Shown here: positions 1-64,000 of the stretch, piece after piece | Position numbering within the stretch: position 1 is the first letter of the stretch | Layout of the letters: every line of letters begins with the position of its first letter | Source of the DNA: an uncultured Anaerolineaceae bacterium | GTDB taxonomy: Bacteria > Chloroflexota > Anaerolineae > Anaerolineales > UBA4823 | DNA: 64,000 nt | Direction of reading: 5' to 3' | NCBI GenBank assembly: GCA_964463505.1 | Contig: CAYXDC010000002.1 | Coordinates: 28,452 to 92,451 of the forward strand | Program-made: the position numbers and the translations under genes | Notes under the pieces: model-generated | Databases searched by the model: none | What the model was told of the DNA's origin: nothing | Seen by the model: the letters and a program-made list of their open reading frames with translations, nothing else

Positions 1-1429
1 CGGACGTGCCTCCATCCAGGGAGCCGATAAATGCCGAGCCGTTTTCAATCTCTATCTGGTCTGCGAACACTTCCACCTGGCTGATGTTGATGCTGGTGCG
101 ACCAATGTTCATGATTTCGATGGGCAATTCAATCGTTTGTCCAACCTGGACCAGCTCGATCGGGCGATAATAGGAGACCTGAATTTGAGGTATGTTCATC
201 ACCAGCAAAGTGAGCACCTGCACCTGGCTGGATGTGGTTTCATTTCCCCCGTCATATTGGATATGTATCGGCAAGCTATAGGCTCCGGCATCGGCTGTTC
301 CTTCGATGATGACCTTGCGTCCCAGATCGATTGATTCTCCAGCCTTCAGCGTTTCTACAAAGAGCACATTCCCGGTTCCCAATAAAGCAAAGGGTTTGAT
401 CCCAGTGCCTGCCGGGTCACCTAGAGTGATTACAAGCTGCTCAACATTTCCCTGCCCGGCGTTACGCAGGGTTAGCTGGAGATCGAAGAGATCGCCAGGG
501 GATAGCTGTTCAGGGATTGTGTGATAACCTTCCAGCAGCACCAGCCCGCTGGAGCTGCTGGAAGCGTCAACTTGCAGGGCAATCGTCTGGGTGGATAAAT
601 AACTACGCCCGTAATAGTCGGCATATTCGAGCAAAATCTCCAAATTGTTCATCCCACCCGGGGCTTGCTCATCTGTCGTCAGGGTTAGGGGAACTTCGAT
701 CACCTGCCCGGAGGTCATCGGCTGCAAGATGATCACGTTGCTGCCCGTCTGTGGCATGACCAGATCAGGCGATGCCAGGGTGATCTGTCCGCGCGACGTA
801 GAATAGCTGCCGCGATTTTCAATTTCCAGGGTGAGTAGAAAGGGTTCTCCCCGTTGCAGCATCATTGGATCGCTGGAGGCTGAGCGGATCATCAGCTGGG
901 GTTGGGCATAAACGGACGGTCCGGATGGCTGGGAGGTAGCGGTTGTCTCGGGTGCCTGGATGGTGATGTTGCCCGGGACCCGCATCGCTGACCCCTCGGG
1001 GAGCAACAGTTCGAGATCGTATTTGCCTGCGCGCAATCCAGGGGGAATCATACACTGCAAAGCCTGGCTACTGAGTACATTGGTCTCCAGGATGCCATAC
1101 CCCACCAAGCGTACTGAAGTCTGAGGTGGAAACCCGACCCCGTAAATACTGAGTAAGCCACCTTCCAATTGTTCAAAACGCCGCGGCTCAACACCACTAA
1201 TTTCTATAATAGGAGGCGGAGATGGTTGGCGGGTTTCTGTTGGTTCTGAGCTCGTTGGTGACGCAGGGAGGGTAGGGTCTGTATCCGGCTCTGGGGTCTG
1301 GTCCTGCTGTAGATGCGCTGGTGCGAGCTGCCATGCTGGCGGGGCCTGCGCCATGATCTCAGAGATAGAGGCTGCGCCAGCCAACAAGATCGCCAACAAG
1401 CAGCTAAGGGCCATATTAATTGTTTTCAT
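1..1429 (-). CDS. Secreted/surface Ig-like repeat protein (IPT/TIG-like + COG1361 S-layer-type domains), truncated by the window's left edge
   Basis: Not in the ORF track because it runs off the edge. I translated the start (ATG at 1429, SD AAGGAGG, overlapping the upstream stop as ATGA) and the segment from about 300 to base 2 with no stop. N-terminus MKTINMALSCLLAILLAGAAS is signal-like, followed by a P/T/E-rich linker and beta-rich repeats such as LEIENRG, LTLRNAG, IEIMNIG. Confidence 0.75.
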   Translation of the reverse strand, partial: MKTINMALSCLLAILLAGAASISEIMAQAPPAWQLAPAHLQQDQTPEPDTDPTLPASPTSSEPTETRQPSPPPIIEISGVEPRRFEQLEGGLLSIYGVGFPPQTSVRLVGYGILETNVLSSQALQCMIPPGLRAGKYDLELLLPEGSAMRVPGNITIQAPETTATSQPSGPSVYAQPQLMIRSASSDPMMLQRGEPFLLTLEIENRGSYSTSRGQITLASPDLVMPQTGSNVIILQPMTSGQVIEVPLTLTTDEQAPGGMNNLEILLEYADYYGRSYLSTQTIALQVDASSSSSGLVLLEGYHTIPEQLSPGDLFDLQLTLRNAGQGNVEQLVITLGDPAGTGIKPFALLGTGNVLFVETLKAGESIDLGRKVIIEGTADAGAYSLPIHIQYDGGNETTSSQVQVLTLLVMNIPQIQVSYYRPIELVQVGQTIELPIEIMNIGRTSINISQVEVFADQIEIENGSAFIGSLDGGTS

Positions 1430-2127
1430 ACGCCTCCTTGCTCGGCCCGGCTTTCAACAATCTGACCGTCATGCAGGCGGATACTCTGGCGAGCAGCGGA
1501 AATAACGCCTGGATCGTGGGAGACGACCACCAGAGTAATTCCTTGACGGTTCAAGGCTTGCAAGACTTCGAGCACCTCCGCCCCAGAATGGCTGTCTAAA
1601 TTACCGGTTGGCTCGTCAGCCAGGATGATCTGGGGTGAATTAATCAGGGCGCGGGCAATTGCGACGCGCTGCTGCTGCCCACCAGAAAGCTCGGTGGGCA
1701 GATGTTGCATGCGTTCGGCCAGACCCACACGCTCCAGGAGTTCTGTGGCTAATTGACGCCGCTGGCGAGGACGGACGTTGGTGAAGAGTAATGGGAACTC
1801 TACATTTTCCAAAGCACTCAGGGTGGGGATCAGATTGAACATTTGAAAAATAAAACCCACTGTGTGCTGGCGATAATTAGCCAGGCCATCCTCGTCCAAA
1901 CCGCTCAGATTCTTTCCATCTACCCACAGCTCACCGGATGTAGGTCGATCCAAACCGCCCAGCAGATACAGGAAGGTCGATTTTCCTGAGCCAGACGGAC
2001 CGGTTACCCCCAGCATACCGCCGCGCTGAATATCCAGGCTGATTCCATCCAGGGCATGTACTTCCGCACTGCCCATCGGATAGTAACGGCGTAGATCATT
2101 AACCCGGATAAAAACTGGCTCAGGCAT
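1426..2127 (-). CDS. ABC transporter ATP-binding protein, MacB/LolD (FtsE-like) family
   Basis: Walker A GPSGSGKS, signature LSGGQQQR, Walker B/D-loop ILADEPTGNLD, H-loop VSHD. Confidence 0.93.
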   Translation of the reverse strand: MPEPVFIRVNDLRRYYPMGSAEVHALDGISLDIQRGGMLGVTGPSGSGKSTFLYLLGGLDRPTSGELWVDGKNLSGLDEDGLANYRQHTVGFIFQMFNLIPTLSALENVEFPLLFTNVRPRQRRQLATELLERVGLAERMQHLPTELSGGQQQRVAIARALINSPQIILADEPTGNLDSHSGAEVLEVLQALNRQGITLVVVSHDPGVISAARQSIRLHDGQIVESRAEQGGV

Positions 2128-2134
2128 AGATTGT

Positions 2135-2818
2135 TCAAGAAATACTGGTATTAACCCAGTTAAATAGCTGGGCCGGGATTAAGCCAAGCGCAATCAAAAG
2201 AGCCCAAATGATCAGGACTACAGTCCAGGATTTGCGCTGCGCCAGGCTTGTGGCGCAGGTCAGGCCTATTGTCAGCAAAGCCAGCCTCCAGATTACGAAC
2301 AGATCAATCTGGGCCAGGAGGCCAGCCAGGGCAAGTTGAATCCCAGCAGGGTTTTCTGCACTACGTAATATCAGGCCGGATAAGCCGGCGTACTCGATCG
2401 GCTGGCGGGTGAGCCAGAGAGACACTACTTGCAGCAGACTACGGATCAGATCTGGTACAGACGTCCAGATTACCACTCGCCAGAGAGTGCGAAAGGTGCT
2501 GTTTCCGCCGAATAAGGTGCTGACCAGATAGAGTAAACCAGCCCAGATCAGCCATTTAAGCCAGAGCAGAAGGCTTTTCCCGACAGACAGTATCATTGAG
2601 GGTAACCCATTGGAGATGGGTTCGGTTTGGCGGCTGAGCTGCAGGTTCTGGTTCAGAGCTCCACTGAGCAAGACCAGACCCATCAGGAGAATAGCCAGGA
2701 TGAGCCAGGATCGGCTAGGATAGTCAACAAGATTCGTGAATGCTGCAATTGGACGGCGGATAACAGCCCAGAAAGCCCTCGGAAATGAAAGGGCTGAGTA
2801 ATTTGAAACGCCTTGCAT
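2135..2818 (-). CDS. Yip1-domain membrane protein
   Basis: About five hydrophobic segments; N-terminal 'WAVIRRPIAAF' and 'LFGGNSTFRTLWRVVIW' patterns typical of bacterial Yip1; SD GGGGAGG upstream. Confidence 0.75.
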   Translation of the reverse strand: MQGVSNYSALSFPRAFWAVIRRPIAAFTNLVDYPSRSWLILAILLMGLVLLSGALNQNLQLSRQTEPISNGLPSMILSVGKSLLLWLKWLIWAGLLYLVSTLFGGNSTFRTLWRVVIWTSVPDLIRSLLQVVSLWLTRQPIEYAGLSGLILRSAENPAGIQLALAGLLAQIDLFVIWRLALLTIGLTCATSLAQRKSWTVVLIIWALLIALGLIPAQLFNWVNTSIS

Positions 2819-2893
2819 GACTCACCTCCCCGCTGAGCGCCCTAGGATAATTTACCAAAACGCGCCATCCAGGTTGGTGCGCCTTCTAGTTTG

Positions 2894-2921
2894 ATTATAA
2901 GGATTCAAAGGCTTGAGTCAA
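2894..2921 (-). promoter_or_regulatory. sigma70-type promoter for the yip1-ABC operon (TTGACT-N16-TATAAT)
   Basis: Plus-strand ATTATA at 2894-2899 and AGTCAA at 2916-2921, 76 nt upstream of the yip1 start. Confidence 0.6.
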
Positions 2922-2977
2922 GTTGCGTTAATGCCACCAACGAGTAGACCTATTGAGAACACTGGTGCAGGACCGAT

Positions 2978-3985
2978 TTAGATCTGACCGAGAAATAAAT
3001 CACGTCCTTTCACTAAAGCCGCCATTTTACTATCGGCTACCGTACGAGGCAGCATCCAAAAACCACAGTCGGGATGTACCCAACGGATACGCTCGGGTCC
3101 TAGTATCCGGTGACTCAGCTCGATGCGTCTGGCTACTAATTCAGGGGTTTCAATCTCGTTATCCTTAATATCGATCACACCCACCCCCATGGCGATATCA
3201 GGGCGTAGTTCCTTAAAAAGCTCCAACTCATCATAACCACGTCGAGCAAACTCCAATACCACGTGATCTACATTTAGATGGTTGAGGAACCCGAGCAGGT
3301 TGCGCCAAAGACCTTTTTGGATAGATTGCCCCCCATAGTTGCCAAAGCATAAATGCACAGCCTTTTCACCTTTTACAGACGAAAGAACATGGTTGATTGG
3401 TTCATGCGCCCAAGATGCGTCTTCAGGGTGCCCCGGAAGATTGGCTTCATCTACCTGCAAGATGCCAGTGTCAATGTCCGCCATCTGGCGGCGTATCACC
3501 TCGGCAATTGCCATAGCCAGCTCGCGTAGATCATGGTAATGCTCATCCACCAGGGTTTTGGCCAGCATATAAGGGGAGGTTACAGTAAATTTCAGCGGTT
3601 TGGGGGTCAGATTACCGACAAAGCGCCAGGCAGCTGGCAAGTTTAAGCTGCCTTCGCCAATCGGGCCGCGCACAACCCCGGCAGGTTGGCTGCGGAACGC
3701 CATGCCCGGACGATTCCGAAAGTCGTTTAATTCGGTGCGTGAAAGCTGGGTATTGACGTTTTCCATTGGCCGGATGAAATATTCGATCATTCCATTGGTT
3801 TCTGGATGGTTGGGGTCAAAACGGGAGAGTTCGCCGTCGCTGATCACATCCAGACCAGCTAATTCCTGAGTCTTAAGGACAACCAAGATAGCATCCCGCA
3901 AGTGTTGGGTAGTTGGGTACGCGCCTAACCAGGCGGGGATTGGGTAGCTGCCGACAACTGTGGTTTTCAGACTAGGTAAACTCAT
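2978..3985 (-). CDS. Single-barrel cobalamin-independent methionine synthase-like (MetE C-terminal/'core') Zn enzyme
   Basis: TTVVGSYP start, DVISDGE, QVDEA, Zn ligands HLCFG, VLEFA and HPDCG. ATG at 3985 follows SD AGAAAGGA. Confidence 0.85.
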   Translation of the reverse strand: MSLPSLKTTVVGSYPIPAWLGAYPTTQHLRDAILVVLKTQELAGLDVISDGELSRFDPNHPETNGMIEYFIRPMENVNTQLSRTELNDFRNRPGMAFRSQPAGVVRGPIGEGSLNLPAAWRFVGNLTPKPLKFTVTSPYMLAKTLVDEHYHDLRELAMAIAEVIRRQMADIDTGILQVDEANLPGHPEDASWAHEPINHVLSSVKGEKAVHLCFGNYGGQSIQKGLWRNLLGFLNHLNVDHVVLEFARRGYDELELFKELRPDIAMGVGVIDIKDNEIETPELVARRIELSHRILGPERIRWVHPDCGFWMLPRTVADSKMAALVKGRDLFLGQI

Positions 3986-4067
3986 GTGTGGTTCCTTTCT
4001 CATTCAAACGTAGACGATCATTTATTGATAAGGTAGACCTCGTCGCTGAAGCATTCCCGGTAAATGT

Positions 4068-4898
4068 TTAACTATGGCCTAAATAAGCCTGGATAATTCT
4101 TTCCAGGAATACTTCCTGATCCATTGCCCAGTAATGATTAGAGAAGATTTCTACCTCGTGAAAACCGTCGAATCCGGAATTTTCAATCCAGGTCCGGATC
4201 TGGCGCAGCGGGATACAGCCTTCACCCATCAGGCCGCGGTCATTAAGCAAGTCGGTGGTTGGTGATTTCCAGTCACAGATATGATAAGCGAAAATCCGCT
4301 GAGTATCCCCAGCGCGCTGGATCTCGACCTGTAAGTCGGGATCCCACCACAGATGATACACATCCACCACAACACCAAGGCTGGGGCTGTTGAATTGAGC
4401 ACATAACTCATTGGCCTGGCGCAGCGTATTGATTGCTGAGCGGGTGTCAGCATACATGGGGTGTAAGGCTTCAATACCCAGTCGAACGTCGCAGGCAGCT
4501 GCATGCGGTAGGATCGCGGCAATCCCTTCAACGATCTGCTGGCGAGATGTATGCAATGATTGGGATGGGTGGGCTCCAGGGACCAATACTAACAGGGGCG
4601 CACCCAGCTCGGCTGCTTGATCGATTGCTTTCCGGTTGTCATCGATGGCGCGTTGTTGTTGGGATATGTCAGTGGCAGGAAAGAAACCACCTCTGCAGAG
4701 CGAGATATCCTTTAATCCAGCGACGCGGATGTGGGTAGCAATCGCGCTCACAGAATGACCTTCTAAAGCCTGACGCCAGACGGTGATCGCACCGACAGAG
4801 CGCGCCGAAAGCTGCTCAATTGTTGTTTCAATCGGCCAGGGTTGGTGGGTGATGCTATGGATGCACAGGCGGGAGGTATCTCGGATCTGGGAAGGCAT
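4068..4898 (-). CDS. Sugar phosphate isomerase/epimerase-family TIM-barrel (xylose isomerase-like, AP endonuclease 2 fold)
   Basis: Metal motifs GIEALHP, VDVYH, YHICDW, GLMGEG and HEVEIF. The likely start is the ATG at 4898 after GGGAG; the ORF track extends to 5012. Confidence 0.85.
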   Translation of the reverse strand: MPSQIRDTSRLCIHSITHQPWPIETTIEQLSARSVGAITVWRQALEGHSVSAIATHIRVAGLKDISLCRGGFFPATDISQQQRAIDDNRKAIDQAAELGAPLLVLVPGAHPSQSLHTSRQQIVEGIAAILPHAAACDVRLGIEALHPMYADTRSAINTLRQANELCAQFNSPSLGVVVDVYHLWWDPDLQVEIQRAGDTQRIFAYHICDWKSPTTDLLNDRGLMGEGCIPLRQIRTWIENSGFDGFHEVEIFSNHYWAMDQEVFLERIIQAYLGHS

Positions 4899-4922
4899 GT
4901 AAACTGCTCCCTGACATTTAAC

Positions 4923-4995
4923 TTGACAAGCACTCTGTGGGTATGATACCATAGCAAAGACGACAATGGTAAACATTGTGCGATAATGGCGAACA
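4923..4995 (+). promoter_or_regulatory. Putative promoter (TTGACA-N18-TGnTACCAT) and candidate IclR operator palindromes in the divergent intergenic region
   Basis: TTGACA 4923-4928; TACCAT 4947-4952 with TG at 4944-4945; inverted repeat ACAATG-N5-CATTGT 4963-4979; TGTGCG-N7-CGAACA 4977-4995. Confidence 0.45.
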
Positions 4996-5041
4996 CGGTC
5001 GTTGCTGATCATCCATTTTAGTTACCTCATCACCACAGGGT

Positions 5042-5833
5042 TTGCCTTTGAAGACTCAACGCAAGGTTATCGGCTCTGTCCAGCGAGCGCTTGATATCTT
5101 GAATCTGTTTGAGGCTCAGGTCGTTGAGTTGGGGACCACGGAAATCGCGCGTGCCCTCAGCTTGCCGAAAAGCACCATCGCTGGCCTGGTGCATACCCTT
5201 GAGCTAAATGGTTACCTGAACCAAAATCCCGAGACTCGCAAATATTATCTGGGTTTCAAATTGGTCGAGCGCGCCGGTGTACTACTTGGTCAGTTTGATC
5301 TGCGTAAGATCGCCGCACCGGTATTGATGGCGCTGCGAGATGATACAAATGAGAGCGTAAACCTGGCGCTGCGCGATGGTAGCTATGTGGTTTATATTGA
5401 ACGCATGCATGGGATGAACATGCTAGGTATGCGCTCGGAAATTGGCAAGCGCGAGTTAGCGCATTCCACCGCATTAGGGAAATCAATGCTGGCTTTCTCG
5501 CCGGAACATATTCTAGATGACTTCCTAAAAACCCATCCTTTCGAACCGGTTACACCGCAGACGATTACCAGTCCTGCGGTGTTTCTTATTGAAATGAACC
5601 GCACCTGCCAGCGGGGCTTTGCAGTGGATGATCAGGAGAACGAGCTCGGTGGACGATGTGTCGCTGCGCCGATCTTTGATTATACCGGTCAAGTGGTTGC
5701 AGCAGTGAGTATTTCGGTGCCCATACAGCGCTTCCCAGATAGCCGTCTGGAATTATTAGGTGAGCGGGTAAAAGCAGCCGCGGCGGAGATTTCCCGCCGC
5801 TTGGGTGCTGCTCCGCTCCGTCGGTTGCCCTAG
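5042..5833 (+). CDS. IclR-family transcriptional regulator
   Basis: N-terminal 'SVQRALDILNLF...GTTEIARALSLPKSTIAGLVHTL' HTH; C-terminal 'HSTALGKSMLA' and 'GFAVDDQENELGGRCVAAPI'. Confidence 0.95.
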   Translation: MPLKTQRKVIGSVQRALDILNLFEAQVVELGTTEIARALSLPKSTIAGLVHTLELNGYLNQNPETRKYYLGFKLVERAGVLLGQFDLRKIAAPVLMALRDDTNESVNLALRDGSYVVYIERMHGMNMLGMRSEIGKRELAHSTALGKSMLAFSPEHILDDFLKTHPFEPVTPQTITSPAVFLIEMNRTCQRGFAVDDQENELGGRCVAAPIFDYTGQVVAAVSISVPIQRFPDSRLELLGERVKAAAAEISRRLGAAPLRRLP

Positions 5834-5857
5834 ACTCTTTGCCTGGCAATCAGGAGA

Positions 5858-7366
5858 GTGAACGTGGTTGATCAGGTAGTTGATGTAATTGTGGTTGGTG
5901 GCGGAGGAAGTGGATTGGCTGCGGCCGTTAGTGCAGCCAGTTTTGGGTTGCAGGTATTGCTACTGGAGAAGCAAGCTGAGTTGGGTGGCTCCACTGGAAT
6001 TGCAGTGGGCTCTCTGACCGCCAACCGCACCCGTCTTCAGGAAAAGGCTGGGATTATTGATACCCTGGATGCGCACGCTCTGGATGCAGGGCTTTTTGCG
6101 CCGCCCCAGATCGAAGATCGCAATAACGCCGAATTGCGCCGTTGGTTCTTGAGTCACAGCGCCGAAACGCTGCATTGGTTAATGGATATGGGGTTACAGT
6201 TCTATGGACCTAACCCGGAACCCCCCAACCGATTGCCGCGTATGCACAACGTGGTTCCAGGGGCGAAGGCTTATATTGCAACATTGCAAATCCGCTTACA
6301 GCGCCTGGGTGGGAAGGTATTGACGAACGCCCCGGTGGTGGACTTAATTAGTGAAGATGGGCGGGTGACAGGTGTGGTGGTTCAGGCAGAAAGCAAAATG
6401 GAGCGCTTCTTTGCCCGGCGTGGCGTAGTTCTAGCGGCGGGAGATTACGCCAATTCACCAGCAATCATTGCCCGGTTCAAAGGTAGCCAGTATTCAGAAA
6501 TCGAAGGTATAAATCCGCGTTCTACCGGGGATGGACATCTTCTGGCAGAAGCGGCTGGCGCCAGAATGATCAACATGGATATCACCTATGGCCCCGAGCT
6601 ACGTTTTATCCCACCCTCTGGACGGACTTTTCAACAATTACTCCCGGTGCGTGGTCCATTGGTTCAATTGATGGGCGGGGTCGTACCTTATCTGCCCAAT
6701 TTTGTGATGAGGGCCATGATTCGACGCCTGCTGGTCACCTGGCAGCATCCTGAGATTGCTCTATTTGACGATGGGGCGATCCTGATCAATCAACAAGGCC
6801 AACGTTTCTGTGATGAGCTGCAAACCCCGGAGCGCGAGATCGCTATTGCCCAACAGCCCGGTAAGTCAGCTTATATTCTGTTGGATCAAGGCCTGATCCA
6901 AAAATACAATCAATGGCCTCATTTTATTTCCACTGCTCCGAAGATAGGCTATGCCTATGTCGAGGATTATCTGAAATTGCGCCCGGATGTTGCGGTTCGG
7001 GCTTCTACCTTGCAGGGTTTGGCGGAAAAGCGTCGTCTACCCTTGGTGAATTTGGAACGCTCGGTACGAGAATACAACCATCAAGCGCAGGTGAATGGAC
7101 AGCGCGGTCTGGAAGACGGTGCGTGGGTTTTGCTTGGTCCGACGAAATCTTATTTCACCACTACTGAGGGGGGCGCGGCGATCAACCAGCGTTTCGAAGT
7201 GCTTGATATGGACAATTCGCCGATACCAGGTCTGTATGCAATAGGTCAAAATGGTCTGGGGGGACAAATCTTATGGGGCCATGGCTTACACATTGCTTGG
7301 GCGATTACCAGTGGTAGATTAGTAGGCGAATATCTTGCCGGCCTGCGGGCTGCTGAAAAGACCTGA
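5858..7366 (+). CDS. FAD-dependent oxidoreductase, fumarate reductase flavoprotein/3-ketosteroid dehydrogenase (FAD_binding_2) superfamily
   Basis: VIVVGGGGSGLAAA...LLEK dinucleotide fold, GVVLAAGDY, STGDG, GAILINQQGQRFCDE, PIPGLYAIG. Confidence 0.85.
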   Translation: MNVVDQVVDVIVVGGGGSGLAAAVSAASFGLQVLLLEKQAELGGSTGIAVGSLTANRTRLQEKAGIIDTLDAHALDAGLFAPPQIEDRNNAELRRWFLSHSAETLHWLMDMGLQFYGPNPEPPNRLPRMHNVVPGAKAYIATLQIRLQRLGGKVLTNAPVVDLISEDGRVTGVVVQAESKMERFFARRGVVLAAGDYANSPAIIARFKGSQYSEIEGINPRSTGDGHLLAEAAGARMINMDITYGPELRFIPPSGRTFQQLLPVRGPLVQLMGGVVPYLPNFVMRAMIRRLLVTWQHPEIALFDDGAILINQQGQRFCDELQTPEREIAIAQQPGKSAYILLDQGLIQKYNQWPHFISTAPKIGYAYVEDYLKLRPDVAVRASTLQGLAEKRRLPLVNLERSVREYNHQAQVNGQRGLEDGAWVLLGPTKSYFTTTEGGAAINQRFEVLDMDNSPIPGLYAIGQNGLGGQILWGHGLHIAWAITSGRLVGEYLAGLRAAEKT

Positions 7367-7387
7367 TAAAAAACGGAAGGGAAACTC

Positions 7388-8524
7388 ATGATCCAAAGAC
7401 CTGAGCGCGCGGTATTGCGCCCAAAACTTGAGATAGCTTTTGAGTTCGCCCAGCAGCAGGTGCGCGAGCTGATCACCAACCACCCACAGGTTTACCCCAT
7501 GTATACGGAAGGTGGTCAATGGAAGATCGGCGGAGAGACCTGGACTAACTGGTGTGAGGGGTTTCTTCCGGGGATGATGTGGATCTTCCATCGCAGGACA
7601 GGTGATCCGGATTGGCTTGCTGCTGCTGAGCACTATTCACGCCACCTGGAGGAGCGCAAGCACGACCGCACTGTCCATGATCTCGGCTTCTTGTTTTGGT
7701 CCACCTACAAACGCTGGTTCGACTTGACCGGTGATCCGGCCATCAACGAGGTAGTTATTACGGCGGGTAAGACGATGGGATACAGGTTCAAGGAGAAAGG
7801 CCAGTATCTGCGCTCATTTGTAGCGGATGAATCCCTGTTCATCGATATTATGATGAATGTGGGGATTGTTTTTTATGCTGCCTTGCAAAGCGGCGACGCC
7901 GATCTTTTACGTAAGGCTCACCAACATACCCTCACTACCCGGCGTTATCTGGTGCGTGGGGATGGCAGCACATCCCATGAAGGTATTTTTGACCTGGAGA
8001 CAGGTGAATTTTTGCGCCAGACTACACATCAAGGGTGGCGCGGAGATTCATCCTGGGCGCGGGGCCAGTCGTGGGCATTGTATGGCTTTGGCACCTGCTA
8101 TTATCTGACTGGCGACCGGCGTTATCTGGCTACGGCACGCCAGTGCGCTGACTTTTATATCGAGCAAACCCGTTTTGATGCCGCAGCTCCCTTTGGACCC
8201 GGTGTGCCGCCCAATGATTGGTTTGCTCCAACCAGTCAGGTGGAAAGCTCAGCAGCGGCTATAGCCGCCAGCGGCTTGATGAACCTGGCTGCCATATTAC
8301 AGGACCCGTTGTATGCCAACCTCTACTTGAGCGTTGCCCTGACCATTCTGGATACACTGTGCAGCCCAGAATATTTGGGTAAATTTACCCCCGGCTGGGA
8401 GGGTATCCTCAAACATGGCTGTTACCATATTAACAAAGGACTGGGCATGGATGAAAGTGTCATGTGGGGCGAATACTTCTTTGTGGAAGCCTTGCATAAA
8501 GCCTTATCGTTGGAGAACTGGTAA
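7388..8524 (+). CDS. ugl: Unsaturated glucuronyl hydrolase, glycoside hydrolase family 88
   Basis: WCEGFLPG, HDLGF (catalytic Asp88-equivalent), FIDIMMNV (Asp149-equivalent), SWARGQSWALYGF, ESSAAAIAASG, WGEYFFVEAL. No signal peptide. Confidence 0.9.
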   Translation: MIQRPERAVLRPKLEIAFEFAQQQVRELITNHPQVYPMYTEGGQWKIGGETWTNWCEGFLPGMMWIFHRRTGDPDWLAAAEHYSRHLEERKHDRTVHDLGFLFWSTYKRWFDLTGDPAINEVVITAGKTMGYRFKEKGQYLRSFVADESLFIDIMMNVGIVFYAALQSGDADLLRKAHQHTLTTRRYLVRGDGSTSHEGIFDLETGEFLRQTTHQGWRGDSSWARGQSWALYGFGTCYYLTGDRRYLATARQCADFYIEQTRFDAAAPFGPGVPPNDWFAPTSQVESSAAAIAASGLMNLAAILQDPLYANLYLSVALTILDTLCSPEYLGKFTPGWEGILKHGCYHINKGLGMDESVMWGEYFFVEALHKALSLENW

Positions 8525-9304
8525 ATGAGCAGTCAAAGAGTCGCTATCGTGACCGGAAGCAGCCGTGGGATCGGCCGGGGAATTGCCCTGAGTCTGGCAG
8601 AGCGTGGCTGGGATATCATTATAAACTATCACAGCAATGCTGCTGCGGCTGAAGAAGTGCGCCTGGCGGTGCAGGGCTTGGGAACACATGCTTTGCTGGT
8701 GCAGGCTGATCTTGCTAACCTGGCAGACCTGAACCATATGGTGGATGCGACCCTGGAACGCTATGGACGGATTGACCTGCTGGTTAATAATGCCGGCGTG
8801 GGACCGCGCCAGCGTGTGGATTTACTCTCCACTACTGTCGAGAGCTACGACGAAGTTATGGCAACCAACCTGAGAGGCCCTTTCTTTCTTACCCAGCGCG
8901 TTGCCAATGAGATGATCGCTCAATTACAGGCCGGCAAGATCAGTACAGCCCACATTGTCAATATTGGCTCGATTAGCGCCTACACCAGCAGCCCATCGCG
9001 AGCTGAGTACTGCATCAGCAAGGCTGGCGTGGGTATGCTGACGATTGTATTCGCCGACCGCCTGGCAGAGTATGGGATTAACGTGTACGAAATCCGCCCG
9101 GGGATCATCGCCACCGACCTGACCAGCGTGGTCAAGGTGAAGTACGATCGCATGATCTTCGAGGAAGGCTTGACGCCAATCCGGCGTTGGGGCCAGCCGG
9201 AAGACGTGGCCAAAGCAGTGGTTGCAGTTGCCGAGGGCTTGCTGCCGTACTCCACCGGTGAAGTGATTAATGTGGATGGGGGTTTTCACCTCCATCGTTT
9301 GTAA
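8525..9304 (+). CDS. Short-chain dehydrogenase/reductase (PRK12745-like '3-ketoacyl-ACP reductase' subfamily)
   Basis: TGSSRGIG, VNNAG, S...YCISK catalytic motif, VYEIRPGIIATD, DGG terminus. ATG directly follows the GH88 stop codon. Confidence 0.9.
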   Translation: MSSQRVAIVTGSSRGIGRGIALSLAERGWDIIINYHSNAAAAEEVRLAVQGLGTHALLVQADLANLADLNHMVDATLERYGRIDLLVNNAGVGPRQRVDLLSTTVESYDEVMATNLRGPFFLTQRVANEMIAQLQAGKISTAHIVNIGSISAYTSSPSRAEYCISKAGVGMLTIVFADRLAEYGINVYEIRPGIIATDLTSVVKVKYDRMIFEEGLTPIRRWGQPEDVAKAVVAVAEGLLPYSTGEVINVDGGFHLHRL

Positions 9305-9326
9305 CCAATCCAATTCAAGGAGCACA

Positions 9327-10364
9327 ATGATGGCACGCGTGGTTACTTTTGGCGAGATCATGATGCGCCTCTCACCCCCTGGACAGCAGCGTTTCACACA
9401 GGCGCGTAACTTTGAGGCGATCTATGGGGGCGGAGAGTCAAATGTAGCTGTGTCGTTAGCAAATTTCGGTGTAGCAGCGGAGTTTGTCAGCCGCTTGCCC
9501 AAAAATGATATTGGGGAAGCCTGCCTGCAATTCTTGCGCCAGTATGGGGTTGGAACAAGCCACATCTTGCGCGGCGGCGAGCGGCTGGGAATATATTTCC
9601 TGGAGCATGGCGCTGTGCAGCGCGGGAGCTCGGTGATTTATGACCGGGCGGGATCATCCCTGGCAACCATCCAGCCAGGCATGGTGGCATGGGATGCGGT
9701 CTTCGAAGGCGTTGACTGGTTCCATTGGACTGGCATTACCCCGGCCATTTCTCAAGGGGCAGCAGAAGCCTGTCTCGAGGCTGTGCAGGTGGCAAAAGCC
9801 ATGGGATTGACGGTCTCCACCGATTTGAATTATCGTGCCAAGCTGTGGAAGTGGGGCCGTCCGGCCAGCGACGTCATGCAGGAGTTAGTCGCCTACTGCG
9901 ATGTGACCATCGGCAATGAAGAAGATGCTGCCAAAGTTTTTGGTATTCACGCCCCGGAAACCGACGTCACATCTGGGAAAGTTGAAGCCGACCAATATCG
10001 TTTTGTGTGCGAGCGTCTGGCAGAGCGCTTTCCTAACTTGAAAACTATCGCCATTACCCTGCGCGGCTCGCTCTCAGCCAGCCATAATACCTGGAGCGCG
10101 GTGCTCTGGCACACCGGTGAGCTGTATTTTGCCCCTACTTACGACATTACTCACATTGTAGACCGGGTAGGCGGCGGCGACAGTTTTGTAGGCGGACTGA
10201 TCTATGGCCTGTTGACCTATACCGGGGATATGGACAAAACCATTCGTTTTGCTGTAGCAGCCTCGGCGCTTAAACACACCATTTTTGGTGATTTCAACCT
10301 GGTCAGTGTTGCCGAAGTTGAAAAGTTGATGGCGGGCGACGCCTCCGGGCGCGTCAGCCGCTAA
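9327..10364 (+). CDS. kdgK: 2-keto-3-deoxygluconate kinase (PfkB family)
   Basis: TFGEIMMRLS, GGGESNVA, DLNYRAKLW, DRVGGGDSF. SD AAGGAG before ATG 9327; adjacent to the KDPG aldolase gene. Confidence 0.9.
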   Translation: MMARVVTFGEIMMRLSPPGQQRFTQARNFEAIYGGGESNVAVSLANFGVAAEFVSRLPKNDIGEACLQFLRQYGVGTSHILRGGERLGIYFLEHGAVQRGSSVIYDRAGSSLATIQPGMVAWDAVFEGVDWFHWTGITPAISQGAAEACLEAVQVAKAMGLTVSTDLNYRAKLWKWGRPASDVMQELVAYCDVTIGNEEDAAKVFGIHAPETDVTSGKVEADQYRFVCERLAERFPNLKTIAITLRGSLSASHNTWSAVLWHTGELYFAPTYDITHIVDRVGGGDSFVGGLIYGLLTYTGDMDKTIRFAVAASALKHTIFGDFNLVSVAEVEKLMAGDASGRVSR

Positions 10365-10389
10365 ACCAAACCACCATAAGGAGTGCTGG

Positions 10390-11076
10390 ATGGCGAAATA
10401 CAGTCGCCTCAATGTATTGAATAGCATGGTTGAAACAGGCATGGTGCCGGTTTTTTATCATGCTGATATTGAAGTCGCTACAAAAATCGTGCGGGCGCTG
10501 GCCGAAGCCGGGGTGCGTTGTTTTGAATTTACCAACCGTGGCGACCAGGCACACCTGGTGTTTCAGGAGCTGTACCGGCGTTTTGCCGGTGATAGGCGCG
10601 TGATCCTGGGAGCAGGTTCGATCCTCGATCCGGCTACGGCTGCCTTGTATATCCAGCTGGGCGCCAATTTTATCGTTGGACCGGTGCTTAACCCTGAAGT
10701 GGCTAAGGTCTGCAACCGGCGCAAGATCGCTTATTCTCCGGGCTGCGGCAGCCTGAGTGAAGTTTCTGCCGCTGAAGAGCTGGGGGTTGAAATTTGTAAA
10801 GTTTTCCCCGGCAAAGAAGTTGGCGGACCAGGTTTTGTAGAAGCTTTGCGTGGACCGATGCCCTGGACCTATATTATGCCAACGGGCGGTGTGGACCCCA
10901 GCGAAGAAAGCATTAACGCCTGGATCAAAGCAGGCGTGGCCTGTGTGGGTATGGGCAGCAAGCTGGTACGCAAGGATTTGATTGCAGCAGGCGATTACGC
11001 TGAAATGACGCGTCTGGCAGGACTGACCCTGGGCTGGATACAGACTGCCCGCCAACAACATCCCATATTCTGGTAA
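10390..11076 (+). CDS. eda: 2-dehydro-3-deoxy-phosphogluconate / 4-hydroxy-2-oxoglutarate aldolase
   Basis: [22 protein letters not shown], Schiff-base Lys in CKVFPG, MPTGGV. Confidence 0.92.
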
Positions 11077-11095
11077 TAACCTGAAAGGAGTGAGC

Positions 11096-12556
11096 ATGGC
11101 TAAGCCCTATTTACGTGTGGCGCGCATGAAAACTGCGCAGGATTTCCGTGATTATGTGGCTGAACTGGGAATTTACCTGCCCCTGGATGAGAAGGTTGAA
11201 CCGGCGCCAGATGGCGCCCTGGCTCAGACGTATACCCTGAAAACTGGGCGGGTCATCGGCAACCGTTTTAGCATCCTCCCCATGGAAGGTTGGGATGGCA
11301 CGCCAGATGGCTTGCCAACGGAATATACCCTGCGGCGCTGGACAAATTTCGGGCGCAGTGGGGCCAAATTGATCTGGGGTGGCGAAGCAGTTGCGGTGCG
11401 CCATGATGGGCGCGCCAACCCCAACCAGCTGATGATCAACCAGCATACCCTGGGCGGGCTGGCAGATCTGCGCCAGGCGCTGGTTGGCGCCCACCAGGCT
11501 CAGATGGGGAGCACAGACGACTTGCTGGTTGGTTTGCAGCTCACCCACTCTGGACGATTTTCACGCCCCAATGAAAAAAAACGCCTCGAGCCGCAAATCC
11601 TCTACCACCACCCGTTGCTTGAGCAGATCTATAAAATTGACCCCAATTTGCCGGTGATGACAGACGCTCAAATTGAAGATCTTATCGCCGACTATGTGCG
11701 CGCCGCCGGTCAAGCCCACGCCTTGGGTTTTGATTTTGTTGATCTAAAACATTGTCATGGCTACCTGGGGCACGAATTCCTGTCGGCGCGCTCTCGACCT
11801 GGCCCATATGGGGGCAGTTTTGAAAACCGTACACGATTCCTGCGGGAGCTGGTGGCGGGTATCCGCCGTGATGTACCCGGGTTGTTGCTGGGCGTGCGCT
11901 TTAGCGCCTATGATTTCCCGCCCTTCCGCCCAGGACCGGATGGGGTAGGTGTCGTGCAGGATTATCGGGATATTAATGGCAGGTACCCATTTGCCTTTGG
12001 CGGCGATCAAAATGATACGCTCACGATCGATCATAGCGAGCCGCGCCGCTTCCTCGAGCTGCTCCAGTCTTTGGAGATTGAATTGGTGAACCTCTCGGCT
12101 GGCAGCCCGTATTACAACCCGCATATGCAGCGCCCGGCTTATTTTCCACCTTCGGATGGTTACCAACCTCCGGAAGACCCGCTGGTCAGTGTCGCCCGGC
12201 AAATCAATAATGCGGCAACTTTGAAGGCTTCGTTCCCAGACCTGGCGATCGTGGGCACCGGATACAGCTATCTGCAAGACTGGCTGCCGCATGTAGGACA
12301 ATACGCCGTGCGTACAGGAATGGTCGATTTTGTTGGTTTGGGGCGCATGGCTCTGGCTTACCCGGAAATGCCAGCCGATGTGTTGGCCGGCAAGCCGCTG
12401 GACCGCAAGCGCATTTGCCGCACATTTAGCGATTGTACGACTGCGCCGCGCAATGGGATGATTTCAGGTTGTTTCCCACTGGACGATTTCTACAAAGCCC
12501 TGCCAGAGGCCGAACAGGTCAAGCAGGTTAAGGCTGAACAAAAACTGGCCAGTTAA
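11096..12556 (+). CDS. NADH:flavin oxidoreductase (Old Yellow Enzyme-like FMN TIM barrel)
   Basis: [69 protein letters not shown] 11096 after AAAGGAG. Confidence 0.88.
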
Positions 12557-12571
12557 CCATGGAGGTCTAGA

Positions 12572-14188
12572 TTGCGCGTTGTTGATTTCTCTACTGCCGT
12601 CCAGCTGGTGCAGGATGGTGATACGATCCTGATTGGTGGTTCCGGCGGCGGGCATGCCGTGCCAGAGAAGCTGATCATGAGCCTGGCAGAACGCTTTCAC
12701 AGCACTGCGAGCCCGCGTGGGATTACGCTACTGCACCCCGTGGGCTTGGGAGATATGGCTTCGCAGGGCGTTGACCGTCTGGCGCATCCAGAGCTATTGA
12801 AGCGCATTATCACTGGCGCTTTGGTCAATACCCCGGCGATCCAGGAGATGGCTCGCCAGGATCAGGTGGAAGCCTATACGCTGCCGCAAGGCTCGCTATC
12901 CCAGCTCATGCGCGAGATGGCTGCCGGGCGTCCGGGCTTGATCTCACATGTCGGTTTGCACACCTTCGTCGATCCGCGCTACGGCGGAGGCCGGCAAAGC
13001 CCATCGGCTCGGGAAGCCCTGGTGGAGCTGGTCGAAATTGCCGGGCGGGAGTGGCTGTTTTATAAGCCAATGCATGTAGATATAGCTTTTTTGCGCGGCA
13101 CCACTGCCGATGAAGATGGCAATATCACGATGGAGCAAGAAGCCATATTTGGCGAGATGCTTTCCATGGCCCAGGCTGCCCGGCGCAGCGGGGCTGTAGT
13201 GATCGTCCAGGTGGCTCGGCTGGCCCAGCGTGGCAGCCTGCCACCCAAGCAGGTGAAGATTCCTGGTATGTTGGTTGATCTTGTAGTCGTGGACCCCGAA
13301 CAGCGCCAGACATACGTGACCCAATACAGCCCGGCTTATGCAGGTGAGCTGCGTGTACCGCTCAACGCGATTCCGGCGCTGCCATTTGATCCTCGCAAAG
13401 TGATTGCCCGGCGCGCGGCCCTGGAATTGTTTCCCGGCGCCGTCTGCAATCTAGGCGCAGGCGTATCCACGGGGATCGCCAATGTCGCCGCAGAAGAAGG
13501 TTTTTTGCAGGATATTGTGCTCACCAACGAACAGGGGCTGATTGGCGGGGCGCCTGCCTCGGGCGTGGATGCTGGGGCAGCCATTAACTATGATTCCATT
13601 ATAGACCAACCTTACCAGTTCGATTTTTACGATGGAGGCGGACTCGACCTGGCTTTCCTGTCTTTCGCACAGGTCGATCCGCAGGGCAGTGTTAATGTCA
13701 GCCGCTTCGGTGAGAAAGTGATCGGTGTGGGTGGATTCCAGAATATTGCCCAGAATGCCAAGACGATCGTGTTTAGCGGTACTTTTACGGCCGGACGGCA
13801 GGAGATCACCTGGGAAAATGGACAGATGATAATCCGGGCAGACGGGACGCATCAGAAGTTTGTTGCTCAGCTCGATCAGGTCTCGTATAGCGGCGCACAC
13901 GCCCAGTCCATCGGCCAACGTGCCTTGTATATCACCGAGCGGGCGGTCTTCCAGCGTGGCCCCCAGGGTTTGGAATTGATTGAGCTGGCTGCGGGTGTGG
14001 ACCTGGAACGCGATGTTTTGGCAAAGATGGGTTTCCGCCCGCAAATAGCCGCGCATGTCAAAATCATGGATCAGCGCCTGTTTCACCCGCGCGGGATGGA
14101 ATTTGCAGCCGAGTTACGCGCCCGGCCGCGCTTGAATTTGCCAGAACGCTTGCGGAGCGCGGACTGGCTGGAAGGAGTGACACCATGA
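12572..14188 (+). CDS. Family I acyl-CoA:acetate/3-ketoacid CoA-transferase (fused alpha/beta, YdiF/Pct-like)
   Basis: GTTADEDGNITME, CNLGAGV, catalytic Glu in LTNEQG, FDFYDGGGLDLAFL, GVGGFQNI, ITERAVF. Confidence 0.92.
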   Translation: MRVVDFSTAVQLVQDGDTILIGGSGGGHAVPEKLIMSLAERFHSTASPRGITLLHPVGLGDMASQGVDRLAHPELLKRIITGALVNTPAIQEMARQDQVEAYTLPQGSLSQLMREMAAGRPGLISHVGLHTFVDPRYGGGRQSPSAREALVELVEIAGREWLFYKPMHVDIAFLRGTTADEDGNITMEQEAIFGEMLSMAQAARRSGAVVIVQVARLAQRGSLPPKQVKIPGMLVDLVVVDPEQRQTYVTQYSPAYAGELRVPLNAIPALPFDPRKVIARRAALELFPGAVCNLGAGVSTGIANVAAEEGFLQDIVLTNEQGLIGGAPASGVDAGAAINYDSIIDQPYQFDFYDGGGLDLAFLSFAQVDPQGSVNVSRFGEKVIGVGGFQNIAQNAKTIVFSGTFTAGRQEITWENGQMIIRADGTHQKFVAQLDQVSYSGAHAQSIGQRALYITERAVFQRGPQGLELIELAAGVDLERDVLAKMGFRPQIAAHVKIMDQRLFHPRGMEFAAELRARPRLNLPERLRSADWLEGVTP

Positions 14189-15000
14189 GCGATAGTCCAG
14201 GGACATCGGATCGTATCGAGTGGGATGCCATCGAAGTGACACTACCGCGCCCGGGCGTCGCTCTGATGAGCATTGTCTCTCAGCCTTTGGGCGTGCTGCG
14301 GCATGCTGTCAAGCGCGCCATGCTGGCCCGCCTGGCAGAGTTGGAAGGCGACCGGCGCGTGCGCTGTGTGGTGTTGACCGGGGTTGGGAAGGCTTTTTCG
14401 GTTGGGTCTGACATCCGCGATTTTAGCGTGGAGATTGGCTGGTTGTTAGAAAATGATTATGTCGAGGCCGGGCTGAATGCAGCCATTGAAAACTCGCCAC
14501 TACCAATCATTGCTGCACTTAACGGGCATGCTTTAGGGGGTGGGGCTGTACTGGCCCTGGCGTGTGATATTCGAGTGGCTGGCGAATCCTGCAAGATGGG
14601 TTTCCCAGAAGTGAAAGTTGGGGCGTTTGCATCTGGTAGCGGTACGCAGCGCTTGCCGCGCCTGGTAGGGCGCGGGCGGGCATTGGATTTACTGCTGACC
14701 GGGCGCAGCATTACAGCTGCTGAGGCCCTGGCTTTTGGACTGGTGGAATATGTTGTCCCAGACGAGGAGCTGCTGGACTTCAGCCTCACCCTGGCAGAGG
14801 GGATCGCTGCCAATGCCGCCGGGGCAGTCAGCGCCAGCAAGCGTTGTGTGAATGAAGGCTTGCGTCTGGGATGGGAGGCTGGCCTGGAGTTGGAGCGTGA
14901 ACTGCGCATCCAGACAGGCAGGGGGCGAGACGCGCAAGAAGGTCGCCAGGCATTTATTGAAAAACGCCCTGCGCGCTTTAACCAGGAACCGGAGGCCTAG
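14185..15000 (+). CDS. Enoyl-CoA hydratase/isomerase (crotonase) family protein
   Basis: KAFSVGSDI oxyanion loop, IAALNGHALGGG, FPEVKVG, GTQRLPRLVG, AFIEKRPA. Confidence 0.92.
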   Translation: MSDSPGTSDRIEWDAIEVTLPRPGVALMSIVSQPLGVLRHAVKRAMLARLAELEGDRRVRCVVLTGVGKAFSVGSDIRDFSVEIGWLLENDYVEAGLNAAIENSPLPIIAALNGHALGGGAVLALACDIRVAGESCKMGFPEVKVGAFASGSGTQRLPRLVGRGRALDLLLTGRSITAAEALAFGLVEYVVPDEELLDFSLTLAEGIAANAAGAVSASKRCVNEGLRLGWEAGLELERELRIQTGRGRDAQEGRQAFIEKRPARFNQEPEA

Positions 15001-15003
15001 CGC

Positions 15004-15936
15004 ATGCGCCTGGCGATGTACAACCAGCGAGGGCAAGCGCGCGTGGGGGCGCTGCTCAAAACCCGGACTGTTCAGCGCGCCCAGCTAGTAGATCTATTGC
15101 GTGCTGCACGCCTGTTACGGTATGTGAAGCCGTTGCCAAATTCAATGGACCAGCTGCTTGCCGGGGGTGCTTTATATCTGGATTCTGTGCGCCAATTCAT
15201 GGCAAATATTGATAACTTGCCAGATAGCGAGCTCAGAGCACTGGCAGAGGCTGATGCGCTATTGGATCTTGCTAAAGCTGACTTGCTCCCGCCTGTGTCA
15301 AAGCCGGGCAAGATAATCTGTGTGGGGTTGAATTATCCGATACCTGGCGGCGTTGCCCAACCTGCGCAAGTTTATCCGGTGATATTTCTAAAGCCTACCA
15401 GTACACTGCTGGGTTCTGGTGGGCGCGTGATCATGCCGCACACCAGCCGTGAAATTGCTGGGGAAACTGAGCTGGTGGTCGTAATCGGTCGTTACGGCAG
15501 GCATATTTCTGTCGAGCAGGCCCTCGAATATGTCGCCGGTTATACCCTGGCGATGGATATCGGGGCGCGTGATTGGGAAGCGCGCACGACACAGTGGACT
15601 TCTGGTAAGCTGGGTGATACTTTTACACCCCTGGGTCCAATCCTGCTCACCGCGGACGAAATACCCGATCCTTCAGGAGTTGAGTTATCCCTCACGATAA
15701 ACGATAGCATTTCATTACGCGGCCGTACCAGCCAGATGATTTTCGGGATTCCGGCGCTGATCGCCTATCTATCAGAAATCGCGACCTTGCAGCCCGGAGA
15801 TATCATCCTGACCGGTAGCCCCAAAGGCGTGGATGACCAGTCGCGTGGGCCGGTGTTGTTGAGCGCGGGCGAGCGCTTGCTCGCCACAGCCAGCGGCCTG
15901 GGTCAGTTGGTCGTGGATGTGGTTCAGGAGGAGTAA
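15004..15936 (+). CDS. Fumarylacetoacetate hydrolase-family protein
   Basis: KIICVGLNY, FLKPTS, GETELVVVIG, DIGARDW, GKLGDTFTPLGP, LQPGDIILTGSP. Confidence 0.9.
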   Translation: MRLAMYNQRGQARVGALLKTRTVQRAQLVDLLRAARLLRYVKPLPNSMDQLLAGGALYLDSVRQFMANIDNLPDSELRALAEADALLDLAKADLLPPVSKPGKIICVGLNYPIPGGVAQPAQVYPVIFLKPTSTLLGSGGRVIMPHTSREIAGETELVVVIGRYGRHISVEQALEYVAGYTLAMDIGARDWEARTTQWTSGKLGDTFTPLGPILLTADEIPDPSGVELSLTINDSISLRGRTSQMIFGIPALIAYLSEIATLQPGDIILTGSPKGVDDQSRGPVLLSAGERLLATASGLGQLVVDVVQEE

Positions 15937-15940
15937 GCGT

Positions 15941-16987
15941 ATGTCAAAAACGCGCCTAATGGCGATCGTTACCGCTCCCGGGAAAGTGGAGATATTAGAA
16001 CGGCCTCTGCCAGAACCCGGCCCGACCGAAGTGCAGCTGCGCGTGCGTGCTGTGACCCTGTGTGGTGGGGACATGCATATCTTTGCCGGTAAGCACCCGT
16101 CTGTGTCGCTGCCAGTCCCCATTGGGCATGAGATTGCCGGGGACGTGGTTGCGTTAGGAGAGAAAGTGACCCGCTTGCAGATCGGGGACCGGGTGACGGT
16201 TGAGCCGGTAATCGCATGCGGAAAGTGCTATTTCTGCCAGCGTGGTCAATATCATTTTTGCACCTCCATCAGCTTTCAATATCGCCGCGGACAGGGTGGG
16301 GTGACCACAGATTTTATCGTGGATGAGCGTTGGGCGCACCGCTTACCTGCCGCGGCTACATATACCGAAGGAGCTTTGTTGGAGCCGTTGGCAGTAGCAG
16401 TGCATGCAGTCCAAAAAGCTGATCTCCGCCTGGGGCAGAGCGTGGCGATTTTTGGCGCTGGGGCAATTGGCTTGTTGGTGCTGCAACTGGCGCAGCAGGC
16501 CGGCGCCGGGCAGGTGCTGATCACGGATGTACGTCCAGCGCGTCTGGAGATGGCTCGCCAACTGGGTGCCAGCGCAGCATTGAACAGCCTGGATGGTGAT
16601 GTGCTGGCAGAGATCGCAGCTCTCACAGATGGCCTGGGTGTAGACCGAGCCTTTGAAGCGGTTGGTTTACAGGTTACCCTGGTCCAGGCATTGAAAGCGC
16701 TGCGCAAGGGCGGGCGGGCTGTACTGGTTGGGCTGTTTGAACAGGATGAGCTAACAATCCCAGCCAATATTTTCGTGCACCGTGAGATCGAGCTGTCTGG
16801 GTCACAAGGTTATTGCTGGGATTTTCAAACCGCCATCCAATTCCTGGCGCTGGGAAAGGTGGATTTGCAGCGCCTGATAACGCATGTATACCCCATGGAT
16901 CAAGTTCAGGCGGCGTTTGATACCCTGGCGGATCGTCAGTCTGGAGCAGTGAAGGTTGTCATCCAGATAGGTGACAATAGTTCTTGA
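15941..16987 (+). CDS. Zn-dependent medium-chain (sorbitol/L-threonine-like) dehydrogenase
   Basis: CGGDMH, GHE, structural Zn CGKCYFCQRGQYHFC, GAGAIG. ATG 15941 after GGAGGAG. Confidence 0.92.
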   Translation: MSKTRLMAIVTAPGKVEILERPLPEPGPTEVQLRVRAVTLCGGDMHIFAGKHPSVSLPVPIGHEIAGDVVALGEKVTRLQIGDRVTVEPVIACGKCYFCQRGQYHFCTSISFQYRRGQGGVTTDFIVDERWAHRLPAAATYTEGALLEPLAVAVHAVQKADLRLGQSVAIFGAGAIGLLVLQLAQQAGAGQVLITDVRPARLEMARQLGASAALNSLDGDVLAEIAALTDGLGVDRAFEAVGLQVTLVQALKALRKGGRAVLVGLFEQDELTIPANIFVHREIELSGSQGYCWDFQTAIQFLALGKVDLQRLITHVYPMDQVQAAFDTLADRQSGAVKVVIQIGDNSS

Positions 16988-17040
16988 CAGATGTCTCTGG
17001 TTTTTTATATAATTCGTTAGCGCTAACGGCAACGCTAACG
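16984..17040 (+). promoter_or_regulatory. Consensus sigma70 promoter (TTGACA-N18-TATAAT) followed by a LacI-type operator CGTTAGCGCTAACG
   Basis: TTGACA 16984-16989, TATAAT 17008-17013, perfect 14-bp palindrome 17015-17028, extra half-site CGCTAACG 17033-17040. Confidence 0.8.
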
Positions 17041-17137
17041 GAAATTGTAAAATGGCACCTGGGTTTGCCATGCACTGCCGGTTTAGACCACAACAAGTTT
17101 TCCAATCCTGAAAGCATCTGTATAATAAGGACCACGG

Positions 17138-18160
17138 ATGAATGTGAAGGAAAGGTTCTTGAAAGCTCTGCATCTGGAGGCCGTTGATCGCCCACCTGTG
17201 GCTGCTGTGGCTACCGGGATTACCGTTCAGATGATGGAAAAGGTAGGGATTTATTGGCCTGAAGCGCACAGCGACCCCGACCTATTGGCAGGTCTGGCTG
17301 AATCGATCTGGGTGCATACCAATATCGAGTGCATGAAGCTACCCTTTGATATGGTGGTTGAGGTTGAGGCACTGGGTGCCCAAATCAATTACCGCACTCG
17401 AGATACTCTGCCCACTGAAGTTGGGCATTTATACAATCATCCCGATCAACTCACCATCCCCAAGAATTTCTTTGATCTAGGGCGTGTCCCTACTGTTCTC
17501 AAAGCGATTCATTCCCTGCGCAAACGCTACGATGAGGAAGCACCGATCGTCTCCTCGATTGTAGGTCCGTTCTCAATCGCCGGGAAACTGTTCGGATTTG
17601 AGAATTTCTTGATCTGGATCATAACTAACCCGGAATTGGTCCACCAGGCGATGGCTGCCTTGACCCCCCTGGCAATCGCCTATGCCAATGCGCAGATTGA
17701 GGCAGGGGCCGATGCTATCATTATTGGGGAGGCTTCTTGCACAGGCGACCTGATTTCTCCGTTTACCTACCGTGATTTAATCGCTCCCTATCATGGCCAG
17801 CTCTGTCCGGCGATCCAAGGCCCAACAATCATGCATATCTGTGGCAAGTCCACTCGCCATACACCTTTCCTGGCCGATATCGGCACCAACTGTTACAACT
17901 TCGACGAAGGGGTGGATATTCAGGTCGCTGTACATAATTTAAAAGGCAAGGTCGCCCTGGCTGGTTATGTGCCGACTGTAAAAGTACTGCTTAATGGAAC
18001 CCCTGAGGATGTATATCGGTCCACGATGGAATGCCTGGATAATGGAGTGGATATGGTGACCCCGGGTTGCGCCATGGCCCCCTATACACCACTTGAAAAT
18101 ATTGCTGCGATGACGCAGGCAGTTCGGGATTGGAAACCTAACCCAACCGCTGTAGGATAG
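17138..18160 (+). CDS. MtaA/CmuA-family methylcobamide:thiol methyltransferase-like protein (UroD superfamily)
   Basis: KERFLKAL...VDRPPV, YWPEAHSDP, EVEALG, GRVPTVLKAI, GPFSIAG, Zn motif MHICG...TPGCA. Confidence 0.85.
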   Translation: MNVKERFLKALHLEAVDRPPVAAVATGITVQMMEKVGIYWPEAHSDPDLLAGLAESIWVHTNIECMKLPFDMVVEVEALGAQINYRTRDTLPTEVGHLYNHPDQLTIPKNFFDLGRVPTVLKAIHSLRKRYDEEAPIVSSIVGPFSIAGKLFGFENFLIWIITNPELVHQAMAALTPLAIAYANAQIEAGADAIIIGEASCTGDLISPFTYRDLIAPYHGQLCPAIQGPTIMHICGKSTRHTPFLADIGTNCYNFDEGVDIQVAVHNLKGKVALAGYVPTVKVLLNGTPEDVYRSTMECLDNGVDMVTPGCAMAPYTPLENIAAMTQAVRDWKPNPTAVG

Positions 18161-18208
18161 GCGGGTTGGTTAATTCGAATAGATGAACGGACAAAAATAG
18201 AGGTATAT

Positions 18209-19345
18209 GTGAGCCGGATTGCGCGTGTGGAAGTTGGTCGCTATGATTATGTCTTTGCCGGGGCATTTAAATTCTTCAAACCCGGAAAAGATGGAGTGGT
18301 CCGCCGTCCAACCGTGTTTGTCCGCCTGACCGATGAGGCTGGCTTGCAGGGTTGGGGACAGGCTGTGCCAGTGCCCACCTGGACTTACGAGACGGTTGAG
18401 ACTGTGGAAAGCACCTTAACTAACTACCTGGCTGAGGCAGTGCTGGGCGCGGACCCAGATGACCTTTCCGAGGTCCACCGGCGCATGGACTATGCTATCC
18501 GTCCGGGGTTCTCAACCGGACAGCCGATCGCCAAAGCTGCCCTGGACCTGGCTTGCTACGATCTGGTTGGGAAGCGGGAAGGCGTTCCCGTCGCCAATCT
18601 CTTGGGTGGAGCCCGCCGCGATGCAATTCGCTTGAATTGGACTTTAAATGCTCTCACATTGGCGGAGGCTGAAATCCAATTGGAAAAAGCACGCATCGGC
18701 GGTTTTGGCCACTTCAACATCAAAGTTGGTCCACCACAAACACCGGAATATGACTTGGAGTTGGTGCGCCTTGTGCGTCGGGAATTCCCCGATACATTCC
18801 TGTGGGTGGATGCCAATACCGGCTATCGCCTGGAGACCGCTCTTGACATGCTGCCAAAATTTGCCGCAATGGGCGTTCAGGCAATTGAATCTCCCCTACC
18901 TCCTAACCAATTACGTGGCTATCAGGCACTAAAGAAAAATGGCGCGGTGCCCATCTATATGGATGAAGGTATTATTTCACCAGTAGAGACGGCCGAGTTC
19001 ATCGCTTTGGAGATGTTCGACGGAGTGACCTTGAAGCATGCGCGGTCGGGTGGCTTGTGGCAAGCTCAACAGATTATTCGCCTGGTTAAAGAGGCCGGGT
19101 TGCAATTGCTTGGCTCTGGCCTCACCGATCCGGATTTATCATTGGCAGCCGCGTTGCATTTGTATGCCTGGGCAGATATCGACCGTCCATGCGCTTTAAA
19201 TGGACCACAGTTTATTGGCGAGACCCTGGTAAAGGATGGCTACAGTATTCAAGGTGACTTGATCTTCCTTCCCACCGGGCCTGGTCTGGGGATTGAATTG
19301 GACGAGAAAGCCCATTCGGTCCTGCGCGTTGCAGCGGAAGCCTAA
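18209..19345 (+). CDS. Enolase-superfamily enzyme, muconate cycloisomerase (MLE) subgroup
   Basis: GWGQA, AALDLACYDLVGK, FNIKVG, VDAN, IESP, MDEG, LKHARSGG, PTGPGLG. Confidence 0.88.
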   Translation: MSRIARVEVGRYDYVFAGAFKFFKPGKDGVVRRPTVFVRLTDEAGLQGWGQAVPVPTWTYETVETVESTLTNYLAEAVLGADPDDLSEVHRRMDYAIRPGFSTGQPIAKAALDLACYDLVGKREGVPVANLLGGARRDAIRLNWTLNALTLAEAEIQLEKARIGGFGHFNIKVGPPQTPEYDLELVRLVRREFPDTFLWVDANTGYRLETALDMLPKFAAMGVQAIESPLPPNQLRGYQALKKNGAVPIYMDEGIISPVETAEFIALEMFDGVTLKHARSGGLWQAQQIIRLVKEAGLQLLGSGLTDPDLSLAAALHLYAWADIDRPCALNGPQFIGETLVKDGYSIQGDLIFLPTGPGLGIELDEKAHSVLRVAAEA

Positions 19346-19354
19346 AGGTTAACC

Positions 19355-20821
19355 ATGCAGAATCTGACCGTAGCGCTGAAGCACACATCCCGAACACTCC
19401 ATAACTTGCAGACGCGCATTCCTTTTCGCTACGGATTTGCTACTCTGACAGCTTTTCCCCATCTTGTTCTTGAAGCGACATTTGAAATCAATGGCACACT
19501 CCAGAAAGGCTGGTCTGCTGAGAGCCTGATCCCGAAATGGTTCACTAAGGACCCTGACACAGAGTTTTCGGACGATCTAGTGGATATGCTTGCGGTAATC
19601 CGCCAGGCGGGTGTTTTCGCTGTCCGGATTGGGACTGCACCGAGCCTGTTTACCTGGTGGTGGGATCTTTACCATATCCAAAAGCGATGGGGAGAGAGAC
19701 ACGGCTATCCGGCGTTGCTCTGGAACCTGGGCGTCAGCTTATTGGAGAGAGCTGCGATCGATGCCTATTGTAGGGCTGGTAGGATCACCTTTGCCGCTGG
19801 GTTGCGTGAAAATGCCTATGGCATCCAACTCGGTCAGGTACACCCCATTTTGGAGAATAGCCAGCCAGTCGATTGGCTGCCAGCCCTGCCGCTCGAGCAG
19901 ATCAGTGTACGCCATACTGTCGGCCTGGCGGATTGTCTCACAGAGAGTGAAATCCCCCAAGCAGAGCGTAACCAGGATGATCTACCGCGGTCTTTGGAAG
20001 CTGCGATAGCTGCTTATCAGTTGCGTTATTTTAAAATCAAACTCTCCGGTGATGGATCGACAGACTTACACCGTTTAGCACAAATTGCTGCACTCTTACA
20101 CGGCATTGGGTTGGCAGACTACCAGTTCACTCTGGATGGCAATGAGCAGTTCCATCAGTCGACTGATTTTCTGGATTTTTGGCAGTCTTTACTAGATGCC
20201 ACCACTCTGGCAGACTTTCTCACGCATCTACTGTATGTCGAACAGCCTCTCCATCGCTCAGTTGCTCTGGATGAGCGTACCCGCCAGGCGTTTCTAAATT
20301 GGGAGGCGCGGCCACCCATCATCATCGATGAATCAGATAGCGACCTCACAAGCCTGGTACGGGCGATTGAATGTGGTTATGTGGGGACCAGCCATAAGAA
20401 TTGCAAGGGGGTTTTCAAAGGCATCGCCAATGCTTGCTTATTGGAAGCTCTGCGCCGGCAGAATCCTGACCAGCTCTTTCTGTTGAGTGGTGAGGACCTA
20501 GTCAATGTCGGACCGCTGGCTTTGCAACAAGATTTGGCAGTAATGGCATCATTGGGTATTGTGCACGTAGAACGCAACGGTCAACATTATTTCAATGGCT
20601 TGAGTGGTTTTCCTGCTTCGGCTCAGGCGGCGGTCCTGGCTTGCCACCCCGACTTATATCGAGAGCACCCGGCTGGTTATCCCGTCTTAAGGATTGAAGA
20701 TGGGGCTATCTCCACTCAGAGTATTAATACTGCCCCATTTGGATTATGCGTAGAGCTTGACACTGCTGAATTTACACCGGAAGAGGAGTGGGAATTTACC
20801 TCACTCGGTCTCCCAATATAG
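19355..20821 (+). CDS. Divergent enolase-superfamily (mandelate racemase/MLE-like) protein
   Basis: TRIPFRYG N-terminus, YFKIKL, LDGNEQ, YVEQP, IIDES, SHKNCKG, HVERNG. Confidence 0.75.
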   Translation: MQNLTVALKHTSRTLHNLQTRIPFRYGFATLTAFPHLVLEATFEINGTLQKGWSAESLIPKWFTKDPDTEFSDDLVDMLAVIRQAGVFAVRIGTAPSLFTWWWDLYHIQKRWGERHGYPALLWNLGVSLLERAAIDAYCRAGRITFAAGLRENAYGIQLGQVHPILENSQPVDWLPALPLEQISVRHTVGLADCLTESEIPQAERNQDDLPRSLEAAIAAYQLRYFKIKLSGDGSTDLHRLAQIAALLHGIGLADYQFTLDGNEQFHQSTDFLDFWQSLLDATTLADFLTHLLYVEQPLHRSVALDERTRQAFLNWEARPPIIIDESDSDLTSLVRAIECGYVGTSHKNCKGVFKGIANACLLEALRRQNPDQLFLLSGEDLVNVGPLALQQDLAVMASLGIVHVERNGQHYFNGLSGFPASAQAAVLACHPDLYREHPAGYPVLRIEDGAISTQSINTAPFGLCVELDTAEFTPEEEWEFTSLGLPI

Positions 20822-20839
20822 AAGAAAAGGATTAAACCC

Positions 20840-21667
20840 ATGGAAAAACCTGTAAATGAAACTTCTCAATTGAAAAAGAGTGAATTTATGGAAAATCTCA
20901 AGAACCGTTTGATGCCTTTCATTGGTATCTTTGGATTCCTGCTGATCTGGGAACTGGCAGTAATTGTGTTCGATATAAAAAGTTATTTGCTCCCCAGGCC
21001 GACCATGATTGTGCAAGAAGTCATTGTTCGGTTTGATTCTTTGATGAGTCATGGCGCGACAACGGCGTATGAAACCTTGCTTGGTTATGCCCTGGCGATC
21101 GCAATCGCTGTTCCTCTGGCAATAGGGATTACCTCATCGGCGGCTTTTGACCGCTTTATTATGCCGATCCTGCTGTTTTTCCAGGTGGTTCCAAAAATTG
21201 CAATTGCGCCCTTGTTCCTGATCTGGTTCGGTTTTGGCACGATGCCAAAAGTGATGGTTGCTTTCTTGATCTCGTTCTTTCCTATTGTGATTGATACTGC
21301 TGTAGGATTGCGCTCAATCTCTTCGGAGATGATTGACCTGGCGCGTTCCATGGGCGCTACCAAATCACAAATATTCCTACGCTTCCGCTTACCCACCAGC
21401 CTACCCTATCTATTCAGTGGTTTGAAGGTTGCCGCTACACTGGCAGTGGTAGGTGCAGTGGTGGGTGAATTCGTCGGAGCAGACCGTGGTCTGGGGTATT
21501 TATTACTCGTATCTAATTCAAATCTGAATACCGCCTTGACTTTTGCCACCATCGTTGTCCTTACGGCTCAAGGATTGTTTCTATTCTATGTAATTGAGAT
21601 CCTGGAACGTTTCATGATCCCATGGCACGTTTCTCGCCGGACGACCCCTGAACATGCGACGATGTAA
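20840..21667 (+). CDS. ABC transporter permease, NitT/TauT/SsuC family
   Basis: FQVVPKIAIAPLFLIWFGFG, EAA-like 'IDLARSMGATKSQIFLRFRLPTSLPYLFSGLK', GEFVGADRGLG. Confidence 0.92.
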   Translation: MEKPVNETSQLKKSEFMENLKNRLMPFIGIFGFLLIWELAVIVFDIKSYLLPRPTMIVQEVIVRFDSLMSHGATTAYETLLGYALAIAIAVPLAIGITSSAAFDRFIMPILLFFQVVPKIAIAPLFLIWFGFGTMPKVMVAFLISFFPIVIDTAVGLRSISSEMIDLARSMGATKSQIFLRFRLPTSLPYLFSGLKVAATLAVVGAVVGEFVGADRGLGYLLLVSNSNLNTALTFATIVVLTAQGLFLFYVIEILERFMIPWHVSRRTTPEHATM

Positions 21668-21776
21668 GGCAAAATTTGGTGGAAGGAGGTGATTTTGCGA
21701 CAATCGAATTACATAGTTGTCTGTCTTAGGTCAAAACCATATACAAAATACTGATTACCTTGAGGAGACTCTGCAC

Positions 21777-22835
21777 ATGAAGAAAGTTAATGTCCTTCGT
21801 TTGTTCGCGGCGCTCATGATCGTGGCGCTGATCGCGGGCTGCGCTCCGCAGCCTGCTGCTACCCCAGTAGCAACTGAGGAACCAGCGGAAGAGTTGGTAA
21901 AAGTCGACTTTCGCCTGAATTGGACTCTTTATGGCGAACATGCCCCGTTCTTCCTGGGTGTTGATAAAGGCTTTTACTTAGAAGAGGGCTTGGATGTAAC
22001 AATCTTGGAAGGCAGTGGTTCAGCCACAGTTGTGAAGCTGATTGGCAATGGCACCAATGTGATTGGTTATGCTGACTCAGCAACCATGCTGCGCGGCATC
22101 AGCGCCGGCGTGCCGGTGAAGGCGGTGGCAGTCACCTTCCAGTCTAGTCCGATGGCCTTCATCTATCGCCAGGATGCTGCCCGACCGACCACCATCGAAG
22201 AAGTAAAAGGTACTAAGATCGCCATCACCGCAGGTGATGCCAGTCTGGCGATCCTGGAAGCCTGTCTGGGTCGCAATAACATGACTATGGAAGACGTTCA
22301 ATTAATCCAGGTCTCGAACCCGGCTTCTAAAGAAACCGCAGTGCTAGAAGGCCAGACGGATGCGTTCCTCGGATATTTTGTTGATCAACCGATGCGTATG
22401 GAGAAGGTTACCGGCGTAGATATGGGTTGGTCTAAACTGGTTGATCTTTGCGATGTAAATACCCTGAGCAGCGCCATCATCGCCAATAACTTCTATGCCG
22501 AACAGAACCCGGAAGTAATTGCCAAGTTCGTGCGCGCTTCTCAACGCGCCTGGCAATACACCTTGGATCACCCCGAAGAAGCGGCTGAAATCTTCTCCCA
22601 GCACGCTGAGGCTTTTGATGTTCCTCTGTCGTTGGCCGAAATCGAAGGCTCTTTGACCTTGATGCACACTGCCAACAGTGAAGGGAAGCCGATTGGTTGG
22701 TCTGCTCCGGAAGATTGGACTGCCACCCAGGACGTTCTGGCTCAATACGCTGGATTCAAGCCTGAAGAGGATATCAACGTTTTCTTCACCAATGAGTTCA
22801 TCTCCGAACCTCCCTATTTGCCTCCAGCGGAATAA
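21777..22835 (+). CDS. ABC substrate-binding lipoprotein, NMT1/THI5-like (NitT/TauT family)
   Basis: Lipobox LIAGC after a basic + hydrophobic signal; FRLNWTLYGEHAPFFLGVDKGFYLEEGLDV; EGSGS. ATG 21777 after GAGGAG. Confidence 0.9.
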   Translation: MKKVNVLRLFAALMIVALIAGCAPQPAATPVATEEPAEELVKVDFRLNWTLYGEHAPFFLGVDKGFYLEEGLDVTILEGSGSATVVKLIGNGTNVIGYADSATMLRGISAGVPVKAVAVTFQSSPMAFIYRQDAARPTTIEEVKGTKIAITAGDASLAILEACLGRNNMTMEDVQLIQVSNPASKETAVLEGQTDAFLGYFVDQPMRMEKVTGVDMGWSKLVDLCDVNTLSSAIIANNFYAEQNPEVIAKFVRASQRAWQYTLDHPEEAAEIFSQHAEAFDVPLSLAEIEGSLTLMHTANSEGKPIGWSAPEDWTATQDVLAQYAGFKPEEDINVFFTNEFISEPPYLPPAE

Positions 22836-22854
22836 GGATTTCATAACCTGTTAC

Positions 22855-22891
22855 GGTTCTCCCCATAGGCCGAAATCCTGTGGGGAGAACC
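22855..22891 (+). promoter_or_regulatory. 15-bp stem-loop between the SBP and ATPase genes (mRNA stability/attenuation element)
   Basis: GGTTCTCCCCATAGG (22855-22869) pairs with CCTGTGGGGAGAACC (22877-22891) with one G-U pair. No U-tract follows. Confidence 0.7.
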
Positions 22892-22909
22892 CTCCAAGAG
22901 AAGATCAAG

Positions 22910-23686
22910 ATGACTGAACCCTATATTCGCTTGCAAAATGTCGAGAAAGTCTACCAGACGAAAGACAACCCAACCCTAGCGGTAGAGAATGCTGACTTTG
23001 ACATTCAAAAATCTCAGTTCATAGCTATTGTGGGTCCCAGCGGCTGTGGCAAGACCACCATTCTTAAAATGTTGGCTGGGTTGGTTCCCTATACTTCCGG
23101 GTTGATTACGATCGACGGAAATAAAGTTAACCGGCCACAGACGGATCTCGGTATTATCTTCCAGGATTCAGTTCTGCTGGACTGGCGAGATGTGCTCTCG
23201 AATGTTATGTTGCAGATTGAAATCCGCGGGCTGGATCAAAACATTTATGCACCGCGGGCACATGAACTGCTGAAAGCGGTTGGGCTGGATGGATTTGAAA
23301 CCAAGAAACCCTATGAGCTTTCGGGTGGAATGAGACAACGCGTAGCAATCTGCCGAGCGCTGGTCCATGATCCGCCGCTTCTATTGATGGATGAGCCATT
23401 CGGTGCGTTGGATGCCCTAACCCGTGAGCAGATTTCGATGGATATTCAGCACCTGTGGATGGAAAAGCGCAAAACGGCCTTACTGATCACGCATAGTATC
23501 CCCGAGGCGGTCCTCCTGGCTGATCGGGTGATCGTCATGAGTCCGCACCCCGGACGTATTGTTGAAATCATTGATATTGATCTACCGCGCCCACGCCGCC
23601 TGGACCAATTACCAGAACGGTTTAATGACTACACCGGTCACATTCGGAAGATTTTCCAGGCTTCAGGTGTTTTAGCGCTGGATTAA
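22910..23686 (+). CDS. ABC transporter ATP-binding protein, NitT/TauT family
   Basis: GPSGCGKT, LSGGMRQR, LLMDEPFGALDALTRE, ITHSIPEAVLLADRV. Confidence 0.93.
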   Translation: MTEPYIRLQNVEKVYQTKDNPTLAVENADFDIQKSQFIAIVGPSGCGKTTILKMLAGLVPYTSGLITIDGNKVNRPQTDLGIIFQDSVLLDWRDVLSNVMLQIEIRGLDQNIYAPRAHELLKAVGLDGFETKKPYELSGGMRQRVAICRALVHDPPLLLMDEPFGALDALTREQISMDIQHLWMEKRKTALLITHSIPEAVLLADRVIVMSPHPGRIVEIIDIDLPRPRRLDQLPERFNDYTGHIRKIFQASGVLALD

Positions 23687-23705
23687 GTACATAATTGAGG
23701 GAAGT

Positions 23706-24050
23706 ATGGCGAACTATTTGGTCGAGCAGATGGAGGACATCGGAACCATCCGCTGTCCCTGTGGTTTTACGCGGCGGGCGTTTGTAAATACGGAAAATGA
23801 TATAGCCACCCTGCATCTGCTGGATGTCGATGAAGACGCCCGCGTGCATTTCCACGAAACCCTGACCGAGATATATCTGATACTGGAGGGCGAAGGCATG
23901 CTGGAGTTGGACGGTGAGCAGGTCCCCGTAAAGCCAATGACCGCAGTGATGATCAAGCCCGGTTGCCGCCATCGTGCAGTTGGCAAGCTGCGAGTTGCTT
24001 TGGTGGCAATTCCGGCATTTAACCCCGCAGATGAGTGGTTTGACGAGTAA
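23706..24050 (+). CDS. Cupin-domain protein with an N-terminal CPCG motif
   Basis: Cupin motifs HFHETLTEIYLILEGEG and IKPGCRH; RCPCGFTRRAF at the N-terminus. Confidence 0.85.
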   Translation: MANYLVEQMEDIGTIRCPCGFTRRAFVNTENDIATLHLLDVDEDARVHFHETLTEIYLILEGEGMLELDGEQVPVKPMTAVMIKPGCRHRAVGKLRVALVAIPAFNPADEWFDE

Positions 24051-25272
24051 GCAGGCTGCGCAAAGATTAGATGTGCCGGCAACACTGCCCAAACTGGCAG
24101 CTACGCGGCGTTGGTACCATGTAGCAGGAGCGTGGCTGGGCATTGGCACTTCGCCAGGGGCGTTGCTCCTGGGCGCTGGTCTGGCAGCTCGCTATGGCGG
24201 TCCAGTGCCGCTGATTTCGATTCTGCTGAGCGCGCTGTTCATGTTTATCTTGTTGTGGTTCCAGGGTTCATTGGGTCTGGCACGCCCTTTGGGAGAAGGA
24301 TGCAATCTCAACCAAATCACCCCGCGTTATTTTGGAGTTGGCACGCAGCGAATGGTAGGTGCAGTAATTGCTCTGGGGATGGTCGGGTGGCTAGGTTTTA
24401 ATATTGGTCTGGGTGGTGCAGCACTGGGCGCCTTGTTGCGCTTGCCGGATGCGGCTGGGGCATTACTCTTGGGCTTGCCGATTGTCGCATTTTCCTTACG
24501 CGGGTTGCATAGTTGGAATCGCCTGGCAAGCCTGACCACACTGGCAGTTCTGGCTTTGGTGGGTATCATTGTTTCGCTACTGGCTGCGCGGACCATGCCG
24601 GTAACGTTTACCCTGCCGACCCCAGTTGGGTTGGTGACGGATGTTGCGGTTTTTGTAGGCTATATATCGGTATTCACGGTCCGCGCCCCAGATTTCACGG
24701 TTGGTTTACCCTCTCGACGGGATTTATTAGCAGTTGAAGGCTTGTTGATTATCCCAATTTTGCTCATAGCACTGGCGGGAGTCGGCTTGCAGCAAGGGAC
24801 CGGCTCAGCCGACCTGGTGGGAATTCTTGCCGAACCAGGCGGCCTGGCAATTGGCAATCTTCTGGTAGCGATCTCTATCATTGCGCCTACTTTTACCGCT
24901 TTATATTCTGGAGCACCTGCTTTGCAGGCGGCATTCCCAATGCAAGAACGACTGGCAATGCTGATCGTTACCAGCATCGGATTGACTCTGGCAATCCTGC
25001 GTTTTGATCTCAAATTACTGCCTTGGGTGACGGTACTGGCTGCCATGCTGCCCCCCTTGGTTGTACCTCTGGCAGTTGAATCAACCCGCCGCCGGCGGGG
25101 TAATCCCGATCGTTTGATCCCTTTATGGGTCTGGGCGCCGGGTGCATTGTTCTCAATGTTGTTATCCTTGATGCATAATCCCCTCGCCCCTTTGGTGGGG
25201 TTTTTAGTTACTGCCCTGGCAACGGCTAGCTGGTATTTTTTCTCCAGAAGGCGGTTGGAACGCGCCACCTGA
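24031..25272 (+). CDS. Purine/cytosine permease-like (NCS1/APC fold) transporter
   Basis: About 12 hydrophobic segments; 'WLGIGTSPGALLLG', 'GMVGWLGFN', 'APDFT', 'ALYSGA' resemble CodB-type permeases. Start uncertain (ATG 24031 or TTG 24040). Confidence 0.65.
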   Translation: MSGLTSKQAAQRLDVPATLPKLAATRRWYHVAGAWLGIGTSPGALLLGAGLAARYGGPVPLISILLSALFMFILLWFQGSLGLARPLGEGCNLNQITPRYFGVGTQRMVGAVIALGMVGWLGFNIGLGGAALGALLRLPDAAGALLLGLPIVAFSLRGLHSWNRLASLTTLAVLALVGIIVSLLAARTMPVTFTLPTPVGLVTDVAVFVGYISVFTVRAPDFTVGLPSRRDLLAVEGLLIIPILLIALAGVGLQQGTGSADLVGILAEPGGLAIGNLLVAISIIAPTFTALYSGAPALQAAFPMQERLAMLIVTSIGLTLAILRFDLKLLPWVTVLAAMLPPLVVPLAVESTRRRRGNPDRLIPLWVWAPGALFSMLLSLMHNPLAPLVGFLVTALATASWYFFSRRRLERAT

Positions 25273-25293
25273 TCTGCTAGATTAGAAAAGGAT

Positions 25294-26337
25294 ATGGTAC
25301 TTCCCATGAAAATTGATCAATGGCAAACCTTGCAACGCTGCGCACGTATGGAAGACCCTGGTGCGATCCCAGTGGCGCTGATCGTCGACTCCCCCTGGAT
25401 ACCGGGCTATTTGGGCATTTCGACCCTTGATTACCTGGGCAACCCGGAAATTTGGTTGCAAGCAAACCTGGAAGTGGAACAGCGTTTTCCAGATGTGATT
25501 TTCATGCCCGGTTTTTGGGCTGAAATGGGGATGGCAGCGGAGCCAAGTGGTTTTGGCTGCCGGATGAGTTTCTATGATGACCGCACGCCCCTGGTCCATC
25601 CGTTGCTCGATTCATTAGAGGATGTAGATCAGTTGCACCAGCCTGATCCAACCAGCGATGGGCTAATGCCATTCCTGCTAAACAAGATGCGAAAATTTGA
25701 GCCGCGTATACAGGATGCCGGACATGTCGTGAAAATTGTGGCCGCCCGTGGTCCGCTCGCAGTGGCCTCGCACCTATTGGGGATGACCAACTTCTTGTTG
25801 GGTGTTAAATTGGATCCAGCCAATACCCACCGCCTGTTACGGATTGCCACCCAGACGGTACGTGACTGGTTAGAAGCCCAAGCGAATGCTCTTACTGCCG
25901 CTGAAGGCGTAATGCTCCTGGATGATGTAGTAGGCTTCCTAAGCGAGAAGGACTATCTGGAATTTGCCCATCCTTATTTGAAAGAAATCCTGGATGCGTT
26001 TCCAGGTGCAGTAAAATTTTTTCATAATGATATGGATACAACTGTATCGTTCTCCCATCTGGCAGACCTTGGCATTCATATATTTAATTTCACTCACCTG
26101 CGCAGCCTGGATCGAGTAAGGCAATTGGTCGGGCCGCGGGTCTGTTTGATGGGGAATGTCCCCCCCTTGGATGTGTTGGCGCGTGGCACCCCGCAAGATG
26201 TGTTGCAAGCTGGGCACACCTGCCTGAAACTACACCCGGATCGGCGTGGTTTGATTCTCTCAGCCGGAGGTGGGGTTTCACCAGGTGTCCCGGGTGAGAA
26301 TATCCTGGCCCTATTGGATGCAGTCAGCCAGAGATAA
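25294..26337 (+). CDS. Uroporphyrinogen decarboxylase/MtaA-superfamily protein lacking the Zn-Cys ligands
   Basis: MAAEPSGFGC, ARGPLAVAS, LLDDVVG, FAHPYLKEI, CLMGNVPP, GTPQDV. FFHND and SAGGG stand where HxC and GC are expected. Confidence 0.82.
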   Translation: MVLPMKIDQWQTLQRCARMEDPGAIPVALIVDSPWIPGYLGISTLDYLGNPEIWLQANLEVEQRFPDVIFMPGFWAEMGMAAEPSGFGCRMSFYDDRTPLVHPLLDSLEDVDQLHQPDPTSDGLMPFLLNKMRKFEPRIQDAGHVVKIVAARGPLAVASHLLGMTNFLLGVKLDPANTHRLLRIATQTVRDWLEAQANALTAAEGVMLLDDVVGFLSEKDYLEFAHPYLKEILDAFPGAVKFFHNDMDTTVSFSHLADLGIHIFNFTHLRSLDRVRQLVGPRVCLMGNVPPLDVLARGTPQDVLQAGHTCLKLHPDRRGLILSAGGGVSPGVPGENILALLDAVSQR

Positions 26338-26350
26338 GGAGATAGCTGGG

Positions 26351-27517
26351 ATGATTAAAGTTGCAATCATTGGCTGCGGTGCGATCGCGGACAGCCATAT
26401 ACGTGCCTACCAGAAATTTCCGGCTGAATGTCAGATCGTCGCCCTGGTAGATCTGTATCCAGAGAAAGCTGCCCAAAAGGCACAAGCCTACCAATTAGAA
26501 GCCGCGGTTTACGGCGATTACCAGAACTTGATTGTGGAGCAAGCAGTCGATCTAGTATCGATCTGTCTACCACCCTTTGCCCATGCACCAGCAACCATTG
26601 ATCTACTGAATGCAGGTGTGCATGTGCTGATAGAAAAACCGATGGCAACCTCAGTCGAAGAATGTGACGCGATGGTTCGGGCAGCAGACGCCAATCAGCG
26701 CCTGCTATCGGTTGTGGCTCAGAATCGATTCCAGACCCCGGTCCTGAAGTTGAAACAGGTGCTTGATTCTGGGCGAATAGGGAAGTTGTTACATGCTCAG
26801 GTTGACTCCTTCTGGTGGCGCGGGCCGAGTTACTATGATCTGTGGTGGCGTGGCACCTGGGAGAAAGAGGGCGGCGGTTGTACGATGAACCACGCCGTTC
26901 ACCATATCGATCTATTTCAGTGGATGATGGGCATGCCGAATGAACTTCAAGCGGTAATTGCCAATCTGGCCCATGAAAATTCGGAAGTGGAAGACTTCTC
27001 GCAGACCACATTCTATTATCCCGATGGGCGCATGGGTGTGTTGACCGCCTCACTGGTGCATCATGGAGAGGAACAGCAAATGCTATTCCAGGGAGAGCGG
27101 GCTGCGGTGGGGATGCCCTGGAAGGTGCGCGCTTCTCACCCGCGCCCGAATGGCTTCCCAGATGAAGATACTCAGTTAATCGCCGAGTTACAGGCATATT
27201 TTTCCCAATTGCCTGAGATAACACATATATTGCACGATGGCCAGATTGCGAATGTCCTGGCAGCGATCAGAGGCGAGCAACCACTCCTGTTGGATGGGCG
27301 CGAAGGCCGTAAGACAATTGAATTGGTTATGGCGATCTACCAATCAGCCAGTTTAGGACAGCGGGTTAAGCTGCCGCTTACCCCGTTAGACCCCTTCTAC
27401 ACTCGCCAGGGAGCGCTGGCAAACGCACCCCATTTTCATGCAAAAACCAGCAGTGTGGAAAATTTCACTGACAACAATATCACCTTCGGGCGGGATTTCA
27501 ACTCAAAGCAAGTCTGA
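26351..27517 (+). CDS. Gfo/Idh/MocA-family oxidoreductase
   Basis: VAIIGCGAIA, HVLIEKPMA, VVAQNRF, GGGCTMNHAVHHID. ATG 26351 after AAGGAG. Confidence 0.92.
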   Translation: MIKVAIIGCGAIADSHIRAYQKFPAECQIVALVDLYPEKAAQKAQAYQLEAAVYGDYQNLIVEQAVDLVSICLPPFAHAPATIDLLNAGVHVLIEKPMATSVEECDAMVRAADANQRLLSVVAQNRFQTPVLKLKQVLDSGRIGKLLHAQVDSFWWRGPSYYDLWWRGTWEKEGGGCTMNHAVHHIDLFQWMMGMPNELQAVIANLAHENSEVEDFSQTTFYYPDGRMGVLTASLVHHGEEQQMLFQGERAAVGMPWKVRASHPRPNGFPDEDTQLIAELQAYFSQLPEITHILHDGQIANVLAAIRGEQPLLLDGREGRKTIELVMAIYQSASLGQRVKLPLTPLDPFYTRQGALANAPHFHAKTSSVENFTDNNITFGRDFNSKQV

Positions 27518-27546
27518 ACTGTACGCAGTTTTAGGGAGGATTCATC

Positions 27547-28626
27547 TTGTCCACACAAAAAATTGATGGAATGCGCTACGCACCCAAAGGTAAACCTAAT
27601 CCGGTCTGCCAGAAGGGTGAGTTTCGGGTTGCGGCGATTGGCCTGGATCATGGGCATATATTTGGGATGTGCAATGGGTTGTTAGAAGCCGGAGCTGAAT
27701 TAGCCTGGGTCTATGATCCGGACGCCAAAAAAGTGGCTGATTTTTGTAAACGCTATCCAGATACTCAACCGGCTGCTTCCGCCCAAGCCATCCTGGATGA
27801 TCCTCAGATCCATTTGATCGCTTCCGCCTCAATCCCGGTCCAGCGCTGCTCGTTAGGTTTGCGCGCCATGGAGCACGGCAAAGATTTCTTTGCCGATAAG
27901 CCGCCCCTGATCACCCGGGAGCAATTAGCCCAGGCAAGTGCAAAAGTAGCTGAAACCGGACGTAAGTACGCTGCCTATTATTCAGAACGACTGCACGTGG
28001 AATGTGCGGTTATGGCGGGTGATCTGATCCAGTCCGGAGCAATCGGTCGAGTCTTGCAGGTTGTAAACCTGGCTCCCCATCGACTGAATGCTCCCGAGCG
28101 CCCTGACTGGTTTTTCAAGAAAGCCAGTTATGGTGGGATCCTGATTGACCTGGGTAGCCACCAAATTGAACAATTCCTCTATTATTCTGGCGCTAAAGAT
28201 GCCCACGTGCTGCATAGCAAGGTTGCCAATTACCATAATCCGACTCAGCCAGATTTTGAAGATTTTGGGGATGCAACCTTGATCGCCGATAATGGTGCAA
28301 CCCACTACCTGCGTGTGGACTGGTTCACACCGGAAGGCCTGGGGGTGTGGGGGGACGGTCGTGTCTTTATCATGGGAACTGATGGCACTATTGAGCTGCG
28401 TAAATATATCGATATTGGGCGAGATGGCGAGGGTGATCATCTCTATCTGGTCAACCAAGCAGGTCTGCAGCATATGGCGCTTCATGGACAGGTGGGTTTC
28501 CCGTTCTTCGGTCAGCTCATTCTGGACTGCCTTAATCGCACTGAAAAGGCCATGACACAGGCGCATACTTTCAAAGTGATGGAATTAGCCATTCAAGCTC
28601 AAGAAATGGCTGATAAGATCGCCTGA
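27547..28626 (+). CDS. Gfo/Idh/MocA-family oxidoreductase
   Basis: AAIGLDHGHI, FFADKPP, YSERL, YGGILIDLGSHQ, YLRVDWFTP. Confidence 0.9.
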   Translation: MSTQKIDGMRYAPKGKPNPVCQKGEFRVAAIGLDHGHIFGMCNGLLEAGAELAWVYDPDAKKVADFCKRYPDTQPAASAQAILDDPQIHLIASASIPVQRCSLGLRAMEHGKDFFADKPPLITREQLAQASAKVAETGRKYAAYYSERLHVECAVMAGDLIQSGAIGRVLQVVNLAPHRLNAPERPDWFFKKASYGGILIDLGSHQIEQFLYYSGAKDAHVLHSKVANYHNPTQPDFEDFGDATLIADNGATHYLRVDWFTPEGLGVWGDGRVFIMGTDGTIELRKYIDIGRDGEGDHLYLVNQAGLQHMALHGQVGFPFFGQLILDCLNRTEKAMTQAHTFKVMELAIQAQEMADKIA

Positions 28627-28647
28627 CATTGTGAAGGAGCACTCGCA

Positions 28648-30051
28648 GTGGTCAATCGTTTTGATGTTAGCACGGTAGGGGCGCAGTTGTATTTTCTCCC
28701 GGTGGAGACACGCGTCCCATTGAAATTCGGGCCTGAAACATTGACCTCGGTCACCTGCGCCAGGGTATGTTTGCGTGTCCAGGATCGTCAGGGGCGCATT
28801 GCTGAAGGGTGGGGTGAGACTCCCCTGAGTGTGCAATGGGTATGGCCCTGCCAGCTCAGCTATAGTGAGCGGCATTCGACGCTGCAAGAGTTTTCCATAA
28901 TGCTGGTGCAAGCCTGGGCAGAGTTTGGCAAATGGGGTCACCCGCTTGAGATTGGATACACTTTCCAAAAAAAGATTTTACCCGATCTATTGAATCAAGT
29001 AAACAACGCCCGAGCAGACAAGGAGCCAATGCCCTGGCTAGCTGCCCTGGTGTGCTGCTCGGCTTTTGATATTGCTTTGCATGACGCATATGGTATCGTG
29101 AATGGTTTGCCCGTCTATGAGACTTACCAGCCTCCCTACATGAATAAAGACCTGGCAGCCTATTTAAAACCAGGGGACGGGAGTGGAGTATCCTTTCAGG
29201 GTCGATTTCCGGTGGACTTTCTGCAATACCCACCCCCAGCGCTATTGCCCGTCTGGCATTTGGTAGGAGGATTGGATCCTCTCGGAGCAGATGAGTTGAC
29301 CGGTAGTGAACCCCAGGATGGCTATCCGGTCTTATTACGTGATTGGATTACCCGCGATGGTTTGAAATGTCTGAAGGTTAAGCTGCGTGGGAATGATCCT
29401 GTCTGGGATTACACACGCCTGATACATGTGGGACAGATTGCTCTTGAGACGGGTGTTGACTGGCTCACAGCAGATTTCAATTGTACGGTAACCGATCCGG
29501 AATATGTGAACGTGATCCTCGACTCTCTGCTGCAGGAACACCCCCGTCTGTATGGCATGCTTTTGTATGTCGAGCAGCCTTTCCCTTATGATCTGGAACG
29601 CAATCGGATCGATGTCCATAGTGTAGCGGCGCGCAAGCCGCTCTTTATGGATGAAAGCGCCCATGATTGGGAGCTGGTACGACTCGGTCAGAGCCTGGGT
29701 TGGAGTGGTGTGGCTCTGAAAACCTGCAAGACGCAAACTGGAGCGCTGCTCAGCCTGTGTTGGGCCAAAGCGCATGGTATGACCCTGATGGTGCAAGATT
29801 TGACGAATCCAATGTTGGCCCAAATTCCGCATGTCCAGCTTGCTGCGCATGCCGGGACGATTATGGGGATTGAATCAAATGCGATGCAGTTTTATCCGCA
29901 GGCTTCACAAGCGGAGGCGGCAGTACATCCGGGTCTGTATCAACGGAGAAAAGGCAAGCTAGATCGATCTACTCTATCTGGGCCTGGATTTGGCTATCGT
30001 CTTGCAGAAATCCGCCTAAAACTTCCTGATCCTGTAGTTACAGCGAGTTAG
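28648..30051 (+). CDS. Divergent enolase-superfamily (mandelate racemase/MLE-like) protein
   Basis: TRVPLKFG, EGWGETPL, CLKVKLRG, TADFNC, YVEQP, FMDESA, ALKTCKT, GPGFGY. Confidence 0.8.
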   Translation: MVNRFDVSTVGAQLYFLPVETRVPLKFGPETLTSVTCARVCLRVQDRQGRIAEGWGETPLSVQWVWPCQLSYSERHSTLQEFSIMLVQAWAEFGKWGHPLEIGYTFQKKILPDLLNQVNNARADKEPMPWLAALVCCSAFDIALHDAYGIVNGLPVYETYQPPYMNKDLAAYLKPGDGSGVSFQGRFPVDFLQYPPPALLPVWHLVGGLDPLGADELTGSEPQDGYPVLLRDWITRDGLKCLKVKLRGNDPVWDYTRLIHVGQIALETGVDWLTADFNCTVTDPEYVNVILDSLLQEHPRLYGMLLYVEQPFPYDLERNRIDVHSVAARKPLFMDESAHDWELVRLGQSLGWSGVALKTCKTQTGALLSLCWAKAHGMTLMVQDLTNPMLAQIPHVQLAAHAGTIMGIESNAMQFYPQASQAEAAVHPGLYQRRKGKLDRSTLSGPGFGYRLAEIRLKLPDPVVTAS

Positions 30052-30069
30052 GTTGAGGAGGAAAACGTT

Positions 30070-31077
30070 TTGATTAAACGCGTCACCTTGGCAGATGTTG
30101 CTCGTCAGGCAGGTGTTTCCATGCAAACCGTATCACGCGCGGTGCGTAATAAAGACGAGATCAGCACTGAAACACGGGAACGGATCATGGCGATAGTGAA
30201 CGAGCTGGGTTACCGGCCCAGTGGTATCGCTCGCAGCCTGGTCACACAGCGAACAACAACGGTTGGCTTAATGGTTCCCGATATTGCCAACCCGTTTTTC
30301 TCTGAGATTGCCCGGGGTGTTGAGGATACCGCCTATGCCCATGCTTATACATTATTTTTGTGTAACGCGGCTGAAGATATCGAGCGTGAAAAAGCTGCCT
30401 TAAACTCTCTTCTGGAAAAACAAGTTGATGGGGTGATCATCTGCAGCCCGCGCCTTCCAATGACCGATCTATTGGCCTACCTTGAGCAGTTCTACTATGC
30501 CGTAGTATTCAATCGCGATTTAAGCGAAGACATAGATAAGGTGCGGTTGATCTATGTGGATGATCAGGAAGGTACGCGACTGGCGTGGGATCATTTTGTC
30601 CTGCATGGTCATCAGAAGATCGGTATGTTGGCCGGCCCAGTCCAATCGTGGAGCAGCCAGAAGCGGGTGGCGAGCTTCCGTGCTGCATGCAAATCTGCAG
30701 GGCTGGATGGCTGTCTGGAGTTGATCCAGCATTGTATGCCTACCATTGCTGGGGGATTGGAAGGGACTGAACGATTGTTGATTGATCATCCGGAAATTAC
30801 CGCCATCCTCGCTTTTAATGACCTGGTAGCAATTGGTGCCTTACGTATCTGCCAAAAACTTGGCCGAAGGGTTCCTCAGGATATCGAAATAATTGGCTCA
30901 GATGATATCCCCCTGGCTTCTTTAATGACGCCCCCGCTTACTTCACTGCATGTCCCACATCGCACCTTGGGTGTCACTGGTATGCAATCCCTTATCCAAC
31001 TTCTCAATGGCGAAAAACCCGACCCATATCGGATTATTTTTCATCCAGAACTGACTTTGCGCTGCTCGGCGCCTTGA
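30070..31077 (+). CDS. LacI-family transcriptional regulator
   Basis: TLADVARQAGVSMQTVSR HTH, LGYRPSGIARSL hinge, NPFFSEIARG, NDLVAIG, IIGSDDI, PPLTSL. Confidence 0.95.
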   Translation: MIKRVTLADVARQAGVSMQTVSRAVRNKDEISTETRERIMAIVNELGYRPSGIARSLVTQRTTTVGLMVPDIANPFFSEIARGVEDTAYAHAYTLFLCNAAEDIEREKAALNSLLEKQVDGVIICSPRLPMTDLLAYLEQFYYAVVFNRDLSEDIDKVRLIYVDDQEGTRLAWDHFVLHGHQKIGMLAGPVQSWSSQKRVASFRAACKSAGLDGCLELIQHCMPTIAGGLEGTERLLIDHPEITAILAFNDLVAIGALRICQKLGRRVPQDIEIIGSDDIPLASLMTPPLTSLHVPHRTLGVTGMQSLIQLLNGEKPDPYRIIFHPELTLRCSAP

Positions 31078-31111
31078 TCCTTAGAATTGCGAACAAGCAA
31101 ACGAGGGGGAA

Positions 31112-31519
31112 TTACGAACCGCTGGGCTTTACCCGCGGCCAGGCATATAAAGCAAAGACCAGGCCACCGCCTGCCTGAAACAACCTCCCCAAGATGGGCA
31201 TCCATGCCCAGCCAGGCAGGTAAGGGCTTAGGCTGATGCCCCAAATACCAAGATTTAATAAAACCCATCCTATCCAGGCCAGTTGAGTATTGCCGCGTTT
31301 GGGTTCTTGGGCGAAGCGCGGCAGGATCCAAAAGGCGACTCCTAAAGCAAGATGTACCATCCAACCGTTGATCAGGAATTCTTGGTGCGCGGGCAGCAGC
31401 AGCCAGAGCAGTGGGTGGATGGGTACGCCTTTGTTGGCCAGCAGCAAACCACCCAACGTAAAGCCAAGCGCCAGGTAAGCCAGTGCAAATTTCACCATCC
31501 AGCGGCTCAGGAGTGGCAT
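31112..31519 (-). CDS. Small 4-TM membrane protein with a conserved His (H...GW...G..FWILP), heme-copper oxidase/NnrS-related hypothetical
   Basis: Four hydrophobic helices; 'AHQEFLINGWMVHLALGVAFWILPRF'; paralogous to 31520-31933. Confidence 0.7.
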   Translation of the reverse strand: MPLLSRWMVKFALAYLALGFTLGGLLLANKGVPIHPLLWLLLPAHQEFLINGWMVHLALGVAFWILPRFAQEPKRGNTQLAWIGWVLLNLGIWGISLSPYLPGWAWMPILGRLFQAGGGLVFALYAWPRVKPSGS

Positions 31520-31933
31520 TCAGCGTTCCTTGACCCTACCCCAGGTGTTGATCACAAACATAATCCCTGCAATCCATAGCAGGCCGGCTGAGAGCGCTAA
31601 CATCCAGCCCCATAGACCTCCCGGTTGCAGCGAATTTAAAGGTTCGCTGGCGGCGCGCAAGACCAAGCCCAGGTTGACGGTGACATACACTACCCAGCCT
31701 AGCTTTTCGCTGCGGCGAGGCTGTTCGCGACTGTACTTGGGGAACATCCAGAACACTACCCCAAAGATCAACAAGGTCAGCCAACCGATGGTCAACAGGT
31801 GTAGATAAACTGGGAAGACAGCAGGTACAGATAGCCCTGTTATTGGCTGAATGGTGTTCAGCAATCCGATTAACAGGCTCAATACCAGGTACAACAATGA
31901 AGTTTTTACATACCAGCGTGTGAGAATTGGCAT
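31520..31933 (-). CDS. Small 4-TM membrane protein, paralog of the adjacent gene
   Basis: 'MPILTRWYVKTSLLYL', 'YLHLLTIGWLTLLIFGVVFWMFPKY', 'GLVLRAASEP'. Confidence 0.7.
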   Translation of the reverse strand: MPILTRWYVKTSLLYLVLSLLIGLLNTIQPITGLSVPAVFPVYLHLLTIGWLTLLIFGVVFWMFPKYSREQPRRSEKLGWVVYVTVNLGLVLRAASEPLNSLQPGGLWGWMLALSAGLLWIAGIMFVINTWGRVKER

Positions 31934-31942
31934 TTGCAGCCT

Positions 31943-32731
31943 CTATTGATCAGTTGTATCACCCGATTCCGGGCTGGATGACCCGGGGACCAGATAATTG
32001 ATCTGCCGGTAAGGCTTGATTTGTTCACTGATCTCGTCTTTGAAAATATTACCCGAGACGTGCATCAAGGTGTCGCTGAAGTCGGGATCAATGCCCATGC
32101 TGGCCCAACAAGGGTAATGGTGGTGCAGCAGGCCAGTTTTTTCTGGAGCCTCATCCACCGGACAGCCAATCAATTGCTCGGCGACGTAACGAGCACAACC
32201 ACAGAAGGAATCGCGCTGCACTTCGATCTGTTGGATGGTGCGGGTTTCCGGATCCACCTTGACATCGAAGCGCGGCTTACCAAAGTGCCGGGCAAATTCA
32301 GCGATCAGGGGCTGATCGTATTGGATACGCTGGCGGCGCGTGACCCAGTATTCGCTTTCAGTCAACGAGCACAGCGGTTTGGGGGTCACACAAACTATCT
32401 GGATATCCTCCATCCAGCCGCGTAGCTGGCGCGCCAGGCCACGCGGTAACCAGGCTTCGTTATCCACCGGGACGATCGCCGCACTTGCCCCGCACAAACG
32501 GGCGATATCTGGCAGTAGCTCGGCGACTCCTCTGTGTTCCGCAAATGAGAGCAGCAGATCAGCAGGGGGGAACTCCGCCGGAAGATAGTCCTCGGGGTAA
32601 TCAATGACAGGCGGCAGGATTAAAGGCGCTTGCCAGATTTCGATCTGCCAGTTTTGGGGGGCATGGGCGCGCAGGTTGTCCACGTGGCGCTTGCCATACT
32701 CGGCAGAAATAATGGCCAAAATTCTCATCAT
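31943..32731 (-). CDS. DUF166 (COG1810)-like protein
   Basis: 'CVTPKPLCSL', 'FARHFGKPRF', 'VQRDSFCGCARYVAEQLIG', 'HHHYPCWASM...D..DTLMHVSG' pattern. Confidence 0.7.
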   Translation of the reverse strand: MMRILAIISAEYGKRHVDNLRAHAPQNWQIEIWQAPLILPPVIDYPEDYLPAEFPPADLLLSFAEHRGVAELLPDIARLCGASAAIVPVDNEAWLPRGLARQLRGWMEDIQIVCVTPKPLCSLTESEYWVTRRQRIQYDQPLIAEFARHFGKPRFDVKVDPETRTIQQIEVQRDSFCGCARYVAEQLIGCPVDEAPEKTGLLHHHYPCWASMGIDPDFSDTLMHVSGNIFKDEISEQIKPYRQINYLVPGSSSPESGDTTDQ

Positions 32732-32741
32732 GAAACCCTGC

Positions 32742-35654
32742 TCACCACTCGGTTAGCTTCCAAATCTCGGGTTTTAGCGCCTGGTCGTCGACCTCAATCT
32801 CACTAAACAGGGTCGCAGCTTGCTTGAGATGCTGCATGGCGGTTTCCTCTTCACCCAGTTCATGCAGAAAATCAGCCAGGTTATTGTGCAAGGCTGCTGC
32901 CCGGTGTCGGTCGCCCTGCCGCAGGCACAGCTCCAGGGCCTGCTGGGCGAGCGGGATTGCAGCTGTGGGATCGCCTTGCGCCGCCCGGATAAGCGCCAGA
33001 TTATTTAAGGCGGCGGCTTGCATGCTCAGGTCGCCTGAAGCCTCAGCCAGTTGGAGACCTTGCTCTAGATGTGTGGCGGCATCATCCAGCGCGCCTCGGT
33101 TGCGCTCCAGAATGCCCATTATATTGTGAGCCTGAACCAGGGCGCGCGCATCCAGGCTGATCTGTGCCAGGTCCAGTGATTTGTTAGCCAGCTCCAGGGC
33201 GCGTGCTGGTTCGCCATGCCGAAAGGTTGTCCGGGACCAGTCTGCATACGCCCAGGCCTGACTCGCGGGATCTGGCAGACCTTCTAGGGCTGCTAGATAA
33301 TGACATTCAGCCAGTTCCCACTCTCCCAACAGGCCATGGATATTCCCCAGCTTATGTTCAATACCAGGGAGTTCAGCTTGGCTCAGCAGTGCGGCGGCTG
33401 TTTCATAGCTGCGAATGGCGGTTGGATAATCGCCTTCCAATACGTGCAAATCCCCCATCGCTTCGTAAAGTGTGGCGGGTTGGCTGGGGCTGAGGGCCAG
33501 CGCAGCCTGATAATGGGCTAAGGCTTCCTGATTGGCGAACAACTGGCGGGCATAATCGCCAGCCTGCTGGTAGTATTCGGCTGCCATTGTGTCTTGCCCG
33601 GACGAGCGATAATGTTGGGCGATACGCGCAGCTAAATGTCCGCTCTCCAGCCGGGTGTGCCCTGTTTTCGCAGCCCGCCCTGCAGCCAGGGCTTCGGCGA
33701 CACGCTGATGAAGCAGGCGCAGGCGGGCCAGGCTGATCTCTTCATAGACTAGATGGTGTAGTTTTTCGTGGGTGAATCCGTAGCGTGTCTCACCGGGGCA
33801 GTCGCTCTCGCCTTGCTCCCGAATTAAACCCAGTGTGAGCAAGGTTTCCAGTCCGCTCACCGTCTCCAGCTCGCTGCGCCCGCTGGCCTGGCGCAAGGTA
33901 TCGAAATCGAAGGCATGCCCAATTACGGCTGCGGTGGTCAATAATTGCCAGCTGGGTTCATCTGGCGCTGGCAGGCGACTGCGCAATAAACTGCGGACAC
34001 TGTCAGGCATCTCCCAATCTGCATTTGCTGGCAGAGTGCCACGCTGTTTGATGGCATCGAGATAAGAAGTCACCAACAGCGGCAAGCCCTCAGTTTCGGC
34101 AAAGAGTTTTAGGCATTGCTCCTCCGAAATAGACTGAGCGGATTGTCCGGCGAGCTTGATCACGGCTGTGGTAGTCAGGCGCTTGAGCGGGATGGTGAAG
34201 CCATAGCCGGAACGCAGCGCATCCGTCACCAGGCTCTTGATGCGCACATCAGCGGATAGCGCCCGCTCGCGCCAGGTGAGCATCACCAAAACCGCGTGTC
34301 CACGTAAGCGGCGCACCATGTAGAAGAGTAAATCCAGGGTGGCGCTATCCGCCCAGTGTAAATCATCCAGGAATAAGATGCCCGGTGGGTTACCTGAGAG
34401 CAGGCCCATTAATAACTGGCGAACTCCTTCGAAAAACCGGCTTTGCGAGCCCGGTCCGTTGGATGCCGGGGGAGTGGGGAGATCAGGGCATATCCTGGTC
34501 AGATCGGGGGCCAGGCGTGCGGCTTCACTAAGCCAGTGGGGCGAGATCTTTTCCAGGCTAGCCAGGCTGGAAGGCAGGTTAAGAAGGCTTTGGATACCTT
34601 CGAGAAATGGCCCGTAAGCGAGCTGGGTTTCGCCTTCATAGCAGCGGGCCGTTAAAGTCACTGCCCCTGCCTGACGTGCATCCCGCAAGATTTCTTCAGC
34701 CAGGCGAGTTTTGCCTACACCTGCCTCGCCTTCAATGAGCACCAAAGCTCCCCGTCCAGAGCCGGTCCAGTAAATATTTTGCAACTGCCCGAGTTCCGCA
34801 TCTCGGCCGGTGAGTGGATAGTCTTCTGGAGCGCTTAAATTAACTGGCTGTTCAACCCTGGCAGGTGGCTCTGCGAGGGGTCTGGCTGGCAGTTGATTTT
34901 CCAGGATCGCCTGATAGAGCTGGGTCGTTTCTGTCAGGGGCGGCACGCCCAGCTCCTGCTCTAAAACGCGCACACATTCACGGTATTGGCGTAAAGCAGT
35001 GCCACGCTGCCCGGCCCAGGCGTAAAGTTTCATCAGCCAGCGCTGGGCATCCTCTTGAAGTTCATCCATCGCCAGCCAGCGCCTGACTGAAAGAATTGCC
35101 TGTGTATCCTGCAGCTGGGTGGTGTAAATCAGGGCCAGCCTTTCCAATGCGCCGGCCAATTCACGACGCAAGCTGTCGGTTTGAAAATATTGCCAATCAT
35201 CAAAAGCAGGGCTGTCGCGCAGGGTAAAACCTTGTAAGAAATCCCCTGTATACAGATCTACTGCCTGTTGGAGGGTTTGTTGTGCGTTTCTGGAGTCTGC
35301 TGTTGTGGCGTGGCTTTCTTTTGAGATAAGCTGGCGGAAGGCCAGCACATCTACCCACAGTGGGCTATCCGTATGAATGCGTATCCGTTCGCGGGCGATG
35401 TCAAGGACAATTCCTCCAGTAGCTTTGTGCAGCGTAGAAAGCGTACGCCGTAGCGCACCCCGCGCCGAAGACTGGTCGTATTCTGGCCAAAACAGGGCAG
35501 CTAAAGATTCGCGGCTGTGGCTTGTTTCAGTCAAAGTCAGATAAGCCAGCAATGCCAGCGCTTTGCGCGTGTCCATCTCCACCAGATGCCCGGATCTTTC
35601 CAGGCGCGGCGTGCCCAATAAATATAATGCCCAAACCGGCGCTTGACGATCCAT
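32742..35654 (-). CDS. SARP/BTAD transcriptional activator with AAA+ ATPase and TPR domains
   Basis: LLGTPRL...RKALALLAYL wHTH; LYTGDFLQGF...FDDW BTAD; GEAGVGKT Walker A; LDDLHWAD; C-terminal TPR repeats (ALNNLA, LHNNLA). Confidence 0.92.
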   Translation of the reverse strand: MDRQAPVWALYLLGTPRLERSGHLVEMDTRKALALLAYLTLTETSHSRESLAALFWPEYDQSSARGALRRTLSTLHKATGGIVLDIARERIRIHTDSPLWVDVLAFRQLISKESHATTADSRNAQQTLQQAVDLYTGDFLQGFTLRDSPAFDDWQYFQTDSLRRELAGALERLALIYTTQLQDTQAILSVRRWLAMDELQEDAQRWLMKLYAWAGQRGTALRQYRECVRVLEQELGVPPLTETTQLYQAILENQLPARPLAEPPARVEQPVNLSAPEDYPLTGRDAELGQLQNIYWTGSGRGALVLIEGEAGVGKTRLAEEILRDARQAGAVTLTARCYEGETQLAYGPFLEGIQSLLNLPSSLASLEKISPHWLSEAARLAPDLTRICPDLPTPPASNGPGSQSRFFEGVRQLLMGLLSGNPPGILFLDDLHWADSATLDLLFYMVRRLRGHAVLVMLTWRERALSADVRIKSLVTDALRSGYGFTIPLKRLTTTAVIKLAGQSAQSISEEQCLKLFAETEGLPLLVTSYLDAIKQRGTLPANADWEMPDSVRSLLRSRLPAPDEPSWQLLTTAAVIGHAFDFDTLRQASGRSELETVSGLETLLTLGLIREQGESDCPGETRYGFTHEKLHHLVYEEISLARLRLLHQRVAEALAAGRAAKTGHTRLESGHLAARIAQHYRSSGQDTMAAEYYQQAGDYARQLFANQEALAHYQAALALSPSQPATLYEAMGDLHVLEGDYPTAIRSYETAAALLSQAELPGIEHKLGNIHGLLGEWELAECHYLAALEGLPDPASQAWAYADWSRTTFRHGEPARALELANKSLDLAQISLDARALVQAHNIMGILERNRGALDDAATHLEQGLQLAEASGDLSMQAAALNNLALIRAAQGDPTAAIPLAQQALELCLRQGDRHRAAALHNNLADFLHELGEEETAMQHLKQAATLFSEIEVDDQALKPEIWKLTEW

Positions 35655-35679
35655 ATTGGATCAATTTTACCCTAAAAAA

Positions 35680-35714
35680 CGTAACGAAAAATTTCCGTAA
35701 CGAATTCCGTAACG
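35680..35714. repeat. Three direct repeats of CGTAACG in the divergent promoter region (candidate BTAD/SARP binding site)
   Basis: CGTAACG at 35680-35686, 35696-35702 and 35708-35714. Confidence 0.6.
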
Positions 35715-35820
35715 TTCTCCGGACGCTAACCAGGTATGATATAACTATGTAATTCGCTATAAGTCGATTAACAAATCAGGCTCTAAACCAGCGAATTACT
35801 TAATCTCCGGAGGTAAAAAC

Positions 35821-35883
35821 ATGATTTGTAGTGTGGAAAAGCCTTGTGTACGAAGGTCGCCCCAAAGCGGGATTTGGTCGTAG
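35821..35883 (+). CDS. 20-codon small ORF MICSVEKPCVRRSPQSGIWS
   Basis: Perfect SD GGAGGT at 35809-35814, 6 nt before ATG 35821; TAG at 35881-35883. No homology recognised. Confidence 0.35.
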   Translation: MICSVEKPCVRRSPQSGIWS

Positions 35884-35927
35884 GTGCGAACTTGGTGATT
35901 AAAGAGACAACGAATAGTGATGTGGAC

Positions 35928-36392
35928 ATGAGCCATAGGAGTGATTGGACGGACCCGGTCTGGCATACCCTAGCCGAATTTTCTTTACCCAGTGTGCCTG
36001 GAAATGAAAAAACCGCTATGGCGGAGGTCGCCAACTTGATTCAGCCATTAAACCTGCCAGAAACCTTGCTGGAGCGGGTGAAAACGGCTGTAGCGGAATC
36101 CACCATGAATGCCATGGAACATGGCAATCATTATCAGGCTGATCTACCGGTACAGATCAGTGTTTACTACACAGCCGAGAAACTGCGCGTACGGATCATC
36201 GATCAGGGGCCGGGGCCTGATTATGAATCCCCTGAGCTACCCGATCTGGAGGCCAAGCTGGAAGGTTTACAGTCCCCACGCGGCTGGGGATTATTCCTTA
36301 TTCAGCATATGGTGGATGAATTACAGGTTTCCGGTGCAGCGGGCATTAACCAGTTGGATTTGATCTTCAACCTGGGAGAAAAGCGCCATTAA
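35928..36392 (+). CDS. Anti-sigma factor/RsbW-like ATP-binding protein (HATPase_c_2)
   Basis: 'KTAVAESTMNAMEHGN' N-box, 'IIDQGPG' G1, 'RGWGLFLIQHMVDEL' G2. Start uncertain. Confidence 0.85.
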   Translation: MSHRSDWTDPVWHTLAEFSLPSVPGNEKTAMAEVANLIQPLNLPETLLERVKTAVAESTMNAMEHGNHYQADLPVQISVYYTAEKLRVRIIDQGPGPDYESPELPDLEAKLEGLQSPRGWGLFLIQHMVDELQVSGAAGINQLDLIFNLGEKRH

Positions 36393-36464
36393 ATGAGGAC
36401 TAAAGTACCAGGCTGGTCATTGAATTAATCGGTATTTGTTGATCAGATTTTTAAGGAGAACTCC

Positions 36465-36821
36465 ATGATTGAACCGAAAGTAACCCTATCTGTAAGCACT
36501 CCTAACAACCTGACGCGCGTGATCCATATTAAGGGTGAGATCAACGCACAGGCCGAGGCCCCCTTGATGGAGGCTTATAGCCAGGCTTCTGCACCCAGAG
36601 TGCAAGCCATCATCCTCGACTTCAGCGATCTGGAGTATATGAACAGCTCGGGGATTGGGCTGTTAGTGACTTTGCTAATCCGTGCCAATCGCCAGCGCCA
36701 GCGCCTGATGGCGTGCGGTTTGAGCGAGCACTATAAGCAGATTTTTGACCTGACGCGACTCAACGAAGCGATTGCGATTTTTGATGATGAAGCGGCAGCA
36801 GTAGCTGCAGGTAGTTTATAA
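36465..36821 (+). CDS. STAS-domain anti-sigma factor antagonist (RsbV/SpoIIAA-like)
   Basis: 'IILDFSDLEYMNSSGIGLLV' with the phosphorylatable Ser; 'IFDLTRL'. Confidence 0.93.
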   Translation: MIEPKVTLSVSTPNNLTRVIHIKGEINAQAEAPLMEAYSQASAPRVQAIILDFSDLEYMNSSGIGLLVTLLIRANRQRQRLMACGLSEHYKQIFDLTRLNEAIAIFDDEAAAVAAGSL

Positions 36822-36900
36822 ATCATCCAACAAACTGGTTCACCGAGCAGGTAGCTAGCATTGATGCGCGCCTGATGAAGAGTATACTGCTTCACAACTG

Positions 36901-38376
36901 ATGCCTGATTTTCAATCTTTACGCAGCTCCTATGATGCTATTGTAGTCGGCGCCGGTCCGAATGGACTGGCAGCTGGCATCATATTGGCGCGGGCGGGGT
37001 TTAGTGTGCTGGTTGTAGAGGGCAGCTCGGTCGCCGGGGGAGGGGCACGCTCTGCTGAGTTAACCCTGCCTGGCTTCATTCATGATCCCTGTGCGGCGGT
37101 GCATCCTTTCGGGAAGGCTTCGCCGCTTTTTCGTTCTTTACCCCTGACTGAGCACGGGCTGAAGTGGATTGAACCAGACGCCCCCCTTGCTCACCCGTTG
37201 GACGGCGGGCTGGTGGTGCTGGTGGAGCGTAATTTCGAGGCCATGGTGGAGGGCCTGGGGGCTGATGGTCCGGCGTATCGCCGCGCAATTAGTTTCTGGG
37301 TTGAACACTGGGAAGAGCTGTTTGCCGATTTGGTCGGCCCACTGCCTCTACCCCCGCGCCATCCATTTTCCATACTGCGCGTGGCGCCGCAGTCTCTCTT
37401 GCCTGCTGAGCCGCTGGCGCGGATGTTGTTTCGTACTCCGGGAGCGCAGGCTTTGTTCGCCGGAATGGCCGGGCATTCCATGGTCCCCCTGGACCGTCCT
37501 CTGACCGGAGCGTTTGGCCTGATGCTCAGTATGTTGTCGCATGTGGTAGGCTGGCCGATTGTCCAGGGCGGCACGCAAGCTTTGGCAAACGCTCTGGTTT
37601 CTTACTATCAATCTTTGGGGGGTGAGCTGGTCACTGGTACCTGGGTGAATTCTCTGTCTGAGCTACCCGAGACGCGCGTGGTCCTGTTTGATACTCCACC
37701 GCGCAGTGTGTTGCGCATTGCCGGTGATTGGCTGCCAGACGGGTATCGCCGCCAACTGAATCGCTTCCGTTACGGTCAAGGGGTCTTCAAGGTGGATTAC
37801 GCCTTGGATGGCCCAATCCCTTGGGAAAATTCAGAGTGCCTGAGAACTGCAACCTTCCATTTGGGCGGTACTTTGCAGGAAATTGCCGTGGCCGAGAAGG
37901 CTGTCTGGCGCGGACAGCATCCTGAGCGCCCCTTTGTGCTGCTTTCACAGCCCACGGTTTGGGACCCCAGCCGGGCGCCACAGGACAAACATACCGTCTG
38001 GGCGTACAGCCATGTACCGGCTGGCTCTACCGTAGATATGAGTGGACCTATCGAAGCACAGATCGAACGCTTTGCCCCTGGCTTTGGCCAGCGCATTTTG
38101 GCCCGCCACACGCGTAATGCTGCCCAGATGGAAGCATACAATCCTAATTACGTCCAGGGGGATATCAATAGTGGTGTGCAGGATCTGTGGCAGTTCTTTA
38201 CCCGTCCCACCTTCAGCCTTACACCTTATCGCATGGCGCGTAAAGGATTATATTTCTGTGGCTCATCCACCCCGCCCGGGGGAGGCGTGCATGGGCTGTG
38301 CGGCTATTTCGCGGCTCAGACGGTGCTGAAGGATTTCGAGCGCTTGCCGAAAACACTGACAAAATGGCCCGCTTGA
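36901..38376 (+). CDS. Phytoene desaturase-family NAD(P)/FAD-dependent oxidoreductase
   Basis: VVGAGPNGLAA, GGGARSAELTLPGFIHDPCAAVHP, C-terminal 'CGSSTPPGGGVHGLCGYFAA'. Confidence 0.88.
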   Translation: MPDFQSLRSSYDAIVVGAGPNGLAAGIILARAGFSVLVVEGSSVAGGGARSAELTLPGFIHDPCAAVHPFGKASPLFRSLPLTEHGLKWIEPDAPLAHPLDGGLVVLVERNFEAMVEGLGADGPAYRRAISFWVEHWEELFADLVGPLPLPPRHPFSILRVAPQSLLPAEPLARMLFRTPGAQALFAGMAGHSMVPLDRPLTGAFGLMLSMLSHVVGWPIVQGGTQALANALVSYYQSLGGELVTGTWVNSLSELPETRVVLFDTPPRSVLRIAGDWLPDGYRRQLNRFRYGQGVFKVDYALDGPIPWENSECLRTATFHLGGTLQEIAVAEKAVWRGQHPERPFVLLSQPTVWDPSRAPQDKHTVWAYSHVPAGSTVDMSGPIEAQIERFAPGFGQRILARHTRNAAQMEAYNPNYVQGDINSGVQDLWQFFTRPTFSLTPYRMARKGLYFCGSSTPPGGGVHGLCGYFAAQTVLKDFERLPKTLTKWPA

Positions 38377-38486
38377 TTTTCGTAGATCACTGCGCCGTGT
38401 AGGAATTACGGGCGTGGGTGGCCATTGGATGGGGGACGGAAGAGTGACAAATATCACCTCGTGGTTTCGCCAGAGAGTGGTAAACT

Positions 38487-38508
38487 TGATTAGATCATTA
38501 TCTAATCA
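38487..38508 (+). promoter_or_regulatory. Operator-like palindrome TGATTAGAT-N4-ATCTAATCA upstream of the MFS gene
   Basis: 9-bp perfect inverted repeat lying between a TGnTAAACT extended -10 (38478-38486) and the GGAG SD of the MFS gene. Confidence 0.5.
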
Positions 38509-38517
38509 GGAGTCTCT

Positions 38518-39807
38518 GTGCCACACACCTTGACTGGATTCTCCCAGTATATCGAAAAGACCCGTCAGTTTTCTTTCAATGCCCGGCAGGTAATGCTGCA
38601 TTCAGCTTTCATCGGCCTGGCATTTGGTGTATTTCGTTTTCTATTTAACTTCTATGTTTTAAGCCTGGGATACGACGAGGCATTTATTGGCACGTTGCAA
38701 ACCGCCAGCTCGTTTGCCAATATCTTGATGGCTCTGCCGGCCGCTTATCTGGCGGAGCGTTTCTCCCAGAAGAAGATCATGCTTTCCAGCGCTATCATCG
38801 GCTCTACTGCACTGGCAGGGTTGGTGCTGCTGCCCTTTGCCCCTGCACTGGTGATTTTTCAGATGATTGTCGGGCTTTCCATGAGTGTGCGCCAGGTGGC
38901 CATTGCGCCATTCTTAATGTCCAATACCTCTCCCGAAGAGCGCCAGTGGGTCTTTAGTTTTAACTTTGGTTTGATGACCATTTCAAGTTTCTTTGGAAAT
39001 CTGTTGGGTGGCTGGCTGCCCTCTATTCTGGGCACTTATTTCGGCGTTGAGCCAACCCATACCTTGGCTTACCAGTCGGCGATCGGCAGTATGATCTTTG
39101 TAATGCTGCTCTCGACTTTACCGGTCCTGGGGATACGCGCGCCTCGCCTGGAGAGCGGCAGGAAAATTGCTTTACCGTGGGTGCAGCTTTGGGAGCATGG
39201 ACGCCAAATGAGCCGCTTGCTGGCGCCGCAACTGGTGATTGGCCTGGGGGCAGGCTTGATCATGCCCTTCATGAATATTTATTTCCGCAAAGTGTATGGG
39301 ATGGCAGACGGCCCGATTTCGTTTATGTTTGCCATCGGCGGGCTATCGATGGCTGTAGCTCAATTCCTGGGACCTCCCCTGGCAGATCGGATGGGTAAGA
39401 TTGGGGCAGTTATCTTCACCCAGGCTCTGTCCATACCATTTTTACTGACCATGGGTCTGGGCGTACTGGCGGTGGTTAATCAGTCTGGCTCAGCTTCCGT
39501 CTGGTTTGTTGTGGCAGGGGTTGCTTATATCTTTCGCCTGGCGCTGATGAATCTAAGCAATCCAATTTATCAGACATTCTTGTTGGAGCAGGTGCCGATC
39601 AGCACTCAGGCGCTCACCATGAGCCTGTCCGCGCTGTCTTTTGAATTTGGGTGGTTCGTCATGCCCCAAATCAGCGGATGGCTACAGGTGCAGTATGGCG
39701 AGCAGGGTTTTGTGGTGATCTTTTTTGCTGTATCGGCCCTGTACATGGCCGCCATTGCGATGGAGTGGTTGTTCTTGCGCCATCCTAAACCAGTACTGGT
39801 TCCCTGA
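38518..39807 (+). CDS. Major facilitator superfamily transporter
   Basis: 12 hydrophobic segments; motif A-like 'AAYLAERFSQKK' and 'GPPLADRMGKI'. Confidence 0.9.
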   Translation: MPHTLTGFSQYIEKTRQFSFNARQVMLHSAFIGLAFGVFRFLFNFYVLSLGYDEAFIGTLQTASSFANILMALPAAYLAERFSQKKIMLSSAIIGSTALAGLVLLPFAPALVIFQMIVGLSMSVRQVAIAPFLMSNTSPEERQWVFSFNFGLMTISSFFGNLLGGWLPSILGTYFGVEPTHTLAYQSAIGSMIFVMLLSTLPVLGIRAPRLESGRKIALPWVQLWEHGRQMSRLLAPQLVIGLGAGLIMPFMNIYFRKVYGMADGPISFMFAIGGLSMAVAQFLGPPLADRMGKIGAVIFTQALSIPFLLTMGLGVLAVVNQSGSASVWFVVAGVAYIFRLALMNLSNPIYQTFLLEQVPISTQALTMSLSALSFEFGWFVMPQISGWLQVQYGEQGFVVIFFAVSALYMAAIAMEWLFLRHPKPVLVP

Positions 39808-39842
39808 TCATTTCCTCTGAAGTGCGCAACTACAAAAGAGTA

Positions 39843-40982
39843 TTATTCAGTTTGTTCTTCCGGCGAGGCCTGGTCGAGCATGGTAGTATTCTCCCATGGA
39901 TTTTGTCCGAGAATGCGCCGGAAGATATAGTTACCCAGGATTTCCAGACTGCTGATGATCGGGATGATAATCAGGGCAACCACAACTCCCGCAAGGGCTA
40001 ACGCGCCGACGATGGCCACAAATACGATTGCTGGATGTAATCGCATACTATGACCGAAGATAAGCGGTCTGATCCAGACGCTCTCGACCCCTTGGATGAA
40101 GGCAAAGATCGCCACGACTAAAAGCATAAACCAAAAATTTGAGATTGCCAAATAAGTAGAGCCGGTAAAGAAAGCTACGCCCGCACCCACCACCATAGCT
40201 ACCACCGCGCCTACATTTGGGACAACATCCAACGCGCCTGTCAGAAATCCGATCAGCAGAGCATCCGGCAAGCCAACCGCGGCTGCCAGCAACCAGGTAC
40301 TGACTCCGACGATTAACATCAAAAGAAGTTGGCCGCGCAAGTAGGCCTGCCAGACGGCCTGGATATCGCCGAACAGCCTTTGAGCATCTTCTTGATAAGG
40401 CTCTGGCACCAACCGGAAGAGCCAAGCCACCAGTTTCTCCCAGTCCAGAAGAAAATAATAAGTCACTACAATAATCAAAAGAATCCAGGTGAAGTTCGTA
40501 GTTGCGGTTTCCAGGATACCGAGTAATTGCGCCGGGTTAAAAACCCCCGAAAGTAGCTGCGGCAAGTCCAGGGGTAATCCACTTGGGGTAAGCGGAAGCG
40601 CATCCAGGTTGCGTTGCTCGAGAAATCGCTCCAGGGTGCCTTGCAACCCTACAAGATCATCACTGATGCCGCTGATTTGAGCAATAATGGTTGGCGTGAG
40701 CATCGCTGGGATAGCAGCCAGCGCAAGCCAGAATACAACATAAACCATGGGGACAGCCAGAGCCCGTCTTTTCAGGCGTGTATGCCGCATGACCAGCGTG
40801 ACGGCCGGGTTCAGTACATAGGCGACGAGAGCCGCGATCACCAGCGGGCCAATAATGGTGCGCGCATAGTAAATAAATGCTGCCAGGAGCAGTATCACGA
40901 TGCTGAAGATCAGGTAACGCGTAGGAATGCTCCAGGGCGTTCCGGGCACGGGCTGATCAGTTTGGTGGTGATGGTGTTCCAT
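39843..40982 (-). CDS. AI-2E family (PerM/YdiK) transporter
   Basis: 'ALVAYVLNPAV', 'YYFLLDW', 'AYLRGQLLL', 'LDVVPNVG', 'IRPLIFGHSMRLHPAIV'. Likely ATG at 40982 after GAGGA. Confidence 0.9.
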   Translation of the reverse strand: MEHHHHQTDQPVPGTPWSIPTRYLIFSIVILLLAAFIYYARTIIGPLVIAALVAYVLNPAVTLVMRHTRLKRRALAVPMVYVVFWLALAAIPAMLTPTIIAQISGISDDLVGLQGTLERFLEQRNLDALPLTPSGLPLDLPQLLSGVFNPAQLLGILETATTNFTWILLIIVVTYYFLLDWEKLVAWLFRLVPEPYQEDAQRLFGDIQAVWQAYLRGQLLLMLIVGVSTWLLAAAVGLPDALLIGFLTGALDVVPNVGAVVAMVVGAGVAFFTGSTYLAISNFWFMLLVVAIFAFIQGVESVWIRPLIFGHSMRLHPAIVFVAIVGALALAGVVVALIIIPIISSLEILGNYIFRRILGQNPWENTTMLDQASPEEQTE

Positions 40983-41177
40983 TGCAAGCAATCCTCATGT
41001 ACAATAAAGCTAATAATTTCCCAAATGAATAAGGTTCTCTACCAGAAAGCAGTATATCAGGGTGAATAGCATATTGAGAAACTGGCAGTTATTATATCTG
41101 GCTAAATGCCAGTTGCGTGCGCTGAGGAATCAGGCAATGCGAGTAGTTTGCACGATTGCCTGGGGAGGGGTTTGCCT

Positions 41178-42077
41178 GTGAAACGCGCCGTAAGCATCAG
41201 CCTGGGTAGCCCCACGCGCGATAAAAAAGTGGTCATTGATTTCAATGGGCAGCTTGTCGAGCTGCAGCGCATCGGTACAGGCGGTAATGAGCAGGTCGCC
41301 CGGCGCTTATTCACCGAGCTGGACGGAAAAGTCGATGCATTAAGCGTTGGCGGCATCGACCTGTATGTGCGCCTGGATGGTTGTGATTATCCCATCCGCC
41401 AGGCGCTTAAAATGGTTGAAGGCGTTCACCGCAGTCCGCTGGTTGATGGTCGAGTGCTGAAATATGTATTAGAGCAAAAGCTTTTTGAGCGCGCCGAGCC
41501 GATGCTGGGGGAAGTACCTCATTTTCAGCGCGCATTTATGCCCTCCTGTGTCGACCGGATTGGCCTGGTTCAGGCGGTTAGCAGCGTGACGGATGAGGTG
41601 ATCATCGGTGATTTGATGTTTTACCTGGGAATACCTGTCCCGGTGCGCGGGCTGGCGCAATATAAGCGTGTGGCGCGGGTTATTTTACCTCTGGCAGGTT
41701 ATTTCCCGATGCGCATGCTTTACCCACCCGGCGCCAAAGAAGAATCCCCACAACCCAAATATATTCAATATTGGCAGGCCGCCGATCTGATTGCCGGCGA
41801 TTTGCATTATATCCGCAAGTACGCTCCAGCAAAGTTGCACGGCAAGACGGTGGTGACCAACACCACAACCGACCAGAATATCACAATGCTGCGCCAGCGG
41901 GGTGTACGCCTGGTGATCACCTCCACGCCCCGTTACGATGGGCGATCTTTTGGGGTTAATGCCATGGAAGCGGCACTGACTGCGTATGCCGGTAAAGGCA
42001 GGGCGCTCAGTGAGACTGAGTTAGGTGCATTGATCGATGAGCTAGATTTGCGCCCAACGGTGATGCACTTGAACTGA
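41178..42077 (+). CDS. Uncharacterised protein of the family usually annotated 'quinate 5-dehydrogenase'
   Basis: 'MKRAVSISLGSPTRDK', 'RIGTGG', 'LDGKVDALSVGGIDLY', 'LYPPG', 'GDLHYI', 'GRSFGVNAMEA'. Confidence 0.65.
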   Translation: MKRAVSISLGSPTRDKKVVIDFNGQLVELQRIGTGGNEQVARRLFTELDGKVDALSVGGIDLYVRLDGCDYPIRQALKMVEGVHRSPLVDGRVLKYVLEQKLFERAEPMLGEVPHFQRAFMPSCVDRIGLVQAVSSVTDEVIIGDLMFYLGIPVPVRGLAQYKRVARVILPLAGYFPMRMLYPPGAKEESPQPKYIQYWQAADLIAGDLHYIRKYAPAKLHGKTVVTNTTTDQNITMLRQRGVRLVITSTPRYDGRSFGVNAMEAALTAYAGKGRALSETELGALIDELDLRPTVMHLN

Positions 42078-42168
42078 TACTTGAATTGCCTCTTCGAGTT
42101 TGCTATACTCATTTGGGGCAAAACAAAGCACATGGTTTATAGGCGTGGTTGCCACGATGGAGGGCAGC

Positions 42169-42612
42169 ATGGCAGACGAAAAATTTGACGAGAAAGAGCG
42201 CGAAAAGAGAGAGGAGAAAGCTCCCGAAGAGAAGTGGCAGAACGACCCCTTGGGCGCAGTGGTGGGTGCAGCGATCCTCATCTGGGCCGGTCTGGTGCTG
42301 CTGGCCAGCAACCTGGGTATCCTGGATAATCTGCGCAGTACGGTGAGAGATATCCCGGGTCTGGGTATGTTTGGCAGTGTCCGGACCTGGGGATTGATCC
42401 TGGTTGGAGCTGGCATAATTGTTTTGCTGGGCGTGCTGGCGCGTTTAGTATTACCAGCCTATCGTCGCCCGGTCGGCGGCAGCATTATCTTTGGGATTGT
42501 GCTGATCGCTCTTGGATTGGGAAACCTGGTCAGTTGGAATTTAATCTGGCCGCTAATTCTAATCGGGATTGGTTTTTCGATCCTCATAGGTGGTTTGTTG
42601 CGCAAGCGCTGA
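42169..42612 (+). CDS. Membrane protein (LiaF-like/DUF5668-type TM hypothetical)
   Basis: Charged N-terminus EKEREKREEK followed by about four TM helices with 'WPLILIGIG'. Confidence 0.65.
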   Translation: MADEKFDEKEREKREEKAPEEKWQNDPLGAVVGAAILIWAGLVLLASNLGILDNLRSTVRDIPGLGMFGSVRTWGLILVGAGIIVLLGVLARLVLPAYRRPVGGSIIFGIVLIALGLGNLVSWNLIWPLILIGIGFSILIGGLLRKR

Positions 42613-42618
42613 TTGGCC

Positions 42619-43782
42619 CTAGAGACGACCAAAATTTAGGCTGGAAAATTCCTGCCACGCATAACGCAAGGGTGTGGTCCATTTCTCGCGCCCGATACAG
42701 CGAAAATAGGGCGGCGTGGAAGCGCGGATCATATCTCCTATCCGGTAGCGCGGCAGGATGGGGGTCGAAACGACCAGACCACCCGTCTCTCCGGGCTGCA
42801 TTTCATGCAGCATCTTGATACCCGTAGCAGTCATTACCTCAAAGAAGAACAGGTCATAATTCGGTACCCAGGCGCGCTTTTCATCACGCTGCTGGCCGAA
42901 CATCCCCTCGGTTGTGCCATAGATCTCTCGAATGGCCGCCTCCTGTCCATACAAGGCATTCAACACCGGCTGGTAATACGTATTAATCCCTGGTACGCTT
43001 CCCAGGGTTAAAATCTGAGGTTTCCAGAGTTTGCGTGGGTAATAGCCATGTTTTTGTTTGAGGTAACGCCCAAAGCGAATGGCAGTTGGGCACACACCTC
43101 CCACCAGGGTGACATTCAGGTCTTTGCAGCGATTATAAGCCAGCTCGAAACGGCGCTCCCAATCCTGGATGGACTTACCTCCACCCAGGGCATCAATCTC
43201 TTCCTGGGCAGGCACAGACCGGATGGGGGTGGCTGTAGATACATAGCGCGTGTAGATACCGGAGCTATAGCCATACTCCAACAAGCGCTCACCCATCTGG
43301 ATAGTGCCTACGACAGAGGGGAAATTCAGGTTTAAGTTGACGCCTGCTAAAAGATCAAAGCGCCCGGTTGAGGCGACATATGCCAGCATGGCTCTCCCGG
43401 CGGATGCGCGCATGCGCATATCGGTGGGGGTCATCGGGATAAATTTTGACTCGCCCTGGGTAGTTCCGCGCGTGATTGCCCAGCCCAGGGGTTCTTCCCA
43501 GAGTAGTTTTCCGATATCTCCAGACATAACCGCCTGGATCAATGGGCGGAAATCAGCGTAATTTGCCACCGGAAAGGCACGCCGGTAATCAGACAGGCTT
43601 TCAATCAGCCCAGCGCCATGAGTTTGGCCATAACCCGTCTGAGCATATTGGAGCAAAAGCTGGTGAAGCACCCCTTCCTGGACGCTGGCCGGATTCTCCA
43701 GTGCTGCTTCCCAGGGTCGCAGCATTTGCTTTAGCTGTGCTTGCATTTCTTGCGGGTTGGGTGGAGTGGGGGGTGCTTGCAT
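42619..43782 (-). CDS. GH3 auxin-responsive/acyl-adenylate-forming family protein (short form)
   Basis: 'FPVANYADFRPLI', 'TRGTTQGESKFIP', 'EIYGTTEG', 'YDLFFFE', 'LPRYRIGD'. ATG 43782 after GGAGG. Confidence 0.82.
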   Translation of the reverse strand: MQAPPTPPNPQEMQAQLKQMLRPWEAALENPASVQEGVLHQLLLQYAQTGYGQTHGAGLIESLSDYRRAFPVANYADFRPLIQAVMSGDIGKLLWEEPLGWAITRGTTQGESKFIPMTPTDMRMRASAGRAMLAYVASTGRFDLLAGVNLNLNFPSVVGTIQMGERLLEYGYSSGIYTRYVSTATPIRSVPAQEEIDALGGGKSIQDWERRFELAYNRCKDLNVTLVGGVCPTAIRFGRYLKQKHGYYPRKLWKPQILTLGSVPGINTYYQPVLNALYGQEAAIREIYGTTEGMFGQQRDEKRAWVPNYDLFFFEVMTATGIKMLHEMQPGETGGLVVSTPILPRYRIGDMIRASTPPYFRCIGREKWTTPLRYAWQEFSSLNFGRL

Positions 43783-43953
43783 GTTTCCTCCTGCTGATGG
43801 GCGGTTGTATTGGTTTGATTCTAGTGGGAAGAGATCGAGTTGGCAAGACGAATAGACCCGCATTAAGAAAATAAGTGCGAAGCGGGATCATAGAGCCTTA
43901 CAAATGAAGTGGCGGTATAATCGGATTATCTACTAGAAAATGGGAAGGTCTCC

Positions 43954-44415
43954 ATGAACGAACACAAAGATAGTATTAGTGAACGGAAAATTCGCGTGGT
44001 AGTGGCCAAACCAGGTCTGGATGGACATGATCGGGGCGCTAAAGTAGTCGCCCGGGCTTTACGCGATGCCGGGATGGAAGTGATTTACACCGGTTTGCGC
44101 CAGACACCTGAAATGATTGTGGAGACAGCCCTGCAAGAAGATGCAGACGTCGTGGGCCTTTCGGTTCTTTCAGGAGCTCACATGGCGCTGGTGCCACGCA
44201 TATTGGAAATGCTGCGTGCCAATGGTCAGGAAAATGTTAAAGTTTTCGTAGGTGGAATTATTCCTGACGAGGATGTGCCGCGTTTGCTCGAAATGGGCGT
44301 GGTTGGCGTGTATGGTCCGGGAACTATTACGGAGGCCATCATTCTGGATGTTCGCAGGGCTGTATTGGGATACAGTGATGCAGACACCCAGCCGGCTCAG
44401 GGTGGACTGCGCTAG
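43954..44415 (+). CDS. Acyl-CoA mutase cobalamin-binding small subunit (MCM/ICM C-terminal domain)
   Basis: [12 protein letters not shown] (DxHxxG), [28 protein letters not shown]. Confidence 0.95.
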
Positions 44416-44417
44416 TT

Positions 44418-45434
44418 ATGTCTGTGGTTGAATCTGTACTGGCAGGCAACCGGCTGGCATTGGCCCGGCTGCTTACGCAGGTGGAAAACGGGCTGCCCGA
44501 AGGTTGGGCAGCTTTGAATGCTCTCTATCCGCATACCGGAAAAGCTCATCGTATTGGAGTGACTGGCGCGCCGGGCACCGGGAAGTCCAGCCTGGTCAAC
44601 CAGTTGGCGCGCTATTACCGCCAGGGTGGTAATTTTACTCCCCGCCGGGTGGCAATTGTTGCCGTTGACCCATCCAGCCCATTTACGGGTGGGGCCATTC
44701 TGGGTGATCGGGTGCGGATGCGCGACCTGGCTGGAGATCCGGGTGTATTCATCCGTTCGATGGCTACCAGAGGCACGCTGGGCGGGCTGGCAGCCGCTAC
44801 AGCCGGGATGGTTCAGGTGTTGGATGCTGCGGGTTTCGATCTGATCCTGGTGGAGACGGTTGGCGCGGGGCAAAGTGAAGTGGATATTGCACGCCTGGCG
44901 CATACCACATTGGTGGTTGAAGCGCCTGGTCTGGGCGATGAAATCCAGGCCATTAAGGCTGGTATTTTAGAGATCGCCGATATCCTGGTGATCAATAAGG
45001 CCGATCGTCCGGGCGTGGAGGCTACAGAACGCGCTTTGCGTAACAACCTTCAATTGGCGCAGACCGCTCCGCGTACTTTCCAGCACCACGGATATCAAGT
45101 AACGCTCTCAGATGTGCCTCAGGTAGACCCGGATGGCAGCATTTGGACTCCACCTGTATTAAAGGTTGTGGCTACCGAAGGCGATGGTATTGCGGAGTTA
45201 GTCGAGGCGATCGAGCAACATCGCAAATTTCTGGAGGTCTCTGGTGAGCGTCAGCGCCGAGAGCTGGCGCGCGTGCAGACTGAATTGGAAAATCTACTGC
45301 AGGCTACGCTTGTCGCACGCTGGCGGGCATCTTCCGATGCAGATGAGTACCGCCAAATCCTTGTCCAGATGGTAGCTCGCCGGGTTTCACCCTGGCAGGC
45401 GGTACAGCAATTGCTGGATGGTGGTGAAGCATGA
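44418..45434 (+). CDS. meaB: Acyl-CoA mutase-associated G3E GTPase metallochaperone (MeaB/ArgK)
   Basis: GVTGAPGTGKSS, AVDPSSPFTGGAILGDRVRM, FIRSMATRG, VETVGAGQSE, GDEIQAIKAG, NKAD. Confidence 0.95.
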   Translation: MSVVESVLAGNRLALARLLTQVENGLPEGWAALNALYPHTGKAHRIGVTGAPGTGKSSLVNQLARYYRQGGNFTPRRVAIVAVDPSSPFTGGAILGDRVRMRDLAGDPGVFIRSMATRGTLGGLAAATAGMVQVLDAAGFDLILVETVGAGQSEVDIARLAHTTLVVEAPGLGDEIQAIKAGILEIADILVINKADRPGVEATERALRNNLQLAQTAPRTFQHHGYQVTLSDVPQVDPDGSIWTPPVLKVVATEGDGIAELVEAIEQHRKFLEVSGERQRRELARVQTELENLLQATLVARWRASSDADEYRQILVQMVARRVSPWQAVQQLLDGGEA

Positions 45435-45973
45435 TCAACGGCAAAGGAATGCGCTTGCGGGCCCCAACGCGTGCCGATCTGCAGCTATTTGTGGCCTGGC
45501 TGAATGATCCTGAAGTGACGGCCGGTTTACTGGTTTCGTTGCCCATGTCTTTAGAAGACGAAGAGACTTGGTTCACCAATATGCTCAATCGCCCGATCGA
45601 ACAACATCCGCTGGTCATCGAAATTCAGCAAGGTGATGATTGGGTGCCTGTCGGAAACTGCGGAGTTCATAATATCGATTGGCGGGCGCGTTCTGCGGAA
45701 GTTGGTATCTTCATCGGTGAAAAATCACTCTGGAACCAAGGGTTTGGCAGCGATGCGATGCGCTTGCTGCTGGAGCATGGATTTAAGACACTAAATTTGA
45801 ACCGCATTGCTCTGGACGTCTATGAAACAAACCCACGCGCAATTCGATCTTATGAAAAGGTTGGGTTTGTGCACGAAGGGCGCAAACGTCAGGGGATGTA
45901 CAAGAATGGCCAATACATAGATATCCTGATCATGAGTGTTCTGCGAAGCGAGTGGGAGGAGGCTCAGGCGTGA
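45431..45973 (+). CDS. GNAT family N-acetyltransferase (RimJ/RimL-like)
   Basis: 'AEVGIFIGEKSLWNQGFGSDAM', 'LNLNRIALDVYETNPRAIRSYEKVGFVHEG'. Confidence 0.92.
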   Translation: MINGKGMRLRAPTRADLQLFVAWLNDPEVTAGLLVSLPMSLEDEETWFTNMLNRPIEQHPLVIEIQQGDDWVPVGNCGVHNIDWRARSAEVGIFIGEKSLWNQGFGSDAMRLLLEHGFKTLNLNRIALDVYETNPRAIRSYEKVGFVHEGRKRQGMYKNGQYIDILIMSVLRSEWEEAQA

Positions 45974-46962
45974 CATCACATCATATCTATCGGGATTGCG
46001 GAATGTACGGAGATATCCATCTATTTGCAGGCACTGGCTCTCCTGAGCTGGCGCAGTCAATTGCATCCTATCTGGGGATTACTCCCAGCGGACGTGATGT
46101 GATCCAATTTGCGAACGAAAATTTGTTCGTCCGCTTGCACCAGAGTGTGCGCGGTCAAGATGTTTACGTGGTTCAGACGACTAGCGCGCCGGTGCATCGT
46201 AATCTGATGGAATTGCTGATCATGTTACAGACTCTGCGACTGGATTCGGCTGCCCGGGTCACAGCAGTGATCCCGTATTTAGCTTATGCTCGCTCGGATA
46301 AAAAAGACAAACCGCGCGTACCCATCACAGCGCGTTTGGTGGCAGACATGATCGAAGTGGCCGGGGCTGACCGGTATATGACGTTGGATTTACATGCCGG
46401 GCAGATCCAGGGATTCTTTTCGATCCCTGGCGATGTCCTGACCGCTTTCCATATCCTGACCAAGTATGTGGAAACCTTTCTTCCCGGCCTTTATGATCCG
46501 GTGGTAGTAGCAGCCGACCTGGGTTTTGCGAAGAAAGGGCGCAATTTTGCGGCCCAGATTGGGGTACCGATCGCCTTTGTGGAGAAACGTCGTGCTGGAG
46601 CAGATGCCCACGCCGAAGCGCTGTCGCTGATCGGTTCGGTGGCAAACCGTGACGTGATCATTGTGGATGATGAAGTCGACACGGCAGGCTCAATGGTGCA
46701 GGCGGTGCAGTTGGTTAAGCGGGAGGGCGCACGACGGGTGTTTATGGTATTTGTGCATCCTATCTTTTCAGGTCCAGCAGCCGAGCGCCTCTCGAGTATT
46801 CCCGTGGAAGAGATCATCACCACCGATACAGTCCCTGTTTCCGCTGAAAAGCGAGCGCTGATCGGTGACAAGTTAAAAATCCTTTCTATAGCCCCTTTAT
46901 TGGGTGAGGTGATGCTGCGCGCCCATGAAGGACGTAGCGTGGGCGAAATGTTCCACGAATAG
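45970..46962 (+). CDS. prs: Ribose-phosphate pyrophosphokinase
   Basis: FANENLFVR, IPYLAYARSDKK, DLHAGQIQGFF, EKRR, VIIVDDEVDTAGS. Start GTG 45970 or ATG 46003. Confidence 0.95.
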   Translation: MTSHHIYRDCGMYGDIHLFAGTGSPELAQSIASYLGITPSGRDVIQFANENLFVRLHQSVRGQDVYVVQTTSAPVHRNLMELLIMLQTLRLDSAARVTAVIPYLAYARSDKKDKPRVPITARLVADMIEVAGADRYMTLDLHAGQIQGFFSIPGDVLTAFHILTKYVETFLPGLYDPVVVAADLGFAKKGRNFAAQIGVPIAFVEKRRAGADAHAEALSLIGSVANRDVIIVDDEVDTAGSMVQAVQLVKREGARRVFMVFVHPIFSGPAAERLSSIPVEEIITTDTVPVSAEKRALIGDKLKILSIAPLLGEVMLRAHEGRSVGEMFHE

Positions 46963-46968
46963 GTAAAC

Positions 46969-47802
46969 ATGCCAGAGCTTCCTGAAGTTGAGACCATAGC
47001 CAGGTTCTTGCGCCAGGGAAATGCAGACCAGCCGGGGATCCTGGGACGCAAAGTTGCTGCAGCGCAGGTACTGTGGGCGCGTACTGTAGCCGAACCGGAT
47101 GTGTCAACTTTTCAGGAACGCTTAACCGGGAAGGCAATCCAGAGCATTGGCCGGCGGGGGAAATATCTGCTCTTGAGTCTCACTCAGGATACATTGCTCA
47201 TTCACCTGCGCATGAGCGGTGATCTTATCGTTGAGCCACAGAATCAGGCGCTTGCGCCTCACCACCGCGCTACACTGGAGTTTGAGGATGGATGGCGCCT
47301 GGCTTTTAACGACGCCCGCAAATTTGGGCGTATGTGGCTGGTGGCTGATCCTCAAATTGTGCTGGGCAATCTTGGACCTGAGCCTTTTGATAGGTCATTA
47401 GAAGGCGAGGGGTTTTATAATCGAGTAAGCAGCTTCCGCAGACAATTGAAACCGCTTTTAATGGACCAACATTTTTTGGCAGGCTTAGGAAATATATATA
47501 CCGATGAAGCCTTGCACCTTGCCAGGCTGCATCCATTGACGATTTCCAGCTCTCTTACCCTGCAGCAATCCAACCTTCTTTTGGATAGTATTCGCCAGGT
47601 GTTGAAGGATGGAATTGAGCGCCATGGTACGAGTATTGATTGGGTCTATCGCGGGGGAGATTACCAGCGGTATCTTCGAGTATACCAGCGCACTGGTGAG
47701 CCATGCCTGGTTTGTGGTGCGCCGGTTGAACGTCTGGTGGTCGGGCAGCGTGGCACACATTACTGCCCATCTTGCCAGGTGCTGTCTGCTTTAACCTCGT
47801 GA
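46969..47802 (+). CDS. mutM: Formamidopyrimidine-DNA glycosylase (Fpg)
   Basis: MPELPEVET, RRGKYLL, HLRMSG, DARKFG, GLGNIYTDE, C4 zinc finger CLVC...CPSCQ. Confidence 0.97.
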   Translation: MPELPEVETIARFLRQGNADQPGILGRKVAAAQVLWARTVAEPDVSTFQERLTGKAIQSIGRRGKYLLLSLTQDTLLIHLRMSGDLIVEPQNQALAPHHRATLEFEDGWRLAFNDARKFGRMWLVADPQIVLGNLGPEPFDRSLEGEGFYNRVSSFRRQLKPLLMDQHFLAGLGNIYTDEALHLARLHPLTISSSLTLQQSNLLLDSIRQVLKDGIERHGTSIDWVYRGGDYQRYLRVYQRTGEPCLVCGAPVERLVVGQRGTHYCPSCQVLSALTS

Positions 47803-47811
47803 GGGATAACC

Positions 47812-48462
47812 ATGTCAGAACTACAACTCCTCCTACTGGTTGCTTTTATTGCCCTTGCGGCTGGGACAGCCATCGGGGCTTTGCTTTTTAGTGGTCGCAG
47901 CGCTCCAGCGAGTAAGCCCAGCGAGATTCCCAAGGAAACCCTCCGGGTCGACCTATTACGAGTGTGGCGCGATCCAGTTCGCTTGCGCCTGGTAGTCGGG
48001 CTGAAAGGCGAGCAGGCGAGTGCGCCAGCTGAGCTTTCGCCTGGGGCACTGGATTCTTTGCGCAGCACCCTGGAAGAACTTAATAACTGGTCTGGCATCC
48101 ACCAAGCTCATGAGCAAACCCCTGAGCCACTTCCCGTTCCACTGACACCCCTGACCAGCGACGGCAAACCCGCGCGCATTGGCCCAGCAGACGTCATTTC
48201 CCGGGCGATACGGGCGGATGCACGCAAACCAGAGCCGTCCTTGCCCAGTATCGCGGCTCAGATTGATGAAATATTGCAGGAAAAACTGGCTGCTGATCAG
48301 TCGATCAAGCGAGCCATACGCCTGATGGAAATCCCGGGTAAAGGTATGGTGGTAATGGTGGGTTTAGACCAGTTTGCAGGTGTGGATGAAGTTCCTGATG
48401 CAGATGTGCGTGCGTTGATCCGCGAGTCGGTAGAGGAATGGGAACGCCGCGTCGAAAGTTAA
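47812..48462 (+). CDS. Hypothetical protein with an N-terminal membrane anchor
   Basis: Hydrophobic first 27 aa, Pro-rich linker, helical C-terminus; co-oriented 9 nt after mutM with SD GAGGG. Confidence 0.7.
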   Translation: MSELQLLLLVAFIALAAGTAIGALLFSGRSAPASKPSEIPKETLRVDLLRVWRDPVRLRLVVGLKGEQASAPAELSPGALDSLRSTLEELNNWSGIHQAHEQTPEPLPVPLTPLTSDGKPARIGPADVISRAIRADARKPEPSLPSIAAQIDEILQEKLAADQSIKRAIRLMEIPGKGMVVMVGLDQFAGVDEVPDADVRALIRESVEEWERRVES

Positions 48463-48504
48463 CAGTGCACTTGTTCCATACATCCATTGGCTGACTGAGC
48501 TGAG

Positions 48505-49545
48505 TTAGCGCGCAGGAAAACTTGCCTCCAACTCGCTCACCAGAGCCGCTTTTTCGTCAGCAGGCAAAAAAGCAGCCCGAGCAGCAGCCAGAACACAGCT
48601 TTTTAGCTGAGGGAGTGACAGCCCCAACTCTTCGCAAGCGCGGCGATACTCATCGCTTAGGCAGATTTGCGAGATGCTGGGGTCGTCTGTATTAATGGTG
48701 ACATTTAAGCCAAGCGCAAGCATACGCGCCAATGGGTGAGCATTTTGCGCCGGAACCACTCCCGACTGGTAATTACTGGTGATGCAGACTTCAAATGGTA
48801 TCTGGCGCTCGCGAGCCAGTGAAGTTGCCTGGGGATCTTCAAGTACGCGTACACCGTGACCAATGCGTTGGGCGCCAAGCTGGGTAATAGCTTCACTTAC
48901 ATTGCCGGCTCCGCCCCATTCCCCGGCGTGCAGAGTGATCTGTAAACCAGCCTGGCGCGCTTCCTTGATTACATCTGCAAAAAGCAAAGCAGAAAAATCA
49001 GCTTCGTTGCCGGCCAGATCTAACCCTACTAATCCATCGGAGATGCGTTCAGCAGCCAGACGGGCTACTTGCGTAGCCAGCTCTGGGCTTTCATGACGGT
49101 TGACATTGGCGATCAGGCGGGTTTTGATCCCCAGTTCTCCCGAGGCGGCCTGACTGGCCTGGATAACCCAGTCAATTACATCGCGCAGGGGAAAACTCTC
49201 CGCACGACCCAGGGCGACCGGGGTAAAGCGTAGTTCCAAATAACGCACATTGTCTGCCGCAGCATCGGCAATGGCTTCGCGGGTAATGCGCTCGATAATC
49301 TCTGGCGATCGATAGAACAGGCGCAAGGTTTGGAACTTTGAAAGAAAATTGACGAACGTAAACGGTTCAGTTGGGCTGATTTGCACCAGATCGCGCAGCT
49401 GGCTTGTGCCAGGCAGGTCCATCCCCAGGGCGCGACCAACTTCCAACATGGTGCGCAAGCGCAAGGAGCCTTCCAGATGACGATGCAGATCAACTTTAGG
49501 CAGTGAGGCGTAGAAGCTGGCGGGACGTGGGGTGGTAGTTGGCAA
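48505..49545 (-). CDS. add: Adenosine deaminase
   Basis: DLHRHLEG, YLELRFTP, GLDLAGNE, TLHAGE, RIGHG, NTDDP. Confidence 0.93.
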   Translation of the reverse strand: MPTTTPRPASFYASLPKVDLHRHLEGSLRLRTMLEVGRALGMDLPGTSQLRDLVQISPTEPFTFVNFLSKFQTLRLFYRSPEIIERITREAIADAAADNVRYLELRFTPVALGRAESFPLRDVIDWVIQASQAASGELGIKTRLIANVNRHESPELATQVARLAAERISDGLVGLDLAGNEADFSALLFADVIKEARQAGLQITLHAGEWGGAGNVSEAITQLGAQRIGHGVRVLEDPQATSLARERQIPFEVCITSNYQSGVVPAQNAHPLARMLALGLNVTINTDDPSISQICLSDEYRRACEELGLSLPQLKSCVLAAARAAFLPADEKAALVSELEASFPAR

Positions 49546-49590
49546 GTTGGCTCTCCAGAATTTTATAAAAAGAGTTCTGAACTATCTGCG

Positions 49591-52500
49591 CTACTTACGC
49601 CGCCGCCTGCGCTTCTTGGCGTTTGAGCTACTGTGGGTTGTGGGTTGCGCCATGCCGGCAGGCGCCGCGTCCGGGCGCTCTTGATCAGCGCCGTTATCAT
49701 CGCCGGTATCGTCCCCGATAGCTGTATCCTCTTCCTGCTCGCTATCTTCAGCCGCTACAAGGTTATCTGTATCCTCCCGGCTGGATTGAGCGGTAGTTAG
49801 GCGCGGGCGGTAAGTGAACATACGGGTTACCACACCCAGGCGCATATTGTCCAATAACTCTTGGAAAAGCTCAAAAGCCTTGTTTTTATACTGTACCAGA
49901 GGGTCGCGTTGCGCATAGGCTTCCAGGCCAATCGAGACGCGCAAGGCTTCCATCTGAGTTAAGTAATCTACCCACAACTCGGTGATAACGCTTAACAGGA
50001 GCTGGCGATAGATGATGGTAAGGGTGCGCCGGCCGAGAATATCTATCAGGCTTTGTTGAGCATCTAAAGGCAGGTTACCAAGCTGTGTGCCAGACAGGGC
50101 GAGGGTTTGTTCCTCCCCAAGAGCGCGTTGGATAGAAGCCTGCAGGTTTTCTTCCAGACTGTTAATCGTTTGCCCACTCAGGCGTTGGAACTCATAAATT
50201 CCCCAGGAGCGCCGCACCGTTTCTTCAGCTTTTTCCAGGTGGGCCAGCACGTCGGCTGTGATTTCCTCTGGGTCAAGATCTTTGATCAGTTGAGCGGCAT
50301 AATAGTTGTAGATCAAGCGCGTGGTACGCGTCCACACCCGACGGTGGGTTTTCTTGTCAAAGCTGGCGCGTTGGCCCTCGGTGAGAGTTACCAGCAGGTA
50401 GATCAGGTGATTGCGCTGCAGGGGTCCGTTCAGACGGGCCAGTGTGCTATCCAGATGCTTGACAATCGCTCCCTGGTCGCCCAGGTAACGTTCCTGACGG
50501 CGCTCAAATACCTGGTTGATACTCTCCAGGATGCGTTCGCCAACGGTATCCCAATCCTCCTGGGCCAGGCGAGTCGAGTCGATTTCCAGACTTTCTTCAA
50601 GACGCCGCTCAACTGCCCCAACCAGCCGAATAATTGCCTGTTGGGTTAACAACGCTTCGACCTGTTCGGATACAATCCCCTCAACCGCGCGCGGGTCATC
50701 GCGCAAGGCGCGCTGCTGTTCCGGCGTGAGACGCAGAGACAGGTGCAACATACCGGAAAGCTCATTAGCTAGGTCAACCGGTTTACGGGTATCGGTTTCA
50801 TCCGCTAGGCGTATTCCCTCAAAAAAAGTATCCACCAGTTCCAGGCGTTCTTTGATTTGATCCTTGAGGCGGTCTTCATTCTGGTTATGCAGACTACTCA
50901 CGGTGCTGACGAGGTGGTTTTGTTCGCTGGCGATGGCGGCCTGGATCACCTGCAGCAGCACGCGCCGTCCTTCTTGGAGGGGAATAGCTTGTCCACTTTC
51001 GTCAGTAGCGCCTGAAGCTCTGGCTGAATTGAGAACGGCATCCGCCAGGAGCTTCAGGGTATAGGAAGGGACCAGAAGTCCGCCGATATTCAATGGCGGC
51101 TGAATTTGATCCAGCCAGGAAAGCAGCTTCCAGGGACCTTCCGCCTCGTCGAGCGCTTCGGGTACGCGCCGGTTTACCTCCGCGCGCAGCATGTCGGTTA
51201 CATCTTCGCTCAGATCATCTTTGGTAAAGATGCGATTGCGCTGGGCGTAGATCTTCGCACGTTGCATGTTCAGTACGTCGTCATATTCCAATAGATGTTT
51301 ACGAACATCAAAATTGGCGCCTTCAACCCTAGATTGGGATTGCTCGACAATGCGTGAGACCAGACCTACTTCGAGAGGCAGGGCATCGTCAATTTTTAGG
51401 CGCTGCATCAGGCTGTCGGCTTGCGAACCGCCAAACATGCGCATCAGTTCATCTTCCATAGAGAGGTAGAAGCGGGATGATCCTGGATCACCCTGCCGGG
51501 CGGCGCGGCCGCGCAACTGGTTGTCGATACGCCTTGCTTCATGGCGCTCGGAGCCGATCACATGCAGACCGCCCAGCTCACGCACCCGCTCCATATCCTG
51601 CATATGTTGCATGAAGAATTGGACTTCTGAGCCATAAATACCATACTCGGCAGGGTCCATGGCTTGCAGAGCTGTACGACGTTGCTCCATGGTCATGTTG
51701 TAGGGATCATCGTATCCGGCGCGACTCAATAACCGATTGGTCGCCGTCAAAATCTCCTCCGCTAGCTCTCCGCCCAACTTGATGTCTACACCACGCCCGG
51801 CCATATTGGTGGCGATGGTCACAGCGCCAAATGCTCCCGCCCCGGCAATTATCTGGCTTTCTTCAGTATGTTTGCGCGCGTTAAGCACCTCATGCGGTAT
51901 CCCAGATTTAAGATCAGTTATTAAACGCTCGGGATCAGCCTCGGGGATGTTCAAGTGGCTCAGCAACTTGTGAATATTTTCCTGGTCCTCAGGATTGAAG
52001 GACATGCCCAGGTCACGGGCCATCTTGCGCATGGCGCTTATATCCAGGTCTTCAATGGGCTGGTTTAAATACTGCAGCTCTTCGATCAAGCGTCCATCTT
52101 CTTCGCGGTGATTGGCGGTAAGCCAGGCCTGGCGCAGTAAAAACGTGAGCGCCATGCGGCGTAGCGGTTCAGCCCTAAGGCGATTGGATACCTTCTCGGA
52201 AAGCTCTACCGAAGTCGTACCCACCAACAACGGGCGTCCAAGTACGTGGTAGCGTAGAATTTCTCGGGCGATGGTGCGCAGTTTGGCTTCCTGGCTACGA
52301 TACACTACATCGGGATAGTCTTGGCGTTTGAAATACAGTGGTTGTTTAGCGGGGTCGTTGGCACGCGAGTAATAGGTATATTTATAACCTTCATCATCGC
52401 GCGCTTCGATTGTGGTCAGGCTAAGCTCAGGGCGCTGGGCCTGATATTCCAGGTTGGTGGGGATCGCCAGAACTTCCAGCTTGTAGATTTTGTCGAATTC

Positions 52501-53736
52501 TTCTGCCTCTGTGATGGCAGTACCGGTCATACCTGCCAGCTTTTCGTACATACGGAAGTAATTCTGGATGGTGATGGTGGCATAAGTCACCGATTCACTC
52601 TGCACTTTAGCGCCTTCTTTAGCTTCCACAGCCTGGTGTAAGCCGTCCGACCAGCGCCGCCCGGGCATTAAGCGCCCGGTGAACTCGTCGATGATCACTA
52701 CTTTGCCGGCTTGAACCAGATAATCTTTGTTGCGCTTGAACAGGAACTGGGCGCGTAAGGCTTGCTCCAGATAACCGATTAAGCGCGCTTGCTCCAGGGT
52801 CACATCTTCAGGGCGGTCTGGATCACGCAGCGGCATACCGATCAGTTCCTCGGCATGTAATTCACCGATTTCGGTAAGAGTCACGTTGCGGTCGCGCTCG
52901 TTGACCTCGTAGTCCTCGGGGCGCAGACTGCGCACAACTTGCGCCATACGCACATACCATTCACCCTCATCCTGGGCTGGTCCAGAAATAATCAATGGAG
53001 TGCGCGCTTCATCAATTAAGACATTGTCGACCTCATCGATGATTGCGAAATAGTGCTCACGCTGCACGCGATCCTCAATGTGCATGGTCATGTTATCGCG
53101 CAGGTAATCAAAGCCAAATTCACTGTTGGTACCGTAGGTGATATCTGCCTGGTAGGCTTCCCGGCGGGGGACCATCTGTAATTGGTGTTGATCTTCGTGT
53201 GGCGAGGTGTGCTCCAGATCCACCAGGAAAGCTTTTTTCCCGTTCTCTGTGCGGGCAGCCATCTGCAATACACCCACACTCATGCCCAGAAGATTGTAAA
53301 TAGGAGCCATCCAGCGTGCATCGCGGCGGGCAAGGTAGTCGTTCACGGTGATCAGATGCACGCCTTGTCCAGTGAGCGCGTTCAGATACACAGGCAAGGT
53401 CGCTACCAGGGTTTTGCCTTCCCCGGTGCGCATCTCGGCAATCGTGCCCTGGTGCAAGGCGATGCCGCCAATCAATTGGACATCGTAATGACGCTGACCC
53501 AGAGTACGTTTGCTGGCCTCGCGAACGACAGCGAAAGCTTCCGGAAGCAGGTCGTTCAGGTTTTCGCCTTCACTTAAGCGAGCACGAAATTCAACGGTTT
53601 TATGGGCCAGTTCTGCCGGGCTCAAAGCCTCAATTTCATTCTCCAGGTCGTTGATCTGATCAACAACCTGAGAAAACTTGTCAATGGAGCGTTGGTTGGG
53701 GTCGCCACCAAACAGGCGTACAAATTTCTTTAGCAT
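49591..53736 (-). CDS. secA: Protein translocase subunit SecA (unusually long, about 1381 aa)
   Basis: RHYDVQLIGG, EMRTGEGKT, DEVDNVLIDEARTPLIISG, GRRWSDGLHQAVEAKE, GMTGTA, ATNMAGRGVDI, RRIDNQLRGRAARQGDPG, YAQRDPLVQY. Confidence 0.97.
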   Translation of the reverse strand: MLKKFVRLFGGDPNQRSIDKFSQVVDQINDLENEIEALSPAELAHKTVEFRARLSEGENLNDLLPEAFAVVREASKRTLGQRHYDVQLIGGIALHQGTIAEMRTGEGKTLVATLPVYLNALTGQGVHLITVNDYLARRDARWMAPIYNLLGMSVGVLQMAARTENGKKAFLVDLEHTSPHEDQHQLQMVPRREAYQADITYGTNSEFGFDYLRDNMTMHIEDRVQREHYFAIIDEVDNVLIDEARTPLIISGPAQDEGEWYVRMAQVVRSLRPEDYEVNERDRNVTLTEIGELHAEELIGMPLRDPDRPEDVTLEQARLIGYLEQALRAQFLFKRNKDYLVQAGKVVIIDEFTGRLMPGRRWSDGLHQAVEAKEGAKVQSESVTYATITIQNYFRMYEKLAGMTGTAITEAEEFDKIYKLEVLAIPTNLEYQAQRPELSLTTIEARDDEGYKYTYYSRANDPAKQPLYFKRQDYPDVVYRSQEAKLRTIAREILRYHVLGRPLLVGTTSVELSEKVSNRLRAEPLRRMALTFLLRQAWLTANHREEDGRLIEELQYLNQPIEDLDISAMRKMARDLGMSFNPEDQENIHKLLSHLNIPEADPERLITDLKSGIPHEVLNARKHTEESQIIAGAGAFGAVTIATNMAGRGVDIKLGGELAEEILTATNRLLSRAGYDDPYNMTMEQRRTALQAMDPAEYGIYGSEVQFFMQHMQDMERVRELGGLHVIGSERHEARRIDNQLRGRAARQGDPGSSRFYLSMEDELMRMFGGSQADSLMQRLKIDDALPLEVGLVSRIVEQSQSRVEGANFDVRKHLLEYDDVLNMQRAKIYAQRNRIFTKDDLSEDVTDMLRAEVNRRVPEALDEAEGPWKLLSWLDQIQPPLNIGGLLVPSYTLKLLADAVLNSARASGATDESGQAIPLQEGRRVLLQVIQAAIASEQNHLVSTVSSLHNQNEDRLKDQIKERLELVDTFFEGIRLADETDTRKPVDLANELSGMLHLSLRLTPEQQRALRDDPRAVEGIVSEQVEALLTQQAIIRLVGAVERRLEESLEIDSTRLAQEDWDTVGERILESINQVFERRQERYLGDQGAIVKHLDSTLARLNGPLQRNHLIYLLVTLTEGQRASFDKKTHRRVWTRTTRLIYNYYAAQLIKDLDPEEITADVLAHLEKAEETVRRSWGIYEFQRLSGQTINSLEENLQASIQRALGEEQTLALSGTQLGNLPLDAQQSLIDILGRRTLTIIYRQLLLSVITELWVDYLTQMEALRVSIGLEAYAQRDPLVQYKNKAFELFQELLDNMRLGVVTRMFTYRPRLTTAQSSREDTDNLVAAEDSEQEEDTAIGDDTGDDNGADQERPDAAPAGMAQPTTHSSSNAKKRRRRRK

Positions 53737-53757
53737 AAAATGCAACCTTTCGGGGCG

Positions 53758-53766
53758 ATTATAGCA
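53758..53766 (-). promoter_or_regulatory. Extended -10 promoter TGCTATAAT for secA
   Basis: Plus-strand ATTATAGCA at 53758-53766, 22 nt upstream of the secA ATG. Confidence 0.55.
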
Positions 53767-53885
53767 TAGTGAGTTTAAAAATAGCTGAGAGGCTCGAACA
53801 GGTCACTCGAAGAGGAGAGTGGGCAATCATCTGGAAATATTAATCTTAAAGAATTCCAGCGCCTTGGGTTCCATACAGGGTGCCG

Positions 53886-53894
53886 TGCTATAAT
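53886..53894 (+). promoter_or_regulatory. Extended -10 promoter TGCTATAAT for dnaE
   Basis: TGCTATAAT at 53886-53894, about 140 nt upstream of the dnaE ATG. Confidence 0.5.
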
Positions 53895-54036
53895 CAATAT
53901 TGCTCGCTCATAGTTTATTGTTTACGCATAGTCCGAGCTGTTTTGTGGTCATTCCTTTTGGGGGTTGTCATACTTGGCGGTGGACTGGCAGCCTGATCTC
54001 CACCGCATTAGATCTAGAATATGAGGCTGGTTGTTC

Positions 54037-57000
54037 ATGTCCTTTGTCCATTTGCATGTCCATTCTGAATACTCACTGCTGGATGGTTTTAGCGATATCA
54101 AGAAACTGGTAGCGCGCGCCAAGGAAATGGAAATGCCCGCTCTGGCGCTGACCGATCACGGTACCATGTTTGGGGTGATCGATTTTTTCAACACAGCCAC
54201 TAAAGCCGGGATCAAGCCAATTATTGGTGTGGAAGCATATATGGCAGCGCGCACAATGAAGGACCGCGATCCGCAGTTTGATAAACGTTCATCCCATTTG
54301 CTGTTGCTGGCTGAAAATGAGATCGGTTATAAGAACCTGCTGCAGATTGCCAGCACTGCCCAAATTGATGGTTTTTACTACTACCCGCGAGTTGATCACG
54401 AATTCCTCGCCCAACACGCCGAAGGCATAATTTGCACCTCTGGTTGTATGTCCGCTGAAGTGCCGCGCATGATCCAGAACGAGAAGCTGGATTCCGCCCG
54501 GCGTACCCTGGATTGGTACTATGAGGTGTTTGGGCCGGAGCGCTTCTTCCTTGAACTTCAGCAACATGATATCAAAGAGTTAGATCGGATCAACCAACAG
54601 CTCCTGGATTTGGGACACCGCTATGATGCCCGCTTTGTGGCTACCAATGACGTGCATTATGTGGATAAGGAAGATGCTCGCTACCAGGATATCATGCTAG
54701 CGATCCAGACCGGTACGCTGCTCAGTGATCCAAATCGTATGCGCATGACCGGCCCATCCTATTACTTGCGCAGCCCGCAAGAGATGGGACAATTGTTTGC
54801 CGAAGTACCGGAAGCCTTGAGTAATACGCTCCTGATCGCTGAGCGCTGCAATGTGGATCTTAGCTTCAAGGGCTATCATCTGCCCGAATTCGATGTGCCT
54901 GAAGGCTGCACACCGGAAACCTATTTAGGTGACCTGTGCGAGAAAGGCCTGGAAAAGCGCTTTGGCTCTCGGGCAAGCGATCCTGTATATCGCCAACGCC
55001 TGGAATACGAGCTTAAGATTATCCACCAGATGGGCTTTGATACCTATTTCCTGATTGTATGGGATCTCTGCCGCTATGCAAGAGAGCAGGGAATCTGGTA
55101 CAACGCCCGTGGTTCCGCAGCAGGCTCGATTGTGGCGTACGCGCTGGATATTACGATTGTAGATCCAATTGAGCACGGCCTGATCTTTGAGCGCTTCCTG
55201 AACCCTGGGCGTATTTCCATGCCAGATATTGACCTGGATTTTCGTGATGACCGGCGGAGTGAGATGTTGCAATATACTGCCCGCCGTTATGGAAATGATA
55301 AAGTCGCCCAGATCATTACTTTCGGCACCCTTGGGGCACGCGCGGCCATCCGTGATGTGGGTCGCGTCATGGATGTTCCATTGAGTGAAGTGGATCGGGT
55401 TGCCAAAACGATCCCCAATATTCCTGGCAAGCCCATTAAGATAGACGAAGCTCTGGAGGAAATTACCGAACTGAAGGAGCTATACAACTCTGCCCCGTAT
55501 CTAAGGGAATTAATTGACACCGCCAAGCACGTGGAAGGTGTGGTGCGCAACGCTGGCACACACGCCGCCGGGGTGATTATTACCGATAAACCCACGATCG
55601 AATATATCCCCCTGCACCGGCCTACCGGCAGCTCGGCAGAAGACAGCCCGGTCAAGACAGTCACCCAATTTGAGATGCAAGTTCTTGACTCATTAGGTTT
55701 GCTCAAAGTAGACTTCCTAGGCCTGGCGACACTGACAATTATGGCGCGTGCCTGTGATCTGATCTGCCAGCGCCATGGAATTGAGTTTAATCTCACTAAC
55801 ATACCAATCGATGATCCAGCTACTTTTGAGCTGCTCGGGCGCGGTGAGACTGCTGGGGTCTTCCAGGTAGAAGGCTCAGGTATGCGGCGCTACCTGATGC
55901 AGATGAAGCCCAAAGAACTGGCGAATGTAATCGCCATGGTGGCGCTTTTCCGCCCGGGCCCGATGGAGTTTATTCCGGGCTATATTCGCCGCATGCATGG
56001 TGAAGAAGAAGTTACCTTCAAGCACCCCTCTCTCGAATCGATCTTTGGGGAAACCTACGGATACCCGGTTTACCAAGAGCAGCTCATGTTCGCAGTGATG
56101 CAGTTGGCAGGCTACACTGCGCCTGAGGCAGACGATTTGCGCAAGGCGGTGTCCAAAAAGCAGAAAGAAAAACTGGGAGATCACCGCCAGAAATTCATTA
56201 CGGGCGCCGTTGCTAATGGGATTGCCGAGCAAACCGCCAGTGAGATCTTCTCTGAATGGGAGGAGTTTGCCCGTTACGGCTTCAACAAGGCGCATGCTGC
56301 CGATTATGGGGTCATTGCAGTTCAAACTGGCTATCTAAAAGCGCATTATCCCGTTGAATATATGACCGCTTTATTATCGGTCAACCAGAATGACACCAGT
56401 AAGGTTGCATTATATGTCGCAGATTGCCGGCGCATGGGGATTGCCGTGGAACCGCCCGATATCAACTGCAGTGGTTGGGATTTCACCATCGAAGATCATG
56501 CAGAAGGTAGTTCTACCATTCGCTTTGGTCTGGGTGCGGTGAAAAATGTTGGGCAGAGCCCGGTCAATATCATTCTGGAAGAGCGTTCCCATGGACCATT
56601 TGCGGATTTAAATGACTTTGTCCGGCGGGTGGATCTGCGTCATGTTGGCCGCCGTGCGCTGGAATGTCTTGTAAAAGTAGGCGCGCTGGATTCTTTCGGC
56701 AACCGACCAGCACTGCTTGAATCGCTCGACCGTATCACCGCGGTCAGCGCAGCTCGATTTAGGGCCAAGGAGTCGGGTCAGCTTAGTCTGTTTGGCGCCC
56801 AAACTGGTGTTGAGGAAGAGCTAAGCCTGCCTCCTGTAAATGGGGAGATCAGCCGCCGGGAAGTACTGAATTGGGAGCGTGAGCTGATCGGCTTGTATGT
56901 CTCGGACCATCCACTCAGCCCGATTATGGCTGAATTGACTCAAGCTGTCACGCATTTTTCAGGCCAGCTCTCGGAGGCTGCCCATGATGAGAAGGTGCGC

Positions 57001-58059
57001 GTGGCGGGCTTGATTGTGCGCATCCGCCACCACCAGAGCAAAGCCGGCAAGCCGATGGGATTTGTGACGATCGAAGACTTGCAGGGTACGGTTGAGCTGG
57101 TAGTTTTTCCACGTACCTGGGCTGAGTATAGTGAGTTGATCGATTATGATCGCATTGTCCTCGTGGATGGGAAAGTGGATGCCCAGGGCGCTGAGCCAAA
57201 AATCCTGGTAGACCGCATGACCACCGAATTTTCGATGGTTTCTCCTCTTGAACCCACTCCGGGCCTAGGCCACAATAATCACCCGCGTTATCCGGTGCCT
57301 GAGGAGGATCCAGAAGGTTTTACAGACGAGGAACCCGCTCCAGCGGTATATGAGAAACTCAACCCCTACCAGCCTGAAATTTCCAAGAATTTGCCTGCCG
57401 TAGAACTTGATGACGCCTGGGACGAGGATGGTCCTCCTCCACCGGATGCTTTTGCGCCTGGTCTGGAGTATGGCGGCTACGTGACCGATCTGCACCTGGT
57501 TAATCCTGTTGAGGAAACCTTTGCATCTGCCAGTACACTGGCAGATGACCCATCTACCTCAGCACTTAAATCGCCTGAACAGCAAAGTGATCCGGTTGAG
57601 ATCCCGGCAGAATTACCAGCAGAGTTGCCGGTGATCTCAGCGCCGCAATCCAAACTTGTGGTTGAGTCTGCCCCCATCTCTGTATCTGCTAAGCCAGAAA
57701 TTCCCCCCGTGGTTCTTGATCCTGCCCAAATTAGTCGGGAGGAACCTTTAGCTGAAAGACCCGCCTATCTGGTATCTCCGGTCATTCCACAGTCGGAGGG
57801 CAACGTTCGTATGCTGACTATTGTCCTGCGCTCCACAGGTGATAAAACCCGCGACGTGCTTCGTTTGCGACGTATCCACGGGATTGCGACCAGCTATCCG
57901 GGCAATGATCGGTTTGCCTTCCGTGTCTTTGAGCGCAATCGGGGATATTTACTGGAATTTCCCAATCATACGATTGGGATTTGTGCAGAACTGAGTACCC
58001 GTCTCAGTGCATTACTGGGAGCAGAACAAATCAGTATAGAACCGATTACCTTCCAATAG
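54037..58059 (+). CDS. dnaE: DNA polymerase III alpha subunit
   Basis: FVHLHVHSEYSLLDG PHP, ALTDHG, GRISMPDIDLDF, HAAGV, LKVDFLGL, YGFNKAH, YVSDHPL, OB fold. Confidence 0.98.
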   Translation: MSFVHLHVHSEYSLLDGFSDIKKLVARAKEMEMPALALTDHGTMFGVIDFFNTATKAGIKPIIGVEAYMAARTMKDRDPQFDKRSSHLLLLAENEIGYKNLLQIASTAQIDGFYYYPRVDHEFLAQHAEGIICTSGCMSAEVPRMIQNEKLDSARRTLDWYYEVFGPERFFLELQQHDIKELDRINQQLLDLGHRYDARFVATNDVHYVDKEDARYQDIMLAIQTGTLLSDPNRMRMTGPSYYLRSPQEMGQLFAEVPEALSNTLLIAERCNVDLSFKGYHLPEFDVPEGCTPETYLGDLCEKGLEKRFGSRASDPVYRQRLEYELKIIHQMGFDTYFLIVWDLCRYAREQGIWYNARGSAAGSIVAYALDITIVDPIEHGLIFERFLNPGRISMPDIDLDFRDDRRSEMLQYTARRYGNDKVAQIITFGTLGARAAIRDVGRVMDVPLSEVDRVAKTIPNIPGKPIKIDEALEEITELKELYNSAPYLRELIDTAKHVEGVVRNAGTHAAGVIITDKPTIEYIPLHRPTGSSAEDSPVKTVTQFEMQVLDSLGLLKVDFLGLATLTIMARACDLICQRHGIEFNLTNIPIDDPATFELLGRGETAGVFQVEGSGMRRYLMQMKPKELANVIAMVALFRPGPMEFIPGYIRRMHGEEEVTFKHPSLESIFGETYGYPVYQEQLMFAVMQLAGYTAPEADDLRKAVSKKQKEKLGDHRQKFITGAVANGIAEQTASEIFSEWEEFARYGFNKAHAADYGVIAVQTGYLKAHYPVEYMTALLSVNQNDTSKVALYVADCRRMGIAVEPPDINCSGWDFTIEDHAEGSSTIRFGLGAVKNVGQSPVNIILEERSHGPFADLNDFVRRVDLRHVGRRALECLVKVGALDSFGNRPALLESLDRITAVSAARFRAKESGQLSLFGAQTGVEEELSLPPVNGEISRREVLNWERELIGLYVSDHPLSPIMAELTQAVTHFSGQLSEAAHDEKVRVAGLIVRIRHHQSKAGKPMGFVTIEDLQGTVELVVFPRTWAEYSELIDYDRIVLVDGKVDAQGAEPKILVDRMTTEFSMVSPLEPTPGLGHNNHPRYPVPEEDPEGFTDEEPAPAVYEKLNPYQPEISKNLPAVELDDAWDEDGPPPPDAFAPGLEYGGYVTDLHLVNPVEETFASASTLADDPSTSALKSPEQQSDPVEIPAELPAELPVISAPQSKLVVESAPISVSAKPEIPPVVLDPAQISREEPLAERPAYLVSPVIPQSEGNVRMLTIVLRSTGDKTRDVLRLRRIHGIATSYPGNDRFAFRVFERNRGYLLEFPNHTIGICAELSTRLSALLGAEQISIEPITFQ

Positions 58060-58074
58060 ATCTGTATTGGATAG

Positions 58075-58110
58075 AAACCGCCGGAGGCATCGTTTAGCCT
58101 CCGGCGGTTT
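58075..58110. terminator. Bidirectional intrinsic terminator between convergent dnaE and pfk
   Basis: 14-bp perfect stem AAACCGCCGGAGGC / GCCTCCGGCGGTTT, 8-nt loop, T-runs on both strands. Confidence 0.85.
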
Positions 58111-58142
58111 TGGTTTATATCAAAATGCAGCGACTGCCAGTT

Positions 58143-59345
58143 TTATTCAGAAGTCATGATGAATAGAGGCTTCATTTCAAAGCTCTTGTAGAACGGGCGC
58201 AAACGCTCAGTATTGTAGTGCAGACCTACATTGACAGTCTTTTTCGAGGCGGTCACGACATCGATGGGCATATTGTCGTAACGTCCATTTTTAAGGACTA
58301 CCAGCCGTCCATGGATGCCCTGCAGGATTAAGTCCAAAGCCAGGTTTCCGTAAGCCATTGGAACAATCGAGTCGATGGCGTCTGGATCACCGCCGCGCAC
58401 CATGTAACCCAATTTCTGATTAATCGTGTTGACTTGCACCCCATTGTTATATTTAGCCGAGCGCACCTTCAGTTCTTCTGACACTAAATCACCAATACCA
58501 CCCAGCTTGGCATGCCCGTAAGCATCCGTCGATTTGTCTTGGAAGACCATTTCACCGCCTTCAAACATGGCGCCTTCGGAAATGAGAACCACCGAATAGT
58601 GGCTGGGATTATGTTCGCGGTCTTCTACCAGGAGCTGGGCGAGCAGGTCGATATTAAATTTGTGCTCGGGGATCACACAGCGATTAGCCGCTCCAGCCAT
58701 GGTGGGTAGCATAGCAGTGAAGCCGGCATAACGCCCAAAGACTTCCAGCACCAGTAGGCGTTCATGCGAGCCGGCGATGGTGCGCAGGCTGTTGGTCATC
58801 TGGATCGTGCGCGTCACGCAGGTGCTGAAGCCGATGCAGTAATCGGTGCCCGGTACGTCATTGTCCATCGTTTTGGGGATTGCAACCACTTTTAAGCCCT
58901 GCTTATATAGGTGCACACCATAGCTTAAGGTGTCATCGCCTCCGATCGGAATCAGGTAGTCGATGCCCAGGTAACCCAGGTTTTTGATCACTTCAGGAGT
59001 CAGATCATTCATTTCCTGGTCGTAGGTCTCTTGCAGGTGCTCTGGGACAGCGGCTTTAGGGACACGGCTGGGGCGAGTGCGCGAGGTATGTAAGAAGGTA
59101 CCTCCTGTTCGACCTGCCTTATTCACGATCTCCTCAGTCAGGATCTGGCAATTCCGGCTATTATCTACCTTGGGATCGCGAATGACTTCAATGATACCGG
59201 CCCAACCGCGCCTCAGACCAACAACTTGATAGCCTTCGCGCAAGGCGCGGATTGTCACCGCCCGGATTGCCGGGTTCAATCCCGGTACGTCACCGCCACC
59301 GGTCAGGATGCCGATGCGGCCTTTGATTTTATTTACGTTAGCCAT
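58143..59345 (-). CDS. pfkA: 6-phosphofructokinase, predicted PPi-dependent type
   Basis: LTGGGDVPGLN, GGTFLHTSR, GGDDT, PKTMDND, EVFGRYAG, LGYMVRGG. ATG 59345 after GGAGGA. Confidence 0.92.
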   Translation of the reverse strand: MANVNKIKGRIGILTGGGDVPGLNPAIRAVTIRALREGYQVVGLRRGWAGIIEVIRDPKVDNSRNCQILTEEIVNKAGRTGGTFLHTSRTRPSRVPKAAVPEHLQETYDQEMNDLTPEVIKNLGYLGIDYLIPIGGDDTLSYGVHLYKQGLKVVAIPKTMDNDVPGTDYCIGFSTCVTRTIQMTNSLRTIAGSHERLLVLEVFGRYAGFTAMLPTMAGAANRCVIPEHKFNIDLLAQLLVEDREHNPSHYSVVLISEGAMFEGGEMVFQDKSTDAYGHAKLGGIGDLVSEELKVRSAKYNNGVQVNTINQKLGYMVRGGDPDAIDSIVPMAYGNLALDLILQGIHGRLVVLKNGRYDNMPIDVVTASKKTVNVGLHYNTERLRPFYKSFEMKPLFIMTSE

Positions 59346-59390
59346 TTTAATCCTCCGAAAAAATAAATGCATAAAACCGTCTAATCGGTT

Positions 59391-61070
59391 CTATATCCAG
59401 TTGGGTTCCTCGTAAGTACCATAAACACTCTTCATTACGGCTATGATCTCACCCAGGGTGGCGTATGCGCCCACCGCGTCTAACAGGTGTGGCATGGTGT
59501 TTTCCGTCCCCTGGCAGGCGATGCGCAGCCTATCCAACGCCTGGCCCACATGACCGGCATCACGTTGCTGGCGAAGATCTTCCAAGCGCCCGATCTGGCG
59601 ACGGTATCCATCGGGGTCCATTTCCAGAATGGGAATTCGCACCGGGCTGCGATCCTGGTAAGCATTGACGCCCACGATCCGGCGTGTATTCTCATCAATC
59701 TCTTTCTGGTAGCGGTATGCGGCGTCGGCAATCTCGGTTTGGAAGAAGCCCTTGTCAATGGCGGGCAGCATCCCACCCAGGGCTTCGATACGCCGGAAGT
59801 AATCATATGCCTGGGCTTCAATACGATTGGTCTGGCTTTCGATGAAAAAGGAGCCGCCCAGCGGATCGACGGTATTGGTCACCCCGGATTCTTCAGCGAT
59901 AACCTGCTGTGTGCGTAAAGCAACCGTCACAGCATGTTCAGAAGGCAATGCCAGGGCTTCATCCATGCTGTTGGTGTGCAGGGACTGTGTACCGCCCAGG
60001 ACCGCTGCCAGAGCCTGGATGGCCACACGCACGATATTGATCTCAGGTTGTTGGGCCGTCAGGCTTACTCCAGCAGTCTGAGTATGGAAGCGCATCAACC
60101 AGGAGCGTGGATTGCGCGCTTTGAAAGTCTCACGCATTTCATGAGCCCAGATACGCCGGGCGGCTCGATATTTAGCGATTTCTTCGAAGAAATCGTTATG
60201 GGCATTGAAGAAAAAGGACAGGCGCGGGGCAAAGTCATCTACATCCAGTCCACGGGCAATACACCAGCGCACATATTCCAGCCCGTCTGCCAGGGTGAAA
60301 GCCAATTCCTGGGCTGCGGTGGAGCCAGCTTCGCGGATATGGTAGCCTGAAATGCTCACCGGATTCCACTGTGGAACTTGCTGGGCACCGAATTCGATGG
60401 TATCCACCACCAGGCGCATGGAAGGCTCGGGGGGGAAGATGTATTCTTTTTGGGCAATGTATTCTTTGAGAATATCATTCTGAGTTGTACCGCGCAGCTG
60501 GCTGGGGTGCACCCCTTGCTTTTCGGCGGTGGCAATATACATGGCCCAGATAATTGCTGCAGGGGAATTGATCGTCATGCTGGTCGATACTTTGTCCAGC
60601 GGAATGTCTGCCAGCAGGATTTCCATATCACGCAAGGAGCTAACCGCTACGCCGCATTTACCAAATTCGCCCAGCGCTTCGGGAGAGTCTGTATCGTAGC
60701 CCATCAGGGTGGGCAGGTCAAAAGCGATCGAAAGCCCGGTCTGGCCCTGCTCGAGCAGGTATTTGAAGCGAGCGTTGGTTTCCTCGGCTGTCCCAAAGCC
60801 AGCGAACATCCGCATGGTCCACAGCCGACTGCGGTGTAAGGTGGGGTGAATGCCACGCGTGAAAGGGTATTCGCCTGGCAAGCCCAGATCTTTTGAGTAA
60901 TCCAGATCGGCTACATCCAGGGGTGTGTACAGGCGATCTACGGTTTCGGATGATGTAGTGATGAACTCGGCCAGGCGCTCAGGTAGTCTGGAAAGGCTTT
61001 GCGGGAGAGTAGTCTCTTCCCATTGCTCGAGTTCCTGGCGCAATTCGGCAAGCTTCTTATGGTCGTACAT
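59391..61070 (-). CDS. B12-dependent acyl-CoA mutase large (substrate-binding) subunit; residues indicate isobutyryl-CoA mutase type
   Basis: [73 protein letters not shown]. No B12 domain. ATG 61070 after GGAGG. Confidence 0.92.
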
Positions 61071-61217
61071 ATTTACCTCCACTGGCGCGACCCAAGGCGT
61101 ACGGGGAAGGATTTGGTGCAGCTATCTGCTGTCCGTCAGGAGAACCGGTCCTCACTACCGCCTGAGCAATCAGAAAACAAAGCAAACTGCAAGCCAAATT
61201 GAATTTCCTGCCGCAAA

Positions 61218-61226
61218 ATTATAGCA
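61218..61226 (-). promoter_or_regulatory. Extended -10 promoter TGCTATAAT for the mutase large subunit
   Basis: Plus-strand ATTATAGCA at 61218-61226. Confidence 0.5.
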
Positions 61227-61263
61227 CGTTCGCCCAAATTCATCTCAAAAGGCCTTAGATGTA

Positions 61264-61452
61264 TAGGGTAATCGCATTTCAAACCGAGAGCACCTTAAGC
61301 AAGTACTCTTCGTCCCAACCAGCTTGTAGGCGCTTAGCCTGGATGCCCACTTTCGCTGACTTTTCTTGCTTCAGCATGTTGAGCACCATATGGCGCAATA
61401 TTGCGAAGTTAGCCGGTGCGTGATCTTTACGAACACGGCTGACATCTTCCCG
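61264..61452 (-). mobile_element. ISAs1-family (H-repeat) transposase 3' remnant with a degenerate right end
   Basis: Minus strand 61452-61279 translates [57 protein letters not shown], the characteristic ISAs1 C-terminus. It is followed by ATGCGATTACCCTA, resembling ISAs1 right ends (ATGCGATTGCCCTG as recalled). Confidence 0.85.
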
Positions 61453-61647
61453 CCTATGGCTTTTTATTAAACTAGATAAAACTTACACACCTGGTTGGAG
61501 GATCGTCCCCGATTAATCTTGGGCTACGTAACTCCTGTGATTATTAAAGCAATCCTATCCGAGCACGTGTGAATGTGGTTTAATCCATGAGGCGGGTAAA
61601 GGCTGGCTGCCTATACCTGCACCGAAAATAAACAAAGGAGTTCCATT

Positions 61648-62946
61648 GTGAATTTTGAAAAAATCTGCGTGCTCGGGCTGGGCTATATCGGCCTGCCGAC
61701 AGCCAGCACATTCGCCACGCAAGGATTAAAAGTCATCGGAGTGGATGTTAACCCACAGGTTGTGGAAACCCTGCGCACGGGTGGGCTGCACATCCATGAG
61801 CCTGGCTTGCGCACCCTGGTGCAGGCCGCATTGGGCTCGGGCAACCTGACCATCAACCAGCAGCCTGAAGCTGCGGACGCCTTTATTATCGCTGTGCCAA
61901 CCCCTTTTTACGCCGATAAAAAAGCAGATATGCGCCATGTGGTCGCAGCCGCCGAATCGATTGTGCACTTCCTGCGCCCTGGCAACCTGGTAGTGCTTGA
62001 ATCGACCTCGCCGCCGCGCACCACCATTGACCTGCTGGCGCCCATCCTGGAGCGCAGCGGCTTAAAGGCCGGCGACGGGCGCTCTGATCAAGGCTTCTTA
62101 CTGGCTTACTCACCTGAACGGGTGCTGCCCGGGCAAATCCTGCGTGAATTGATCGAAAATGCGCGCGTGATCGGTGGAATCGACCGCGCTTCTGCTGAAG
62201 CCGGGCGCGATCTGTATGGCCTGTTTGTGCGCGGTGAGATCATCCTCACCAACGCCACCACCGCCGAGATGGTCAAATTGATGGAAAACACCTACCGCGA
62301 TGTCAATATTGCCATCGCCAACGAGTTTTCTCTTCTGGCGGCTCGCTTTGGCATTGATGTGTGGGAAGCCATCACAATCGCCAACCGCCACCCGCGCGTG
62401 AAGATTTTAAAACCCGGGCCGGGGGTAGGCGGGCACTGCATCGGCGTTGATCCCTGGTTCCTCGTTGAAGCTGCCCCGGACCTGACCCCCTTGATTCGCA
62501 CGGCGCGCCAGGTGAACGATCGCCAACCCCAGGCGGTGGTGAATTTGATCCGCCAGCAGCTTGGCAACCTGAAGGGGCACCGGATCGCCATCCTCGGTCT
62601 CGCCTATAAGCCGGACGTGGATGATCTGCGCGAGAGTCCCGCAGTAGAAGTTACCCGTGCATTGGTCCACGCCGGCGCGCAGGTGCGGGCATATGAGCCT
62701 TATAAGCTGGATGCCCAGATCCCCGGAGTGCCCAGCGTGAGCACGTTGGATGAAGCCCTGGCAGGCGCTGAGCTGGTTGCACTGCTGGTGGCGCATACAC
62801 CTTTGCGCGAGCTCCAACCGGATGAGTTGCTCAAACGCACCCCTGCCCGGCAGCTTGTGGATGCGGTGAATGGCTGGGCAAACAAAAACTGGGAAGCTGC
62901 CGGGTTCCACCTGGCGCGTTTGGGCGTAGGGGGAGGTGCACAATGA
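61648..62946 (+). CDS. wecC: UDP-N-acetyl-D-mannosamine dehydrogenase (nucleotide sugar dehydrogenase)
   Basis: GLGYIGLPTA, IAVPTP, LESTSPP, SPERVLPG, KLMENTYRDVNIA, PGPGVGGHCI, GLAYKPDVDDLRESP. Confidence 0.93.
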   Translation: MNFEKICVLGLGYIGLPTASTFATQGLKVIGVDVNPQVVETLRTGGLHIHEPGLRTLVQAALGSGNLTINQQPEAADAFIIAVPTPFYADKKADMRHVVAAAESIVHFLRPGNLVVLESTSPPRTTIDLLAPILERSGLKAGDGRSDQGFLLAYSPERVLPGQILRELIENARVIGGIDRASAEAGRDLYGLFVRGEIILTNATTAEMVKLMENTYRDVNIAIANEFSLLAARFGIDVWEAITIANRHPRVKILKPGPGVGGHCIGVDPWFLVEAAPDLTPLIRTARQVNDRQPQAVVNLIRQQLGNLKGHRIAILGLAYKPDVDDLRESPAVEVTRALVHAGAQVRAYEPYKLDAQIPGVPSVSTLDEALAGAELVALLVAHTPLRELQPDELLKRTPARQLVDAVNGWANKNWEAAGFHLARLGVGGGAQ

Positions 62947-64000
62947 AAGCCATGCGCGTGCTCTCCATTTTTGGTACCCGCCCCGAGGCGATCAAGATGG
63001 CGCCTGTCGTGCGTGCTTTGGAGCAAACACCAGGGATTGAATCTTTGGTGTGCGTGACCGCCCAACACCGTGAGATGCTGGACCAGGTGCTCAATCTATT
63101 TCGTATCGTCCCCGATTATGACCTGGACCTGATGCAACCGAACCAGAGTCTGGCGGAATTAACCGCCGCCGTCTTTCTGGGCCTGGACCCAATTCTGGCT
63201 GAAACCCAACCGCATTGGGTGCTGGTGCAGGGCGATACAACCACTGTGATGGCTGCCGCGCTAACTGCCTATTACCGGCGTATCCGCGTGGGGCATGTGG
63301 AAGCCGGCTTGCGCACCGGCGATAAATGGCAGCCTTTCCCGGAGGAGATCAACCGCCGGGTGGCTGGTGTAACCGCGGATTTGCATTTTGCGCCCACACA
63401 GAAATCCCGCCAGAATCTGTTGCGCGAAGGTGTGCCAGATGGAAATATCAGCGTGACAGGCAATCCCGTCATCGATGCCCTGCAGGCCGTGGCGCGCCTG
63501 CCCGTCACCCCGGGCTTCCTGGATCATCTGGCAAGCCTGGGCATCCCTGAGCCATTCCGCTCGCCCGCCAGCCCCGCGGGTCAGCGATCTGGCCCGCGCC
63601 TTATCCTGATAACAGCTCATCGCAGGGAGAATTTTGGCGCGCCTCTCGAAAGTATCTGCGCCGCCTTGCGCAGCCTGGCAGAGACTTATGGCCCCGAGCT
63701 TCACCTGATTTACCCGGTGCATCTCAATCCCAATGTTCAGGAACCAGTGCAGCGCTTGCTGGGTGGTCTGCCGAATATCACCCTGCTACCGCCGTTGGAT
63801 TACCTGCCCATGGTGCACCTGATTAAACAATCTACTTTGTTGTTAACTGATTCGGGCGGCTTACAAGAGGAAGCGCCTGGTCTGGGTGTGCCTGTCCTGG
63901 TGCTACGCGAAGTCACCGAGCGTCCGGAAGGGATTGAGGCAGGTACTGTGCGCCTGGTAGGCACCGAGACCGGTGCGATCGTCCAGGCAGCGCGGCGCTT
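62943..64000 (+). CDS. wecB: UDP-N-acetylglucosamine 2-epimerase (non-hydrolysing), truncated by the window's right edge
   Basis: Own translation from ATG 62943 (ATGA overlap): FGTRPEAIKMAP, TAQHREMLDQ, VQGDTTT, GHVEAGLRT, PFPEEINRR, TAHRREN, TDSGGLQEEAP, TERPEG. Confidence 0.95.
   Translation, partial: MKAMRVLSIFGTRPEAIKMAPVVRALEQTPGIESLVCVTAQHREMLDQVLNLFRIVPDYDLDLMQPNQSLAELTAAVFLGLDPILAETQPHWVLVQGDTTTVMAAALTAYYRRIRVGHVEAGLRTGDKWQPFPEEINRRVAGVTADLHFAPTQKSRQNLLREGVPDGNISVTGNPVIDALQAVARLPVTPGFLDHLASLGIPEPFRSPASPAGQRSGPRLILITAHRRENFGAPLESICAALRSLAETYGPELHLIYPVHLNPNVQEPVQRLLGGLPNITLLPPLDYLPMVHLIKQSTLLLTDSGGLQEEAPGLGVPVLVLREVTERPEGIEAGTVRLVGTETGAIVQAARR

Follow-up and report, generated by a model that had tools for sequence, protein, structure and literature searches.

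The window, by which we mean the whole 64,000-nucleotide stretch analyzed here, carries behind eda a genuine four-gene set that lies within one tightly packed operon with sugar-acid genes. The gene for a Zn-dependent dehydrogenase (Zn-ADH), conserved with this set in related loci, should be added, and the block then comprises five genes: an OYE-like flavoprotein, a CoA-transferase (CoAT), a crotonase-fold protein (ECH), an FAH-family protein and the Zn-ADH. In uncultured Chloroflexota this block is conserved as a still uncharacterised catabolic unit. In the reading we favor, to which we assign a probability of roughly 0.4, it forms the distal half of an IclR-headed operon dedicated to an acidic sugar derivative taken up by the cell, most probably of the unsaturated-uronate type. 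Judged by their sequences, three of the four genes (OYE, crotonase and FAH) encode atypical versions of their enzyme families; the residue losses of the crotonase and the FAH are conserved within the window's lineage.

The first-pass annotation had described four consecutive, translationally coupled genes directly after eda, with no terminator between them. All four families are indeed present, and spacing across the junctions, read from the sequence, ranges from -4 to 19 nt. The OYE-like gene begins 19 nt after the eda stop, with AGGAG upstream; the CoAT start, a TTG preceded by GGAGG, follows the OYE stop after 15 nt; CoAT and ECH share an ATGA overlap (14185-14188); and gaps of 3 nt and 4 nt precede the ATG codons of the FAH and, most likely, the Zn-ADH. 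The Zn-ADH open reading frame itself opens at 15917, and the ATG at 15941, with AGGAGGAG upstream, is the likelier start. Strict coupling by overlap applies only to CoAT and ECH; the other genes are closely spaced and each have their own ribosome-binding site. No terminator-like site falls at any junction from 5042 to 16987; in this interval the few plus-strand matches are all intragenic, and the total of 10 is lower than the shuffle mean of 13. Promoter-like sites lie ahead of the IclR gene (4918-4987), and a 12/12 promoter match follows the Zn-ADH stop (16984-17013). Packing with kdgK-eda into one transcription unit, as previously proposed, is probable, and the IclR-headed operon (5042-16987) is probably a single such unit, with spacing as our sole guide to co-transcription.

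Table. Features of the IclR-headed operon and its downstream neighbors, in window positions.
Position	Strand	Feature	Basis
5042..5833	+	IclR-family regulator, first gene of probable operon	Pfam HTH_IclR + IclR_C
5858..7366	+	FAD_binding_2 flavoprotein (fumarate-reductase/KstD superfamily), optional member	Pfam 151.8 bits; every NCBIfam match below cut-off
7388..8524	+	Divergent GH88-like unsaturated glucuronyl hydrolase (vinyl-ether hydratase)	Pfam only 36.8 bits
8525..9304	+	SDR	Pfam adh_short_C2
9270..10364	+	PfkB-family KDG-type kinase	Pfam PfkB
10390..11076	+	KHG/KDPG aldolase (Eda)	NCBIfam PRK07114 323.9 bits (cut-off 275)
11096..12556	+	Long OYE-like TIM-barrel flavoprotein, 486 aa	Pfam Oxidored_FMN 78.5 bits (cut-off 27)
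12572..14188	+	Fused family I CoA-transferase, YdiF/Pct/FadX type	Pfam CoA_trans 121.7 bits; TTG start, GGAGG upstream
14185..15000	+	Crotonase-fold protein	Pfam ECH_1 173.3 bits (cut-off 27)
15004..15936	+	FAH-family protein with metal triad and Lys, without hydrolase His	Pfam FAA_hydrolase 191 bits
15941..16987	+	Zn-dependent MDR dehydrogenase, last of block	Pfam ADH_N + ADH_zinc_N
16984..17040	+	Consensus promoter and palindromic operator, opening the next (LacI-type) operon and marking the 3' end of the unit	12/12 promoter match; sequence read
18209..19345	+	Enolase-superfamily (MR_MLE) enzyme, adjacent operon	Pfam
20840..23686	+	NMT1/THI5-type ABC importer (permease, binding protein, ATPase), adjacent operon	Pfam

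The proximal genes resemble the canonical uronate route (UGL/GH88, KduI or DhuI, KduD or DhuD, KdgK, KdgA/Eda), with which they share a GH88-like protein, an SDR, a PfkB kinase and a KDPG aldolase in one operon. The GH88-like protein matches UGL (1vd5) over its full length (1e-43), and both catalytic residues of UGL, Asp88 and Asp149, are kept in the alignment. The SDR reaches only 165.4 bits against the NCBIfam KduD equivalog TIGR01832 (cut-off 338.85) and is the commonest partner of the OYE-like gene, beside which it lies in 34 of 80 loci. For the PfkB protein, the highest-scoring NCBIfam model describes the kinase portion of a KHG/KDPG aldolase-kinase fusion (522 bits, under its cut-off). 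Differences from the canonical route are this SDR, which falls short of the KduD model, and the five further genes appended in the window; at two other loci (L002 and L041) the sets comprise exactly five genes, with the OYE-like gene at the isomerase's place. The window's own genome (88.6% complete) has one heparinase II/III-type lyase and no match to KduI (PF04962) or RpiB/DhuI (PF02502), although at this completeness such a gene may have been missed. Of 10 genomes with the OYE-like gene, five also have KduI-family genes, and the two thus show no complementary pattern; no FMN-type barrel is known to us to act as a ketol-isomerase. Importers are of the LIV type in window-type loci and of the NMT1 type in the window's next operon; we know of neither as a uronide carrier, which, like the lack of a complementary KduI pattern and the absence of GH88 from several window-type loci, tells against our favored reading. 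A link of the block to GH88 products is plausible, and the GH88 aglycone or a ring-derived acid, as put forward in the first-pass annotation, is a candidate substrate.

Pfam, structural modeling and Foldseek all identify the OYE-like protein, whose ATG agrees with the 486-aa database form, as a predicted FMN-binding (β/α)8 barrel of the OYE family (PF00724). The Oxidored_FMN model covers only residues 56-275; the predicted structure has a pLDDT of 96.3, and its nearest folds are YqjM, TsER and XenA (target-normalised TM-score ~0.8). The protein shares the TIM-barrel fold, the PM motif, the Tyr donor and the second His with these thermophilic-like OYEs, but is ~130 residues longer and has Lys for the first His, Glu for Cys25/Thr and a C-terminal Cys motif. 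Within its motif K218-H-C-H221-G-Y223, Lys218, His221 and Tyr223 align with His178, His181 and Tyr183 of XenA, and Glu64 with Cys25. The Tyr proton donor in its G-Y-L motif is thereby present, and the His-His or His-Asn substrate-binding pair of OYEs is not found, with Lys218 at the first position, a replacement at least 90% conserved in the family. None of these motif residues varies among the 92 relatives examined, whatever their neighbors. A post-barrel Cys motif is shared with FadH (the E. coli 2,4-dienoyl-CoA reductase) and the clostridial 2-enoate reductases (FMN + 4Fe-4S barrels), from which the OYE-like protein differs in having three Cys and no FAD/NADPH domain. Their four-Cys cluster motif is not matched: the window clade has C441-x5-C447-x11-C459, with Phe444 at the second Cys, whereas distant family members have CxxCxxC...C, and the three Cys are what is left of an Fe-S motif. 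C-terminal FAD/NAD(P)H domains are absent from the 486-aa protein (no Pyr_redox match in Pfam) and occur only in fused distant relatives.

The CoA-transferase has fused α and β halves and is similar to YdiF over its full length (2ahu; 3e-131, 442 bits, residues 5-512 on 17-525). Its Glu320 (LTNEQGLIGG) aligns with YdiF Glu333 (LTVETGPIGG), the catalytic Glu that forms the CoA thioester. A fused chain of ~530 aa and this Glu are common to the short-chain acyl-CoA:acetate CoA-transferases YdiF (E. coli), Pct (Clostridium propionicum) and FadX, but the window protein scores 415.2 bits against the NCBIfam FadX equivalog (cut-off 750); JGI labels its orthologues propionate CoA-transferase. In the crotonase, alignment to 3kqf reveals Val (GGGAVL) at the first of the two catalytic Glu of enoyl-CoA hydratases (GGGxE), while the second (PE) is kept. 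GGGAVL is found in all window-type orthologues, and GGGxE is kept in the crotonases of the other two architectures. Retention of the second hydratase Glu only is a feature of Δ3-Δ2-enoyl-CoA isomerases, and single-Glu crotonases are established as isomerases; the window protein differs from these in being closest overall by sequence to the hydratases 3kqf, 5jbx and EchA8, and it matched no isomerase model. The isomerisation step of the first-pass annotation fits such an enzyme.

The FAH-family protein is the least conserved member. Its best solved relatives are HpcE (1gtt) and L-2,4-diketo-3-deoxyrhamnonate hydrolase (8gsr); with 8gsr and HpcE/FAHD1 it shares the fold, the ExE...D metal site and the catalytic Lys (GETEL, AMDIG and SGK align with 8gsr), but the hydrolase-dyad His of NYxxH is replaced, the window protein having NYPIP with Pro at the 8gsr His. 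In this family that His belongs to the water-activating dyad. It is lost in six of seven window-type orthologues and kept in the FAHs of other architectures, and the C-C cleavage once attributed to the protein is doubtful because the residue is missing. Against the NCBIfam 2,4-didehydro-3-deoxy-L-rhamnonate hydrolase equivalog it scores 164 bits (cut-off 500). The Zn-ADH falls below the cut-offs of the NCBIfam threonine-, inosose- and idonate-dehydrogenase models, and follows the FAH gene in L001, L003, L006, L124, L126 and L197. The earlier view that FAH-family and OYE-like proteins are foreign to sugar-acid pathways was mistaken: FAH-family enzymes, 8gsr among them, are well established in such routes, and the partners of this OYE-like family come overwhelmingly from sugar metabolism (GH88-like, SDR, Gfo/Idh/MocA and xylose-isomerase-like barrels) rather than from the breakdown of aromatics or bile acids.

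The order GH88-SDR-KdgK-Eda-OYE-CoAT-ECH-FAH-ZnADH recurs in ~12 related Chloroflexota loci (L001, L003, L004, L005, L006, L121, L124-L126, L162 and L197) at 60-79% identity (FAH only 37-45%), with GH88 missing from L006, L124, L126 and L197; the IclR gene keeps its position in L001, L003, L004 and L197. Among the best 120 OYE-like and the best 120 CoAT homologues, at least 28 agree in the length of their longest contig, which suggests that they lie on shared contigs. The CoAT-linked OYE-like proteins form one clade across two gene orders, and OYE-CoAT-crotonase is therefore a real evolutionary unit. The parts of the block differ in evolutionary range. The OYE-like protein occurs in >573 species genomes of ~six phyla; in most cases its gene has GH88-like, SDR, Gfo/Idh/MocA or DUF993 neighbors and no CoA-transferase nearby. 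GH88-like and SDR genes are its regular partners in Bacteroidota, Planctomycetota and Chloroflexota, as PfkB-Eda is in L002, L041 and L062. Two loci inside the window's own OYE clade, L002 and L007, keep GH88-SDR-OYE without the CoA genes, and the OYE-like protein is thus independent of CoAT.

In the scheme that follows from our favored reading, the order of steps, substrates and redox direction are inferred, while gene content, packing, synteny, catalytic residues and fold are as described above. The GH88-like enzyme would hydrate a vinyl ether, and a free keto/enone sugar acid would be the target of the SDR and the OYE-like flavoprotein, in which Lys218 and His221 may hold the carboxylate or α-keto acid as Tyr223 gives the proton. 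Because its active site does not change with genomic context, the OYE-like protein probably acts on a free acid and not on a CoA thioester; the existence of a CoAT-linked OYE clade is equally compatible with action on CoA thioesters. The 2-keto-3-deoxy product would yield pyruvate and triose phosphate via KdgK and Eda. The YdiF/Pct-type transferase would pass CoA from acetyl- or succinyl-CoA to a short hydroxy- or enoic-acid co-product, the single-Glu crotonase may shift a double bond instead of hydrating it, the His-less FAH might catalyze decarboxylation, tautomerisation or dehydration, not hydrolysis, and the Zn-ADH would supply an alcohol/carbonyl step. A bolder and doubtful extension is that the OYE-like protein performs an undescribed keto-deoxy/unsaturated sugar-acid step (a KduI/DhuI-independent conversion of the GH88 product, or sugar-enone reduction) in >500 species of ~six phyla, and in Anaerolineae-type Chloroflexota feeds a CoA-dependent uronate side branch via the single-Glu crotonase and the His-less FAH.

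In the strong form of the earlier model, a single CoA thioester is the substrate of all four enzymes. An unsaturated acid set free by GH88 or by the flavoprotein would be activated by the transferase; the OYE-like protein would be an enoyl- or dienoyl-CoA reductase resembling FadH, the crotonase would contribute an isomerisation or hydration, and the FAH the cleavage. In its favor, the clade of CoAT-linked OYE-like proteins (24 rows) has two independent gene orders, that of the window and a second architecture, DUF993-CoAT-TetR-OYE-3HIBDH-ECH. Distant members with CxxCxxC...C align to 2,4-dienoyl-CoA reductase 1ps9 through the Cys region (P0189 over 1ps9 residues 5-359), and some are fused to NAD(P)H/FAD/Fe-S input domains, including GltD-like NAD(P)H/Fe-S modules, as expected of a reductase. 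We nevertheless consider this model unlikely: the same active-site residues occur in ~70 relatives without a nearby CoA-transferase, L002 and L007 lack CoAT within the window's own clade, and the FAH lacks its hydrolase His. GH88 hydration, moreover, removes the enoate, as in established UGL chemistry, and its product is not an obvious enoyl-CoA precursor.

Slightly less likely still, the CoA genes could serve a separately imported small organic acid (via an LIV- or NMT1-type ABC importer) unrelated to GH88, with two acid routes pooled under one regulator. CoAT orthologues pair mainly with crotonases and acid-type importers and rarely with GH88 or kdg genes: among 26 CoAT-centered loci flanked by ≥3.5 kb to the left and right, a crotonase is near CoAT in 22, an NMT1-type importer in 14 (≤6 kb away, identity up to 72%), an OYE-like gene in nine, PfkB/Eda in two and GH88 in one. 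LIV-type (L125/L197) and TctC (L145) importers also occur near CoAT, and other architectures have shikimate-DH-like, MaoC and ketopantoate-reductase-like neighbors. In other genomes, orthologues of the window's NMT1 importer, MR_MLE and MetE-like genes (53-72% identity) stand beside CoAT, those of MR_MLE (56-58%) a few kb from CoAT orthologues in L129, L144, L146 and L147. Conserved neighborhood with GH88, a check named in the first-pass annotation, holds for most of the related Chloroflexota loci, whereas outside this lineage GH88/kdg genes appear in only one or two of the 26 loci, and CoAT-crotonase modules adjoin acid-type importers instead. Against two separate routes, the CoA genes of the window's lineage always stand behind SDR-(PfkB-Eda)-OYE with few-base gaps, and mostly behind GH88 too; tight packing across many genomes usually denotes one pathway.

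Very unlikely is a role of the OYE-like protein, in place of that of substrate reductase, as an NAD(P)H-oxidising electron input for the FAD_binding_2 flavoprotein, on the pattern of the NADH:fumarate, acrylate and cinnamate reductases, whether split or fused. [quoted passage not shown] The window flavoprotein, however, shows no more than 23-28% identity to these fusion proteins, limited to its N-terminal part, and there is no FMN_bind domain. The flavoprotein gene is absent from most window-type and nearly all other OYE-like loci: orthologues occur in L001 and L004, none in L003, L005, L125 or L197, and L124 has a different FAD_binding_2 protein (681 aa) after its Zn-ADH. Chance gathering of unrelated genes behind eda, with which the differing ranges of the parts and the poorly conserved FAH would agree, is already disfavoured and highly improbable, given that the order is kept in ~12 loci, that OYE, CoAT and ECH are joined in the second architecture too, and that the genes are separated by a few bases or overlap.

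The OYE-like, CoA-transferase (CoAT), crotonase (ECH) and FAH-family genes form a conserved block. It is probably co-transcribed as part of an operon, so far uncharacterised, that would handle an acidic sugar derivative. Twelve tightly spaced genes make up this operon. The four gene families that the first-pass annotation placed behind eda are present and closely packed, with spacings of 19 nt (eda/OYE-like), 15 nt (OYE-like/CoAT), -4 nt (CoAT/ECH) and 3 nt (ECH/FAH), and the junctions, read from the sequence, show each gene preceded by its own ribosome-binding site. The annotation was also right that no terminator intervenes: no terminator-like site lies at any junction, and the region totals 10 such sites against 13 expected from shuffles. 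Its proposal that all four genes are translationally coupled applies, as coupling by overlap, to CoAT and ECH only. The unit should also take in the Zn-dependent dehydrogenase (Zn-ADH) gene, 4 nt beyond FAH from its likely start. The first ATG of this frame falls within the FAH gene, and an alternative ATG has AGGAGGAG just upstream; the resulting length matches that of orthologues (344-346 aa), and this second ATG is the likelier start. The promoter at the Zn-ADH stop is followed downstream by the palindrome CGTTAGCGCTAACG and a further half-site.

Features of the operon and its flanks (positions in the window)
Feature	Position	Strand	Remarks
MetE-like gene	2978-4003		neighbouring operon
Operon	5042-16987	+	IclR regulator, FAD_binding_2 flavoprotein, GH88-like, SDR, PfkB kinase, KHG/KDPG aldolase (Eda), OYE-like, CoAT, crotonase, FAH-family, Zn-ADH
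Antisense ORF	10354-11097	-	247 aa; spans all of eda; probably spurious
OYE-like protein	11096-12556	+	486 aa; Pfam model spans residues 56-275 only
Fused family I CoA-transferase	12572-14188	+
Crotonase	14185-15000	+
FAH-family protein	15004-15936	+
Zn-ADH start region	15917-15950		ATG at 15917 and at 15941 (likelier)
Promoter	16984-17040		promoter TTGACA-N18-TATAAT, 12/12 match, overlaps Zn-ADH stop; the interval also takes in the palindrome
Second promoter-like site	17099-17126		ahead of URO-D gene
MR_MLE and NMT1-type ABC importer genes	18209-23686		neighbouring operon

A look-up of three OYE-like homologues returned two Chloroflexota contigs whose gene order matches that of the window all the way from IclR through Zn-ADH and on to LacI, URO-D and MR_MLE. 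In the third, a close relative (locus L002), GH88-SDR-PfkB-Eda-OYE is followed at 11496-15870 by LarA_N (2-hydroxyacid racemase-like), FGGY kinase and 6-phosphogluconate-dehydrogenase-like genes in place of CoAT-ECH-FAH-ZnADH. This replacement hints at an aldonate-like 2-hydroxy acid as the product that leaves the OYE-like step. Among 80 species genomes encoding the OYE-like protein, CoAT, ECH, FAH and Zn-ADH lie beside its gene only in the closest Chloroflexota; the window order was seen again in L121, L124, L125, L126, L162 and L197, among 80 metagenomic loci found via CoAT. At least 28 longest contigs of identical size are common to the best 120 OYE-like and best 120 CoAT homologues, which suggests that these homologues share contigs. 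One window-type locus (L125, 12281-15619) lacks FAH; after its crotonase come three Zn-ADH paralogues in tandem, a gene of the creatininase family, another PfkB-Eda pair and a gene for a 2-hydroxyacid dehydrogenase.

The CoAT scores 442 bits to YdiF, keeps the catalytic Glu and has orthologues at 55-82% identity. Across the 26 CoAT loci flanked on each side by 3.5 kb or more, the genes found within 6 kb were crotonase (22), an NMT1-type ABC importer (14), SDR (10), OYE-like (9), PfkB/Eda (2) and GH88 (1). Three architectures were distinguished: the window type; MR_MLE, NMT1-ABC, DUF993, CoAT, TetR, OYE, 3-hydroxyisobutyrate-DH-like, ECH; and LacI/SDR, CoAT, ketopantoate-reductase-like, NMT1-ABC, MaoC, ECH. 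In a midpoint-rooted FastTree phylogeny of 92 OYE-like proteins, every CoAT-linked member, from both gene orders, falls in a single clade of 24 rows (17 of them CoAT-linked; local support 96). Although the second locus set was picked via CoAT, labels are common to related sequences and the tree has only a midpoint root, CoAT-recruited proteins were free to fall anywhere in the tree yet did not. The earlier idea of a functional OYE-CoAT-crotonase unit thereby gains support. L002 and L007 lie within the window's own sub-clade without a CoAT; the GH88-SDR (Bacteroidota), Gfo (Acidobacteriota) and DUF993 types form separate clades.

The OYE-like protein has matches at 57-69% identity in over 573 species genomes, spread across Chloroflexota, Acidobacteriota, Planctomycetota, Bacteroidota, Latescibacterota and Gemmatimonadota, and the family comprises 606 clusters at 50% identity (E < 1e-30). 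Cultured carriers include Algoriphagus, Emticicia, Fibrivirga and Planctomicrobium. A phylum-wide cross-tabulation was dropped because, in a sample of 401 Chloroflexota genomes, just 5 carry the gene. Its commonest neighbours across 80 loci are SDR (34), GH88-like (27), Gfo/Idh/MocA (24), PfkB (12), DUF993 (11), SSF symporter (8) and Eda (7), joined by xylose-isomerase-like barrels, VOC and cupin proteins. The compact sets SSF-GH88-OYE-SDR in Cytophagales and Gfo/Idh/MocA-OYE-GH88-SDR-Eda-PfkB in a planctomycete show that it stands on its own as a sugar-acid enzyme. The premise of the first-pass annotation that FAH and OYE are foreign to sugar-acid routes was thus mistaken: FAH is established there (8gsr), and the OYE-like family is a sugar-context family. 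Our searches matched no characterised member, the ESM Atlas returned only generic 'NADH:flavin oxidoreductase' clusters, and the literature search found no paper linking OYE with GH88 or KDG; a 2025 survey of DHU isomerase-reductase clusters mentions neither flavoenzymes nor Chloroflexota. A large and highly conserved family of this kind is a good target for enzymology. The DUF993 gene immediately precedes either the OYE-like gene or CoAT in many loci: L040, L052, L059, L062, L067, L070, L073-L075, L080 and L082, and in L145-L148. Its structure is solved (PDB 4dnh) and the protein is uncharacterised; no paper on it was found in the literature search, and no copy in the window's own genome.

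The GH88-like protein has a poor Pfam score but can be aligned from end to end with unsaturated glucuronyl hydrolase 1vd5, whose Asp88 and Asp149 are conserved in it. In other genomes, OYE-adjacent GH88-like genes (genome G012, contig C76; genome G094, contig C1) score 24-30 bits against Pfam GH88, whereas canonical GH88 genes elsewhere in those genomes reach 370-390 bits; the OYE-linked proteins are a separate subfamily. The SDR falls short of the KduD model, and the window's own genome (88.6% complete) has no match to KduI or RpiB/DhuI. In sets of five genes, for example L002 and L041, the OYE-like gene takes the slot that the isomerase has in the canonical route. However, a KduI-family match, in some cases perhaps IolB, occurs in half of the 10 genomes holding the OYE-like gene, among which no complementary distribution was found, and replacement of the isomerase is therefore only a possibility. 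The sole heparinase II/III-type lyase match found in the own genome (686-aa frame) lies on another contig (C8, match at 22025-22720; L199), which also carries a pair of crotonase paralogues; the lyase might be a source of unsaturated uronides.

Every window-type crotonase reads GGGAVL in place of the hydratase GGGxE, whereas those of the other two CoAT architectures keep both Glu residues. In the FAH, the metal triad and Lys are retained, whereas Pro stands in for the His of NYxxH, a loss common to most window-type orthologues and not seen in FAHs of the other architectures. Of all genes in the block, FAH is the one least conserved (37-45% identity). To our knowledge, 2-hydroxyacyl-CoA dehydration is beyond a crotonase. 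An acrylate pathway from lactate to propionate (Pct, dehydratase, reductase) was rejected on this ground and for the missing catalytic Glu, which also weakens a 3-hydroxypropionate route of CoA activation, crotonase dehydration and MDR reductase.

The reading we rank highest, tentatively (probability about 0.4), has two branches. The OYE-like protein, together with the GH88-like protein and SDR, would act on a free keto or enone acid, and a short acid co-product would be processed as a CoA thioester by the transferase, the variant crotonase, the variant FAH and Zn-ADH. If so, unsaturated-uronate catabolism (glycosaminoglycan, pectin, ulvan, alginate-type) employs a flavoenzyme step in abundant uncultured Chloroflexota as well as in Cytophagales, Planctomycetota and Acidobacteriota, to which one lineage adds a CoA-thioester branch; both are missing from current pathway maps, so that metabolic reconstructions of these groups label the genes wrongly, with the generic names 'NADH:flavin oxidoreductase' and 'propionate CoA-transferase'. 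Should this reading fail, the block would still illustrate neatly how catabolic operons are put together from sub-modules with different evolutionary ranges.

That all four enzymes act on one CoA thioester is a less likely alternative: fifteen motif positions are identical in 92 of 92 OYE-like relatives irrespective of neighbours. Such constancy speaks for a single reaction with a single type of substrate, and hence against a CoA thioester as an obligatory one. Somewhat less likely again, the CoA genes may serve a separately imported acid. A LIV-type ABC importer often heads window-type loci, and TctC occurs in one locus of the second architecture; these are acid- or amino-acid-type, not sugar, importers. 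Orthologues of the window's MR_MLE, NMT1 importer and MetE-like proteins (53-72% identical) adjoin CoAT-OYE-ECH in another gene order (L137, L144, L146-L148), which could mean that both operons of the island serve one pathway. An electron-input role for the OYE-like protein towards the FAD_binding_2 protein has precedent in the literature (bioRxiv 10.1101/2022.01.20.477176) but is highly improbable, as the window flavoprotein shares no more than 23-28% identity with the fused relatives, over its N-terminal part, on which basis a Rosetta-stone link between the two was also rejected.

The AlphaFold model of the OYE-like protein (pLDDT 96.3) is a full barrel nearest YqjM, TsER and XenA. Aligned to XenA, His181 and Tyr183 are kept (His221, Tyr223), His178 becomes Lys218 and Cys25 becomes Glu64. 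Distant members (P0185, P0188, P0210, P0241, P0264, P0181, P0178) carry fusions to Fer4_20 with Pyr_redox_2 (GltD-like NAD(P)H/Fe-S), FAD_binding_2, a xylose-isomerase-like barrel or a HAD hydrolase. The C-terminus has C441, C447 and C459, where more distant relatives read CxxCxxC-x11-C. For one such relative, the alignment with 2,4-dienoyl-CoA reductase 1ps9 extends as far as residue 359, a stretch that presumably includes the cluster motif of that enzyme.

Follow-up and report, generated by a model that had tools for sequence, protein, structure and literature searches.

In the Chloroflexota we find a clade of MtaA/CmuA-like proteins that keep a His-Cys-Cys zinc site and are fixed to a module of regulator, importer and enolase-superfamily genes. 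We also find candidate partners for these proteins encoded in trans in the same genome. Both observations are new here, and we found no description of this clade or its gene context in the literature. The member that we studied, P0001, is encoded at 17138-18160 on the plus strand of the window, the whole 64,000-nt stretch of DNA that was analysed (G000:C2:28452-92451). Our leading explanation, which we hold tentatively and at somewhat less than even chances, is that P0001 is a corrinoid-dependent S-demethylase or thiol methylase with carriers encoded elsewhere and an anionic, sulfur-bearing substrate or intermediate. This explanation builds on the observed family membership, zinc site, operon position, synteny and trans partners; from these we infer corrinoid dependence in vivo, the direction of the reaction and an acidic sulfur substrate.

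A zinc-site member of the MtaA/CmuA family

The gene is an open frame for an intact UroD-fold protein of 340 amino acids. The Pfam URO-D model covers it end to end (6.6e-71), and it passed the curated cut-offs of NCBIfam PRK06252, the 'methylcobalamin:coenzyme M methyltransferase' model (342.4 bits against 244), and of TIGR01463 for MtaA/CmuA (285.6 bits against 235.4). It failed those of the methanogen MtaA equivalog NF040654 (313 bits against 400) and the MtbA equivalog NF041608 (232 bits against 600). An identity as HemE is ruled out by TIGR01464 (55.3 bits against 302.95); the probable real hemE of the genome, on contig C15, is a far stronger URO-D match (324.7 bits).

Residues 3-328 align with MtaA of Methanosarcina mazei (PDB 4AY7; E 6.6e-61) at about 39-40% identity (40/102 of the first aligned columns). 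The putative zinc ligands H233, C235 and C311 lie in register with the HICG and PGC motifs of 4AY7 (H233-I-C235 and C311); they are invariant in 31 clade members of 59-95% identity and were found in 87/87 relatives examined. An invariant lysine, K67, aligns with MtaA R70, and a YWPEAHSDP motif occupies residues 39-47. A preliminary description of the window had reported a methanogen-like MtaA homolog with this motif and an intact H-x-C...C site. The MtaA-type identity is borne out by the family cut-offs, the motif and the site. The resemblance to MtaA is real, but 'methanogen-like' is too strong a label for this level of identity and the missed MtaA equivalog cut-off.

By score and zinc site, then, we assign P0001 to the MtaA/CmuA family. 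We judge that neither methanogen MtaA or MtbA nor HemE describes it, and we place it outside type 1 mlp clusters and the O-demethylase branch. What we say of its function beyond family membership we infer. A search for fusions returned no longer, fused forms of the protein; the sole fusion within the clade is a 590-aa GntR-MtaA call (P0053), possibly two merged genes.

With M. mazei MtaA (4AY7/4AY8) the protein shares a full-length alignment, the UroD-type barrel, the H-x-C-G...P-G-C zinc motif and a basic residue at the R70 position. Unlike that enzyme, it falls below the equivalog cut-off, is bacterial, opens a LacI-regulated catabolic operon, and has no adjoining MtaB or MtaC and no CoM biosynthesis genes that we could find. 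The Mlp proteins of type 1 mlp clusters are likewise bacterial, soluble coenzyme M methyltransferase homologs with a His-Cys-Cys site, and methyl-sulfur or methyl-selenium compounds are their proposed substrates; their clusters combine two to three Mlps with a corrinoid protein and RACE, and occur in obligate anaerobes, mostly Firmicutes (PMC10418091). P0001 differs in being a single Zn-type gene product from Chloroflexota, with no such neighbours and with sugar-acid-like surroundings. Assignment to a type 1 cluster (at least Mlp2, Mlp3, a corrinoid protein and RACE) was rejected, as the window and the orthologous loci hold one Zn-type copy and no carrier or RACE.

The gene heads a LacI-type operon

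The preliminary description placed the gene at the head of a LacI operon, and the sequence just upstream agrees. The 150-nt gap before the gene carries promoter-like hexamers and a palindrome (16984-17040, +): TTGACA at 16984-16989, an 18-nt spacer, TATAAT at 17008-17013 and then CGTTAGCGCTAACG at 17015-17028, which we read from the sequence as a predicted LacI-type operator with an extra half-site. The palindrome CGTTAGCGCTAACG occurs once in the 64,000-nt window; orthologous LacI-MtaA operons in L024, L032-L035, L037, L056 and genome G576 also have its core, GTTAGCGCTAAC, at their head. We count this conservation in favour of the leading explanation.

All further genes of the operon lie on the plus strand. 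The first encodes an MLE-subgroup enolase-superfamily enzyme of 378 aa (18209-19345; Pfam MR_MLE_N and MR_MLE_C). In the PDB it comes closest to chloromuconate cycloisomerase 1NU5 (1.3e-43), and in most orthologous loci its gene trails that of the MtaA-like protein. It is followed by a protein of 488 aa (19355-20821) that has no Pfam match, is syntenic in relatives and is a distant paralog (E about 1e-10) of a 467-aa protein at 28648-30051, itself with only a weak match to MR_MLE_C. We call these two the 'long enolases'. Homologs of the second adjoin MtaA-like genes directly in L028, L030, L039, L040 and L047. No solved or named relative of either was found, so the substrate cannot be guessed from them.

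Between the long-enolase genes, profile searches identified an ABC importer, with a permease (20840-21667), an NMT1/THI5-type binding protein (21717-22835) and an ATPase (22880-23686). A 432-aa protein with no Pfam match follows (23974-25272; syntenic in G021, G576, G690, L034, L041 and L056), and then a second UroD-fold paralog of 347 aa (25294-26337; syntenic in G021, G576, G690, L041 and L056). This paralog lacks the zinc cysteines and reads H-x-D and G in place of H-x-C and C; among solved structures it matches true uroporphyrinogen decarboxylases best (about 1e-9) and CdmB weakly. Two Gfo/Idh/MocA oxidoreductases identified by profile matches (26270-27517 and 27547-28626) precede the second long enolase, and the operon ends with a LacI-family repressor (30070-31077), whose gene immediately precedes the MtaA gene in most relatives.

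The island also comprises an upstream operon headed by IclR, with genes for a flavoprotein, a GH88-like protein, an SDR, KDG kinase, KDPG aldolase, an OYE, a CoA-transferase, a crotonase, an FAH and a Zn-ADH, and, on the opposite strand, a xylose-isomerase-like barrel and a single-barrel MetE-like (Meth_synt_2) protein (2978-4003, -). The last, present in the same island in G576, keeps the H-x-C, E and C zinc ligands in an alignment with single-barrel MetE 3RPD, confirming the nearby MetE-like zinc enzyme that had been noted before. Elsewhere in the genome, a MetE-like paralog and another UroD-like gene lie about 2.4 kb apart on contig C69 (C69:1047-2105, C69:4544-5737). Two more UroD-like genes lie on C29 (C29:25725-26918), and C31 too has UroD-like coding sequence.

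A rare Chloroflexota clade with a steady set of neighbours

The clade spans Chloroflexota sequences of 58-95% identity to P0001. The nearest named homologs belong to Anaerolineae, Caldilineae and Chloroflexi MAGs. Database homologs numbered 366, and genomic context was taken from a metagenome scan and four GTDB genomes; a scan of genome contigs with the single protein as query gave no match. The whole island is syntenic in three further species representatives, G021, G576 (98% complete) and G690 (from another family), and in many metagenome contigs. The clade is nevertheless rare among species representatives: it was present in 2/24 of the family and 2/400 of the order sample (G576 and G690), and a phylum sample of 400 genomes held no ortholog besides the window's own.

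The steadiest neighbours of clade members are a regulator, LacI or GntR, and an NMT1-type ABC importer; in deep-branching members FCD-type GntR regulators stand in for LacI. An MLE or long-enolase gene occurs in 15/19 informative clade loci, though not in L037 or L046, and L047 shows a minimal long-enolase and MtaA pair on its own. In two metagenome contigs the MtaA-like gene is duplicated in tandem where the orthologous operon begins (L033:1182-2931 and L041:2780-4469). A deep-branching member of 59% identity from a marine metagenome (L044:31-1812) lies just downstream of Rieske/desaturase-like and PhyH dioxygenase genes, a setting that hints at aerobic life in some hosts.

Corrinoid genes adjoin the wider family

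Genes for corrinoid proteins, pterin MT2 and MttB were all missing from about 228 kb of sequence around 30 clade members. Among distant relatives (24-43% identity), in contrast, an MtaC-type protein adjoins the gene in 23/39 informative loci, often together with a pterin MT2, and at 29-37% identity there are fusions to B12-binding domains, MtrH or RACE. Bacterial MtaA-like genes of this kind (L061, L065, L097 and others) share with ours the tree branch, the zinc ligands and 32-37% identity. They differ in the adjoining carrier and MT2, which imply an MT1 role for the MtaA-like partner and which never occur in the window's clade.

We placed the clade with two quick tree searches, FastTree on 226 rows and IQ-TREE in quick mode on 72 rows. 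Both recovered it with full support, nested in a group (98-99% support) with sequences of 41-47% identity that mostly lack known context; one relative at 41% identity adjoins a GH2 glycosidase. The next neighbour branch includes a B12-fused form.

A second, separate His-Cys-Cys MtaA-like clade, 32-34% identical to P0001 (L078:10001-13206, L083:790-3997, also L089 and L092), is nested among corrinoid-adjacent branches. Directly 3' of each of its MtaA-like genes lies a long-enolase homolog, 63-71% identical to the product of 28648-30051, followed in L078 and L083 by a gene of the D-glutamate-cyclase family (PF07286). Upstream in L078 are a ROK regulator and a sugar-type ABC importer, with a homolog of the binding protein in L074. 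Since two separate MtaA-like clades have a long-enolase partner, this link either arose at least twice or is old.

Candidate partners are scattered through the genome

The preliminary description stated that the island contains no corrinoid protein, substrate methyltransferase (MT1) or RACE activator and that the only DxHxxG in the window belongs to a mutase subunit. This holds: the window yielded no gene for a corrinoid protein, an MT1 or a RACE, and the only one of the genome's PF02310 matches that falls within it is a 153-aa mutase-type subunit (C2:72441-72788, window 43990-44337), and contig C2 as a whole has no PF02607, PF14574 or MttB match. The implied absence of partners does not hold for the genome (G000; 3.46 Mb in 165 contigs, 88.6% complete; like the others an incomplete MAG). 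It encodes two MtaC-type corrinoid proteins (C5:58725-59396 and C58:2369-3019), one pterin-binding MT2 (C5:59420-60295) besides MetH, two RACE activators (on C22 and C125) and seven non-Pyl MttB-family methyltransferases. The contigs with MttB, MtaC-type or pterin MT2 genes include C3 (127-1605), C104 (5524-6978), C162 (5-1384), C5 and C58. No corrinoid gene lies near the MttB genes on C104 and C3 or near either RACE gene. Seven MttBs against two corrinoid proteins and one pterin MT2, with several MttBs lacking a nearby carrier, suggests that carriers are shared.

A genome search had been proposed for corrinoid, MT1, RACE and CoM biosynthesis genes. It recovered genes of the first three kinds, while ComA and ComB were not found in this 88.6% complete genome; nor was MtaB, and a methanol route was dismissed on that ground. 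A conventional, co-regulated O-demethylase set elsewhere had been named as something that might explain the gene away; of such a set, the presence of partner genes is as much as we found.

Among other carriers of the island, G021 and G576 are equipped as G000 is, with MtaC-type corrinoid proteins and RACE among the genes. Island-free relatives (G011, G450 and G007) equally have both, so this equipment is permissive and gives no specific signal either way. Searches of G690, which has the island and is 82% complete, returned neither a PF02607 match nor an MttB, nor any B12-binding protein of MtaC size. A DUF1638 gene and a gene for a short Fer2-RACE (535-558 aa) form a conserved pair in G000 (C125:865-3223, locus L125), where it adjoins formate-tetrahydrofolate ligase, and in G690 (C14:5109-7401, locus L124).

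A tentative role in corrinoid-dependent sulfur methyl transfer

As we picture it, an enzyme of the MtaA/Mlp branch, resembling soluble coenzyme M methyltransferases, would have been taken into a LacI-repressed catabolic operon as its first enzyme. Its His-Cys-Cys zinc would bind the sulfur (or selenium) of a compound imported by the NMT1-type ABC importer, or of an early intermediate, and a methyl group would pass between the bound atom and a cob(I)/methyl-cob(III) corrinoid. The catabolic setting makes demethylation the likelier direction, so that the enzyme would probably act in an MT1 role on an S-methyl (thioether) organic acid. The corrinoid carrier, the RACE reactivator and the methyl-corrinoid:tetrahydrofolate methyltransferase would be supplied in trans, with the two corrinoid proteins on C5 and C58, the pterin MT2 on C5 and the RACE proteins on C22 and C125 as candidates. 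The demethylated thiol acid would then pass to the MLE and long-enolase enzymes and the dehydrogenases.

The choice of sulfur or selenium chemistry over O-demethylation follows from the zinc site: in the UroD superfamily, S- and Se-methyltransferases have a His-Cys-Cys zinc sphere and O-demethylases replace the cysteines (PMC10418091). MtaA, of which R70 is an active-site residue, takes non-native thiols, some of them carboxylic acids, and can be partnered with a corrinoid protein that an MttB-family enzyme has loaded (PMC13618148). The invariant K67 at the R70 position fits an anionic substrate, and the FCD-type GntR regulators and enolase-superfamily neighbours would also suit a carboxylate. 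A corrinoid is suggested by the wider family, which is corrinoid-linked through the 23/39 loci, the fusions and the B12-fused form in the nearest outgroup. Supply in trans is suggested by the already scattered partner genes of G000 and by the MtaC-type proteins and RACE encoded in G000, G021 and G576 alike.

Several observations weaken this explanation: the empty surroundings of 30 clade members, the apparent lack of an MtaC-type protein and MttB in the incomplete, island-bearing G690, and the remaining island genes (GH88, KDG kinase, KDPG aldolase, Gfo oxidoreductases), which resemble ordinary sugar-acid catabolism. Methylthioribose, methylmercaptopropionate, ergothioneine, methyl-CoM and O-methyl inositols were considered as substrates, and none could be supported.

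Alternative explanations

The first two observations could instead mean that the clade has left the corrinoid-protein system and works with the long-enolase or MLE enzymes and the ABC importer, using a free cobamide or a non-methyl Zn-thiolate chemistry, which may be thiol addition to or elimination from an unsaturated acid, or C-S bond cleavage. We consider this unlikely, though it is the strongest competitor. Besides the contrast between no corrinoid protein in 228 kb and 23/39 informative loci elsewhere in the family, and besides the state of G690, it would account for the solitary long-enolase and MtaA pair of L047 and for the long-enolase homolog that directly trails the second MtaA-like clade, and the oxygenase genes beside L044, with their hint of an aerobic host, also fit it. 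To our knowledge, however, all characterised members of the branch use a corrinoid donor or acceptor, and P0001 is conserved with MtaA from end to end. G690 is only 82% complete and keeps the DUF1638-RACE pair, a sign that it has some client for a corrinoid; in G000 partner genes are scattered as a rule; and the long-enolase link is partial, as the four informative loci without either enolase-type gene show. A narrower version, which we regard as more doubtful still, is that the clade, the long-enolase and MLE enzymes and the NMT1-type importer form a module free of corrinoid proteins that carries out an undescribed Zn-thiolate reaction on an imported sulfur-bearing organic acid. If true, this would be a new route of organosulfur catabolism in Chloroflexota, with methylthio sugar acids or thiol cofactors released by neighbouring methanogens as possible targets.

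The methyl group could also flow the other way. P0001 would then act as an MT2, passing methyl groups that the seven MttBs strip from quaternary amines to a thiol of the LacI-operon pathway, as MtaA does with CoM, in a methyl sink or an S-methylation. The protein is most like the MT2 enzymes MtaA and MtbA, the genome has many MT1s and only one pterin MT2, and a mixed MttB-family/MtaC/MtaA system is active in vitro on non-native thiols (PMC13618148). We nevertheless give this role a low probability. The gene is grouped in regulation with the importer and catabolic enzymes and not with the MttB genes, no MttB was found in G690 at its 82% completeness, and related branches with an adjoining corrinoid protein and pterin MT2 point to MT1 for the MtaA-like partner.

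The preliminary description had suggested demethylation of an O-methyl sugar acid such as 4-O-methylglucuronate. The surroundings would suit a methoxylated sugar acid, with the GH88-like protein, KDG kinase, KDPG aldolase, Gfo/Idh/MocA oxidoreductases and LacI, as would the GH2 glycosidase beside the relative at 41% identity. The zinc site speaks against it, and we think O-demethylation by P0001 improbable. OdmB, VdmB, MtvB and CdmB (PDB 9RUI), the O-demethylase and chloromethane MT1s of the UroD superfamily, are corrinoid-dependent catabolic demethylases, but P0001 has no detectable match to CdmB (9RUI). The superfamily's O-demethylases have carboxylates or no ligands in place of the two-cysteine sphere (PMC10418091), and CdmB and MtvB need no zinc (PMC13222342), whereas P0001 keeps His-Cys-Cys. 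For oxygen chemistry, the Zn-free paralog at 25294-26337 is the better candidate.

The preliminary description had also hinted at thiol- or CoM-like carrier chemistry. Its thiol or thioether part fits the His-Cys-Cys site (PMC10418091), and CoM as acceptor is unlikely given that ComA and ComB were not found. That P0001 is a true coenzyme M methyltransferase using the cell's own CoM, for which the PRK06252 score and the basic residue at the R70 position might speak, is barely credible in a Chloroflexota bacterium whose 88.6% complete genome yielded no ComA, ComB or MtaB and whose protein misses the MtaA and MtbA equivalog cut-offs.

Implications

Methanogens and anaerobic Firmicutes encode MtaA-type enzymes within tightly clustered systems for corrinoid methyl transfer. 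Here a coherent Chloroflexota clade lies outside that setting: its gene is fixed as the first of a catabolic operon under repressor control, together with genes for an importer and enolase-superfamily enzymes. Whether or not a carrier is involved, the enzyme can be put to a direct test along with the operator, the repressor and the binding protein. If the clade works without a carrier, it would represent a new activity for the UroD fold. If P0001 is the S-demethylase that we tentatively favour, an unrecognised class of S-methylated (or thiol) acids would serve as carbon sources for Anaerolineae-type bacteria, and the genome would also suggest a hub, with a few corrinoid carriers serving many scattered methyltransferases.

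Follow-up and report, generated by a model that had tools for sequence, protein, structure and literature searches.

ThiXYZ-type importers of pyrimidines and thiamin, represented by ThiY of Bacillus halodurans (3ix1) and a C. difficile protein (4nmy), belong to the NitT/TauT group and combine an NMT1/THI5-type class II substrate-binding protein (SBP) with a single permease gene and a TauB-like ATPase. The same SBP fold is found in TauABC and SsuABC of E. coli. Among NCS1 transporters, CodB carries cytosine, Mhp1 carries hydantoin and CytX is predicted to carry HMP; they share a 12-helix LeuT fold. In an uncultured Anaerolineaceae bacterium, relatives of these ABC and NCS1 systems lie side by side within the window, the whole stretch of 64,000 nucleotides analysed here. 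A first-pass annotation had placed THI5-like ABC genes and an NCS1-like permease gene at 20840-25272, and all of them are real and correctly classed. Their pairing with carbohydrate-type enzymes, which it had also pointed out, is genuine and conserved across related loci. As it had further claimed, the usual sugar importers are not used here, with CUT1, CUT2, TRAP and MFS systems all absent from the cluster at 5042-31077.

The stretch at 20840-25272 encodes, on the forward strand, a TauC/SsuC-like ABC permease (20840..21667), a ThiY/THI5-like substrate-binding lipoprotein (21777..22835), a TauB-like ATPase (22880..23686), a small cupin (23706..24050) and a 410-aa membrane protein (24040..25272). 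Conserved partners on the same strand flank this block. Upstream are an MtaA-like URO-D protein (17138-18160), an MLE-type enolase-superfamily enzyme (18209-19345) and a 488-aa enolase-like protein that has no Pfam match (19355-20821). Downstream, at 25294..30051, are a second URO-D protein, two Gfo/Idh/MocA oxidoreductases and a 467-aa MR_MLE_C protein, after which a LacI-family regulator (30070..31077) closes the operon. The enzymes include three enolase-superfamily proteins and two Gfo/Idh/MocA dehydrogenases. Ahead of the block, also on the forward strand, is a promoter-like site, TTGACA-18-TATAAT (16984..17013), identified by its 12/12 consensus match only, and a terminator search from this site to 31077 returned nothing convincing. 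Both uptake systems are most likely parts of one catabolic operon of about 17138-31077, which is probably read from the consensus promoter at 16984 under a LacI-type repressor encoded at its end.

As in ThiXYZ-type importers, the permease at 20840-21667 is the sole membrane-domain gene of the ABC system. It scores 100 bits with PF00528, and the NCBIfam models that fit it best, SaoP (113.7 bits), SsuC (94.8) and TauC (91.7), all stay under their equivalog cut-offs. The ATPase matches PF00005 at 114.7 bits and reaches 230 bits with the TauB model, for which the cut-off is 357. With TauC, SsuC and TauB as best or near-best NCBIfam models, the two proteins are assigned by sequence to TauC/SsuC and TauB at family level only. 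The SBP passes PF09084 (NMT1/THI5) with 153.6 bits against a cut-off of 20.5. Its longest ORF begins at TTG 21717; the start is most likely ATG 21777, which is preceded by a GAGGAG ribosome-binding site and followed by a lipobox. The export signal consists of an N-terminal hydrophobic stretch and the lipobox LIAGC, the cysteine of which is kept in the orthologue consensus.

By both profile and fold, the closest solved relatives of the SBP are thiamin-bound 4nmy, THI5 and ThiY 3ix1. In the profile search against the PDB, 4nmy is found at 114.8 bits. The SBP model (pLDDT 85.3) has a class II periplasmic-binding fold and superimposes on 4nmy and 3ix1 with target-normalised TM-scores of 0.87 and 0.86, at sequence identities of 24% and 20%, while TauA and SsuA appear lower in the fold search. 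Unlike the binding proteins of TauABC and SsuABC, the SBP falls far under the NCBIfam cut-offs for sulfonate binders (70.3 versus 163.5 for SsuA_fam and 32.6 versus 304 for TauA), and no desulfonating enzyme lies nearby. The locus also departs from the ThiXYZ type in being a repressor-controlled catabolic operon with no TPP riboswitch, and in having SBP orthologues, 70-83% identical, that travel with enolase-superfamily and Gfo enzymes.

The 410-aa membrane protein most likely starts at ATG 24040, matching the length of its homologues, and not at GTG 23974. It has no family match in Pfam (E up to 10) or NCBIfam (0.01), the PF02133, CodB and CytX models included, and its family profile found no NCS1 chains among PDB sequences. 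Its predicted structure (pLDDT 87.9) is nevertheless a 12-helix LeuT fold for which Foldseek ranks CodB 7qoa first (E 8.5e-8; TM-score 0.72-0.75) and Mhp1 second, before Nramp and APC members. The family profile also retrieves full-length proteins with E-values from 1e-11 to 1e-17; of the ten that were scanned, nine are true PF02133 members (71-114 bits). The HMM check proposed in the first-pass annotation thus gives no direct match, yet intermediates tie the permease to PF02133. Because the model best matches CodB and Mhp1 and the profile reaches PF02133 proteins, the permease is a divergent NCS1 member. Among 1.84 billion proteins, 278 clusters at 50% identity reach E 0.001 with the profile, the distant ones being ordinary NCS1, and the Atlas features of the permease are nearest to CytX clusters.

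Identity to the solved NCS1 proteins is 15-17%, and the motifs 'GW.G', 'PDF' (versus 'ADF') and 'ALYSG' are held in common. A TM3 tryptophan and a TM6 aromatic residue are conserved: across 22 permease sequences W117 never varies, and position 208 is occupied by Tyr in 18 and by Phe in 4. These positions align to W108 and F204 of CodB in a low-confidence hhalign alignment (probability 19%). The same alignment, at that probability, has a gap over the CodB Na2-site hydroxyl pair T278/T279 in TM8, for which T284 and T286 of the permease are candidates. Gln105 of CodB is replaced by an invariant Met, and an invariant Arg215 lies in the TM6 break region, its CodB counterpart being absent from the alignment. 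The genomic partners differ as well, in that the NCS1-like gene accompanies sugar-acid-type enzymes and not deaminases.

Through homologues of the permease, 25 distinct related loci were reached, mostly in Anaerolineales and Caldilineales; counts of them overstate independence because the sampled loci are phylogenetically clustered. The ABC, cupin and NCS1-like genes are adjacent in 20 of the 25, with the cupin between the ATPase and the NCS1-like permease, and an NMT1-type ABC system lies at most 10 kb from the NCS1-like gene in 23. The cupin, a gene omitted from the first-pass annotation, encodes 114 aa (PF07883, 37.4 bits), overlaps the permease start by 11 nt at its 3' end and has as its best PDB match an uncharacterised protein, 4h7l (79.7 bits). 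In most related loci, the URO-D, MLE and 488-aa-type enolase-like genes adjoin the ABC genes in this order. In Caldilineales and one Chloroflexia MAG, the same 12-13 genes are compactly arranged as an operon that carries a GntR/FCD regulator and has housekeeping genes on either side. SBP orthologues at about 60% identity still accompany URO-D, MLE, Gfo and a ~485-aa enolase-like protein, and some have no adjacent NCS1-like gene. The ABC system is accompanied most tightly by Gfo/Idh/MocA dehydrogenases and by enolase-superfamily enzymes, whose substrates are carboxylates. Regulators of the relatives are of the LacI or GntR/FCD type and stand at the operon head.

Among Actinomycetota relatives, the NCS1-like gene occurs within Gfo-DUF993-TIM-barrel clusters beside a KDPG aldolase and a PfkB kinase; a Nitriliruptoraceae locus has the order Gfo-DUF993-TIM barrel-NCS1-like-KDPG aldolase-PfkB. 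Loci L002 and L023 place it inside such Gfo/Idh/MocA-DUF993-TIM-barrel clusters. Operons of this kind resemble the Chloroflexota operon in their NitT/TauT importers, in their Gfo and TIM-barrel enzymes and in an odd enolase-like protein of about 470-480 aa. Compared with them, the Chloroflexota operon lacks DUF993 and adds the MtaA-like protein, an MLE pair and the cupin. Throughout, the NCS1-like gene has an isomerase-type partner that encodes a cupin or a TIM barrel.

The preferred explanation, which we regard as evenly balanced between right and wrong, is that both systems import the growth substrate of the operon itself, or two close forms of it, and that this substrate is a small ring-bearing carboxylate of carbohydrate origin. 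The class would probably be that of uronates, of aldarates or their lactones, or of acids derived from cyclitols, perhaps in methylated form. The lipid-anchored binding protein would capture the solute outside the cell, after which a homodimer of the single TauC-like permease and a dimer of the TauB-like ATPase would move it inward at the expense of ATP. The NCS1 protein may act as a cation-coupled symporter that offers a second uptake route and retains the two aromatic residues between which CodB and Mhp1 hold ring-shaped substrates. Inside the cell, the three enolase-superfamily enzymes, the two Gfo/Idh/MocA dehydrogenases, a cupin or TIM-barrel isomerase and the URO-D-type proteins would process the substrate, and the products could then enter 2-keto-3-deoxy-acid kinase and aldolase steps. 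Consistent with such a route are the number of enolase-superfamily proteins, the Nitriliruptoraceae KDPG aldolase-PfkB locus, a UxaC gene within the operon of locus L001, a KDG/KDGal-type kinase and Eda in an adjacent operon of the window, and the FCD- or LacI-type regulators that accompany the operon. Against it, the nearest solved SBPs bind planar N-heterocycles, namely thiamin (4nmy), FAMP (3ix1) and PLP (THI5), and the nearest NCS1 clusters are predicted to transport HMP, so that each of the two transporters on its own suggests a heterocycle. No NCS1 member is known to carry an anionic sugar acid. In addition, the MtaA-like protein at the operon head is unexplained by plain uronate or aldarate pathways, the nearest relatives of the MLE-type enzyme could mean an aromatic-derived diacid, and the hhalign link to CodB is weak when taken alone.

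The heterocycle-binding relatives of the two transporters lend themselves to a different reading, possible if unlikely, in which the substrate is an N-heterocyclic or N-, S- or O-methylated carboxylate such as an acid of the proline, pyridine or pyrimidine type, a betaine or a methylthio acid. Ring recognition would be common to both transporters, the MtaA-like protein would demethylate the compound with a corrinoid protein encoded elsewhere, and the MLE-subgroup enzyme would epimerise or dehydrate the acid. Besides the heterocycles carried by the nearest relatives of both transporters and the conserved NCS1 aromatic pair, this reading draws on the MtaA-like protein (209.5 bits to MtaA 4ay7), which leads the operon in most loci, and on two small corrinoid-protein-sized ORFs elsewhere in the genome. 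The MLE subgroup also includes hydroxyproline-betaine epimerases and hydroxyproline dehydratases, and the NCBIfam model HProlDhtase scores 103 bits. However, genes for a deaminase, an amidohydrolase, an amine oxidase and an MttB-type methyltransferase are all missing from the cluster, and a polyol acid would better suit the two Gfo/Idh/MocA proteins, the TIM-barrel isomerase and the neighbouring KDPG aldolase and kinase.

It is unlikely that the two systems carry different molecules, with the ABC importer taking up a conjugate (an unsaturated or methylated uronide cleaved by a cytoplasmic GH88) and the NCS1-like protein taking up the free monomer or expelling the aglycone. The GH88 family acts on 4,5-unsaturated uronides, and the GH88-like protein of this genome is a full-length unsaturated glucuronyl hydrolase (UGL) homologue that lacks a signal peptide; an imported unsaturated uronide is therefore conceivable here. 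To this extent the proposal of the first-pass annotation that GH88 and the transporters together indicate a uronide can stand, while its further step to a nitrogen- or sulfur-bearing one is unsupported. A division of labour would also suit the GH88-SDR genes that about 8 loci carry no more than 10 kb from the transporter block, the constant pairing of the NCS1-like gene with an isomerase-type gene, and the SBP orthologues that lack an NCS1-like neighbour. Yet the glycosidase is absent from the compact core operons of many relatives, the NMT1-type pockets known so far accommodate small ligands, and there is no sign of export.

Distinctly unlikely is a reading in which the operon encodes a previously undescribed pathway for a methylated sugar acid, such as 4-O-methyl-glucuronate or an S-methyl acid, that enters via sugar-acid-specific branches of ThiY/NMT1 and NCS1. 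If this were true, both families would gain their first anionic carbohydrate substrates, and an MtaA-type zinc methyltransferase would serve as a demethylase outside methanogenesis and acetogenesis.

Very unlikely is a muconate-type substrate, a diacid or lactone of aromatic origin that might come from methoxylated lignin monomers. Chloromuconate and muconate cycloisomerases head the PDB matches of the MLE-type enzyme (153 bits), genes next door encode a family-I CoA-transferase, a crotonase, an FAH-family hydrolase and an OYE-like reductase, and the MtaA-like protein could act as an O-demethylase component. NitT/TauT-type systems are also said to carry phthalate. Ring-cleaving dioxygenase, benzoyl-CoA-type reductase and thiolase are all absent, however, and the context of Gfo, TIM-barrel, DUF993, KDPG-aldolase and UxaC genes is carbohydrate-like.

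Highly improbable is the uptake of a nucleoside-type (cytosylglucuronic-acid or blasticidin-like) or sulfonated uronide, for which family names and the presence of GH88 speak and nothing else. The cluster encodes no nucleoside hydrolase or phosphorylase, nucleobase-processing enzyme, deaminase, amidohydrolase, sulfatase or desulfonating enzyme, and the N-heterocycle- or sulfur-bearing uronide of the first-pass annotation is unsupported. Against its cytosylglucuronic-acid or blasticidin-type example speak the missing processing genes and a GH88 that lies outside many core operons and acts on unsaturated substrates; the low TauA and SsuA scores likewise count against a sulfonate. Salvage of a vitamin precursor (HMP, thiamin, riboflavin or B6) by transporters placed among unrelated enzymes by chance is barely credible even though the nearest relatives, whether solved or predicted, have to do with thiamin or HMP, given that an Rfam gathering scan of the whole window gave 0 matches (TPP or any other riboswitch being absent), that the second NMT1-type ABC system of this genome sits elsewhere behind an FMN riboswitch, that CytX and ThiY equivalog models give no match, and that the SBP and permease neighbour catabolic enzymes outside any thiamin regulon context, in synteny with the same enzymes across many genomes of at least two phyla.

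The mismatch between transporters and enzymes reflects narrow family names more than an exotic substrate. Metagenome annotation widely guesses substrates from the names of transporter families. In the present case, members of two families understood to carry vitamins, nucleobases or sulfonates are constant components of an apparent organic-acid catabolic operon, and the NCS1-like clade escapes detection by Pfam and NCBIfam. The binding protein is soluble, strongly conserved and easily expressed. Its ligand, once identified, would reveal which substrate a 12-13-gene operon serves. In doing so it would bear on a set of orphan enzymes, comprising the 488-aa and 467-aa enolase-like proteins, a non-methanogen MtaA homologue, a URO-D paralogue and a small cupin, and also on the related DUF993 operons of other phyla.

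The transporter block (20840-25272) contains five same-strand genes according to ORF listing and Pfam/NCBIfam scans. An ABC permease (20840-21667; PF00528, with SaoP, SsuC and TauC as the best named models) is followed by a substrate-binding protein (SBP; ORF 21717-22835; PF09084 NMT1/THI5, 153.6 bits), an ABC ATPase closest to TauB (22880-23686), a 114-aa cupin (23706-24050; PF07883) and an NCS1-like membrane protein whose longest ORF runs from GTG 23974 to 25272. The transporter families named in the first-pass annotation are confirmed, with corrections to the gene starts and the addition of the cupin, which it had lacked. The SBP most likely starts at ATG 21777, with GAGGAG 8 nt upstream and an N-terminus that forms a lipoprotein signal with LIAGC, Cys23 being the predicted site of the lipid anchor. 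Homologues of the NCS1-like protein are 396-413 aa long and their alignment begins at ATG 24040, so that the gene start and the cupin stop overlap by 11 nt. For the cupin, the best PDB match is 4h7l (79.7 bits), itself uncharacterised. Actinomycetota relatives have a xylose-isomerase-like TIM-barrel gene in its position just before the NCS1-like gene. Throughout the cluster (5042-31077), ORF and family scans identified no transporter besides these two systems.

Among known structures, the SBP profile best matches 4nmy (114.8 bits), a thiamin-bound C. difficile binding protein whose ligand is stated in PMC10586155. THI5/THI13 and ThiY (3ix1) come next, and SsuA matches only weakly. The structural model of the SBP (pLDDT 85.3) superimposes on 4nmy (target-normalised TM-score 0.87) and on 3ix1 (0.86); lower-ranked fold matches include TauA, SsuA and PQQ-binding PqqT. 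The TauA and SsuA equivalog models score the protein far below their cut-offs, and sulfonate uptake is rejected on these low scores together with a cluster containing no desulfonation genes. The SBP is unusually conserved, its orthologues being 70-83% identical within Chloroflexota and 56% identical in an Acidobacteriota MAG; the enzymes beside it share about 50-75% identity among relatives (tblastn). Invariant positions in its pocket loops are R46, N48, W49, Y52, E54, H55, Y98, D100, T103, Q122, D154, K185, Y200, D203, R207 and W218.

For the permease, the HMM classification proposed as a check in the first-pass annotation returned no match when run directly; the protein could be classed only by its fold and by a profile search that passes through intermediate sequences. 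Nothing was found in Pfam even at E up to 10, nor in NCBIfam, and a profile of 22 homologues detected no NCS1 chain among PDB sequences. The AlphaFold model (pLDDT 87.9, pTM 0.85) has 12 helices and matches CodB best (7qoa; E 8.5e-8, TM 0.72-0.75), then Mhp1, with Nramp and APC transporters lower. A search of 1.84 billion representatives with the profile yielded just 278 clusters with an E-value of 0.001 or below, and nine of the ten distant full-length matches scanned (E 1e-11 to 1e-17) carry a genuine PF02133 domain. By language-model features, the nearest clusters are annotated 'putative HMP transporter CytX' (score 0.97). Because fold, transitive homology and language-model features agree, the original NCS1-like call is upheld and the protein is a divergent NCS1 member. 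Alignment of the family with E. coli CodB by hhalign, at a probability of only 19%, served for motif mapping and not as proof. In this weak alignment, an invariant W117 pairs with CodB W108, and position 208, Tyr or Phe in 22/22 homologues, pairs with CodB F204; in CodB, these are the aromatic residues that sandwich cytosine and are conserved across NCS1 (PMC9379551). Two differences emerge from the same 19%-probability alignment: an invariant Met stands in place of CodB Gln105, and the TM6 break region contains an invariant Arg215 without a counterpart in CodB. The genome itself (88.6% complete) contains the NCS1-like gene in single copy and no canonical PF02133 gene.

Homologues of the NCS1-like protein come mainly from Chloroflexota MAGs, those of Anaerolineales and Caldilineales among them; Actinomycetota contribute a small number. 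Synteny was counted with tblastn, searching 26 loci (25 distinct) with the proteins encoded in the window, supplemented by Pfam lists; the ORF listing of the high-GC locus L025 was set aside as too noisy. The order ABC permease-SBP-ATPase-cupin-NCS1-like is preserved in 20 of the 25 distinct loci, and an NMT1-type ABC system lies less than 10 kb away in 23. The usual arrangement begins with an MtaA-like URO-D, an MLE-type enzyme and an enolase-like protein of ~490 aa, continues through the ABC genes, cupin and NCS1-like gene, and ends with two Gfo/Idh/MocA genes, which a second URO-D gene precedes in some loci, and a ~470-aa MR_MLE_C protein. One Caldilineales and one Chloroflexia MAG carry the same set as a compact operon flanked by housekeeping genes, with an added TIM-barrel gene and GntR/FCD regulator; in the Chloroflexia gene calls, the TIM barrel is fused to the MR_MLE_C gene. 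It follows that the gene set stands as a self-contained unit, and no glycosidase belongs to it. A variant seen in three loci (L003, L018 and L021) comprises CoA-transferase, crotonase, MtaA-like, ABC, cupin, NCS1-like, Gfo, GH88, SDR and OYE-like reductase genes. Among SBP orthologues of ~60% identity, the long enolase-like protein, URO-D, MLE and Gfo are retained, whereas an adjacent NCS1-like gene is not always. A Nitriliruptoraceae locus (L023) reads Gfo-DUF993-TIM barrel-NCS1-like-KDPG aldolase-PfkB. In locus L002, the NCS1-like gene occurs together with an NMT1 ABC system, Gfo, secreted proteins bearing CBM6/35, DUF993 and a TIM barrel. The secreted proteins of this last locus (3016-7904 on a 2.8-Mb contig) are two large products with CBM6/CBM35 fused to GSDH-type and ThuA-type domains, placed between the ABC system and the DUF993-TIM barrel-NCS1-like block. 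A literature search on DUF993 found no paper. Overall, the proposed tie between these transporters and carbohydrate-type enzymes is real and conserved across related loci.

Enolase-superfamily enzymes abstract a proton beside a carboxylate. As three such proteins lie on either side of the transporters, the pathway acts on carboxylic acids. The two long ones (19355-20821, 488 aa; 28648-30051, 467 aa) gave no informative match to PDB sequences, and both are kept across related operons. Several enzyme features suggest a substrate with a six-carbon polyol-acid skeleton. The Gfo enzymes weakly match inositol, UDP-sugar and levoglucosan dehydrogenases, a Zn-ADH has a sub-threshold match to scyllo-inosose 3-dehydrogenase IolM, and the best match of the FAH protein, below cut-off, is diketo-deoxy-rhamnonate hydrolase. 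The kinase is nearest to KDG/KDGal kinase models, below their cut-offs; Eda is also present, UxaC is found in locus L001, and in L023 the KDPG aldolase and kinase adjoin the NCS1-like gene. The GH88-like protein, which lies outside the core operon, is a full-length homologue of a Bacillus unsaturated glucuronyl hydrolase (153 bits) with no signal peptide, and therefore an imported unsaturated uronide is possible in this genome. This predicted cytoplasmic protein forms a pair with an SDR (7388-9304), and around 8 related loci have the pair beside the transporter block, in many cases together with an OYE-like reductase. The operon opens with a close MtaA homologue (17138-18160; 209.5 bits to M. 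mazei MtaA 4ay7), whose PRK06252 score also exceeds the cut-off. The gene comes first in most relatives as well, and no corrinoid protein is encoded close to it. Corrinoid-type small ORFs occur elsewhere in the genome as two MtaC-sized PF02607 proteins on contigs C5 and C58, and the URO-D family has seven matches genome-wide. In the window itself, a 153-aa B12-binding domain protein (43954-44415) is encoded about 19 kb downstream and is not part of the operon.

Our leading reading, held about as firmly as it is doubted, is that the operon's own substrate enters through both systems and is a ring-bearing carboxylate derived from carbohydrate, perhaps in methylated form. The ABC system would act as a binding-protein importer and the NCS1-like protein as an ion-coupled symporter, each bringing in that compound. 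The nearest relatives of both transporters bind planar N-heterocycles; these ligands, the leading MtaA homologue and an MLE-type enzyme closest to (chloro)muconate cycloisomerases argue against a plain sugar acid. A heterocyclic or methylated acid as the substrate is a less likely alternative. A literature search on 4-O-methyl-glucuronate catabolism yielded nothing relevant. Different cargoes for the two systems are somewhat less likely still. An aromatic-derived diacid is improbable; the ABC family to which PatDABC belongs is not given in a phthalate review. A nucleoside or sulfonated uronide, such as the blasticidin-type nucleoside first suggested from GH88 and the transporter families, is very improbable, and the nucleoside form is unsupported, since Pfam/NCBIfam scans found no gene in the cluster that processes a nucleobase, nucleoside, amine or sulfonate.

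A 12/12 consensus promoter (16984-17013), with a palindrome beside it, lies 5' of the MtaA-like gene, with no convincing terminator between it and the LacI gene at 30070, and an Rfam scan of the whole window gave no match. The strongest other NMT1 match of the genome belongs to a second ABC system of permease, SBP and ATPase (contig C91, 6997-9532, minus strand; locus L029), directly behind an FMN riboswitch (RF00050, 9720-9882, 98.7 bits). This is a RibXY-type vitamin arrangement, a RibXY-like riboflavin importer. With the riboswitch on that system and no Rfam match in the window, the window's system is thus catabolic and the vitamin-type one is located elsewhere. Vitamin salvage, the least credible of the readings, is rejected on a window lacking a riboswitch and on the conserved, catabolic operon context. 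The NCS1-like clade lies outside the coverage of current family models, and the question of the substrate is directly approachable through the binding protein.
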